Assembly (NCBI RefSeq): GCF_000341895.1
Contig: NC_020409.1
Location: forward strand, 1,020,001 to 1,052,000
Length of the DNA stretch: 32,000 nt
DNA from: Pseudodesulfovibrio piezophilus C1TLV30
GTDB lineage: Bacteria > Desulfobacterota > Desulfovibrionia > Desulfovibrionales > Desulfovibrionaceae
Direction: 5' to 3'
The notes under the pieces are model-generated. The model was not told where the DNA came from. It saw only the letters and a program-made list of their open reading frames with translations, and searched no databases. This document shows positions 1-32,000 of this stretch, in pieces (position 1 is the stretch's first letter; each line of letters begins with the position of its first letter). A program made the translations under genes and the position numbers.

Positions 1-926
1 TGGAGAACGAGATACGCGTTCTGGCTCAGAAGAATTCTTTGGATGTGGAAATTATCGGAAAAGATGTATTGCCTCGAAATGGGGAATTCAGCGTCACCAT
101 GGTCGAAAATGTCATTTGTGAGATGACTGGGAACCCCCTTGTCGCTCAATGTGCCTGCGAATTACCGCAGCTTCCTGTCCGGCCACCGAACCTGTGTGCA
201 GGCTGTCCCCACCGTGGGACTTACTTTGCCGCCAAAAAAGTGTTTGGTGACGAAGCCATCTACTCATCTGATATAGGCTGTTACACACTTGGAATTCTGC
301 CACCGCTCCAGGCTGCCGATTTCCTGCTCTGCATGGGGTCATCTATTTCTGCCGGATGTGGCGCAGCCAAAGCGGCAGACCAAACCGTGGTTGCATTCAT
401 CGGCGATTCCACCTTCTTCCATTCCGGCCTGACCGGTGTTGCCAACGCTGTCTTCAATAGTCATGACATACTGCTGGTTGTCCTGGATAACCGCACCACA
501 GCCATGACCGGCCATCAACCACATCCCGGAGTGGACAAGACCATCCTGGGTGATAATGATCATCCGCTGGATATCGAATCTGCCGTGCGAGGGCTTGGCG
601 TGACCGAAATTCGTAACGTCAATCCATTCAATCAGAAAAAGACTCTGGCCGCCTTTGAAGAATTGAAGGCAATGAAGGGCGTCCGAGTCCTTATCGCCAA
701 GGAGCCATGTCCACTCTACTCACGCCGCGTCTACAAGAAAATCGCCCCACAGGTCGCCTATGTGGCTGATTCCTGTACAGGCCGATTCGACTGTCTGGAC
801 AAGCTGGCCTGCCCTGCCATGTACAAGGAAGGGGACAAGGCAGCAGTCAACCCGATCCTGTGTAACGGCTGTATGCTCTGTTTACAGGTCTGTGGTCACA
901 TCAAAGCGAAGAAGAGGGGCAGCTAA
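1..926 (+). CDS. iorA: Indolepyruvate:ferredoxin oxidoreductase alpha subunit, C-terminal part (5' end lies outside the window)
   Basis: The frame is open from nt 3 with no upstream stop, so the TTG at 39 is not the real start. TPP-binding motif GDSTFFHSG...LDN is present, with a C-terminal Cys cluster CNGCMLCLQVC. The iorB-type subunit follows 3 nt downstream. Confidence 0.85.
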   Translation, partial: ENEIRVLAQKNSLDVEIIGKDVLPRNGEFSVTMVENVICEMTGNPLVAQCACELPQLPVRPPNLCAGCPHRGTYFAAKKVFGDEAIYSSDIGCYTLGILPPLQAADFLLCMGSSISAGCGAAKAADQTVVAFIGDSTFFHSGLTGVANAVFNSHDILLVVLDNRTTAMTGHQPHPGVDKTILGDNDHPLDIESAVRGLGVTEIRNVNPFNQKKTLAAFEELKAMKGVRVLIAKEPCPLYSRRVYKKIAPQVAYVADSCTGRFDCLDKLACPAMYKEGDKAAVNPILCNGCMLCLQVCGHIKAKKRGS

Positions 927-929
927 CCC

Positions 930-1526
930 ATGAGTGATACAAAAAAAATTCGCATATTCATGACCGGTGTGGGCGGCCAAGGAACCTTGACCGCAACCAC
1001 CCTGCTCGCCAAGACTGTCCTCAGTCAGGGACTGCCTGTCACTTCCGGTGAGATTCATGGCATGGCTCAGCGCGGTGGTGTTGTGGAATCCACTGTGCTG
1101 ATCGGCTGCAAATCTCCCAAAATAGGTCATGGTGAGGCCGATATCCTGTTGGGATTCGAACCGATGGAAACCATGCGAGCCCTGCCATATCTGAAGGAAG
1201 GAGGCCTGGTGGTCTCGAGCATTGAGTTCATGCCGCCTCTTTCCGTAGCCATGGGGACACAGGACTGTCCCACGATTGATGATATCAAAAAAGCCGTGTC
1301 TTCATGTACGGACAAGGCATACTTCATGTCCAGTCAAACCATCGGACTTGAAGCAGGCGCTGTTCAATCCGGCAACATAGCCATGCTGGCTGCATTATGC
1401 GCCGCTGGCGAACTTCCCTTCGGTCCCGAAGCACTGGAAGCAACCATCAAGGCCAATCTTCCCGAGAAGATTCAGGCTGTAAACCTCAAAGCCCTGGAGC
1501 TTGGCGTCAAGGCACTTGACGTCTAG
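930..1526 (+). CDS. iorB: Indolepyruvate:ferredoxin oxidoreductase beta subunit (pyruvate/ketoisovalerate oxidoreductase gamma-type domain)
   Basis: N-terminal GVGGQGTLTAT...HGMAQRGG motif is typical of IorB and 2-oxoacid:Fd oxidoreductase gamma domains. The ATG lies 3 nt after the iorA stop. Confidence 0.85.
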   Translation: MSDTKKIRIFMTGVGGQGTLTATTLLAKTVLSQGLPVTSGEIHGMAQRGGVVESTVLIGCKSPKIGHGEADILLGFEPMETMRALPYLKEGGLVVSSIEFMPPLSVAMGTQDCPTIDDIKKAVSSCTDKAYFMSSQTIGLEAGAVQSGNIAMLAALCAAGELPFGPEALEATIKANLPEKIQAVNLKALELGVKALDV

Positions 1527-1537
1527 AGAAAGGAAAC

Positions 1538-3118
1538 ATGGCTTATACACAACAGGACCCCTCCGACCTCAGCTACCTGGTCACACTCAAAATGGTGCAG
1601 GAGACGCTGAAACGGGATGCCCCGCTTGAGGAGTCACTGAACGCACTGCTCAAAATCCTGGCACAGGATATGGAGTACGTCAGGGCCTTCATGGTCATCA
1701 TGGACCCCAAGACCGAGAACCTCAAACTCTCGCTCACATACAGTCCGGCCCAGGCAGATGATGTCACCTATTCGCCTGGACGCGGCATTATCGGCCGTGT
1801 CTTCGATTCCGGTGAATCCATAACCGTGACACGGATGTCCGACGATTCAGAATTCCTCAACAAGGCTTTCGGCCGAAGTGAAGAAGAACTGAAAAAGCTC
1901 GGTTTCATCTGCGTTCCGGTCGTTAACCGCCGTTCTGAGGAAGAAGAAGTCATCGGAGCGCTTTCTGTCGACGTTCCACTGATTCCAGCTGATGACATGG
2001 CGGCACACTGCCAGTTCTTGGAAGTCGTTGCCGGTATTATCGCCGGTCATGTCGCACAGCTGCAGGAAGAGATGGCAACCCAGAACCATCTGCTTTCTCA
2101 AGGCATGATGGCCGGCGGTATGGACGCAGCCCCTCCCAAGGATTTTGTCGCCGCGTCCAAGGCCATGCGTCTTGTGCTGCGTCAATCCAGACAGGTCGCT
2201 CCAAGTCGGGCTACTGCTCTTTTGCGAGGAGAATCCGGAACAGGCAAGGAACTGCTTGCCGAAGCCATTCACTCCTCCAGCCCTCGGGCCGACAAACCAC
2301 TTATCAAGCTTAACTGCGCAGCTTTACCATCCGAACTTATCGAGTCCGAGCTTTTCGGTCACCAGAAAGGAGCCTTCACCGGAGCCTTCCAGACCAAACG
2401 GGGTCTCTTTGAAGTTGCGGATCAGGGGACGCTGTTCCTGGATGAAATCGGCGAACTTTCCATGGATGCCCAAGCCAAGGTTCTGCGTGCCATTCAGGAA
2501 AAGGAAATCCAGAGAGTCGGGTCTGAACAGACGATCACCGTTGATGTCCGGCTTATCTGCGCCACACACCAACCTCTTGAAGAACTCCTTGAAAGCGGCA
2601 GATTTCGCGAAGATCTCTATTACCGTATCAATGTCTTCCCCATTTTCATTCCATCTCTCAAGGAACGGCGTGAGGATATCCTGCCTCTGGCAGAATACTT
2701 CCTTGCAGACTTTGCAGATGAATATGGCAAGGAAGTCAAACGAATATCCACGCCTGCCATTGAACTTCTGGTCATGTACCATTGGCCCGGCAATGTGCGT
2801 GAACTGAAGAATTGCATGGAACGCGCAGTGCTCCTGTGCGAGGAAGCGGTGATTCGAACCTACCACCTCCCCCCGACACTTCAGTCGGCAGAAAGTTCGG
2901 CCACAGGGACCAATCTCTCTTTTGGCGAAGCTGTTGCCAAATTTGAGCAGGAACTACTGGTGGATTCACTGAAAAAGACAGGTGGCAACATGCTGCAATC
3001 CGCCCGAGACCTTCGTGTTTCATACCGGATTGTCAATTACAAGGTAAAGAAGTACAATATTGACGTGAAGAAATTCTCGCAATCCAAAAAGAAATCCAAA
3101 AAAAGATTGGAAGTCTAG
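1538..3118 (+). CDS. Sigma54-dependent transcriptional activator (EBP) with GAF, AAA+ and Fis-type HTH domains (NifA-like architecture)
   Basis: Walker A GESGTGKE, GAFTGA sigma54-contact loop and Walker B LFLDEIGE are present, with a C-terminal HTH (GGNMLQSARDLRVSYRIVNYKVKKYNI). The N-terminal ~170 aa are GAF-like. SD AAAGGAAAC precedes the ATG. Confidence 0.9.
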   Translation: MAYTQQDPSDLSYLVTLKMVQETLKRDAPLEESLNALLKILAQDMEYVRAFMVIMDPKTENLKLSLTYSPAQADDVTYSPGRGIIGRVFDSGESITVTRMSDDSEFLNKAFGRSEEELKKLGFICVPVVNRRSEEEEVIGALSVDVPLIPADDMAAHCQFLEVVAGIIAGHVAQLQEEMATQNHLLSQGMMAGGMDAAPPKDFVAASKAMRLVLRQSRQVAPSRATALLRGESGTGKELLAEAIHSSSPRADKPLIKLNCAALPSELIESELFGHQKGAFTGAFQTKRGLFEVADQGTLFLDEIGELSMDAQAKVLRAIQEKEIQRVGSEQTITVDVRLICATHQPLEELLESGRFREDLYYRINVFPIFIPSLKERREDILPLAEYFLADFADEYGKEVKRISTPAIELLVMYHWPGNVRELKNCMERAVLLCEEAVIRTYHLPPTLQSAESSATGTNLSFGEAVAKFEQELLVDSLKKTGGNMLQSARDLRVSYRIVNYKVKKYNIDVKKFSQSKKKSKKRLEV

Positions 3119-3131
3119 CCCCCGAAAAAAC

Positions 3132-3171
3132 GGTCCCTGTCGCTCTTCTGTGACAGGGACCTTTCATTTTT
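3132..3171 (+). terminator. Rho-independent terminator after the sigma54 activator gene
   Basis: A 10-bp perfect stem GGTCCCTGTC / GACAGGGACC with a 10-nt loop is followed by TTTCATTTTT. Confidence 0.7.
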
Positions 3172-3220
3172 CTCTTCAAGATAAGACTTTCTGCCCTTTA
3201 CTTCCACTTCTCCCGGAGCG

Positions 3221-3236
3221 AGGGATTTCCTTTGCT
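3221..3236 (+). promoter_or_regulatory. Candidate sigma54 (-24/-12) promoter upstream of GT2 paralog 1
   Basis: AGGGATTTCCTTTGCT has GG-N10-GC spacing and a perfect -12 TTGCT, but a weak -24 (GGGA rather than GGCA). It sits 26 nt upstream of the ATG at 3262 and directly downstream of an EBP gene. Confidence 0.3.
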
Positions 3237-3261
3237 CCACCATTTCTGATACATCCCATTC

Positions 3262-4881
3262 ATGCACACAGTTACCTCTCTCATTCAGCAACTCATCACT
3301 CTGACTCGAAATACAGGCTACCTGACTCCAGATCACGCCATGGCAGTAGCCGGTAATATTCTCGAAGCCCGGCCTCTCCCTGATGCTCTCGCAGCTCTGG
3401 CCCCAGCCCTTCTGCGCCATGCTACCATCTTTGATCCGTTTGATAGGGAAAAGATCCGGCTTGCGCACGAGATCAACGAACGTATTCCACATCCCCCCTT
3501 CAGCCAATGGATAAGACATGCCAGGGCTCTGACCAAAGATGAACCTATCCCGGAAAATATTCCATTCCCCGATGTCAGCACGGCTTCCGCACAAGAATGC
3601 ATTGCATTCATCGCACATCAAACCGCCAATAGTCACAGATACCCCATCCTGCTCCACCTCTGGCAGACAGGGGCCGGGCCGGAACTCATCAAAGCGATCA
3701 GGATTCTCGCCGCCTCCCCGTCTGGAATGTTGGCGGCCCCTCTCATGGCCTGGGGAGCCTATGCTGCGGGAAAACCTCTACTCACCGAGATGCTGCTCGA
3801 AGAGGGAGTGGATTCCTTCGTGGCCCACAACCTTCGTGCCCGCATAGCCCTGGACAGTGGCATCCATGCAAAAGCCGTTGAATATCTGAGGACGTCACTC
3901 GAAGCCGAGCCGTTCCAACCCGCGATCATCGAACAATTGGCAACACTGGAATCAGACAATTCCGAGTCCTTTCCAGAGGATAATACTCATATATGCCTCT
4001 ATACATGGAATAAACCGGAACTTCTCGCACAGACCCTGCACAGCCTTGCACACACTGCCATCGGATCGACCGGCGTCACTGTCCTCAACAACGGGACCAC
4101 GACCTGCTCCCCGGATGAATTGGAAAGGCGCGTCCATGATCAGACTCCGGGCCTCTCAATTCATTGGGTACATCTGCCTGTAAATATCGGTGCCCCAGCC
4201 GCTCGCAACTGGCTTCTTTCCCTGCCCGAAGTCCGCCAGTGTCGCTATGTGGCCTTCCTTGATGATGACGTGCTCCTCCCCCGAACATGGCTGGCACAAT
4301 TCCATAAGACACTCCGCCGCTTCCCCGAGGCTGCAGCGGTCGGTCCCAAATGCATGAATCCGAATGTGCATACAATTCAGTACGCTTTCCGACATTTTAC
4401 GCAGACAGGGCAGGACATGATTCGTTTCAGTCCCAATGCTCCCACACTCATGGATATGGGCCAATTCGACTCTGCTCGTCCGAGCCTCACTGTCATGGGA
4501 TGCTGCCATCTGCTGGACACCAAACGATTGGCAGCGCGAAAAGTACCACACTTCGATATACGATTCTCTCCCTCCCAAGTGGATGACATAGAACATGATC
4601 TCCAGATATGGAAAGCAGGCGGACAGGTTTTCTACGACGGCTCTGTTGGCGTGGTTCACCTTCAGGACACAGGAAAAGCCCAATCACGCGCCACTATTGG
4701 GCATACCTATGCAAATCATTCCAAACTCGAAGCCATATTTTCACAGGAAGAACTGAGCATGATGGACGCGGCATACAAGGACGCTGACAAAAGCGCATTC
4801 AGCAAATCACTCCAAGCCGTCCTTCCTACCCTGAATGGAACGGCCCGTGTCTTTTGGGAAACAATCAAAACAAACATATAA
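3262..4881 (+). CDS. Helical TPR-like N-terminal domain fused to a family-2 glycosyltransferase (paralog 1 of 3)
   Basis: Carries the GT2 core blocks LPVNIGAPAARNWLLSLPEV, FLDDDVLLP (DxD) and FDIRFSPSQVDDIEHDL (COG1216-type FDxxF...EDxDL signature). It is clearly paralogous to 5619-7256 and 7331-9013. No obvious SD precedes the start. Confidence 0.8.
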   Translation: MHTVTSLIQQLITLTRNTGYLTPDHAMAVAGNILEARPLPDALAALAPALLRHATIFDPFDREKIRLAHEINERIPHPPFSQWIRHARALTKDEPIPENIPFPDVSTASAQECIAFIAHQTANSHRYPILLHLWQTGAGPELIKAIRILAASPSGMLAAPLMAWGAYAAGKPLLTEMLLEEGVDSFVAHNLRARIALDSGIHAKAVEYLRTSLEAEPFQPAIIEQLATLESDNSESFPEDNTHICLYTWNKPELLAQTLHSLAHTAIGSTGVTVLNNGTTTCSPDELERRVHDQTPGLSIHWVHLPVNIGAPAARNWLLSLPEVRQCRYVAFLDDDVLLPRTWLAQFHKTLRRFPEAAAVGPKCMNPNVHTIQYAFRHFTQTGQDMIRFSPNAPTLMDMGQFDSARPSLTVMGCCHLLDTKRLAARKVPHFDIRFSPSQVDDIEHDLQIWKAGGQVFYDGSVGVVHLQDTGKAQSRATIGHTYANHSKLEAIFSQEELSMMDAAYKDADKSAFSKSLQAVLPTLNGTARVFWETIKTNI

Positions 4882-4906
4882 AAAACGCCCGATATTCACC
4901 GGGCGC
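4878..4906 (-). terminator. Terminator between convergent genes, best on the minus strand
   Basis: A CGCCCG / CGGGCG stem with an 8-nt loop. On the minus strand it is followed by TTTTTTATAT, which serves the 4932-5483 gene. On the plus strand an A-tract precedes it and the T-tract is weak. Confidence 0.6.
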
Positions 4907-4931
4907 TATCCAATTTCATGCTTTCTTCGTA

Positions 4932-5483
4932 TTATTTGAACGAGCGGGCAAATAACTCTTCCAAAGCGATTTTCCCGTTCTCCTCAAGAAAACGGGTCCC
5001 GGTTCCCGTGAAATGCCTGTCGGTAATAACTGGTGTCTCAACGGAAATCCACGCACCCTTTTCCCATTTGAACCAACAATTCTTGACCTGACCAAAGACA
5101 TAGAGGTCCTTGTTGCAAATCTTGGCAAACTCGGCTCCCCACCCGGTCCCGCCCTTGACGGTTCCGTCTTCCTGGATGGTTCCAACCACAAAGACTTCAT
5201 GCCCAGACTCGACCTGATGCATAATGGTCTGCAAGACCTTGCGCATTTTCTCGGCGTTGGTAAATTTCCGATTGAGCAGCTTGGCTACATAAGTCAAACT
5301 GACATCTTTTCTGGTCAATTCCTCATTGGTCAGAACCCGTACGCCTCGAGTCCGCTCAATCCTGTGCCCTTCAAAGGTGTAATTCACTTCAGCCAGCCCG
5401 TAATACTCGGCCAGCTTGCCGAATTGATTTTCCGCGCCCTGGGCTCCGCCGCTGAATAAGGTGTAGCTTTCGTATTTGGACAT
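4932..5483 (-). CDS. Small Rossmann-like protein, SLOG / molybdenum-cofactor-carrier-like (183 aa)
   Basis: The start is placed at MSKYES, where the ATG at 5483 is preceded by AAGGAGAG. An N-terminal SGGAQGAE Gly-rich loop and a later DGT-x-KGGTGWGAEFA block resemble the SGGxxGxD plus GGT motifs of MoCo-carrier/DprA/LOG-type SLOG folds. The family assignment is by eye only. Confidence 0.5.
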   Translation of the reverse strand: MSKYESYTLFSGGAQGAENQFGKLAEYYGLAEVNYTFEGHRIERTRGVRVLTNEELTRKDVSLTYVAKLLNRKFTNAEKMRKVLQTIMHQVESGHEVFVVGTIQEDGTVKGGTGWGAEFAKICNKDLYVFGQVKNCWFKWEKGAWISVETPVITDRHFTGTGTRFLEENGKIALEELFARSFK

Positions 5484-5618
5484 GGTCTCTCCTTGAAAAT
5501 GATATGAAGTGTCTTCTGAATCGCTGGCTTGACGGCACATGTAGCACTCGTTTGATACGCCGGGCAATATCTTCGCATTATATTTTCCCGGGAAGCCAAC
5601 CTCCTCTTAAGGCCGCGC

Positions 5619-7256
5619 TCATGAACGGTACCCCACTTGAGCCTGTTTTGCCAGCAGGTCAGCCAAGAGCACTTTATCCATATCGCGGGCCATTTTCTCA
5701 AATTCCTCTGGCTCATATTTGGTCATGAGTTTACGAAGATTGGCTGTGGCCCCGGCGGACTCACCCCCGCCCAATTCACTCTGTGCTCCTGATTTCCTTT
5801 TGTGCGCAATAGAGAGAAATCCTGTATAAACGGCGTATCCACCGGCAAGAACCATGCGAAGGTCTCGTTCCAGGTCATCGTATTGCGTGGGAGAAAAGCG
5901 AAGATCAAAGTCCCCGGTTTCAAGCAGCCGTTGTGTACGGAAAAGATGCACACACCCTGTCACCGATGCACAGGGACGAATATAGTCTGCCTGTCCGAAA
6001 TCAGCATCCTGCAACATGAGAGTCCCCATCAATGCCTCCTGCCGGTGACCGGGTGAGGGAGCCAGATTGTGTTCACCACACTGCATCCGGGCCGGACCGT
6101 TGAAATCAACGACCTTGCATCCCCACACTCCGGCATCAGGATACTGTTTCACAGCCTCACCCAATCGCCCGAGCCAATCACCAGGCAAGGCAATGTCATC
6201 ATCGATATACGCTACAAAGTCAGAAACCTGCACTTCAGGCAAATGCATAAGCCAGTTGCGAGCGGCCGGTGCTCCCACATTGACAGGCAAAGCCACCGAT
6301 GAAGCCCGTTCCGGGCCAAACTTCTCGATGAAATGATTGATTACATCTGAAGTCGTGTCCGAACTGCCATTATCAAGCAAACAGACTCGGATGTCCGATT
6401 CCACCGCTCCTTTACTGGAGAGCAACGAATCCAGAGTCGTGACAAGGTCGTCTGCTTTGTTCCAACTGTAACCAAGCACCGTCACCCTTCCCGGCAACCT
6501 GGCAACGTTTTTCGCAGAACCGGCAAGGTGATCATGCAGCCGCAGCCAGAGACTGACATTCCACGGACGTTCGGCCACACACCTCTCAAGCAATCCAAGA
6601 GCTTTCTCTTCCTTGCCCGACCGAAGCCATGCCGTGATCAGACGCTCCTTCACCACGGGCAAGGGCAACGTATTCAAATTTTCCCGATACATTCCGGCTG
6701 CGGGAAGCACCTCACCCAATGCAAGCATGGCATTTGCTTTGGCATACGCAAACAAAGATGCCAATTCTGATCGAGGTATCGTGCTGGATATCATTTCGAC
6801 GAGGAATTCCCACTGAGAATTAATTCGAACGAATTCATACAGGTGATGCCACCAGAAAAGATTTTGCGGGGTTTTCACCAGACGGTTTCGCAAAAAATCC
6901 ATCTGAGTACGGACGTCTGCCGACATGGCTATCCGAGCTTCGGGCGTGACCTCGGGATGCCAATGGGAAAGAACTGCCCTGATTACGGGTAACAGGACTG
7001 GCGACACAGGGGGCAACGATTCCAGATGACTTGCCAAACCGGCAACACAATTTCCGTCAAAAGGATTTTCACCCCATGCGGCCAGAAATAAATCCTGTGC
7101 AATGCTTGCTATAATAGGGGAATTTTCCCAATTGCCTGCCAGAGCAGAACCAGTGGCACTCTGCAAATGCAGCCTGCCCGAGAAACCGAGTAACAGGTGT
7201 CGCCGCAAATCATGTGGCAACGAAGTCAAGTCAAAGGAAGGGTTCATGGTTTCCAA
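5619..7256 (-). CDS. Helical TPR-like N-terminal domain fused to a family-2 glycosyltransferase (paralog 2 of 3)
   Basis: Contains LDNGSSDTT, LPVNVGAPAARNWLMHLPEV, YIDDDIALP and FDLRFSPTQYDDLERDL. The start is either the TTG at 7256, which has a TAG stop immediately upstream, or the ATG at 7247. Confidence 0.8.
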   Translation of the reverse strand: METMNPSFDLTSLPHDLRRHLLLGFSGRLHLQSATGSALAGNWENSPIIASIAQDLFLAAWGENPFDGNCVAGLASHLESLPPVSPVLLPVIRAVLSHWHPEVTPEARIAMSADVRTQMDFLRNRLVKTPQNLFWWHHLYEFVRINSQWEFLVEMISSTIPRSELASLFAYAKANAMLALGEVLPAAGMYRENLNTLPLPVVKERLITAWLRSGKEEKALGLLERCVAERPWNVSLWLRLHDHLAGSAKNVARLPGRVTVLGYSWNKADDLVTTLDSLLSSKGAVESDIRVCLLDNGSSDTTSDVINHFIEKFGPERASSVALPVNVGAPAARNWLMHLPEVQVSDFVAYIDDDIALPGDWLGRLGEAVKQYPDAGVWGCKVVDFNGPARMQCGEHNLAPSPGHRQEALMGTLMLQDADFGQADYIRPCASVTGCVHLFRTQRLLETGDFDLRFSPTQYDDLERDLRMVLAGGYAVYTGFLSIAHKRKSGAQSELGGGESAGATANLRKLMTKYEPEEFEKMARDMDKVLLADLLAKQAQVGYRS

Positions 7257-7330
7257 CTATGCGGCAACTCCGGTAAAGTCAATAAACCCTCCTTTCGAAG
7301 CTATCGCTTTTCTGGTAGAAGAGAAACACG

Positions 7331-9013
7331 ATGCACAGATTTTTCATTCCCCAAACTCTCCCGCCCTGTAGTGGCATACGTCCCGAATTCAGGGAACGTT
7401 TTTCCGGGTGGCACCTCGGCATGGGGCTGCCTGAAACCCTTCTCGCGCTCATCAGAGGGTTAAACGCTCTGGGCAGAGATATCCCCTCGTGTAAAAATAC
7501 CGCTCTCGGAATGGGAGTGTGGGGATTCCAGACCCATCCGCTCATGCATGATCTGGCTCAAGCAGCCGTGGAGACGACCGCAACGGTCAATACGAATCCA
7601 CAACAAAAAGCACTGGCTGAACGGATCGCTGCAACACCAAAGCTCAATGATACAGATACGGAAACCATGGAAACATGGCATGCTCTGGTTAGACAGGAGG
7701 ATCGATCCCTGCTGCTTCGTTTCCTCGCCGTTGTCCTGGCAGACTCGACCAAAGGACTTTCGTGGCTTGGTCACTGTTGGCAGGATATGTTATTTCTCGG
7801 ACGACCTGAGATACCAAAAGCCGCCCTGGACATGGTTCAATGGGATGCCATCACCTTTCCGCTCAAAGCCAGGCTGGAAGCTGAATGGAGCTTTCATTGC
7901 CACCAGCCAGAGCAAGCTCTGCAAGCCATAGAATCGCTCGACTCTGATCTATGGGGACTCTGGCGGGCCTATACCGGGGCAGAAGTGTTGATACGAAGCG
8001 GTGAAACCGAGGAAGCCAAGGAGGTACTCTCCAACCTCTGGAGCATGATTCCGTGGCATATCAATCTGACCCTCAAACTGCACGCCCTCTTCAACCCCAT
8101 TGTCATGGCCGCAGATGAAAAAACAAACGATGCCGCAATCCTCGTTTACTCATGGAATAAAGGAGAATTGCTTGCCCAAACACTCAAAAGTCTCGCCTCC
8201 AGCAATCTCGGGCAAGCCCGAATTTATGCCCTTGATAACGGTTCTACAGACAACACACCCGAAGTTCTCAGACAGGCACAGGATATATTCGGAGCAGAAC
8301 GCTTTCAGACCATAACCCTCCCTGTCAACGTAGGCGCACCTGCTGCACGCAACTGGCTGCTTTCGTTGCCAGCTGTTCGTACGGCTCAATGGGCCGCCTT
8401 TCTTGATGACGATGTTATTCTGCCCAAAGACTGGCTCCTTCATCTACTGGGAGCGGCGCAGGGAGACAAAAAACTCGGTGCGGTTGGCTGCCGCATCACC
8501 GCGGCCACTCCTCCTTTCGGTCTACAATCAGCAGACTACAATCTTTTCCCCACTCCGCCCAAAAAAACTGCACCGGGACACCTTCCCAATCGGGTTCTCC
8601 TGTACGACAATTGTGCCGGATCAACAGATACAGGACTATTCTCGTACACGCGCCCCTGTCTGTCTGTTTCGGGATGCTGCCACCTGATCAATATGGAAGC
8701 TGTTCGCATGGCCGGGGGATTCGACCTACGCTATACGCCATCTCAATTTGATGATCTTGACAGAGACCTCCGTTCTGCGCTGGCAGGGATGCCTGCTCTA
8801 TATACAGGAACCATGGCTATCCATCATGTCCAGCACTCCAGTCTTGCCAAATCAAAAAGTGTGCAGCAGATAGGCCATGTCATGGGCAACAAATTCAAAC
8901 TCGATACTCGATACACCGATGAAGAATTACTCCGGCTTGGTGCTGAAAACCGTGAACGCCTCTGGGATGACCTGCAAACCAAACATGATTTTCTCGCCGC
9001 CCTTCTCGGTTGA
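7331..9013 (+). CDS. Helical TPR-like N-terminal domain fused to a family-2 glycosyltransferase (paralog 3 of 3)
   Basis: Contains LDNGSTDNT, LPVNVGAPAARNWLLSLPAV, FLDDDVILP and FDLRYTPSQFDDLDRDL. It is divergent from paralog 2 across a ~75-nt spacer. Confidence 0.8.
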   Translation: MHRFFIPQTLPPCSGIRPEFRERFSGWHLGMGLPETLLALIRGLNALGRDIPSCKNTALGMGVWGFQTHPLMHDLAQAAVETTATVNTNPQQKALAERIAATPKLNDTDTETMETWHALVRQEDRSLLLRFLAVVLADSTKGLSWLGHCWQDMLFLGRPEIPKAALDMVQWDAITFPLKARLEAEWSFHCHQPEQALQAIESLDSDLWGLWRAYTGAEVLIRSGETEEAKEVLSNLWSMIPWHINLTLKLHALFNPIVMAADEKTNDAAILVYSWNKGELLAQTLKSLASSNLGQARIYALDNGSTDNTPEVLRQAQDIFGAERFQTITLPVNVGAPAARNWLLSLPAVRTAQWAAFLDDDVILPKDWLLHLLGAAQGDKKLGAVGCRITAATPPFGLQSADYNLFPTPPKKTAPGHLPNRVLLYDNCAGSTDTGLFSYTRPCLSVSGCCHLINMEAVRMAGGFDLRYTPSQFDDLDRDLRSALAGMPALYTGTMAIHHVQHSSLAKSKSVQQIGHVMGNKFKLDTRYTDEELLRLGAENRERLWDDLQTKHDFLAALLG

Positions 9014-9074
9014 CCCACACCGGATCCATGCTTACTCTTACCTTGACCAATTCAGTACGAATTAGGAGATAACC

Positions 9075-9398
9075 ATGGACGACGTCAGAATATACGGCGA
9101 TTTTCACCGCATCACTCCAGATATTTTCGAGCAAATCAAGGATGCAATCCCTGTTGATCAGGTTGAGTACGATGGTGATGTGTTACGAATTGACCATGAA
9201 GGGACCTATATCCTGATGGACGACTTTATCGAATTAATCAGTAAGAGACTGCCCGAGGAGGGCTATGGGCATGTCGAATTCATCGACAACCTCGAATGGG
9301 AAGTGACACGGTATACAATAACTCCCGGCAAGATAGAGCACAAGAAAATCAAAGTGGATAATGTCCTCGATGCTCATATGCGTGACCTCGGCATGTAA
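9075..9398 (+). CDS. Hypothetical acidic 107-aa protein, probably co-transcribed with GT2 paralog 3
   Basis: A strong SD AGGAGATAACC precedes the ATG, 61 nt after the paralog 3 stop, and a strong terminator follows. I recognise no family. Confidence 0.65.
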   Translation: MDDVRIYGDFHRITPDIFEQIKDAIPVDQVEYDGDVLRIDHEGTYILMDDFIELISKRLPEEGYGHVEFIDNLEWEVTRYTITPGKIEHKKIKVDNVLDAHMRDLGM

Positions 9399-9414
9399 TC
9401 AAATCTCATTCTCA

Positions 9415-9457
9415 GAAAAAAATAGGCCACCCGAACTCGGGCGGCCTATTTTTTTCT
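9415..9457. terminator. Bidirectional rho-independent terminator
   Basis: ATAGGCCACCCG-AACT-CGGGCGGCCTAT forms a 12-bp stem with one mismatch, flanked by an A7 tract upstream and a T7 tract downstream. It lies between the convergent 9075-9398 (+) and csp (-) genes. Confidence 0.75.
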
Positions 9458-9472
9458 GCTTGCTATAAACAA

Positions 9473-9703
9473 TCAGAAATGAAGTGACTGTGATGCAGCA
9501 TGCATTAGTCTGACATCGACAGCTTTGGGGCCAATCTTCTCATCGACGATATCGAAAGAGACTCGCTCCCCAGCATCCAGGGTCTGGAACCCATCACGTA
9601 TAACTTCGGAATAATTAACAAAGACATCCGATCCATCATCTGCGAGGATGAAACCGAATCCTTTTTGCTCGTTAAACCAACTGACCGTCCCTTCTCGCCG
9701 CAC
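9473..9703 (-). CDS. Cold-shock domain protein (CspA family)
   Basis: GTVSWFNEQKGFGFI (RNP1-like) and DVFVNYS (RNP2-like) are present. I prefer the GTG start at 9703 because GGAGG lies 5 nt upstream. The longer ORF-track start at 9796 and the ATG at 9715 both lack an SD. Confidence 0.85.
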   Translation of the reverse strand: MRREGTVSWFNEQKGFGFILADDGSDVFVNYSEVIRDGFQTLDAGERVSFDIVDEKIGPKAVDVRLMHAASQSLHF

Positions 9704-9736
9704 ACCGACCTCCATGGAATAGGTAGATACGAAGCG

Positions 9737-9765
9737 AAGATAGCCCGATACCATATTCTTGGCAA
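9737..9765 (-). promoter_or_regulatory. Candidate sigma70 promoter for csp
   Basis: On the minus strand, TTGCCA, a 17-nt spacer, then TATCTT, ending ~30 nt upstream of the GTG start. Confidence 0.35.
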
Positions 9766-9798
9766 TCCGGTTTCTCTTAAAAAGGGTTCGAGACAATT

Positions 9799-9957
9799 TT
9801 ACTCAGAAACCGGTCTCTCTGCTTCTTCAGGTATGCCAACACCATCTTCAGCTGTTTCCAGCTTCTTGGCGTCCTTGCGTTTCTGCTTTTCTTCTTTCTT
9901 CTTCTTCTTAGCCATTTCCTTCTGTCGCTTTGCAAACTTATAATTGGGCTTGGCCAA
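9799..9957 (-). CDS. Small Lys/Glu-rich basic protein (52 aa), absent from the ORF track
   Basis: The minus strand reads GGGAGGAAAAT-TTG GCC AAG CCC AAT TAT AAG TTT GCA AAG CGA CAG AAG GAA ATG GCT AAG AAG AAG AAG AAA GAA GAA AAG ... TAA. The product is (M)AKPNYKFAKRQKEMAKKKKKEEKQKRKDAKKLETAEDGVGIPEEAERPVSE, with a strong SD at correct spacing. It sits between two RNA-chaperone-type genes. Confidence 0.4.
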   Translation of the reverse strand: MAKPNYKFAKRQKEMAKKKKKEEKQKRKDAKKLETAEDGVGIPEEAERPVSE

Positions 9958-10002
9958 ATTTTCCTCCCTGTTAAGATGACTTCCGCCTCTGACTGAAAGC
10001 GC

Positions 10003-10043
10003 GGAAAAAGAAAACGCCCGACTCCCGAATGAGAGGCGGGCGT
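10003..10043 (-). terminator. Rho-independent terminator after the RRM protein gene
   Basis: On the minus strand an ACGCCCG...CGGGCGT imperfect hairpin is followed by TTTTCTTTTTCC, 33 nt after the stop at 10076. Confidence 0.6.
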
Positions 10044-10075
10044 AGATGTGCCTGATTGATCAGCAGGTAAAATGC

Positions 10076-10339
10076 TTACCAGCGAGGACGCTCAACACGG
10101 GGTTTGGCTTCGTTGACCTTGATGTTACGGCCACCGAAATCTTTGCCGTCCAGAGCTTCGATAGCATCCAGGTAGCCGTCTTCGGACATTTCGACAAAGC
10201 CGAAACCACGGGGACGACCGGTTTCGCGGTCTTCGATCAACTTAACGGAAGTAACTTCACCATATGCCGCAAACGCTGCACGGACCTCATCTTCAGTTGC
10301 GGACCAGGGCAAATTGCCGACATAAATGTTCTTGGACAT
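10076..10339 (-). CDS. RRM-type (RNP-1) RNA-binding protein, 87 aa
   Basis: NIYVGNL (RNP2) and RGFGFVEM (RNP1) motifs are present. The start is at MSKNIY (ATG 10339) with an AGGAG SD 8 nt upstream. The longer ORF-track start adds an implausible hydrophobic leader. Confidence 0.9.
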   Translation of the reverse strand: MSKNIYVGNLPWSATEDEVRAAFAAYGEVTSVKLIEDRETGRPRGFGFVEMSEDGYLDAIEALDGKDFGGRNIKVNEAKPRVERPRW

Positions 10340-10387
10340 TAAAAAACTCCTAAAGAAAGTGATGTGAAAATGACGCCCGTGCGTCAC

Positions 10388-10433
10388 TATAAAAATAATA
10401 AAAGAAGCAGCGTACACGATGCGCACGCTGCTC
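10388..10433 (-). terminator. Terminator-like hairpin plus U-tract inside the 262-nt spacer upstream of the RRM gene
   Basis: The minus-strand RNA reads GAGCAGCGU-gcgcaucgugu-ACGCUGCUU (8 bp perfect plus a G-U pair) followed by CUUUUAUUAUUUUUAUA. A second small hairpin, UGACGC-ACGG-GCGUCA plus UUUU, lies at 10371-10386. Confidence 0.5.
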
Positions 10434-10601
10434 CTCGATATACCTGTTCATTCAAACCAGCGCCGGCCAACATTCGACCGCGCCTCCACGGGTGCCGCTG
10501 GTGTAGAAACCAACTTATTTGCTATTTATGAAGATAAGTCAAGCAATATAATTTTTTTTATTGTTTAAAAATTACAATGCGCTTTGAGCGGGAAAGAGAT
10601 T

Positions 10602-12128
10602 TCAGCTCCCCATTCCCATAGGAACAGAACCTTCGAACTCTTCCCGAGTACCGCAAAAAATCTGCTTTCCTCTCTCCATGACCATGACATGATTGATAGC
10701 AGCAATTCGATCTTCCACATGATGCGTGACCATCACAAGGGGTACACCGGAGTCCGCCAACTGCTGCAACAGGCCAAGCATAAGTGAACGCGAGACACTG
10801 TCCAACCCGGCCATGGGTTCATCCAAAAGTAATAATCTCGGATTCGAAGCCATGGCCCGAGCCAACAAGATTCGTCTTTGTTGCCCATAGGACATACGGC
10901 GAAGCGGACGATCCGCAAGCTCAGCCAACCCGACTCTGGCAAGCCAATCCTGTGCACCGAGCAACTCTGCACTTTCTGGCTCATCCAGCATTCCGACACT
11001 GCCCCGATACCCGGAAAGAACGGTTTCCAAAGCTGTCACTTCCCATGCCAGTTCACGCCCATATCCTGTTTGCAAGGCAGGAGAAACAAAACCAATGCGT
11101 GGCCGGGCCTTGTCCATGGGCATGCCCCCCAACCGCTCCACAACACCAAGCCCCTGAGCATCGTCAGCATACGGCGCTATTTCACTGAGAATCAATTTGA
11201 GTAGTGTTGACTTTCCAGCGCCGTTGTCACCCAGAATAATCCAATTTTCCCCAGGCAGGACAGTCCAATTGACAGAATGAAGAAAACGGACACCGCCTGA
11301 CACGACGGAAACATTTTTCATACGTACCAAAAATTCAACGTCATCCACTTCATTATGCACTGGCAATTCACAAGCCACCACATCTGGTTCACTCTCCTGA
11401 AGAAGCTCAAGCGCATCTTCCCGGTCACCTTCCATGATGATTCTCCCACCATGCATAATCACTGCCCGGTTCACGGAGTGCGGCACATCACCGATTCGAT
11501 GCGCAGCACATACCAAAGTGGAAATTTCCCCCGCTGTATCGAGCAAGCTCAACACTTCGGCACGAGAAACCACATCAAGTCCCTCAAGGCATTCATCCAA
11601 GAGAAGAATATCCGGACGAGGCGCCAAGGCCCGAGCTATGAGCAACTTTCTGACCTGCCCTGTCGAAAGAGTCCCCAGCTCACTTGCCGCCAATTCTTCA
11701 ATACCGAGGAGAGCAATGATTTCATCTGCCGCTGCTTCCTGCTGCGGGGATGCCTGCTCATAAAGAAGCGGAGTATCAAAGAACCCGGCCAGCACAACAG
11801 TACGTCCCACTGACCGTCGGGCATGGAGAAAATAAAAATCCTGCATATCCGCAGAAACGAGTCCGATACGCTGACGCAGTCCCAGAACCGTTGGTTGAGG
11901 ACCGTCCCCCAAATCATAGACGCGCACTCCACCGGGGTCGGGCAGGATATCACCACGCAACAACTTCAATAATGTTGTTTTGCCTGATCCGTTATGGCCA
12001 ACCACGGCAACATGCTCTCCACGCAAAAGCTGCATGGAAAGAGAACCTACCAATCGTGTCCCGTTTCGTCTCACGGACACGCCTTCAAGCTGAATAAGTG
12101 GATGCATAAGGACATTCTTCACCTTCAT
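10602..12128 (-). CDS. ABC-type ATPase with two tandem nucleotide-binding domains and no membrane domain (ModF-like architecture)
   Basis: Two sets of motifs are present. Set 1 is GHNGSGKTTLLK / LSTGQVRKLLIARAL / LLLDE. Set 2 is GDNGAGKSTLLK / MSYGQQRRILLARAM / LLLLDEP. Confidence 0.85.
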   Translation of the reverse strand: MKVKNVLMHPLIQLEGVSVRRNGTRLVGSLSMQLLRGEHVAVVGHNGSGKTTLLKLLRGDILPDPGGVRVYDLGDGPQPTVLGLRQRIGLVSADMQDFYFLHARRSVGRTVVLAGFFDTPLLYEQASPQQEAAADEIIALLGIEELAASELGTLSTGQVRKLLIARALAPRPDILLLDECLEGLDVVSRAEVLSLLDTAGEISTLVCAAHRIGDVPHSVNRAVIMHGGRIIMEGDREDALELLQESEPDVVACELPVHNEVDDVEFLVRMKNVSVVSGGVRFLHSVNWTVLPGENWIILGDNGAGKSTLLKLILSEIAPYADDAQGLGVVERLGGMPMDKARPRIGFVSPALQTGYGRELAWEVTALETVLSGYRGSVGMLDEPESAELLGAQDWLARVGLAELADRPLRRMSYGQQRRILLARAMASNPRLLLLDEPMAGLDSVSRSLMLGLLQQLADSGVPLVMVTHHVEDRIAAINHVMVMERGKQIFCGTREEFEGSVPMGMGS

Positions 12129-12132
12129 TCAC

Positions 12133-12150
12133 CGAAAGGCAACCCTTTCG
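12133..12150. promoter_or_regulatory. Perfect inverted repeat in the 59-nt divergent spacer between the ABC ATPase and DUF362-hypF
   Basis: CGAAAGG-CAAC-CCTTTCG has 7-bp arms. The same bases also read as a weak GG-N10-GC element (AGGCAACCCTTTCGCC) on the plus strand. Confidence 0.3.
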
Positions 12151-12187
12151 CCTTGAAAATACACACGGTTGTGGCATAGCATGCTGA

Positions 12188-13108
12188 ATGTCTGCCAAAG
12201 TTGTCATCACCCATATCCCGGAATACTCGTTCCCTTCGCTCGCCCAGCGCACTGCCGTCCTTCTGGAAAAAGCAGGTCTCACTCCCTCTCCCGGCCACCA
12301 TATTCTAGTGAAACCCAACCTGGTGTCCCCCAGCAATGCCAGCCATTGCTGTACGCATCCCATGATAGTCAAGGCGGCGTGCGCTTATTTACTGGACCAC
12401 AAAGTGAAAATCACCGTGGCCGATTCTCCTGCTTTCGGCAATGCATCCCATGCCGCACGTCGATCCGGCCTGCGACAAGCCATGGCAGAACTCGGTCTCG
12501 AAGTGACCAGCCTTCGCCACCCGACTCCACTGCCCCTGAGCCAGGGCGGGACCATAGGGATTTCAAAGGATGCTCTCGAAAAGGACCTCATACTCAATAT
12601 CCCGAAACTCAAGGTCCACTGCCAGATGACCATCTCCGGGGCGGTCAAGAATCTTTTCGGATGTGTGGTCGGCTTTCGCAAGGCCGTCGCTCATAACAGG
12701 CTTGGTCACAGTCATGAAGTTTTCCGCTCCATGCTTATGGATGTTTACGATGCACTGCCGACAACGTTTCACCTCATGGACGGAATCCATTCCATGCACA
12801 AGGATGGACCTATTAATGGAGAGCCATTTGAACTGGGACTGCTTTCCGCATCAAACAATGGCATTGCCCTGGACACGGCCGCATACGTTATTCTTGGTTT
12901 GCAACCAAACCAAGTGCCATTGTGGGAGGAAGCATACATGCGCCGTCTGGTTGGTTCTCACCCTGATGACATCGTGTATCCATTTGAAAACACAGGGGTC
13001 TTTGACACAACAGGTTTCGAGATGTCGAACAAACGCCCCCTTGACTTTCACCTCCTGCGCCTGATCAAAGGACGGGTTCGTAGCCTCATGAAACGGTTTG
13101 TCAAATAA
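12188..13108 (+). CDS. DUF362-family protein
   Basis: ILVKPNLVSP..., a CTHP motif and VADSPAFG resemble the DUF362 fold (KPN motif). The assignment is by eye. hypF follows 32 nt downstream. Confidence 0.65.
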   Translation: MSAKVVITHIPEYSFPSLAQRTAVLLEKAGLTPSPGHHILVKPNLVSPSNASHCCTHPMIVKAACAYLLDHKVKITVADSPAFGNASHAARRSGLRQAMAELGLEVTSLRHPTPLPLSQGGTIGISKDALEKDLILNIPKLKVHCQMTISGAVKNLFGCVVGFRKAVAHNRLGHSHEVFRSMLMDVYDALPTTFHLMDGIHSMHKDGPINGEPFELGLLSASNNGIALDTAAYVILGLQPNQVPLWEEAYMRRLVGSHPDDIVYPFENTGVFDTTGFEMSNKRPLDFHLLRLIKGRVRSLMKRFVK

Positions 13109-13140
13109 GCCCCCCCTTGCACTCATCCGAGAGGGACGAT

Positions 13141-15495
13141 ATGGATAAGAATATGTTTGTGTTGCGCCACCAATTCATCATTACCGGCCAGGTTCAGGGG
13201 GTCGGCTTCAGGCCGTTTGTCTATAGAACGGCCATGGATGCCGCTGTTACCGGCTCGGTGAACAACTCCAGCCAGGGCGTGATCATCGAAGCACAAGGAT
13301 CACCGGAACAATTGGAAGCATTCACCGAGACACTCGCAGGAGAAATGCCTCCCCTTGCACAGGTCGTTACCTTTGAAATGGACGAACTCACTCCGGTTGC
13401 AGGAGAAACAGAATTCATCATACTTGAATCAACGGGTGGCAGCGGACACTCCGTACTCATCAGTGCTGATGTTGCGACCTGCCCGGATTGCCTGAACGAC
13501 ATTGCAGACCCACAAAACCGACGGTTTCGCTATCCTTTCACCAACTGTACGAACTGTGGGCCACGCTATACTATCACCCACTCCATTCCATACGATCGCC
13601 CGCAAACTTCCATGGCCTGCTTTCCTCTCTGCCCGGACTGTCAGCGCGAATACAACGACCCATTGGACAGACGATTCCACGCGCAACCCAACGCCTGCCC
13701 CCGGTGCGGTCCCAAGGTCTGGCTGACAAGCAATACAAACACCATGATCGCCCAAGGAGACGAATCCATTCGCCGATTGGCGTGTGAACTCCTGGAAGGA
13801 AAAATCGCCGCAGTCAAAGGACTGGGAGGATTCCACCTCGTGTGTGACGCGACTTCCGACACCGCTGTTGCGACCCTCCGCACTCGTAAACACAGACCAG
13901 ACAAGCCCTTGGCTGTCATGGTCCCGGATATGGAAACAGCCAAAAAGCTGGCGGACATCCTCCCGGCTGAGGAAGCATGGCTTACAGGAGTCAAGCGCCC
14001 CATTGTCCTCGCAGCAAAACGTCCCTCCCATGCGCTTTCTTCTCTCGTGGCTCCTGACACGAATTTCATTGGACTGATGCTCCCATACACCCCCCTGCAC
14101 CATGTCCTGCTGAGTGATTTGACTCATACGCAAAATTGCATGGAAAAAAAGAAAGCTCTTCCGGCCCTTGTCATGACTTCCGGGAACATGTCCTCGGAGC
14201 CGATCGCCTTGGGCAACAGGGAAGCAATGGAAAGATTGTCTGACATTGCCGATATATTTCTCTACCACAATCGGGACATTCTAGTGAGGACGGATGACTC
14301 TGTCCTTCGCGTCAATCCGACCAGTGGAGACCCGCTTTTCATGCGCAGAGCACGCGGATTTACTCCAGAACCAGTCTTCCTCGCAGACAAAGGGCCAGTG
14401 GTGCTGGGAGTCGGACCGGAACTCAAATGCACCGTGACGCTGACCAAAGGAGACCAGGCATTCCCCAGTCAACATATAGGGAATGTCGCCAACCTGGAAA
14501 CTATGGAGTTTCACCAGGAACTCCTTGCGCATATGGAGAAGACTCTCCAAGTAAAGCCAGAACTCATCGTGCGAGACCTCCATCCCGATTACATGACAAG
14601 TGAAAGAGCCGAGACTCTCGGTTCGGAACGGTCAATCCCGGTTGCCATCCTCCAGCACCATTACGCCCATATTCATGCGGTTCTGGCCGAAAACCAATTC
14701 ACCGACCCAGCCATTGGATTTGCGCTGGATGGCACAGGCCTTGGAGAAGACGGCACCATCTGGGGTGGAGAGTGTCTCCTGGTCATGCCTGAAGATTTGT
14801 CCCATCAGCGTTTAGCCCATTTTTCACATATTCCTCTCCCTGGAGGCGAGGCTGCAGTCAAGGAACCATGGCGCATAGCCCAAGCGGCTCTCAGGGAAAT
14901 AGGAATTACCAGCCCTGGAACCTATCGTTGGCCATGGCTCGATGAGTTTTCTCGCGAGTCCGCCTTTTTACCCAAGATTCTCGATAAGCGCATCAACACT
15001 CCCCTGACATCCAGCTGCGGACGACTTTTTGATGCGGTTGCCGCTCTTTGTGGTTTGGCAAATACCATCACCTATGAAGGACAGGCTGCCATTCGTCTGG
15101 AAAAAATTCAGGACATGACCGAAACACACGCCTACCCTTGTCCTCTCAAGTCTCATGAACCGATAGCTCTCAACACCCACAAGTTGATCAGAGGAGTCAT
15201 AGAAGACCTCGACGCGGGAGTTCCTGTGCCCGTTGTCGCACGTCGCTTTCACCTCGGCCTTATCACGGGACTCGTGGATATGGCTTATTCCTTTTCACTG
15301 ATACTCGATATACATCATATTGCCCTCTCCGGCGGTGTCATGCAAAACCTAACATTGGCCGCAGAACTTCCGATAGCGCTTGAACAAGCAGGCCTGGTCC
15401 CGTTGGTTCACAAAAAAATCCCCCCGAATGATGCCTGCATCTCACTTGGACAGGCAGCCTGGGGCCAAAGAAAACTTCTCCTTGAACATTCATAA
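13141..15495 (+). CDS. hypF: [NiFe]-hydrogenase maturation carbamoyltransferase HypF
   Basis: It has an acylphosphatase domain (GQVQGVGFRPFVYR) and two Zn-finger pairs (CPDCLNDIADPQNRRFRYPFTNCTNCGPRYT and CPDCQREYNDPLDRRFHAQPNACPRCGP). A YrdC-like domain (KGLGGFHLVCDA) and a Kae1-like C-terminus follow. The ATG at 13141 has SD GAGAGGGA; the TTG at 13117 is less likely. Confidence 0.92.
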   Translation: MDKNMFVLRHQFIITGQVQGVGFRPFVYRTAMDAAVTGSVNNSSQGVIIEAQGSPEQLEAFTETLAGEMPPLAQVVTFEMDELTPVAGETEFIILESTGGSGHSVLISADVATCPDCLNDIADPQNRRFRYPFTNCTNCGPRYTITHSIPYDRPQTSMACFPLCPDCQREYNDPLDRRFHAQPNACPRCGPKVWLTSNTNTMIAQGDESIRRLACELLEGKIAAVKGLGGFHLVCDATSDTAVATLRTRKHRPDKPLAVMVPDMETAKKLADILPAEEAWLTGVKRPIVLAAKRPSHALSSLVAPDTNFIGLMLPYTPLHHVLLSDLTHTQNCMEKKKALPALVMTSGNMSSEPIALGNREAMERLSDIADIFLYHNRDILVRTDDSVLRVNPTSGDPLFMRRARGFTPEPVFLADKGPVVLGVGPELKCTVTLTKGDQAFPSQHIGNVANLETMEFHQELLAHMEKTLQVKPELIVRDLHPDYMTSERAETLGSERSIPVAILQHHYAHIHAVLAENQFTDPAIGFALDGTGLGEDGTIWGGECLLVMPEDLSHQRLAHFSHIPLPGGEAAVKEPWRIAQAALREIGITSPGTYRWPWLDEFSRESAFLPKILDKRINTPLTSSCGRLFDAVAALCGLANTITYEGQAAIRLEKIQDMTETHAYPCPLKSHEPIALNTHKLIRGVIEDLDAGVPVPVVARRFHLGLITGLVDMAYSFSLILDIHHIALSGGVMQNLTLAAELPIALEQAGLVPLVHKKIPPNDACISLGQAAWGQRKLLLEHS

Positions 15496-15503
15496 AGGAT
15501 ATC

Positions 15504-16244
15504 ATGATGCACACCATCTTTCTGACCATTATAGCACTTCTGCTCCTCTCGGCACCTGCCCAGGCACAAGAGAGCGCACCATGTCCCGCTCCGCCACTCA
15601 CATTCTGTGCTCCCACCATGCTCGGCCAGGTCGCCATCAGGGAAGAAACCGCCGGACATCTTATTGATATGCGATACCCGGTTCTCTGTGATGCGGATGC
15701 AACGGCAACGATTCGAGACGATATGACCGCAACACTTGCGCGTTTCAAGGCCATAGATCCCGAACACGATCAATCAGAATTTCCGCACAAATACAGCATG
15801 GAATCAGAGTACTCGGTCTGGTCTGCCGGAGCAGGACGGCTCGGCTCAGTCAAAATTCAGATTTTCGAATACACGGGAGGAGCACATGGAATGTACTGGC
15901 CCGAAACCTGGGTTTTCAATATGGCCGATGGCGAACCACTGGCTCTCGACGAGATACTGCTTGATCCCCAAGATGCACTCCAAATGATTTCCGCACATGT
16001 CCGCACGGTTCTCCGCAGCTCTCTGGGGAATATGTTTGTCCCGGAAATGCTTCAGGACGGTACGCGGCCAACCCTGTCCAATTTTGCAAACTACATTTTA
16101 AGTGACGAGGGAATGACCTTTTTCTTTTCTCCGTATCAAGTAGCCCCTTTCGCAGCCGGAGAATCCGCCGTGCCCCTTCCATGGAGCATGATCAGGCGAT
16201 ACGTCAAACCGGAGATTCGCGACCTGCTTTCACCCTCATTGTAA
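15504..16244 (+). CDS. Secreted DUF3298/RsiV-like domain protein
   Basis: A signal peptide MMHTIFLTIIALLLLSAPAQA|QE is present. The YTGGAHG motif and the F..Y..AP...G ending are characteristic of DUF3298. Confidence 0.65.
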   Translation: MMHTIFLTIIALLLLSAPAQAQESAPCPAPPLTFCAPTMLGQVAIREETAGHLIDMRYPVLCDADATATIRDDMTATLARFKAIDPEHDQSEFPHKYSMESEYSVWSAGAGRLGSVKIQIFEYTGGAHGMYWPETWVFNMADGEPLALDEILLDPQDALQMISAHVRTVLRSSLGNMFVPEMLQDGTRPTLSNFANYILSDEGMTFFFSPYQVAPFAAGESAVPLPWSMIRRYVKPEIRDLLSPSL

Positions 16245-16316
16245 CCTTATTTGATTTTTTTCATAAAAAGTTGCTATAGATAGATATGAATCTCAATGAA
16301 CAGTAAAGGAGTCACC

Positions 16317-16475
16317 ATGGAACTCATTCGAATTATCATCTCAGTACTTATTCCTCCCTTGGGAGCATTTCTCAAAGTCGGCCTGAGTTTGCAATTTCTG
16401 CTCAACCTCATCCTGACTCTGTGCGGGTATTTTCCAGGTCTTGTGCATGTCATCTGGCTCCTGTCCAGAAAATAA
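16317..16475 (+). CDS. Pmp3/YqaE (UPF0057) small hydrophobic membrane protein, 52 aa, absent from the ORF track
   Basis: The product is MELIRIIISVLIPPLGAFLKVGLSLQFLLNLILTLCGYFPGLVHVIWLLSRK. The LPPLGV-like and LT..GY.PG..HA-like motifs are typical of the family. SD AAAGGAG lies 6 nt upstream. The overlapping 81-aa minus ORF is rejected. Confidence 0.75.
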   Translation: MELIRIIISVLIPPLGAFLKVGLSLQFLLNLILTLCGYFPGLVHVIWLLSRK

Positions 16476-16561
16476 CTCCCGGCACACATTGAAAATGAAT
16501 TGAACAGATCCCCCAGCACCGCGAATGCCAGTTTCGCCGGGGTACTCTGATTCTCTTCGCA

Positions 16562-16605
16562 GAAAAAAGATCAAGTCCCAGTTCTTCGGGGACTTGATCT
16601 TTTTC
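16562..16605. terminator. Strong bidirectional rho-independent terminator
   Basis: A 13-bp perfect stem AAGATCAAGTCCC / GGGACTTGATCTT is flanked by an A-tract and a T-tract, between the convergent pmp3-like (+) and MCP (-) genes. Confidence 0.8.
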
Positions 16606-16655
16606 TTTCCATGGCAAAAACACGAAGAAAACTCTTTCACCTTGCAAGGCACAAA

Positions 16656-18842
16656 TCAGAATCTGTCAAATTCCTCTCCGAACGAATCTTCATCGTGCTC
16701 CCCGGCAGGCAGTGCACGGGGAGGCATGGCATGTCCCTGCTCCTGGCGATTCATTCGATCTTCACAACCCGATAGATCAAAATAGTTGACCGCCATCTGC
16801 ATAGTCTGAGCCTGGGCGGACAACTCCTCCGCCGTACTTGCAAGTTCCTCGGAAACAGAGGCGTTCGACTGAACAATCTTATCCAGTCCCTTAACACCGT
16901 CACTGATAAAACCGACACTGTTCTCCTGTTCACTGCTTGCTGCAGATATCTCCTGCACCAACTCGGAAGTTTTCTGGATGTCCGGCACCATCTGACTCAG
17001 CATGGTCCCGGCCTTTTCCGCGACGGCCACACTGGAAGAAGAAAGCTCGCTGATTTCGGATGCAGCCTTACCACTTCGCTCGGCCAGCTTGCGAACTTCG
17101 GCCGCCACCACCGCAAAGCCCTTACCCTGCTCCCCGGCCCGAGCAGCTTCGATGGCCGCATTCAGAGCAAGAAGATTTGTTTGCCGGGCGATTTCCTCAA
17201 TGATAGATATTTTTTCAGCAATATCACGCATGGCTGAGACCGTGGCATCAACAGCTTTCCCACCTTCCAGTGCATCATTACTGGCCTTGCCTGCGATAGA
17301 TTCGGTTTCTTCAGCATTTTTGGAATTGATATCAATACTCTCAGCCATTGTTTTCACATGATCAGAGACATCAGCCACGTTTTGCGCCTGTTCAGTTGCC
17401 CCTTGAGCCACCTGAACAGACGAGGCCGCCAACTCTTCACTCCCTGAAGCCACCTGGCTGACAGAATCAACCACATGCCCGACGGTCTGGATCAGATGGG
17501 TCACCATAGTCTGCATAGCCCCATAAACAGAGTGCGAACTTGGTTGCCCGATAAATTTCACTCCAAGCTTGCCCCGAGCGATCTGCCGTGTGATGTCCAC
17601 CAGAACCAGGGGATCAGTCCCCAGTTGCCCCAGCACGCTCCTCACTATCAGCAAAGCGATGACAATACCGAAAACAAGTGCCATGATTCCAATGCTCATG
17701 GCAGTGAGACCCAACGCATTCGCCTCTTTTTCAGTGCTTCCAACCTTACTTAAGGCCTGCTCTCCTGCTTGTTCGGCAATAGCCCCGACCACTGGCATAA
17801 TTGTTTCAACTGCCGAACGCATTCTTTCGTCACTTTTCGCTATGCGACTATCCTCTGCCACAAGATCGGCAAAAGACTGCTTGTAGGCCTCGCCCATACG
17901 AATGGCCCTCTGAACATATTCAGGAGCAGCTTCTGATGTCTTGAACGCACCAATCAAATGATCCAGATTGGCATAGGTTGCCGCTACGTACTTTTCGTCA
18001 CCTCGCAGCAAGTAATCCTTTTCAGAACGGCGAACCATGAGCAGCAGACCTTTGACGTCCGGAACAAAGAGTCGCATCAATGGAGATTCTATTTCATTGG
18101 CTGCCTGTCTGACCTCCTCATAATCTCCATCAGCCCCTGATGCGGCAAACCGCGCAAAGGAATTGGAATACTTCTCGAAAGCCACTTCGACTTTCTGTAA
18201 TTCAGCTCCCTTTTCCTTGCGTGCATCAAGTCCATTTTTGAAAGATTTCATGGTTTCGGCCATTTTTGCCCGATAGGCTGTACCACCAGAACGGATGTAA
18301 TCCTTTTCCCAACGACGCATCAAAAGCAAATCAAGATACAAATCCTGTACTTGGTGCGTCACGAAAACAGCTTCAGCATCTCGGACAAGCCCCCTGAAAG
18401 CCCCTTGCAGGCCCGAATTATAATCAAGCCCCCGCCTTTCCCAGGCTGCGACCAGATCAAGAAAAGCCTTTTGGTAGGTATCTGCCGCCCCTCTGATGGC
18501 AACGGATTTATTGACAAGATCACGAGCCCCCACCTGCTCTGCAAGGCGGGCAATTTCGTCAGCACTTTTCAAAGCTTCGCCCAAATGCTCCTGAAATGAG
18601 GCAAGCGCTTTCTTGTCCTTCCCGATCAGAAAATCCTTTTCATACCGCCGGCACTCGAAGATATTCTTTTCCACGTTAAATGCATGGGATTCAATTGCGA
18701 GTTCCTCTTTGACCAGCGCCTTGAAACTGGAAACCGAAACAGTCATGGCAAATTGATATATACCAACGACAAGAAGCAAAAGAACGAGAACAATACCGAT
18801 GCCTGCCAGCAATTTCGTTTTCAGCTTGAGGCCTTGCAGCAT
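16656..18842 (-). CDS. Methyl-accepting chemotaxis protein with a large helical periplasmic sensor
   Basis: It has two TM segments and a HAMP-like linker. The conserved signalling hairpin [41 protein letters not shown] is present. The start is placed at the second ATG (18842, MLQGLKLK) because GGAGG lies 5 nt upstream. Confidence 0.9.
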
Positions 18843-18965
18843 GGGAACCTCCGTATACATTTTTATAAGTCAATCTTTTAATCCACTTATACACAAGAAA
18901 ACGTATACGAGAAGAGCACCATTATAATCTGAAAAACATAAATGTCTTTTCTCGAAACACTCCAA

Positions 18966-19003
18966 CGAAAAGGAGCCACGGCACTAGCCGCAGCTCCTGA
19001 AAA
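18966..19003 (-). terminator. Candidate terminator downstream of the aminotransferase gene
   Basis: AGGAGCcaCGGCactaGCCGcaGCTCCT is a two-tier hairpin followed on the minus strand by TTTTCGTT. It lies ~110 nt after the stop at 19110. Confidence 0.5.
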
Positions 19004-19109
19004 AGCACTGTGAAAATTCTCTCATCAAGCAATGGAATTCGTTTTATAAGATTAAACCGTCTTCAACTCCTCTGCCCCTCAACAGGCAAAAAATAAAAGA
19101 CGAATTCAC

Positions 19110-20249
19110 CTACAATTTCTTCAATTCCAGTTCAAGAACATTCAGATACTCGTCAAGCATCTCAGGTGTGATGTCCCCCATGTGTCCTATCCTAAAGACC
19201 TGACGACGCCCGGCTTCTTCCAATGCTTTGTTGAGCTTCCCATATCCGGGATCCATGAGATACCCAGACTGCCGAAGCGCTTCCTTGACGACCATTTTGA
19301 GCTGAACCGGCGTGACTCCGGCAGGACAAACAACAGCCGAAACCGTGGGCGAGCGAAACCCTTCAGGCGCAAACATGTCAAATCCTTCAAGGGCATTCAC
19401 CCATTGTTCGACCATGGAACGCATTTCAAGGTGACGGTCAAACCTGTTCTGAATACCTTCCTCCAACACAATATGCTCAAGCTGGACATACATCTGGTTT
19501 ACCAGAGTCGTATTTGGTGTGGTCAAGGTCTGGTTCAAACGGGCTTTGTCCAACTGCTTGAGAATATCCGTTGCATGCCCTTTATTGATCACCCGCGCAG
19601 CTTTTTCCTCGGCTTCCCGACTGATGAAACCAATGCCGAATCCGGCTGACAGAGCCAACGACTTCTGCGTTGCCGTTGAATACATAGAGGCACCGGAATT
19701 GGCGAGGTCAAGATCGGCACCACCGAAGATGGAGACCCCGTCGACCAGAGGAAGTGCACCATATTGGCGAATGAGAGCACAGACTGCTTTCATGTCGTTA
19801 ACCACACCGGTCGAAGTCTCATTATGTGTAAAGGAAACAACTTCAGGTCTCAGCTTCTTGAGTCTTGTCTCCAAAACATCAAGATCAATGGGCCGACCAT
19901 ATTCGAATTGAAGGTTCTCGGCCTTTTTACCATTGGAAACCGCAATATTATAGTAATGATCACCGAAAGCGCCCACGGAAACATTGAGCAGTGTTTCATC
20001 ATCGGCAACTAGAGAACGAATGGAAGCTTCCATTGCCGCAGAACCGGACCCCAGAAGCAGGACCGGCTCATACTCCTCGCCTGATCCAGCCAGAAGCCGA
20101 AGATTCCTGCGAATGGGACCGAAACGAAGCTCATTTTCAGCATCGCGATGACCGAACTCAGGCAGCAATGCCGCCTCTTTGATTTCCTGACGTATATAGG
20201 TCGGACCGGTGATGAACATTTTTAACGAAGCGAATTTAGGTGCACTCAT
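19110..20249 (-). CDS. Class V PLP aminotransferase (alanine-glyoxylate / serine-pyruvate / archaeal-type phosphoserine aminotransferase family)
   Basis: It carries the TATQKSL PLP-lysine motif, THNETSTGV and a C-terminal FRIGHMG. SD AGAGGG lies 8 nt upstream of the ATG. Confidence 0.85.
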   Translation of the reverse strand: MSAPKFASLKMFITGPTYIRQEIKEAALLPEFGHRDAENELRFGPIRRNLRLLAGSGEEYEPVLLLGSGSAAMEASIRSLVADDETLLNVSVGAFGDHYYNIAVSNGKKAENLQFEYGRPIDLDVLETRLKKLRPEVVSFTHNETSTGVVNDMKAVCALIRQYGALPLVDGVSIFGGADLDLANSGASMYSTATQKSLALSAGFGIGFISREAEEKAARVINKGHATDILKQLDKARLNQTLTTPNTTLVNQMYVQLEHIVLEEGIQNRFDRHLEMRSMVEQWVNALEGFDMFAPEGFRSPTVSAVVCPAGVTPVQLKMVVKEALRQSGYLMDPGYGKLNKALEEAGRRQVFRIGHMGDITPEMLDEYLNVLELELKKL

Positions 20250-20412
20250 GGCTTATACCCTCTGATGAGGTTGAAGGAGACAAAAAAAACAGCCATTATC
20301 GGAAAGAGTCTCGTTCATATAACGAAGGCAGACGGGATGTCTAGAAGAGGACGAGAGAGGAATCGGGGAAAATCGTTTTTTTCCACACCCTCGGTCTCTC
20401 ATGGGCTCGCTC

Positions 20413-20441
20413 TTGCCAAAGCCAGGAACCATTCCTATACT
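20413..20441 (+). promoter_or_regulatory. Candidate sigma70 promoter for the FAD/Fe-S oxidoreductase gene
   Basis: TTGCCA, a 17-nt spacer, then TATACT, ~65 nt upstream of the ATG at 20508. Confidence 0.4.
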
Positions 20442-20507
20442 TGCCTTTCACACCTAAAGGGAATAACCACTTTCTCTTCCCCCTGATTCAACACGGAGTA
20501 TACTGTC

Positions 20508-23500
20508 ATGGCCCAGCTTGGTCCCCATATTTCCATATCCGACGAACAACTCATCAGCCGCGCCCTGGGCGTGGTCGAGATGGACCGCTACGAACACTGG
20601 CCCGAAGGCGTCAAGAAGCTCGCCTCGAATCTGGCCGCAGAATTGTTCATGGTGCGATATAATCCCTTTATTGACCCTGAACTGGTCCGCACATCCGTGG
20701 ACCGACGCCTCAATATGTCCAAGCCCATGCTGGACAGGGAATTCGCCAAGATTCTGACCACAGGTATAGAGCTTTTCTGGGAACGCTTCGATGCAGACCA
20801 GAATTTCCGGGCCACGCTCATAGAAGAACTCAAGGAATTCATGCCGGAAGACGGTATTGGTGACGAGCCGAACTGTCGCATCGAATCCGCAACCGATGCC
20901 ACAGATCTCCGCATGGAACTTCCCATGCTCGTGCTCTTTCCTGAAACGGAATACCAGATTCGGGATATCGTCCGCTTGTCCAATGAGATGAACTTCAACG
21001 TCATCCCGCGCGGAGGAGGTACCGGAGCCACAGGCGGAGCCATCCCTGCCCTGGGACGAACCGTCATCCTTTCCCTGTCCCGCTTCAAAAAGATCATTGA
21101 TATCGATCCGGAAAACCGCATTCTGACAGTGCAAAGCGGTGTTATCACCTTGGACGCCATCAAGGCCACAGCCAAAAAGGACCTTCTTTTCACTGTGGAC
21201 CCAGCTTCCAAGGCCGGCTCCAGTCTGGGCGGGAATATCTCTGAAAATGCGGGAGGCCCGTTCGCCTTCGAATATGGCACGACCATAGATAATATCCTTC
21301 GATACCGCATGATCACTCCAACGGGAAATTTGATCGAGGTTCGCCGCAAGGATCATCCGAGACACAAGATTTATAATCAGGACGTAGCTGTCTTTGAAAT
21401 TCTCAATGAACACGGAACCCAGATTGATACGGTAATCCTCAAAGGCAGTGAAATCCGTGGCGAAGGTCTGGGAAAGGACGTTTCCAATAAATATCTCGGG
21501 GGTCTTCCTGGTGTCCAAAAAGAGGGCGTTGACGGAATCATAACCGAAGCAAGCTTCATCTGCTACCCGGCCCTGGCCCATTCTCGTGTGCTCTGCCTGG
21601 AATTCTACGGTCGCTCCATGAAGAACGCCATGTATGTCATCAAGGATGTTGTCGGCCTGCGCGACAAGATTCGGGAGGAAGGCGATCTGGTCAAAATCTC
21701 CGCCCTGGAGGAATTTGGTTCCAAATACGTCCAGGCCATAGAATATCAGGCAAAATCCACTCAGTATGAAGGTGACCCCATTTCCGTGCTGATACTCCAA
21801 CTCGACTCGGATGATCAGGAAGCGCTTGATGCCGCGAGCCAAACCATCGTCGCATTGGCTCAACCTTACGAGGGTGTTGATATCTTCACGGCTCAAGACG
21901 AAAAAGAGGCCGAACTGTTCTGGGAAGACAGACACAAACTGTCTGCCATTTCCAAACGCACATCAGGCTTCAAGATCAATGAGGACGTGGTCATCCCCAT
22001 GGAAGTCATTCCGGAATTCTCCGAGTTCCTTGAAGACTTGAACCTCATCTATCTTGCCAAAATATACCGGAAGACCCTGCACAAGGTTCGGGATATGAAA
22101 GGCGTTAATTACGAGGACGAGGATATACGGGAAGCATTGGCCCGCGCCCGTTCCATTATTGACGGCGAGGTTACCTCAAACGATTTCTCGGATCAGGAAC
22201 AAGAAGCCCAGTGCCGCTTCCTGTTTGTCAAACTCCGCGACAGTTATCCGAAACTCGACCGGGAAATAAACGCCATGTGGCATGAAATGCAGGCCAAACG
22301 CATTATCATCGCCAATCATATGCATGCCGGAGACGGCAACTGTCACGTCAACCTGCCCGTCAATTCCAATGACCCGGAGATGCTTGCATCGGCGCATGAA
22401 GCAGCTGATGAAGTCATGACCAAAGTTTTGGAAATGGGTGGCGAGGTTTCTGGTGAGCATGGCATCGGCATTACCAAAATAGCCTTCCTGAGCGAGGAAA
22501 AAATCAAGGCCCTGGTCGAATACAAGAGCAAGGTTGACCCGAAAGATATTCTCAATCCCGGAAAATTGACTTCTCGCAAACTCCCTTGTGAGCCGTTTAC
22601 ATTCTCATTCAACCGACTCATTCAGGACCTTGATGCAACTGCCCTGCGGGATAAGGAAGCCCTCATGAGCCTGTTGCGCAACATCCAAACCTGTACCCGT
22701 TGCGGCAAGTGCAAACAGGTCTGTCCCATGTACCATCCGGCCAAGGGGCTGATGTATCACCCGCGCAACAAGAATATCTCGTTGGGTGCTATTATTGAGG
22801 GAATCTACTATTCTCAAATCCAATCGGGAGAACCCGCGCGCGAACTAATGGTTCAATTACAGGACCTCATGGCCCATTGTACAGCTTGCGGCAAGTGTCA
22901 GGCTGTATGCCCGGTCAAGATAGACTCGGCAGGGTCTGCGCTTTCCATGCGTGCCTTCCTCGATACCAAGGGCAAGTCAGGTCATCCGCTCAAACAAATC
23001 ATTCTCAAGAACCTGGCTAAAAATCCTTCAGGCAGTCTCCCGGTCACGGCCAAGCTCCTGTCTGTCGGCCAATCTGTGCAGGACAAGACCCTGGGGATGA
23101 TTCCTGCGCGGTGGCTCTCACGCGTCGAGTCGCCCATGTTCAAACACCGCAGCCCCGGTATGGACTTCAAGAATCTTGCTGAAGAACTGAAGCTCGAATC
23201 CGGCTCGATCTTCCGCAATCCCAAGGCAGCACGAGACGAAACAGTTCTGTACTTCCCTGGGTGTGGGGCATCACTCTTCTCTCGCTCCATCGGGTTGGCT
23301 TCAGTCTACCTGTTGCTCAAATCCGGTGTGAACGTGGTTTTGCCGGACCACCACATGTGCTGTGGTTATCCCCTGCTCGCTAGCGGTTGCGAAGAAGCAT
23401 ACAAAACCAACAGACATCGCAATGTGCAGGAATTCCTGGACCTCCTGGTTAAAACAGGTAAAGCAGGACTCAAGGCAACAACTTTGTTGACGGCCTGCGG

Positions 23501-24038
23501 GACATGCCGCGAATCGTTACAAACATATGATTTCTCAGGTGAACTAGTAGAACCACTTGCTCACTACGACGTGATGCAGTTCCTCATGGACAGGCTCCCG
23601 CCCATGAGTCAGACCGAACCGGTTCTCTACCACTCTTCGTGCCATGCCGAGTGGGTGGATGCTCCCAAGGTCAAAGCCCCGGAGATGTATCGCTCCGGAC
23701 TTGAAAAAATGACCAACACAACTGTGGATCTTTCTCCCGGCTGTTGTGGGGAATCCGGTCTTGGAGCATTGACAGACCCGACCATTTACAATTTGTTGCG
23801 CGAAAGAAAACAGTCACAGATGCAGTCGGACCTCGGCATGGACCAGACCAGACCTATTGTAGTCGGATGCCCTTCATGCAAGGTCGGCATCAAACGCTCC
23901 ATGCTCCAGATGAAGCGTTCGAACCGAGTCATGCATACCTCGGAATACCTGGCCGAATGCATTGGCGGAAAGAAATGGCGCAAGGAACTTAAGGGGTTGA
24001 TGAAATCGATCGAAAGAAAAGGCGCTGACAACTCATAG
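20508..24038 (+). CDS. Large FAD-linked oxidase fused to a 2x[4Fe-4S] / CCG-domain Fe-S oxidoreductase (GlcD-GlcF fusion, YdiJ-like), 1176 aa
   Basis: It has a PCMH-type FAD domain (VIPRGGGTGATGG) and an FAD-oxidase C-terminal region (HAGDGNCHVN, GEHGIG). Two ferredoxin motifs follow (CTRCGKCKQVCP and CTACGKCQAVCP), then two Cys-rich CCG-type repeats (FPGCGAS...MCCG and SSCH...GCCGESG). Confidence 0.9.
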   Translation: MAQLGPHISISDEQLISRALGVVEMDRYEHWPEGVKKLASNLAAELFMVRYNPFIDPELVRTSVDRRLNMSKPMLDREFAKILTTGIELFWERFDADQNFRATLIEELKEFMPEDGIGDEPNCRIESATDATDLRMELPMLVLFPETEYQIRDIVRLSNEMNFNVIPRGGGTGATGGAIPALGRTVILSLSRFKKIIDIDPENRILTVQSGVITLDAIKATAKKDLLFTVDPASKAGSSLGGNISENAGGPFAFEYGTTIDNILRYRMITPTGNLIEVRRKDHPRHKIYNQDVAVFEILNEHGTQIDTVILKGSEIRGEGLGKDVSNKYLGGLPGVQKEGVDGIITEASFICYPALAHSRVLCLEFYGRSMKNAMYVIKDVVGLRDKIREEGDLVKISALEEFGSKYVQAIEYQAKSTQYEGDPISVLILQLDSDDQEALDAASQTIVALAQPYEGVDIFTAQDEKEAELFWEDRHKLSAISKRTSGFKINEDVVIPMEVIPEFSEFLEDLNLIYLAKIYRKTLHKVRDMKGVNYEDEDIREALARARSIIDGEVTSNDFSDQEQEAQCRFLFVKLRDSYPKLDREINAMWHEMQAKRIIIANHMHAGDGNCHVNLPVNSNDPEMLASAHEAADEVMTKVLEMGGEVSGEHGIGITKIAFLSEEKIKALVEYKSKVDPKDILNPGKLTSRKLPCEPFTFSFNRLIQDLDATALRDKEALMSLLRNIQTCTRCGKCKQVCPMYHPAKGLMYHPRNKNISLGAIIEGIYYSQIQSGEPARELMVQLQDLMAHCTACGKCQAVCPVKIDSAGSALSMRAFLDTKGKSGHPLKQIILKNLAKNPSGSLPVTAKLLSVGQSVQDKTLGMIPARWLSRVESPMFKHRSPGMDFKNLAEELKLESGSIFRNPKAARDETVLYFPGCGASLFSRSIGLASVYLLLKSGVNVVLPDHHMCCGYPLLASGCEEAYKTNRHRNVQEFLDLLVKTGKAGLKATTLLTACGTCRESLQTYDFSGELVEPLAHYDVMQFLMDRLPPMSQTEPVLYHSSCHAEWVDAPKVKAPEMYRSGLEKMTNTTVDLSPGCCGESGLGALTDPTIYNLLRERKQSQMQSDLGMDQTRPIVVGCPSCKVGIKRSMLQMKRSNRVMHTSEYLAECIGGKKWRKELKGLMKSIERKGADNS

Positions 24039-24061
24039 CCCATTTTCGTAAAGACACGGAG

Positions 24062-24100
24062 CGGCCTGTGGAGTACTTTCATTCCACAGGCCGTTCTTTT
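24062..24100 (+). terminator. Rho-independent terminator after the FAD/Fe-S gene
   Basis: An 11-bp perfect stem CGGCCTGTGGA / TCCACAGGCCG is followed by TTCTTTTCTC. Confidence 0.8.
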
Positions 24101-24254
24101 CTCTCTCATGCCTCAGAGTAAGTGGCATCGTAAAATAATATATTTTGAAGGCGTTTGATATTGACCCGAAACGATTCCCGTGTTTGTTTCCGACCATGTT
24201 GTTCATACACACTGCAAAGTTACGCTCCCTTTCCTGGATGGCGATAGGATAACC

Positions 24255-24665
24255 ATGCGCGCCTTGAGCATTGATTTCGGCCTCAAGCGTGTCGGATTAG
24301 CTGTTTCCGACCGTACAGGAACCCTGGTTTCGCCCTACCGGACCATAGAGCGAACCACACGCAATGCCCTCTTTGACGAACTCATTGAGATCATTGTAAA
24401 GGAATCGGTTGAAGCTGTCGTTGTCGGACTGCCTCTTTCCCTGTCGGGCGAAGACACCCTGACCACTCGGCAAGCTCGTAATTTCGCCGCCAGTCTGGAA
24501 CGTCGGACAGACCGCCCCATATATCTGATGGATGAACGACTGACCTCAGCAGAGGCTGAAGAAGAACTCAACGCCGCCAATGTACGCGGCAAGAAACGAA
24601 AGATGGCCCTGGACAGTCAGGCGGCCGTCATCATACTGCGCTCATGGCTCGAAAACGCACACTGA
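24255..24665 (+). CDS. ruvX: Putative pre-16S rRNA nuclease / Holliday junction resolvase-like YqgF
   Basis: MRALSIDFGLKRVGLAVSD...VVGLPLSLSGE...MDERLTS matches the YqgF pattern. The start is at ATG 24255, not the longer ORF-track start. The conserved ruvX-mltG pairing is present. Confidence 0.88.
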   Translation: MRALSIDFGLKRVGLAVSDRTGTLVSPYRTIERTTRNALFDELIEIIVKESVEAVVVGLPLSLSGEDTLTTRQARNFAASLERRTDRPIYLMDERLTSAEAEEELNAANVRGKKRKMALDSQAAVIILRSWLENAH

Positions 24666-25723
24666 TTTTCTCCCTTCTCACCCTCATTATCCTTGTCGGC
24701 TTTTCGACCGGCGGATATCTGGGATACAAGGCATGGCAGGAAAAACAATTCCTGACCACTCCCCCGGAAACTCCAGGGCTCGACATCATATTCCGTATCG
24801 AACCAGGGCAGATTTTTACCACCATTTCTGCCAATCTCAAAACCGCCGGACTGGTTACCAATACGCATAGGTTTCGTAAACTGGCCAGTTCCAAAGGCAA
24901 GACCGCGCTGATCCGGGCTGGAGAATTCAAATTGAATACAGGATGGACACCTGGTCGCCTGCTCCACGAACTCACTTCCTCAACCGGCATCATGAAACGA
25001 GTCTCCATTCGCGAGGGATTAACCTGGTGGCAAACGGCCGCCCTTATCCAACAGGCGGGAATGGGAACGCAAGATCAATTTACCAAAGCAATCGCAGACC
25101 CGGCCATCCTCGATGAATTCGACATACAGGCCTCCAATGCCGAAGGCTATCTCTTCCCGGAAACCTATTTGCTCACCCCTCCGCGAAACGACCAGTCTCA
25201 CACTATTGTTCGAACCATGCTCAAGGAATTCTTCAAGAACGCCAACAAGGTCTGGCCGAGGGGACTGCCACAGTGGCACGAGTTACATACCGCAGTCATC
25301 CTGGCTTCTCTCGTTGAAAAGGAAACAGGCATCCCGGAAGAACGCGCCCGCATTGCAGGAGTTTTCCACAACAGAATCAAAAAGAGGATGCTCATTCAGG
25401 CTGATCCCACCATTATCTATGGGCTGGGGCCTTCTTTTGATGGGAATATAACCAAAAGCCATCTGTTGGACCGAGAGAATCCTTATAATACTTATGTGCA
25501 CCGGGGGTTACCCCCTGGCCCCATCTGCTCCCCCGGCCTGGAGTCACTCATGGCCGCTGTCCATCCTGAACACCATGACTTTCTTTACTTCGTGGCCAAA
25601 GGTGACGGCGCCCACCATTTCAGCAAAACTCTGAAAGAACATAATATCGCGGTCAGAAAGTATCAGCTTGAACGAAATCGAAAGACCTACCGCTCTCAAC
25701 CTGCGAGTTCCACAACGCCCTGA
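24644..25723 (+). CDS. mltG: Endolytic murein transglycosylase MltG (YceG family)
   Basis: An N-terminal TM anchor is present, with EGYLFPETY, ASLVEKE and Y..YNTY...GLPPGPI motifs. It overlaps the ruvX 3' end by 22 nt. Confidence 0.88.
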   Translation: MARKRTLIFSLLTLIILVGFSTGGYLGYKAWQEKQFLTTPPETPGLDIIFRIEPGQIFTTISANLKTAGLVTNTHRFRKLASSKGKTALIRAGEFKLNTGWTPGRLLHELTSSTGIMKRVSIREGLTWWQTAALIQQAGMGTQDQFTKAIADPAILDEFDIQASNAEGYLFPETYLLTPPRNDQSHTIVRTMLKEFFKNANKVWPRGLPQWHELHTAVILASLVEKETGIPEERARIAGVFHNRIKKRMLIQADPTIIYGLGPSFDGNITKSHLLDRENPYNTYVHRGLPPGPICSPGLESLMAAVHPEHHDFLYFVAKGDGAHHFSKTLKEHNIAVRKYQLERNRKTYRSQPASSTTP

Positions 25724-25765
25724 CCTCTATCGAATTTGGCAGGCTCAAACAGTGTTCTTCCTGCA

Positions 25766-26899
25766 TCAAGCGTGTTTCTGATACCCATGAGACAATGCAT
25801 GGAGTTTCTCTCCAGCCTTGAGTCCATGTCCTGTAAAGACTGTGACAATGCTCTCACCCGAACGAGCACTCTCTCCATATCGAGTTGCACCGGCAATAAC
25901 AGCAGCCGAAGTAGGTTCGATACAGTAGCCCCGCCGCCCCATATCATTCAAGGCAGTGTGAATCTCCCCTTCGCTCACAGACAGGAACATGCCGTCTGAA
26001 CAACGTACCGCATCAAGCATTTGAGGACCACGCACAGGAGCAGCTATCGCTATTCCTTCGGCTAGGGTTGGCAGGGTGTTGACCTCTGAAACCAATTCCT
26101 GCCCTCTCTCAAAGGCATGAGACAAAGGTGCACAGTGAGCCGACTGCACGGCAATCAGCCGAGGGATCGATGTAATGATTCCCAATTCTGCCAATTCGGA
26201 AAATCCAAAGAATGCACCAAGCAGAAGGGTTCCATTACCAGCCGGGAGCACCACGGTATCCGGACCTTTCCAACCAAGTTGCTCAACGACTTCATAGGCA
26301 AAGGTTTTGGTTCCATGAAAAAAATACGGATTATAGACATGGCTGGCGTAAAAGGTACTTGCGGCAGCGCGCATGCAGGCTGAAGCTGTTTCTTCCCGAC
26401 TTCCTTCCACCCGAACAAGATCCGCCCCATACAATTCTATCTGCCCCAATTTTCCGGGAGAATTATCCGCAGGGACAAAAATGCGACAGGCAATTCCCGC
26501 CTTGGCGCAGTAGGCGGCAACGCTGCACCCGGCATTACCTGAAGAATCTTCCACAACCTTGAGAACCCCCAGATGCCGAGCCATGGCTATCATCACCGAA
26601 GCTCCCCGATCCTTATATGAACCGGTAGGAGAAAGTTGTTCCTGCTTGACCCACATTTCCCGATGACCAACGACAACTGGCAGCAGAGGGGTCATTCCTT
26701 CCCCCAAAGTTAATTCCACACCATCAGGCACAGGAAGCGCCTCACGATACCGCCAAAGCGTCGCAGGCCGGGAGCTGACATCATCAGGATCCAGAGAAGG
26801 CGTGAAGTCAAGATCGAGAAGCCCTTCACAGTCGCATTGCCAACGCAGTTCATTCCCTGCGTACTCCTTGCCGCAGGAACGGCACACTAATGATGTCAT
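25766..26899 (-). CDS. Threonine-synthase-like PLP-dependent (fold type II) enzyme with an N-terminal Cys4 ribbon
   Basis: It carries CRSCG...CDC, LGEGMTPLL, the SPTGSYKDRG PLP-lysine motif and SSGNAGCSVAAY. It is the last gene of a four-gene minus-strand operon. Confidence 0.8.
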   Translation of the reverse strand: MTSLVCRSCGKEYAGNELRWQCDCEGLLDLDFTPSLDPDDVSSRPATLWRYREALPVPDGVELTLGEGMTPLLPVVVGHREMWVKQEQLSPTGSYKDRGASVMIAMARHLGVLKVVEDSSGNAGCSVAAYCAKAGIACRIFVPADNSPGKLGQIELYGADLVRVEGSREETASACMRAAASTFYASHVYNPYFFHGTKTFAYEVVEQLGWKGPDTVVLPAGNGTLLLGAFFGFSELAELGIITSIPRLIAVQSAHCAPLSHAFERGQELVSEVNTLPTLAEGIAIAAPVRGPQMLDAVRCSDGMFLSVSEGEIHTALNDMGRRGYCIEPTSAAVIAGATRYGESARSGESIVTVFTGHGLKAGEKLHALSHGYQKHA

Positions 26900-26956
26900 C
26901 GTATTCTCCCTCTTGTGAATACCCTATCTTCAAACAGGAAAACACCTTTAAACGTG

Positions 26957-27976
26957 TCACGCCGCCGGAATATAGTCTCGCCCGAGAGCAAGACCACGGC
27001 TCTCGAGGAATGAAATGATATCCCCCCGAGCACCTCGACTGGCAACGTATGGGATGCAAAATCCTTCTCCCGGCGCCGGTATGGTCGAGCGGTCGCGAAC
27101 CTCAATACCATGAACCACATGGCCTATCTTTCGGGGATCAATGTCATAATAGGCGGCAAAGGTTATCCCGTAGTCAAGCAAAAGATCTGCGCGCTTACGG
27201 GTAACACGCCCGGCTCCTAGGATATGGACACAGGGGTGATGCGGATTATTCCGTTCGAGCCAGCGCGCCAGATATTCAGTCTTGATGCGGTAAAACGCCT
27301 CCACATCGTACCGAGGATGATTTCGGGACAAACGACTTGGCGGGTCATTCCAAACAAGAAGATCCTCATCCACCTTGGCCATCACAACTCCGCCTTCCAG
27401 CCACCGAAGCAACAGATCGTAATCCTCAGGGAAATCACCATCGCGATACCCTCCATGAACGTCCAGGCATTCCCGCCGGAACATGATTGACGGATTCGGT
27501 ACAGGAAATTCCACAAATCTATGCAACTGAATGGATTCAGGAGTCAAAAGCGTATTGGTCCAATCCACATAATGGGCATACCCGGCACTCTGCTCTCTGC
27601 ATCCGCCAAATCGAACTCGACATCCCACCAACCCCAAGGAAGGGTCAGAGTCGAGCAAACGGGACTGTGCAGCCAACCGGTTCGGGAGGGCCAGGTCATC
27701 GGCATCCATACGGGCCAGATACATACCGCGAGCGGTTGCGAGCGCGGTATTGGCTGCGGTAACAACACCACCATGCAAACTCGTAACCACTCGAATACGG
27801 GAATCCCGGCCTGCATATTCAGCCAGAACTCCCGCAGTCGTATCAGTACTTCCGTCATCTACGGCCACCACTTCGAAATCCGCCATGGTCTGGGCGAGCA
27901 GGCTTTCCAGCGCGGCCCCGACAGTATCCCCACAATTATAGCAGGGTATGGTGACGGAAATCTTCGGCGTGCTCAT
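26957..27976 (-). CDS. Family-2 glycosyltransferase (SpsA-like N-terminal domain) with a ~110-aa C-terminal Rossmann-like extension
   Basis: ISVTIPCYNCGDTV...VAVDDGSTDTT...ARMDADD (DxD) marks the GT2 domain. The C-terminal ILGAGRVTRKRADLLLDYGITFAAYYDIDPRKIGHVVHGIEV resembles the NeuD/PglD-type N-terminal nucleotide- or CoA-binding module. The start lies 4 nt after the upstream stop. Confidence 0.8.
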   Translation of the reverse strand: MSTPKISVTIPCYNCGDTVGAALESLLAQTMADFEVVAVDDGSTDTTAGVLAEYAGRDSRIRVVTSLHGGVVTAANTALATARGMYLARMDADDLALPNRLAAQSRLLDSDPSLGLVGCRVRFGGCREQSAGYAHYVDWTNTLLTPESIQLHRFVEFPVPNPSIMFRRECLDVHGGYRDGDFPEDYDLLLRWLEGGVVMAKVDEDLLVWNDPPSRLSRNHPRYDVEAFYRIKTEYLARWLERNNPHHPCVHILGAGRVTRKRADLLLDYGITFAAYYDIDPRKIGHVVHGIEVRDRSTIPAPGEGFCIPYVASRGARGDIISFLESRGLALGRDYIPAA

Positions 27977-27980
27977 TTTG

Positions 27981-28910
27981 TTACAATCCTTCTACTGTGG
28001 CAGCGGCCTTTTTAGTGGCTACGGATTCCTTTATTCGACAAATGGAACATCTCCCCACACTCGTGGGAGAGCCACATTCTTTACAGGGTTTCAACTCAGC
28101 TCCGATCTCTTTCTCAAGATTGGCAAAGGCCTGTTTACCACGCTGAAGGAACCCCTGATAAAACTGAAACTTCTGACCAGGACTACGATATTCCAACTCC
28201 CCCCACAATTCCTTGTGGTTGGTAAAACTGGCTCCTGAAGAATATGGGCAAGGGTCCGAATGTATCTCGATACCCTTCAAAAATGCATAGTTGGCAGTCT
28301 CGAATTCAGTCAGCCGAAAAAGCGGTTTGACCTTGCGAACAAAACCGTCGGCAGCGGGCAAAACCGGTCCCTGATCGGAAAGGTACGCTGTATCCCACCG
28401 AAGTGTATTGGCAAAAAGGCGTGCGACTTCGTCATCCAGGTTATGCCCAGTAGCCAGTGCATCATAGCCCCCTTCCCTCGCTATGCGGTTAAAATGATGC
28501 CGCTTCATCTTGCCGCACACGGCACAGACAGGCCGATCGACGTGCTCTTTGATATCACAAACAGGTAGACCCCATTTCTCCATCTCGAAGACGTCCAATT
28601 TCAGATCCTGCGCATCGCAAAAGTTCTCGACTTTCTTACGGGCCTTATAAGACGAATCAGGAATGCCAAGATCAATATGCAACCCTGTGACGTCATATCC
28701 CTGCAATTTGAGTTCGAGCATCAAGCCCAGCGAATCCTTGCCACCAGACAGAGCGACAAGAATACGCTCATCCTTGGTAAACATCTTTTCGCGGCGAATA
28801 GCGGTTTCAACCTGGCGGGTAAAAAACAACGGAAAACATTCAGGACAAAACCCGGCGTGATGACTCGGAAGAGCGACGCACGCAAGTTTTTTGCAACGAG
28901 AGCATTTCAT
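27981..28910 (-). CDS. PP-loop ATP pyrophosphatase of the TtuA/Ncs6/TtcA type (sulfurtransferase-like)
   Basis: It has an N-terminal Zn finger (CSRC...CPEC) and the PP-loop SGGKDS. Fe-S ligand-like Cys are present (CAVCGKMKRH and DPCPYS), with a C-terminal Zn finger (CKECG...CSIC). Confidence 0.8.
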   Translation of the reverse strand: MKCSRCKKLACVALPSHHAGFCPECFPLFFTRQVETAIRREKMFTKDERILVALSGGKDSLGLMLELKLQGYDVTGLHIDLGIPDSSYKARKKVENFCDAQDLKLDVFEMEKWGLPVCDIKEHVDRPVCAVCGKMKRHHFNRIAREGGYDALATGHNLDDEVARLFANTLRWDTAYLSDQGPVLPAADGFVRKVKPLFRLTEFETANYAFLKGIEIHSDPCPYSSGASFTNHKELWGELEYRSPGQKFQFYQGFLQRGKQAFANLEKEIGAELKPCKECGSPTSVGRCSICRIKESVATKKAAATVEGL

Positions 28911-28923
28911 GTGTATAGACTCC

Positions 28924-29121
28924 TTACCCGGCTGAGGTTACTTTGCGAACCAACAGAGTATCGCCGTTGCTTAATTTCCGATCTGCGGTCAGCAATTCGC
29001 CATCGCGAGCGACAAGAGCCATTGTTGAACGAAGTTTGAGTCGATTGAGGACCGCAAGCACGCTCCTGACGTTGGGAATCTCGATGGTCTTTCCATCAGG
29101 TTCCAGATGAACGATTACCAT
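28924..29121 (-). CDS. ThiS/MoaD-like ubiquitin-fold protein (65 aa) ending in Ala-Gly
   Basis: The size and pattern fit ThiS-type beta-grasp carriers: hydrophobic beta1 MVIVHLE, then DG...L...GD.L.V...V with a terminal G. SD AAAGGAG is present. It lies 13 nt upstream of the PP-loop ATPase gene. Confidence 0.6.
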   Translation of the reverse strand: MVIVHLEPDGKTIEIPNVRSVLAVLNRLKLRSTMALVARDGELLTADRKLSNGDTLLVRKVTSAG

Positions 29122-29292
29122 GATATTTTTCTCCTTTCCGCCAGCCTTATTGAATACCGGCGGGTTGGTCGGACCCTACTGATGATGGACTCCAAGTTCA
29201 AGGAGAGAAACAGGGAACAGGCATGGTCAATGAAGCAACCACAAGGTTTTTTGGCCGAGTGTTAGAATCTGGGCAAAAAAAGTGAAACCGTA

Positions 29293-29322
29293 TTGACCCA
29301 AAAGAGAAATATCGAGTAGAGT
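29293..29322 (+). promoter_or_regulatory. Candidate sigma70 promoter for the receiver-domain gene
   Basis: TTGACC, an 18-nt spacer, then TAGAGT, ~30 nt upstream of the ATG at 29353. Confidence 0.3.
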
Positions 29323-29352
29323 GAATTAAGGTAAATTCCCAAGGAGGATTCC

Positions 29353-29724
29353 ATGAGCCAACCGAAGATTCTCGTTGTCGACGACGAAAAGCACATACGG
29401 ATGCTCTACAGAGAAGAACTGGAGGCCGACGGCTATACGGTCGCCACTTCAGACGGCGAGGAGGACATTCTTGATGTCATAGGCCGAGAAGGTCCAACCA
29501 TCGTGATTCTTGATATCAAACTCGGCGTCAATCGCTCGGGGCTGGACTTGCTCCAGGAGATTCGCGCCAAGGACCAGACCATACCGGTCATACTCTCCAC
29601 AGCATACGACTCCTTCCAGCACGACCTCAAATCCATTGCAGCCGACTACTACGTGGTCAAGTCCGTGGATCTCACCGAACTCAAAGACAAAGTCCGTATG
29701 GCTCTGAACAAAGCCGGTAGTTAA
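29353..29724 (+). CDS. Stand-alone response-regulator receiver (CheY-like) protein
   Basis: It has the acidic pocket VVDDE, the phospho-acceptor ILDIKL, then LSTAYD and VVKS (conserved T/S and K). SD AAGGAGG is present. Confidence 0.88.
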   Translation: MSQPKILVVDDEKHIRMLYREELEADGYTVATSDGEEDILDVIGREGPTIVILDIKLGVNRSGLDLLQEIRAKDQTIPVILSTAYDSFQHDLKSIAADYYVVKSVDLTELKDKVRMALNKAGS

Positions 29725-29747
29725 CAACCGCCCAACCTGTCACTCAT

Positions 29748-29786
29748 GCGACGCACCCCAAAAATCGGAGTGCGTCGCTTGCTTTT
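29748..29786 (+). terminator. Rho-independent terminator after the receiver gene
   Basis: A 9-bp stem GCGACGCAC / GTGCGTCGC is followed by TTGCTTTT. Confidence 0.75.
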
Positions 29787-29896
29787 GACCACTCCCAGAC
29801 GACTGTTCCTATTCCCTCGACAAAGTCACAAAATCCACCATCGTTACAATCAAGCCAAAAACTCGGATTTTTCACGCTTTTCTTAGCCAAGGCTGT

Positions 29897-29925
29897 TTGA
29901 CAAGCGATTAGCCGGACAGTACGCT
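29897..29925 (+). promoter_or_regulatory. Candidate sigma70 promoter for the HD-GYP gene
   Basis: A perfect -35 TTGACA, a 17-nt spacer, then TACGCT, ~60 nt upstream of the TTG start. Confidence 0.4.
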
Positions 29926-29986
29926 TGCACTGCTTTTGAGGAAAAAAAGCTGAGCGGAACGACCCAATTTACTCCAGGAGGCCCAC

Positions 29987-30955
29987 TTGGCACAAAGCAA
30001 CAATGCTGAATATGTTCCCATCTCTCCCCTGGTCCTGAGACCGGATACCAAAGGTCAATTCGACATATTCCTGCGGCGTGGCACCAACTACGTCCTCTTC
30101 AATGCGAACTCTCTTGTCATTACACGCGACAAGATTCAAGAGTTGGCACACAATGAAAATCCGCATCTCTACATAGATAGACAGGGACTGGACCACTACA
30201 AGCGTTACATTCAGGAAAATATAGCTGATCTTCTTGACGATGACAGTGTTGCCCCGGAAGAACGGGCCAAGGCATGGGCTGGCACTGCCACACAGCTTGG
30301 TAAAGAACTTTTTGAAAAATCGCTCCCTGGCAGAACTTTTGAACGCAGATTTCAACGGTTCACCAAACTGATTGAAAATTCGAGCAGGTTCCTTCAATCT
30401 CCCAAGTCACTCAAAGAGCTTTCCCGGTTCATCAGTAAAGGATATGAAGCATATCATCATGGTATTTCAACCATGGTATATACTGTCAGCCTGATGCAGG
30501 AATACGATTATGACGATGCCAAAATTCTCGCCTGCGGCATGGGAGCCATGCTGCACGACATAGGCAAGACCGGATTACCAAAAGAAGTCGTGGAAAGCCC
30601 CCACGAAGATTTGACCGATGAGCAAAAGGAACTGTTTGTCCTGCACCCCATGATCGGTGCGAGAACGTGCTCTGCCTTCAACCTGCCCACAGCCGCGTCC
30701 AACTGCATCCTGTTCCACCATGAACGGGAAGACGGAACCGGGTACCCCACCAAAGCAAAGGGCAGTGAACTCCCCATCCACACCAAAATTCTCGCCCTTT
30801 GCAACGTCTATGACAACCTGACCCGGACAACACGCCATGACAAAGCACTCACTCCATTCAACGCACTCAAGCGGATCATGGATGATGAAGGGCTGGTGGA
30901 TAAATCAATTCTCAAAAAATTCGTTGAAATGCTTTCACGGGCAGAAATTGTTTAA
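29987..30955 (+). CDS. HD-GYP domain protein (putative c-di-GMP phosphodiesterase) with an uncharacterised N-terminal domain
   Basis: HDIGK and HHEREDGTGYP motifs are present. The TTG start is preceded by AGGAGG at 5 nt. Confidence 0.9.
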   Translation: MAQSNNAEYVPISPLVLRPDTKGQFDIFLRRGTNYVLFNANSLVITRDKIQELAHNENPHLYIDRQGLDHYKRYIQENIADLLDDDSVAPEERAKAWAGTATQLGKELFEKSLPGRTFERRFQRFTKLIENSSRFLQSPKSLKELSRFISKGYEAYHHGISTMVYTVSLMQEYDYDDAKILACGMGAMLHDIGKTGLPKEVVESPHEDLTDEQKELFVLHPMIGARTCSAFNLPTAASNCILFHHEREDGTGYPTKAKGSELPIHTKILALCNVYDNLTRTTRHDKALTPFNALKRIMDDEGLVDKSILKKFVEMLSRAEIV

Positions 30956-31009
30956 CCGCTTGAGAACTGCATCGGCCGAGACATTCCCCTTGCCCCGCAG
31001 TCCTCTTAC

Positions 31010-31690
31010 ATGGTAGCCGACCTCATGTTTGATATCTTTTCACCAGACGCGCTTGAACGCTACGTTATCCTCGCGCCGGGCTTGCTGATAGCCTTGGTCG
31101 CCCATGAAGTCGCTCATGGCTATGTCGCTTACCTTCTGGGGGATCCAACAGCTCAATCTCAGGGCCGCCTGACGCTCAATCCTCTCAAACATCTTGACCC
31201 CATCGGGACGCTTGCCTTTTTCTTCGTTCACTTTGGCTGGGCCAAGCCGGTTCCGGTGAATCCTCGATACTTCAAGGATGTTCGCTTCGGGATGCTGCTT
31301 ACAGCCATTGCCGGTCCGGGCGTAAATTTCATACTGGCTGCGGTGTTCGCCATAGTTATGCATATTCTCACGACCATACAGTTCCAATCAGGGACACTCT
31401 GGGAATCGATTATTGTCCCATTCTATCTGATTTGCCAGGCTGGGGTATACGTCAATCTGATCCTTGGCATTTTCAATCTGATCCCCATACCGCCTCTGGA
31501 CGGCAGTAACGTTCTGGCATACTTTCTTCCTCCGCGGATAGCGCAGCTGTACATGAGCCTGAGCCGATATGGGTTCATTGTGCTCATCGGCCTCATCCTT
31601 ATTGGACAATATTCCGGCTACAGCCTTATCGGCCAAGTAATTTTCCCACTGGTTCGCGGATCGGCTGCCCTCCTGGGCATTAACCTGTAA
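31010..31690 (+). CDS. Site-2 protease family (M50) integral-membrane zinc metalloprotease
   Basis: It has the HEVAHG (HExxH) motif, LNPLKHLDPIGT, NLIPIPPLDG and multiple TM helices. The start may instead be the ATG at 31025. Confidence 0.8.
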   Translation: MVADLMFDIFSPDALERYVILAPGLLIALVAHEVAHGYVAYLLGDPTAQSQGRLTLNPLKHLDPIGTLAFFFVHFGWAKPVPVNPRYFKDVRFGMLLTAIAGPGVNFILAAVFAIVMHILTTIQFQSGTLWESIIVPFYLICQAGVYVNLILGIFNLIPIPPLDGSNVLAYFLPPRIAQLYMSLSRYGFIVLIGLILIGQYSGYSLIGQVIFPLVRGSAALLGINL

Positions 31691-31705
31691 CAAAAGATTT
31701 TCATC

Positions 31706-32000
31706 ATGAGCGACAACAAACGCATTCTTTCCGGCATGAGGCCCACAGGCCCCCTTCACCTCGGTCACTATTTCGGCGTCATCGCCAACTGGCTCAAGCT
31801 CCAGGAAGACTATGACTGTTTCTTCTTTGTCGCCGATTGGCATGCCCTGACCAGCGAATACTCCGACCCGACTCGTATCAAGGGATTTGTTCCCGGACTT
31901 GTCAAAGATTGGATCGCAGCCGGGCTTGATCCAGAAAAGTGTACCATCTTTCAGCAGTCAGTGGTCAAGGAACATGCAGAGCTGTATTTGATTCTTTCCA
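31706..32000 (+). CDS. trpS: Tryptophan--tRNA ligase, N-terminal part (runs off the window end)
   Basis: The ATG at 31706 gives MSDNKRILSGMRPTGPLHLGHYFGVIANW...FFFVADWHALT. This carries the class I HIGH-type signature and the TrpRS-typical N-terminus. The frame stays open to nt 32000. The overlapping 151-aa minus ORF is rejected. Confidence 0.9.
   Translation, partial: MSDNKRILSGMRPTGPLHLGHYFGVIANWLKLQEDYDCFFFVADWHALTSEYSDPTRIKGFVPGLVKDWIAAGLDPEKCTIFQQSVVKEHAELYLILS

Follow-up and report, generated by a model that had tools for sequence, protein, structure and literature searches.

What do three diverged genes coding for paired TPR-like and GT2 glycosyltransferase domains modify in Pseudodesulfovibrio piezophilus, and which of the genes packed around them belong to the same system? 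The features of the window (the whole 32,000-nucleotide stretch of DNA that was analyzed) that bear on these questions are as follows.

1538-3118, + strand: sigma-54 activator (EBP) with GAF, AAA+ and HTH_8 domains, from domain searches
3132-3161, no strand: terminator after the activator, a hairpin with a 12-bp stem
3262-4881, + strand: GT1, 539-aa ORF, predicted TPR-like plus GT2 (GT-A) glycosyltransferase, apparently its own transcription unit
4884-4907, no strand: terminator at the point where GT1 and the 183-aa gene converge, hairpin AACGCCCGATATTCACCGGGCGCT with an A-run and a T-run at its sides
4932-5483, - strand: 183-aa SLOG-fold (Mo-carrier-like) protein, 3' of GT2 on the minus strand
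5619-7256, - strand: GT2, 545-aa ORF (542 aa from the ATG at 7247), predicted TPR-like plus GT2 glycosyltransferase
7257-7330, no strand: divergent GT2|GT3 promoter region, conserved blocks AAAGTCAA and TTTCTGnTA
7331-9013, + strand: GT3, 560-aa ORF, predicted TPR-like plus GT2 glycosyltransferase
9075-9398, + strand: p107, acidic 107-aa protein, 3' of GT3
about 9420-9455, no strand: bidirectional intrinsic terminator between p107 and a convergent cold-shock gene, AAAAAAATAGGCCACCCGAACTCGGGCGGCCTATTTTTTT

The ORF list agrees with the original prediction of frames of 539, 545 and 560 aa arranged +, -, + around the 183-aa gene, and the 183-aa and 107-aa genes have the same lengths in the NCBI annotation of P. 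piezophilus. An alignment of the orthologous intergenic regions places the probable true start of GT2 at the ATG at 7247, a start codon kept across orthologous loci, which gives a protein of 542 aa. All three proteins match Pfam PF00535 (Glycos_transf_2) above its gathering cut-off of 23.3 bits (GT1, 30 bits, residues 244-361; GT2, 49 bits, residues 265-396; GT3, 65 bits). A three-way alignment displays all of the shared blocks that had been read directly from the translations, including Y(T/S)WNK, LPVN(I/V)GAPAARNWL, (F/Y)(L/I)DDD and FD(I/L)R..P.Q.DD, and brings into register the ends of the N-terminal halves, which had been described as weakly similar. The GT-A domain of each copy carries a DDD metal/nucleotide-sugar motif and a conserved Q-x-DD-x-x-x-D acceptor-side motif. 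Since no transmembrane segment was found in GT1, GT2 or GT3, they are soluble, cytoplasmic, predicted glycosyltransferases of one family.

The AF2 model of GT3 (pLDDT 95.4, pTM 0.94) consists of 13 helices (residues 18-254), followed by the GT-A domain (268-500) and C-terminal helices (504-559). None of the three N-terminal halves passes the Pfam TPR cut-offs, being too diverged; GT1 has a subthreshold TPR_14/TPR_2 signal at residues 188-229, and a homologue (P0176) that is 40% identical to GT2 over its full length scores 42 bits against TPR_2 at the position of GT2 residues 188-240. The predicted two-part architecture is thus borne out, and the N-terminal halves are shown to be repeat domains, i.e., a TPR-like solenoid of ~250 residues packed against the GT-A catalytic domain.

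GT1, GT2 and GT3 are 24-34% identical to each other, and 27-32% overall in the three-way alignment, with 31-38% identity between their catalytic halves and 12-15% between their N-terminal halves, so that the copies are as diverged as had been claimed, and far more so in the N-terminal than in the catalytic halves. Each has an orthologue group of its own across several Desulfovibrionales families, with 36-67% identity within the groups. Since this exceeds the identity between the copies, a recent triplication is ruled out, and these comparisons show three old paralogous subfamilies of a family spread over the sulfate-reducing Desulfovibrionales. GT1 is 100% identical to a P. piezophilus protein; its orthologues share 56-65% identity with it, and relatives in Desulfonatronum, Desulfohalovibrio and Desulfosoma 38-49%. 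GT2 has orthologues at 50-64%. The trio as a gene block is conserved only in part: the complete trio is found in some Pseudodesulfovibrio and not elsewhere, and conservation reaches further for GT3-p107 and for the divergent pair GT2|GT3. GT3 represents the subfamily with the widest conservation among the three, and its orthologues occupy a fixed slot between Sua5 and SpoU genes in more than 40 loci, a stable housekeeping position that says nothing about function.

The original prediction put the three glycosyltransferases together with the SLOG and 107-aa proteins in one dedicated module, controlled by sigma-54 and switched by the adjacent activator. The activator does adjoin GT1 on the same strand, and the order EBP-GT1-183aa-GT2-GT3-p107 is kept in a set of loci (L009-L012, L016 and L018). 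However, no -24/-12 promoter lies upstream of any glycosyltransferase gene, matches to this element across the window are at chance level (40 found versus 35 expected), and the strong terminator behind the activator separates it from GT1. An alignment of seven orthologous GT2|GT3 intergenic regions revealed conserved blocks that look like -35 and extended -10 elements of the sigma-70 type, with no GG-N10-GC element in the region. Further, the activator is the last gene after iorA and iorB (39-926 and 930-1526); the order hyp-iorA-iorB-EBP is repeated in L009 and L011 and matches the DVU1952-DVU1949 operon of the nitrogen regulon, where DVU1949 of D. vulgaris is a regulator of nitrogen metabolism (Kazakov et al. 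2015; PMC4641369). In P. indicus, among others, GT3-p107 is present although the activator, GT1, GT2 and the 183-aa gene are missing. A single sigma-54-switched module is therefore already largely refuted, and we regard it as highly improbable; the activator does not appear to control the glycosyltransferase genes and is judged to be a neighbor outside their unit. Intrinsic hairpins lie at the unit ends and confirm the terminators said to bound the gene set. The genes make up three transcription units that look sigma-70-dependent: GT1 by itself, the pair of GT2 and the 183-aa gene, and the pair of GT3 and p107.

The fold claimed for the 183-aa protein, a SLOG/MoCo-carrier-like one, agrees with its structural model (AF2 pLDDT 93), whose best Foldseek match and sole confident fold match is the putative molybdenum carrier protein 3imk (E 4.5e-3, TM 0.55/0.63, prob 1.0). 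Searches of Pfam and the PDB retrieved no sequence match, even with a profile. It shares with 3imk and cpYpsA-type SLOG proteins glycine-rich loops typical of SLOG Rossmann-like domains, here conserved as SGGAxGAE and GGTGWG motifs, but its identity to 3imk is 12%, and the family of 1520 homologues mostly comprises C-terminal domains of AAA_25 ATPases, with such KaiC/RecA-like ATPase fusions found in unrelated phyla. The gene lies beside glycosyltransferases in one Pseudodesulfovibrio subgroup only, which contradicts its place in a dedicated module: the 183-aa protein is a neighbor and no component of the glycosyltransferase system.

The small acidic protein p107 (pI 4.55) is closely tied to GT3: all GT3 orthologues of the Pseudodesulfovibrio type have a p107 gene (55-81% identity) behind them, even in loci without GT1 and GT2 (L001, L014, L015 and L017). 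It is poor in Ser and Thr (together 5.6%) and has no match in Pfam or the PDB. The two genes are probably cotranscribed.

As for the acceptor, our best explanation, which we advance tentatively and short of calling it probable, is that these are soluble TPR-GT2 enzymes modifying a macromolecule, most likely a protein, with the TPR-like half choosing the acceptor. The disparity between the 31-38% identity of the catalytic halves and the 12-15% of the N-terminal halves is what would be expected if the latter set specificity. Contextual information from other genera and from other Pseudodesulfovibrio species lends this some support. In Desulfohalovibrio, a family member lies directly 5' of a Maf-like gene (PF01973, PseD-like), with a PseF-like cytidylyltransferase, methyltransferases and GT4s adjoining; family members also lie beside a Maf-like gene in L051, L066 and L089, and in P. 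indicus and P. karagichevae a Maf-like gene is found 6 kb from GT3. These Maf/PseF neighbors favor cytoplasmic protein glycosylation of the flagellin type, although no flagellin gene was found within about 8 kb of any family member in 95 loci and no maf, NulO or flagellar gene in the window.

One functional precedent is FlmG, the flagellin O-glycosyltransferase of Caulobacter crescentus, whose N-terminal TPR binds flagellin (PMC7591256). Like the proteins studied here, it is soluble, measures about 560-600 aa and combines a TPR domain at the N-terminal side with a glycosyltransferase domain at the C-terminal side; it differs in that its catalytic domain belongs to the GT-B superfamily rather than GT-A/GT2 and its donor is CMP-pseudaminic acid. 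In Clostridium, GT2+TPR proteins beside maf genes are predictors of flagellin glycosyltransferases (PMC13317340). Family members of L092 and L051 show the same co-occurrence with maf, and by domain make-up the trio can be likened both to the predicted enzymes of Clostridium sporogenes and to Listeria GmaR. In GmaR the GT2 domain comes first and the TPR second, whereas the TPR-like half of GT1, GT2 and GT3 is N-terminal and has diverged past the Pfam TPR models. The claim of protein targeting is plausible, but the statement that a TPR-glycosyltransferase fusion is its hallmark was too strong, given the GT-B domain of FlmG and the TPR domains of capsule polymerases.

Those polymerases lend substance to a second reading, possible though somewhat doubtful in our assessment: peripheral enzymes of the cytoplasmic face that build or decorate a lipid-anchored glycan, such as an LPS core or lipid A substituent or a teichoic-acid-like or galactan-like polymer, with the TPR-like domain as an oligomerization or scaffold module. 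The best structural match of the catalytic half is the mycobacterial/Nocardia galactofuranosyltransferase GlfT2 (9dtp and 4fix; E about 1e-9, prob 1.0), a GT2 polysaccharide polymerase with a lipid-linked acceptor, which has in common with it the DxD motif and the acidic motif on the acceptor side that mark GT2 enzymes of the COG1216 type, as well as helices that follow the GT-A core. However, the PDB matches, which also include ppGalNAc-Ts, are generic GT-A ones (TM about 0.35 and 15-18% identity for GlfT2). The N-terminal domain of GlfT2 differs, being a beta-barrel, and its substrate is a lipid-linked galactan; the window holds no glf/UGM gene. In the multidomain Cps1B-type TagF-like/GT-A polymerases (800-1250 aa, from ABC-transporter capsule loci), the TPR domain serves oligomerization rather than acceptor choice, and it is dispensable for the activity of Cps1B (PMC5974469). 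These too are cytoplasmic polymer-building enzymes with a GT-A and a large TPR domain, but GT1, GT2 and GT3 have a single catalytic domain and lack capsule export genes, and extreme N-terminal divergence would be unexpected in a mere oligomerization module.

Gene neighborhoods likewise cut both ways. In the four loci L001, L014, L015 and L017, GT3 directly follows lpxB in a co-oriented lpxB-GT3-p107 array, near PAP2, ArnT-like PMT_2, BON and GnnA-like genes, a lipid-A-type neighborhood; a second, EpsD/MftF-like GT2 often lies behind GT3. Members from Desulfonatronum and Desulfosoma sit among GT4s, more GT2s, NTP_transf_3 and TagF-like Glyphos_transf (glycerophosphotransferase) genes, the latter adjoining family members in L008 and L094; such TagF-like genes and nucleotidyltransferases are typical of glycopolymers, and a PRK07208 flavoprotein there has weak UGM-like N-terminal similarity. 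Yet neither the window nor the islands of glycosyltransferase genes that were inspected yielded a gene for a priming transferase, a flippase, a polymerase, an ABC exporter or sugar-nucleotide synthesis; for the window, this is in keeping with the reported lack of flagellin, Wzx/Wzy and sugar-nucleotide genes. Wzx/Wzy, ABC exporter and priming-transferase genes are likewise absent from four loci rich in glycosyltransferases (L007, L008, L092 and L094). No characterized O-antigen or rhamnosyltransferase family claims the proteins, which score far under the cut-offs of the NCBIfam EPS/O-antigen models (e.g., 16-41 versus 200-425 bits), and the Maf/PseF adjacency is a poorer fit to an envelope glycan.

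We consider it unlikely that the acceptor is instead a base in RNA or DNA or a small molecule, whether a cofactor, a compatible solute or a metabolite derived from a peptide as with MftF. The weak best NCBIfam matches include MftF (E 1e-10, GT3), and GT1 has a subthreshold match to a TET-associated glycosyltransferase, but both are far under the family cut-offs. The Sua5/YciO and SpoU genes flanking the GT3-type genes are of the RNA modification type but lie on the opposite strand, and a THUMP methyltransferase following a GT2-like gene is seen in two close relatives only (L070 and L072). The nucleotide-binding-type SLOG protein within the GT2 unit would fit such a substrate, but its gene has the restricted linkage noted above, and a 250-residue TPR-like solenoid is unusual in small-molecule glycosyltransferases.

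Under the favored reading of protein glycosylation, each enzyme would use a nucleotide sugar as the donor and transfer the sugar in the cytoplasm to a macromolecular acceptor without a lipid carrier, with the strongly diverged TPR-like half recognizing the acceptor. The most probable acceptor would be a protein, for example flagellin or another substrate of the Maf/nonulosonic-acid pathway, and the three paralogues might each act on a separate acceptor site or carry out consecutive steps in the making of one glycan. The p107 protein, encoded next to GT3, may be a partner that assists this enzyme or helps to set its specificity, and not a substrate; GlfM offers a precedent for small cis-encoded specificity factors.

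A further GT2-type gene, absent from the original prediction, is present in the window at 26957-27976.

The five genes named in the original prediction are all present in the list of open reading frames (ORFs) of the window, at the lengths it gave:

3262-4881, + strand: GT1, 539-aa ORF
4932-5483, - strand: 183-aa gene, ORF; the open frame runs on to 5567
5619-7256, - strand: GT2, 545-aa ORF; start probably the ATG at 7247
7331-9013, + strand: GT3, 560-aa ORF
9075-9398, + strand: p107, 107-aa ORF

Exact-sequence look-ups matched GT1 to the NCBI protein of P. piezophilus with 100% identity and retrieved the P. piezophilus accessions CCH48216 and CCH48219 for the 183-aa and 107-aa proteins, respectively. 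All five proteins lack hydrophobic segments of the length that a membrane helix requires. GT1, GT2, and GT3 align end to end, with 27-32% identity to GT1, and every one of the previously quoted blocks (YxWNK, LPVNxGAPAARNWL, xxDDDxxLPxxWL, and FDxRxxPxQxDDxxxDL) is recovered in the alignment. The identity among the paralogs amounts to 31-38% in the catalytic halves and to only 12-15% in the N-terminal halves. Start codons vary in public gene calls, with JGI giving GT3 530 aa (start at 7421 versus 7331) and GT2 542 aa (7247 versus 7256); an alignment of the intergenic region from seven genomes favors the ATGs at 7331 for GT3 and 7247 for GT2. With those starts, both genes would have very short leaders and no obvious Shine-Dalgarno sequence.

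The C-terminal halves match the Pfam profile PF00535 (Glycos_transf_2) with 30.2 (GT1), 49.4 (GT2), and 65.4 (GT3) bits against a cut-off of 23.3, and across 139 homologs the DDD triplet shows an invariant D360 flanked by D359 and D361, each at least 90% conserved. An AlphaFold2 model of GT3, generated with an input alignment of 139 sequences (pLDDT 95.4, pTM 0.94), comprises a 13-helix region (residues 18-254), a GT-A core (residues 268-500), and two long C-terminal helices (residues 504-559); its high pTM predicts a fixed packing of the helical half on the catalytic domain. In Foldseek searches against the PDB, this model matched GT-A structures with a probability of 1.0, the top match being GlfT2 (E ~1e-9, 15-18% identity, TM 0.33-0.37), followed by ppGalNAc-transferases, AvpGT, chondroitin polymerase, and CgT; a search of the PDB with the GT3 sequence gave nothing significant. 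This is a generic GT-A signal, which does not single out an acceptor. By profile, motif, and predicted fold, GT1-3 belong to the GT2 family of GT-A enzymes and are predicted to transfer a glycosyl group from a nucleotide sugar. The best NCBIfam matches (HpsN, HpsE, MftF, EpsD, TuaG, and rhamnosyltran) reach 16-41 bits where the cut-offs lie at 200-425, about 10-fold too low. No characterized O-antigen or EPS family claims any of the three proteins, an assignment that would have counted against the original prediction, and they are members of no characterized equivalog of the GT2 family.

The N-terminal halves of the window proteins reach 15-19.5 bits in Pfam against the TPR_14 cut-off of 23.5, and the subthreshold TPR_14, TPR_2, and TPR_16 matches fall on their last helix pairs. 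A full-length homolog with 40% identity to GT2 (P0176) has a TPR_2 match of 42 bits (cut-off 27) at a position that aligns with GT2 residues ~188-240, which independently supports a probable TPR nature for the end of this half. In the GT3 model, 13 helices of 9-18 residues each, spanning residues 34-254 with a pLDDT of at least 88 in every 10-residue block, form a stack of antiparallel helix pairs as in TPR domains. FlmG has an analogous architecture, a TPR region first and a catalytic domain second, but its catalytic domain is of the GT-B type, whereas that of GT1-3 is GT-A, and thus they are not members of the FlmG family. The flagellin glycosyltransferases that combine a GT2-family domain with TPRs are similar to GT1-3 in domain composition. 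The likeness to GlfT2 is limited to the GT-A core, the N-terminal half of the GT1-3 type being all-helical in the GT3 model.

Each paralog retrieves its own set of orthologs. GT3-type proteins are found in Pseudodesulfovibrio at 58-67% identity and in Salidesulfovibrio, Maridesulfovibrio, Paucidesulfovibrio, Solidesulfovibrio, Humidesulfovibrio, Desulfocurvus, Nitratidesulfovibrio, and Halodesulfovibrio at 36-50%, while GT1-type and GT2-type proteins are found in Pseudodesulfovibrio at 50-65% and in Desulfonatronum, Desulfohalovibrio, Oceanidesulfovibrio, and Desulfosoma at 36-49%. All but one of 136 sampled homologs are clearly nearest one copy (best identity 36-67% versus second-best 23-34%), a separation somewhat favored by construction, as the sample was taken from each copy's own match list; GT1-3 are therefore ancient paralogs.

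In a synteny survey of 95 loci holding family members, the full block (activator [EBP]-GT1-183-aa gene-GT2-GT3-p107-CSD-ABC-DUF362-HypF) was recovered in P. aespoeensis-like MAGs, P. profundus, P. pelocollis, and a few MAGs (loci L009-L012, L016, and L018); locus L013 has the block without GT1 in the stretch covered. Elsewhere, P. indicus, P. karagichevae, and two MAGs have the succession lpxB-GT3-p107 without the other genes; a slot between Sua5/YciO (-) and SpoU (-) is occupied by a single GT3-type gene (+) at over 40 loci, which represent at least eight genera; and about 20 loci have a divergent pair of GT2-like (-) and GT3-like (+) genes, in which GT3 is often followed by a 405-434-aa EpsD/MftF-like protein of the GT2 family (GT434). 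The expectation that the trio would be syntenic in related genomes thus holds in part: the trio as a whole is only partly syntenic, and what is conserved are the GT3-p107 and GT2|GT3 pairs. A link to RNA modification, raised by the Sua5, SpoU, and THUMP methyltransferase neighbors, was rejected, since the THUMP gene is adjacent only at L070 and L072 and the others lie on the opposite strand; we treat these neighbors as vertical synteny. The glycosyltransferase islands of Desulfonatronum and Desulfosoma are broken up (L007 8821-9662 and 11833-12553, L094 3992-4887, and L008 14322-14957) by toxin-antitoxin-type genes, namely, NTP_transf_2 and Polbeta/HepT pairs and PIN, by AAA ATPases, and by an IS481-type transposase. 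These regions are variable and island-like, unlike the stable GT3 slot of Desulfovibrionaceae.

The product of p107 is acidic (pI 4.55) and Ser/Thr-poor, with no Pfam match at an E value of ≤10, nothing significant against the PDB by sequence, and no detectable relatives outside Pseudodesulfovibrio-type loci. A pattern search of genome contigs yielded no confirmed relative, which reflects a limit of that method, as orthologs are clearly present in the fetched loci. In Pseudodesulfovibrio-type loci, p107 comes after every GT3 ortholog, with 55-81% identity, and GT3 and p107 are therefore the tightest pair of the region; the pairing is kept also in genomes without GT1, GT2, and the 183-aa gene. 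Directly past the p107 terminator lie genes for a cold-shock-domain (CSD) protein and an RRM-type RNA-binding protein (9473-10426, -), the former of which holds the same position in L009-L011.

The 183-aa protein had been described as SLOG/MoCo-carrier-like, which is borne out at the level of fold and not at that of profiles. It has no Pfam match at an E value of ≤10, including the SLOG families PF12694, PF06908, PF03641, and PF02481, and nothing significant in the PDB by sequence, either alone or as a 20-sequence profile. Its AlphaFold2 model (pLDDT 93) has as its sole confident PDB neighbor in Foldseek searches the putative molybdenum carrier protein 3imk (probability 1.0, E = 4.5e-3, TM 0.55/0.63), a modest similarity after which generic Rossmann folds come next. 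The glycine-rich loops SGGAxGAE and GGTGWG conserved in the family would fit a SLOG-type nucleotide-binding domain. A representative library holds 1,520 homologs at an E value of ≤1e-3, most of them the C-terminal domain of ~430-aa proteins with an N-terminal KaiC/RecA-like AAA_25 ATPase, whereas in one (P0437, 738 aa) the fusion partner is an EF-Tu-type GTPase. Members with names belong to, among others, Myxococcota and Acidobacteriota, and all carry the label "hypothetical." The 183-aa gene was considered as a partner of the glycosyltransferases and rejected, given a family dominated by KaiC-like ATPase fusions from Myxococcota and others. We do not count it as a component because it accompanies the glycosyltransferases in one Pseudodesulfovibrio subgroup only. 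Among the homologs P0361-P0510, the domain also lies within one 3,847-aa protein (P0502). This large SLOG-fold domain family is unannotated and covered by no Pfam model.

Intrinsic terminators were located at 3132-3161 (12-bp stem), 3' of the σ54 activator; at 4884-4907, where GT1 and the 183-aa gene converge; and at ~9420-9455, past p107, in agreement with the earlier description of the genes as bounded by terminators. Their positions divide the region into three units: GT1 by itself, GT2 plus the 183-aa gene, and GT3 plus p107. The divergent GT2|GT3 intergenic region measures 74-83 bp across seven aligned genomes. Conservation in it centers on blocks that read AAAGTCAA (on the GT2 strand, TTGACTTT) and TTTCTGnTA, which we infer to be σ70-type -35 and extended -10 elements; a GG-N10-GC element is absent from the same aligned regions. 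Across the whole window, TGGCAC-N5-TTGC with two mismatches occurs at 40 sites, where chance would give 35, and no such site precedes a GT gene; likewise, no -24 GG/-12 GC promoter is found in the upstream stretches 3119-3261 and 7257-7330. The nearest one-mismatch -24/-12 site sits within the GT2 coding sequence, and a stricter σ54 pattern has no site near the genes in the window, L009, L011, or L001. The activator has GAF, AAA+, and HTH_8 domains (NifA-like, below the cut-off) and is the last gene after iorA and iorB, an order (hyp-iorA-iorB-EBP) that recurs in L009 and L011. Kazakov et al. (2015) described an operon of this kind (DVU1952-DVU1949 in D. vulgaris) and gave DVU1949 a nitrogen-metabolism regulon (PMC4641369). 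The activator matches DVU1949, with orthology that we infer from synteny and not from sequence. The proposal of a σ54-regulated module accordingly finds no support, with no -24/-12 site before the GT genes, an activator that ends its own unit ahead of a terminator, and a DVU1949-type regulon directed to nitrogen; this correction averts a wrong regulatory annotation. In the window, iorA (cut by the edge), iorB, and the GAF-type activator (39-3118) form the 3' part of the hyp-iorA-iorB-EBP operon. Between Pseudodesulfovibrio loci, the activator shows 90-95% identity, a much stronger conservation than that of the adjoining glycosyltransferases.

Several neighborhoods point, tentatively, to a protein acceptor of the flagellin type, a reading that we regard as quite possible. 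In Desulfohalovibrio reitneri (L092), a gene for a 592-aa MptE-like (Maf-type) protein starts 21 bp after the GT1-type member, with genes for a PseF-like cytidylyltransferase, two methyltransferases, GT4s, and a radical-SAM enzyme divergently upstream; at L051, L066, and L089, the gene after a GT2-type member encodes a 657-aa Maf/PseD-like protein, and P. indicus and P. karagichevae have a Maf/PseD-like gene 6 kb from GT3. The glycosyltransferase-rich loci have no flippase, polymerase, ABC-exporter, or priming-transferase genes, the picture expected of a cytoplasmic, carrier-free pathway. As for precedents that fit, FlmG binds flagellin by its N-terminal TPR (PMC7591256), and in Clostridium, GT2-family proteins with TPRs beside maf genes are taken as flagellin glycosyltransferases (PMC13317340). 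Another is Maf-2, which depends on GlfM, a small factor encoded in cis. The window and most of the loci lack flagellin and nonulosonic-acid synthesis genes, and a query with the N terminus of E. coli FliC found no flagellin gene near a family member at any of the 95 loci, which counts toward an envelope glycan as the acceptor instead. This alternative, which we rate only slightly below the protein-acceptor reading, is further favored by the position of GT3 after lpxB in a lipid-A-type neighborhood (PAP2, ArnT-like, BON, and Gfo/Idh/MocA genes), by TagF-like glycerophosphotransferases, a nucleotidyltransferase, and a PRK07208 flavoprotein with faint UGM-like similarity in the Desulfonatronum and Desulfosoma islands, by GlfT2 as the best fold match of GT3, and by capsule polymerases in which a TPR domain mediates oligomerization (PMC5974469). 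A third option, an acceptor that is a small molecule or a nucleic acid, is remote.

In P. indicus (L001 2388-6735), the Maf/PseD-like gene runs in the same direction as PAP2 and ArnT-like (PMT_2) genes immediately 5' of gnnA-like/lpxB/GT3/p107, an unusual lipid-A-modification setting for a Maf-type enzyme. The PRK07208-type flavoprotein (458-460 aa; Amino_oxidase/NAD_binding_8, with a weakly UDP-galactopyranose-mutase-like N terminus) always follows a GT2-type member, in Desulfonatronum, Desulfosoma, and a Desulfohalobiaceae MAG (L007 4776-6158, L008 8638-10014, L094 7291-8673, and L082 3277-3819). It is followed by a GT434-like protein in three of the four loci, the L082 contig ending inside the flavoprotein gene. 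It could be the maker of an unusual donor sugar.

In its fullest form, which we consider unlikely as a whole, the protein-acceptor reading would make GT1-3 representatives of a Desulfovibrionales-wide, previously unrecognized class of cytoplasmic GT-A protein O-glycosyltransferases, the GT-A counterpart of FlmG. Each of their diverged TPR-like halves would pick out its own protein acceptor or site, be it on flagellins or on other substrates of the Maf pathway, and p107 would serve GT3 as a cis-encoded specificity or accessory factor of a new kind, comparable in role to GlfM. The family itself is an uncharacterized one of a known kind and not a new system, its members being structurally conventional glycosyltransferases, and nothing here would strongly surprise a specialist. 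We found no functional study of it in Desulfovibrio or P. piezophilus in the literature. Protein and surface glycosylation is poorly mapped in sulfate-reducing bacteria, and most Desulfovibrionaceae have this family, frequently as multiple copies. If the TPR-like halves encode acceptor specificity, the paralogs and p107 would offer a compact system for macromolecular acceptor choice by GT-A enzymes; if the family decorates lipid A, LPS core, or a polymer, it would mark an envelope trait conserved in the group, one that bears on biofilm, corrosion, and gut Desulfovibrio. The family would be a sensible subject for experiments, given its breadth across Desulfovibrionales, its three deep paralogs, and the GT3-p107 couple.

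Elsewhere in the window, a fourth GT2-family gene (26957-27976; 339 aa, PF00535 101 bits) lies directly downstream of a gene for a TtuA-like PP-loop ATPase (309 aa), in the stretch 26957-28910 (-). The product of the GT2-family gene is 31-33% identical over ~226 residues to the GT434-like protein that follows GT3 in Nitratidesulfovibrio-type loci. Whatever the orientation of the genes, each 1-kb bin of the window (1-32000) has a negative GC skew (cumulative -3.49).

Follow-up and report, generated by a model that had tools for sequence, protein, structure and literature searches.

A probable tRNA-modification cluster with a QTGAL-like glycosyltransferase beside an unrelated ThrC-like gene in Pseudodesulfovibrio piezophilus

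Four adjacent genes in the 32,000-nt stretch of Pseudodesulfovibrio piezophilus DNA analysed here (the window) are best read as a composite locus, in which a tRNA-modification cluster, made of a thiolation pair and a QTGAL-like glycosyltransferase, would lie next to an unrelated ThrC-like gene (probability about 0.6). This reading is built on observed motifs and homologies, on the order of the genes and on synteny statistics; all biochemical activities named for the four proteins are predicted from these.

Layout of the locus and the thiolation pair

The minus-strand genes encode, from first to last, a carrier of 65 aa (28924-29121), a TtuA-type PP-loop enzyme of 309 aa (27981-28910), a glycosyltransferase (GT2) of 339 aa (26957-27976) and a ThrC-like PLP enzyme of 377 aa (25766-26899), all with ATG starts in the ORF list. 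The ORF coordinates agree with the four minus-strand genes of the preliminary description and with its gaps of 13 nt (28911-28923), 4 nt (27977-27980) and 57 nt (26900-26956), and Pfam and NCBIfam scans reproduced its domain calls for all four proteins. Shine-Dalgarno-like sequences lie 5′ of the first and last genes, those of the carrier and the ThrC-like enzyme, and the 57-nt spacer (26900..26956, minus strand) holds a AGAGGGAG ribosome-binding site 5′ of the latter. No terminator pattern was found in this spacer, and no convincing terminator anywhere between the four genes, where pattern counts are at background level. Because no terminator was found between them, the genes may well be co-transcribed in P. 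piezophilus.

The carrier gene and a CheY-like response-regulator gene point away from each other, and the intergenic region between them (29122..29352) is presumably a promoter region; it has one promoter-like match (plus strand, 29293-29322), a count at background level. Most loci with the ThiS-TtuA pair have the response-regulator gene on its upstream side, in most of them divergently oriented. As had been stated earlier, the window lacks E1 (ThiF/MoeB), rhodanese and JAMM proteins, none of which turned up when every larger ORF was scanned with Pfam. In Thermus, the E1 and rhodanese partners of TtuA-TtuB are likewise not known to be linked. In Desulfovibrio sp. PCE-4, the carrier-ttuA pair is preceded by two rhodanese genes.

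TtuA-TtuB of Thermus thermophilus (TtuA also of Thermotoga maritima and Pyrococcus horikoshii) performs 2-thiolation of (ribo)thymidine-54 in tRNA. The carrier and the PP-loop enzyme had been suspected to follow this logic, and the comparison holds: the small carrier gene is immediately upstream of the PP-loop enzyme gene, 30+ Desulfovibrionales genomes keep the pair, and the enzyme can be matched to solved TtuA structures over its full length.

The enzyme (27981..28910, minus strand), a predicted [4Fe-4S]-dependent tRNA 2-thiouridine synthetase, consists of TtuA_LIM_N and PP-loop domains. Full-length alignments reach E 1.2e-64 against P. horikoshii TtuA PH0300 and about 7e-60 against the TtuA chains 5gha/5ztb and 5b4e/5b4f, as against only 7e-25 with the archaeal U34 thiolase. 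Like TtuA, it carries a CxxC...CxxC zinc finger near each end (Cys 3, 6, 22, 25 and 276, 279, 288, 291), three [4Fe-4S] cluster cysteines (129, 132, 221), the PP-loop S55-GGKDS, and K136, which aligns with the catalytic Lys137 of Thermus TtuA. Among the NCBIfam models TtuA fits best, with 247 bits against an equivalog cut-off of 450.

The TtuB-like small sulfur-carrier protein (28924..29121, minus strand; pI about 10) ends in ...S-A-G. Its match to the ThiS family is weak (19.6 bits vs the Pfam cut-off of 22.5), and its best PDB sequence matches are the TtuB chains 5ztb_E (E 0.018) and 5gha_E (E 0.042). The single-sequence AF2 model is of low confidence (pLDDT 58), with a strand/helix order compatible with a β-grasp fold. 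The 30 carrier orthologues located immediately upstream of ttuA share an S-x-G terminus whose last Gly is invariant, whereas Gly-Gly occurs at the end of 0/30.

Three features differ from TtuA-TtuB and count against this assignment: the TtuA score below the cut-off, a carrier terminus of S-x-Gly instead of Gly-Gly, and host organisms that to our knowledge are not thermophiles, whereas m5s2U54 has been described as typical of thermophiles.

We consider TtuA/TtuB-type tRNA thiolation likely for the pair. An E1-type enzyme whose gene lies elsewhere would convert the terminal Gly of the carrier to a thiocarboxylate. TtuA would adenylate C2 of a tRNA uridine, and its [4Fe-4S] cluster would take sulfur from the carrier and deliver it to form 2-thiouridine, as TtuB-COSH is captured by the TtuA [4Fe-4S] cluster in the described mechanism (PMC7138817). 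By analogy, the target may be (m5)s2U54.

Homology of the glycosyltransferase to QTGAL

The third gene (26957..27976, minus strand) encodes a soluble two-domain protein, which is a candidate tRNA glycosyltransferase. Glycos_transf_2 (PF00535, E 9e-29) covers residues 7-170 and is followed by about 120 C-terminal residues without Pfam match. The GT-A (GT2) catalytic domain extends over residues 1 to about 220 (27317..27976, minus strand) and contains D91-A-D93-D94, while a Rossmann-like basic domain (pI 8.8) spans residues about 245-339 (26960..27244, minus strand) with the motifs G-A-G-R-x-T-R-K-R and Y-D-I-D-P-x-K-I. The AF2 model has a pLDDT of 96.5. Foldseek matches to SpsA, chondroitin polymerase, RmlT and TarP cover the GT-A part only, and no PDB structure covering the C-terminal domain was found.

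The earlier label of a GT2 with a Rossmann extension was right, and homology to vertebrate B3GNTL1/QTGAL runs through the entire protein. Identity to B3GNTL1 (P0391) is 27% over residues 6-317 (BLASTP, E 1e-20), and profile-profile comparison with hhalign aligns the two end to end over 323 columns (probability 99.9%, E 5.1e-35). The C-terminal domain alone matches that of B3GNTL1 with a probability of 97% (E about 1e-10). Both proteins have a GT2/GT-A domain with DxDD followed by the Rossmann-like domain over their full length. D93 and D94 correspond to D115 and D116 of QTGAL and do not vary among 43 family members. The Rossmann-like domains share G-x-G-(K/R)-x-x-R-(K/R) and (Y/F)-x-D-(I/V)-D-x-x-K-I, and the motifs GC(R/Q)VR, Y-x-x-W-x-N and PED are also common to both proteins. 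A membrane anchor is absent from both, the bacterial protein being the one checked here (no hydrophobic or TM segment). Unlike QTGAL, the protein has a bacterial host, and identity is only 25-27%. By these homologies, it is a bacterial counterpart of vertebrate QTGAL (B3GNTL1).

B3GNTL1 is named 'queuosine-tRNA galactosyltransferase' by NCBI, and QTGAL uses UDP-galactose to form galQ (galQ34) on tRNA-Tyr (bioRxiv 10.64898/2026.06.28.735034; PMC11705514). We tentatively propose, at somewhat less than even odds, that the bacterial protein also acts on tRNA. With a nucleotide sugar as donor, it would glycosylate a tRNA nucleoside, and its acceptor would most plausibly be the cyclopentenediol of queuosine-34. 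At 25-27% identity, acceptor specificity of glycosyltransferases is not reliably inherited.

The main competing explanation is that the protein is an ordinary glycosyltransferase of sugar metabolism or glycoconjugate synthesis, whose acceptor would be a small molecule, a lipid or a protein, so that its adjacency to ttuA would be an inherited order without function and its likeness to QTGAL would reflect only common ancestry of fold and appended domain. The low identity fits this explanation, as do the public annotations, which all read just 'glycosyltransferase' (including that of the 100% identical Pseudodesulfovibrio piezophilus protein). The family is widespread across phyla, and in the loci examined outside Desulfovibrionales no recognisable tRNA-modification or tRNA gene was found beside it. 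Some neighbours are sugar-related, namely GFO/IDH/MocA oxidoreductases, GHMP kinase and RmlB/RmlD, the last in Solidesulfovibrio-type loci. On the other hand, QTGAL shares the whole two-domain architecture and family-specific motifs beyond the DxD region, the protein is cytoplasmic, soluble and not embedded in polysaccharide clusters in the loci examined, those outside Desulfovibrionales show no conserved partner, and several genera preserve its place beside a tRNA enzyme. We regard an ordinary glycosyltransferase as a serious but somewhat unlikely explanation.

The ThrC-like neighbour

The last gene (25766..26899, minus strand), a lineage-specific neighbour, encodes a divergent ThrC-fold PLP enzyme (PALP, E 1.6e-70) with an N-terminal Cys-rich ribbon. 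Like the solved ThrCs of M. tuberculosis, B. subtilis, T. thermophilus and A. aeolicus, it belongs to the fold-type II PLP enzymes and has the lysine motif S-(F/Y)-K-D-R-G; it aligns with these ThrCs over about 320 residues (E 1e-37 to 1e-44), keeping the PLP lysine (K96). Unlike ThrC, it has the extra ribbon of about 45 residues, and GSRE(D/E) in place of GNFDD. Its motifs SSGNAG, SH(S/V)(W/Y)NP and FFHGTKT contrast with STGNT, NSVNP and R(L/I)EGQKT in 4/4 solved bacterial ThrCs. T88, N154 and R160 of T. thermophilus ThrC, which reportedly contact the phosphate (Omi et al. 2003), are conserved in all four solved enzymes but replaced by A123, H187 and F193 here, and the same Ala, His and Phe occur in 30/30 family members examined. 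The altered phosphate pocket argues against the enzyme being a classical threonine synthase that uses O-phosphohomoserine, and makes doubtful the earlier suggestion of this compound as its substrate.

The same replacements speak against this gene being the organism's housekeeping threonine synthase, of the Zn-ribbon archaeal/Thermotoga-like type and downstream by chance. Such an identity is suggested by the best NCBIfam models, all 'threonine synthase' and all just under their cut-offs (275 vs 303; TIGR00260, 151.7 vs 167.1), by relatives annotated as 'threonine synthase', by retention of the PLP-binding lysine and most fold motifs, and by one relative near a ThrE-type exporter. However, the named relatives among the best 120 matches skip from Pseudodesulfovibrio to Anaerolineae and unclassified MAGs, which hints at an accessory gene rather than a vertically inherited core gene. 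In addition, the gene often has ridA just before it, and the RidA pairing suggests that the enzyme releases an enamine or imine. The housekeeping role is thus improbable.

Synteny and the extent of the cluster

Synteny was examined in 80 genome loci anchored on GT2, with the ThrC-like gene scored within 8 kb. The carrier-ttuA-GT2 order is kept in 24 Desulfovibrionales genomes of several genera, with gaps of 4-105 nt or overlap; ttuA is thus directly upstream of GT2 in 24 of the 80 loci, separated from it by a small insert but of like orientation in six, and inverted in two. In the latter kind of arrangement (L002 and L022), GT2 is on the strand opposite to ttuA and follows a response-regulator gene instead. 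Another 34 of the 80 loci lack ttuA although at least 2 kb of upstream DNA is present. Since every ttuA-linked locus belongs to one order, Desulfovibrionales, the linkage may have arisen once and been inherited.

One could conceive that the carrier, TtuA and the QTGAL-like enzyme act in sequence on one nucleoside, giving a glycosylated thionucleoside in tRNA or other RNA, with the sugar on, or dependent on, the thiolated base. The conserved order, tolerating small insertions, would accord with this, but the 34 loci without TtuA include every locus titled with a phylum outside the Desulfovibrionales group, and the opposite-strand position in L002 and L022 is also unfavourable. Moreover, the acceptor of QTGAL is a queuosine hydroxyl, so that thiolation is not required (bioRxiv 10.64898/2026.06.28.735034). 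We hold such a three-step pathway to be quite unlikely.

The ThrC-like gene is near GT2 in only 1/80 loci (L003), where RidA intervenes, so the four genes do not form a conserved unit. A cassette of RidA, ThrC-like enzyme and S26 signal peptidase is found in L003, L083 and L084. In P. mercurii (strain ND132, locus L084) and P. cashew, whose loci were reached via the ThrC-like protein and not via the GT2 anchor, the gene sits in a RidA-ThrC-like-signal-peptidase cassette with RidA between it and GT2, and in P. cashew three further genes separate this cassette from GT2. In sister species, ridA occupies the position of the 57-nt spacer. No ridA gene was found in the P. piezophilus window, which gives the appearance of a four-gene operon. 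The ThrC-fold gene would be an unrelated neighbour that travels with ridA in a variable region of sister species.

Carriers paired with fold-type II PLP enzymes do exist: CysO-CysM (M. tuberculosis) and HcyS-MetY (Wolinella) serve thiocarboxylate-dependent synthesis of Cys and homocysteine, respectively. As in these systems, one gene string in the window encodes both a PLP enzyme and a small carrier of ubiquitin fold. Unlike in them, the carrier is conserved beside TtuA and not beside the PLP enzyme, which is of ThrC fold and not of CysM/MetY type and comes without JAMM protease or E1. The ThrC-like family is never beside a carrier in the loci examined elsewhere, and in four other lineages its neighbours are varied and unrelated, with no ThiS/MoaD or other sulfur-related gene found next to it.

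The four genes are thus very probably not one pathway. The single uncharacterised sulfur-carrier pathway of the preliminary description, in which a thiocarboxylated carrier would feed both the PP-loop and ThrC-like enzymes and GT2 would glycosylate a product or substrate (thiosugar, thionucleoside or thio-amino acid conjugate), can draw on the tight same-strand spacing without terminator pattern, the CysO-CysM and HcyS-MetY precedent, and two JGI metagenome contigs with the same four-gene arrangement and an identical ThrC-like protein, but is highly improbable given the 79/80 genomes in which the ThrC-like gene does not adjoin the cluster, the intervening ridA, the absence of sulfur neighbours elsewhere, the occurrence of GT2 in many phyla without carrier or TtuA, and its specific homologue acting on tRNA.

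In the composite reading, GT2 directly after ttuA in Desulfovibrionales would represent a shared tRNA-modification operon, in which one class of substrate receives two modifications independently of each other. The QTGAL homology thereby explains a glycosyltransferase beside a tRNA thiolase without a thiosugar or a carrier-dependent amino-acid pathway; among the products first considered, a modified RNA nucleoside is favoured and a thiosugar becomes needless. A 2026 compendium of bacterial RNA modifications lists no glycosylated nucleoside, and no paper describing bacterial QTGAL homologues was found in the literature searched. Given that no report of bacterial tRNA glycosylation was found there either, its prediction is the interesting and testable part of this analysis.

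Four genes and their order across genomes

Four minus-strand ORFs, each with an ATG start, follow one another at spacings of 13, 4 and 57 nt, and the ORF listing reproduces exactly the spacings in the preliminary description. They encode a 65-aa carrier with a weak ThiS-family match (28924-29121), a 309-aa PP-loop enzyme with TtuA_LIM_N and PP-loop domains (27981-28910), a 339-aa glycosyltransferase, GT2, with a Glycos_transf_2 domain and a C-terminal third without assignment (26957-27976), and a 377-aa PLP enzyme with a PALP domain, for which the best NCBIfam model, 'threonine synthase', stays below its threshold (25766-26899). Pfam and NCBIfam agree with the earlier calls of a ThiS-like carrier, a TtuA-type PP-loop enzyme, an extended GT2 and a ThrC-like PLP enzyme, and none of the larger ORFs of the window, all scanned with Pfam, encodes an E1, a rhodanese or a JAMM protein, in line with the earlier remark. 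A P. piezophilus protein is 100% identical to GT2.

Good ribosome-binding sites lie ahead of the first and the last of the four genes, and no terminator pattern was found to separate them. Promoter and terminator scans gave background-level counts and allow no firm statement on transcription units. No tRNA gene or Rfam family was found in the window, and no tgt or que gene is among its Pfam-annotated ORFs.

Gene order was compared in a GT2-anchored scan with one genome per species, which returned at least 594 stretches encoding a relative, from many phyla. The best 80 of these were taken with 8-kb flanks each; the window proteins were compared with them by tblastn, and their ORFs were chosen by conservation-weighted selection. 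A TtuA-like gene lies directly upstream of GT2 in 24 of the 80 loci; in 6 it shares the strand of GT2 but is separated from it by a small extra gene, and in 2 it has the opposite orientation. By tblastn, the carrier gene of 65 aa precedes the TtuA-like gene in 31 of these 32 loci, and at the remaining one (L017) it was recovered by ORF clustering. All loci with the carrier-ttuA pair are titled as Desulfovibrionales genera or as unclassified Deltaproteobacteria, Proteobacteria or Thermodesulfobacteriota MAGs. Of the 80 loci, 34 lack TtuA although all of them extend 2 kb or more upstream of GT2, and among them are all those titled Lentisphaerae, Rokubacteria, Acidobacteria, Balneolaceae, Kiritimatiellales, Ignavibacteria, Bacteroidetes and Limnocylindria.

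Other genes recur around the pair. A stand-alone CheY-like response regulator and an M50 peptidase (29353-29724 and 29987-30955, both plus strand) accompany it in most pair loci, and an HD-GYP-type gene (31010-31690, plus strand) does so in some. The CheY-like gene holds its position even where the carrier-ttuA pair is inverted (loci L002 and L022). In one sub-clade, a gene of about 130 aa (family F26) is inserted between ttuA and GT2 (L020:6363-6752; likewise in L021, L023, L027 and L032), and the L020 copy, the sole one scanned, is a DUF3568 protein. Farther away in the window, a 1176-aa fusion of a GlcD-like FAD-linked oxidase with Fe-S dicluster and CCG domains (20508-24038, plus strand) is conserved near this site in several Desulfovibrionaceae loci among those examined.

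The carrier and PP-loop pair

In a PDB search, the 309-aa protein aligns with solved TtuA structures from residue 1 to about 295, with E-values of 1.2e-64 for P. horikoshii PH0300 and about 7e-60 for the TtuA chains 5gha/5ztb and 5b4e/5b4f, as against only 7e-25 for the archaeal U34 thiolase. It is nearer to TtuA than to NcsA in both comparisons made, with 206-222 bits for TtuA chains versus 91 bits for NcsA in the PDB search, and 247 bits for TtuA, 100 for NcsA and 71 for TtcA in NCBIfam. Pfam TtuA_LIM_N scores 30.3 bits, over its 27-bit cut-off. The score against the equivalog NF049949 is 247 bits where 450 are required, but that model was built on Pyrococcus-type sequences, so that the low score reads as divergence and is compatible with TtuA membership.

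The catalytic motifs are in place. The PP-loop motif SGGxDS is present as S55-G-G-K-D-S, aligned with that of PH0300; zinc-finger cysteines occur at both ends (3, 6, 22 and 25; 276, 279, 288 and 291); and the three [4Fe-4S] ligands, C129, C132 and C221, fall on the CxxC and CP motifs of PH0300. K136, within C-A-V-C-G-K-M-K, is in register with Lys137 of Thermus TtuA, which helps to release sulfur from TtuB-COSH (PMC7138817).

The evidence from the carrier itself is fainter. Pfam ThiS gives 19.6 bits, under the 22.5 cut-off, the best PDB matches are TtuB chains at a weak E of 0.018, and a single-sequence AF2 model is of low confidence (pLDDT 58), with secondary structure in the order beta-beta-alpha-beta-beta-beta. 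Orthologues lie upstream of ttuA in 30 genomes. All 30 (from loci L001-L079) end in S-x-Gly, encoded here at 28924-28932, with an invariant terminal Gly and with V, A, T, R, L or S as the penultimate residue; Gly-Gly occurs in none of the 30. These Desulfovibrionales carriers thereby differ from ThiS, MoaD, TtuB and Urm1, which have the canonical Gly-Gly tail. As the carboxylate of the terminal Gly is the chemically required part, this tail is compatible with a carrier function.

With all TtuA motifs, an end-to-end match and an adjacent carrier gene, the TtuB-TtuA logic proposed earlier for these two genes holds up, and from sequence the pair is read as a TtuB/TtuA-type tRNA 2-thiolation system. 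The modified position would by analogy be U54, as in TtuA. The Desulfovibrionales genera that carry such a system are not known to be thermophiles.

Desulfovibrio sp. PCE-4 has, immediately ahead of its carrier-ttuA-GT2 cluster and in the opposite orientation, two genes for rhodanese-domain proteins and one for a TauE-type exporter (L001:5713-6540; likewise in L010), which are possible sulfur-relay partners.

A QTGAL-like glycosyltransferase

GT2 belongs to a family of about 335 residues with 1,802 representatives at E ≤ 1e-30 in a library of 50%-identity representatives, and most of the best 150 are full-length (330-345 residues). Its GT-A domain matches PF00535 at E 9e-29. AF2 models the protein with very high confidence (pLDDT 96.5), there is no hydrophobic segment, and an acidic N-terminal domain (pI 5.0) is joined to a basic C-terminal one (pI 8.8). 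PDB sequence and Foldseek searches with GT2 returned only generic GT-A enzymes over about 220-260 residues, leaving the C-terminal domain unmatched, and no solved QTGAL structure is known for comparison. In a phage collection searched in protein mode, only partial GT-A matches were obtained and none at full length.

The C-terminal domain finds its counterpart in QTGAL (B3GNTL1), the vertebrate queuosine-tRNA galactosyltransferase. A search with the B3GNTL1 sequence gave a 100% identical database entry, P0391, along with many entries named 'queuosine-tRNA galactosyltransferase' by NCBI. GT2 aligns with P0391 over residues 6-317 at 27% identity (E 1e-20). When a profile of 43 diverse bacterial members was aligned with one of 11 mammalian QTGALs by hhalign, the probability was 99.9% (E 5.1e-35, 323 columns) and the alignment ran from the first strand through the last residues. 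The C-terminal Rossmann-like domains of about 100 residues, compared by themselves, still gave 97% (E about 1e-10). D91-A-D93-D94 of GT2 is aligned with D113-S-D115-D116 of human B3GNTL1, and beyond this DxD motif both families have GC(R/Q)VR, Y-x-x-W-x-N and PED, followed in the C-terminal domain by a basic G-x-G-(K/R)-x-x-R-(K/R) loop, (Y/F)-x-D-(I/V)-D-x-x-K-I and a terminal G-x-D-(F/Y). The architecture of QTGAL, in which a GT-A domain is followed by a C-terminal domain of distinctive type, is thus shown to be common among bacteria.

The glycosylated queuosines galQ and manQ have been described in animals. Their writer enzymes were reportedly identified only in 2023, the original QTGAL paper being that of Zhao et al. 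in Cell in that year. With UDP-galactose as donor, QTGAL attaches galactose to one of the hydroxyls of queuosine-34 on tRNA-Tyr (bioRxiv 10.64898/2026.06.28.735034), and galQ is absent from organisms without a QTGAL gene (PMC11705514). Galactosylation of queuosine-34 is known for vertebrate QTGAL only. Glycosylated nucleosides do not appear in a 2026 compendium of bacterial RNA modifications, and literature searches found no paper on bacterial QTGAL/B3GNTL1 homologues, nor one that combines TtuA, threonine synthase and a glycosyltransferase.

Does the bacterial enzyme act on tRNA? We give this a probability of about 0.4, on the grounds that the two-domain homology is specific to QTGAL, that the protein is soluble and cytoplasmic, that its gene lies outside polysaccharide clusters and has no recurrent partner across phyla, and that its place immediately after a tRNA thiolase gene is conserved in several genera. 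An ordinary glycosyltransferase that has simply inherited its neighbourhood is a somewhat less probable alternative. On the limiting side, identity between the bacterial GT and QTGAL is only 25-27%, and the linkage to TtuA is confined to one order, so that all TtuA-linked GT2 loci may count as a single evolutionary event. The tight neighbours of GT2 in other phyla are also heterogeneous and in part sugar-related (GFO/IDH/MocA oxidoreductases, a GHMP kinase), and RmlB/RmlD and a SpoU methylase occur near it in Solidesulfovibrio-type loci. Partners were sought by clustering all ORFs from 82 loci (the 80 of the scan, L001 and L002) and by running Pfam on 117 ORFs from the flanks and on 20 neighbours in tight linkage on the same strand; outside Desulfovibrionales these comparisons yielded no recurrent GT2 partner or tRNA-modification gene, only scattered sugar-related or regulatory genes.

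Action on tRNA is our working reading for GT2. Its wider form, that bacteria have a widespread family of tRNA glycosyltransferases which is the source or the sister of animal QTGAL and is co-expressed with TtuA/TtuB in Desulfovibrionales, is put forward tentatively.

In the Solidesulfovibrio-type loci (L039, L044, L051, L054, L058 and L081), the SpoU-family RNA methylase, RmlB and RmlD genes lie upstream of GT2, and an antisense hybrid histidine kinase gene stands between these SpoU/dTDP-rhamnose pathway genes and GT2. Three further ORFs of 539-560 aa in the window (3262-4881, plus; 5619-7256, minus; 7331-9013, plus) each have some 250 residues without a Pfam match and then, starting at about residue 245-270, a GT2 domain; they look like paralogous unusual glycosyltransferases. 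Between the third of them and an ABC ATPase gene, the region 9001-10600 has the lowest G+C of the window (0.456) and is almost without long ORFs.

The ThrC-like enzyme in a variable region

The preliminary description had suggested that all four genes form one uncharacterised sulfur-carrier pathway with a glycosylated product or substrate. As a conserved unit, on which the description itself had made this proposal depend, the four genes fail, since a ThrC-like gene lies within 8 kb of GT2 in just 1 of the 80 loci (L003, from a sister species). Loci of P. karagichevae, P. mercurii and P. cashew, reached via the ThrC-like protein, have a ridA-ThrC-like-signal-peptidase cassette downstream of GT2; in P. 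cashew three further genes intervene, and in P. mercurii ridA overlaps the start of the ThrC-like gene. The RidA (Ribonuc_L-PSP) gene stands right ahead of the ThrC-like gene in all three sister-species loci (L083:6618-7001; L084:6612-7004, P. mercurii, with the overlapping start; L003:9079-9489). The window holds neither ridA nor an S26 peptidase gene, so the 57-nt juxtaposition of GT2 and the ThrC-like gene is a peculiarity of P. piezophilus.

Four further lineages were examined, in which the ThrC-like gene neighbours an alanine racemase gene, EPSP synthase and ThrE genes, a DUF2807 gene or a DUF2064-GT2 fusion, and no carrier or sulfur gene was found near it. The last case, from an unrelated metagenomic lineage, places the ThrC-like gene 37 nt downstream of the 477-aa fusion (L088:3531-4964 and 5001-6128), a second, independent GT2/ThrC-like juxtaposition with a different glycosyltransferase.

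The 377-aa protein has a clear PLP-enzyme fold (PALP, E 1.6e-70), aligns with threonine synthases of solved structure (E 1e-37 to 1e-44), and retains the Schiff-base lysine, K96 in S-Y-K-D-R-G, aligned with K61 of T. thermophilus ThrC. Its best listed homologue, besides an identical database record, is 77% identical. It stays under all curated ThrC cut-offs (PRK08197, 275 vs 303; PRK06450, 259 vs 301; TIGR00260, 151.7 vs 167.1).

Thirty family members from several phyla were aligned with four solved bacterial ThrCs. S-T-G-N-T of the solved enzymes is S-S-G-N-A in the family (T88 to A123), N-S-V-N-P is S-H-x-x-N-P (N154 to H187), N-P-x-R-x-E-G-Q-K-T is N-P-F-F-F-H-G-T-K-T (R160 to F193), and G-N-F-D-D, with no residue number attached, is G-S-R-E-(D/E). 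Ala123, His187 and Phe193 are invariant in 30/30 members, and all three sites are conserved in the four solved ThrCs. T88, N154, S155, R160 and N188 of T. thermophilus ThrC hold the phosphate of O-phosphohomoserine, an assignment reportedly made by Omi et al. in 2003; a numbering check found that the residue types at these positions agree with it. The family retains N188, as N222, and has V or S at position 155.

With three residues of this reported phosphate pocket replaced and sub-threshold scores, the enzyme probably does not use O-phosphohomoserine as had been supposed. A role as the organism's only threonine synthase is the less likely alternative. The replaced residues, the scores below the ThrC cut-offs and the ridA gene ahead of it in sister species point instead to a ThrC-fold enzyme that has diverged, whose substrate is probably not O-phosphohomoserine, and that has no connection with the carrier. 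The pairing with ridA suggests that a divergent enzyme of this kind releases a reactive enamine or imine. A cysteate synthase or CysM-like role was dropped, as there is no conserved sulfur context and three ThrC phosphate-pocket residues are replaced.

Linkage of carrier and PLP enzyme, proposed on the model of CysO-CysM and HcyS-MetY, occurs in this genome only, plus the three sister species with ridA between, and is absent from the other loci compared. In those known systems, by contrast, the linkage is conserved and often comes with E1 and JAMM genes, neither of which is in the P. piezophilus window. The apparent link between sulfur carrier and ThrC-like enzyme is a false lead, an accident of gene order in one genome, and the ideas of a thiosugar and of a carrier-dependent amino-acid pathway found no support.

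The locus is best read as a TtuB/TtuA-type thiolation pair, a QTGAL-like glycosyltransferase that possibly modifies tRNA, and an unrelated PLP enzyme in a variable region. The TtuAB pair would be a known kind of system, and the function of the bacterial QTGAL-like family is predicted from homology. The locus documents a TtuA/TtuB-type system with a non-Gly-Gly carrier in Desulfovibrionales genera. In this one order, a GT2 gene kept directly behind a tRNA thiolase gene offers a concrete test case for bacterial tRNA glycosylation, and the bacterial family is also relevant to how the animal enzyme arose in evolution. If the prediction is true, glycosylated queuosine or another glycosylated tRNA nucleoside, so far described in animals, would occur in many bacterial phyla.
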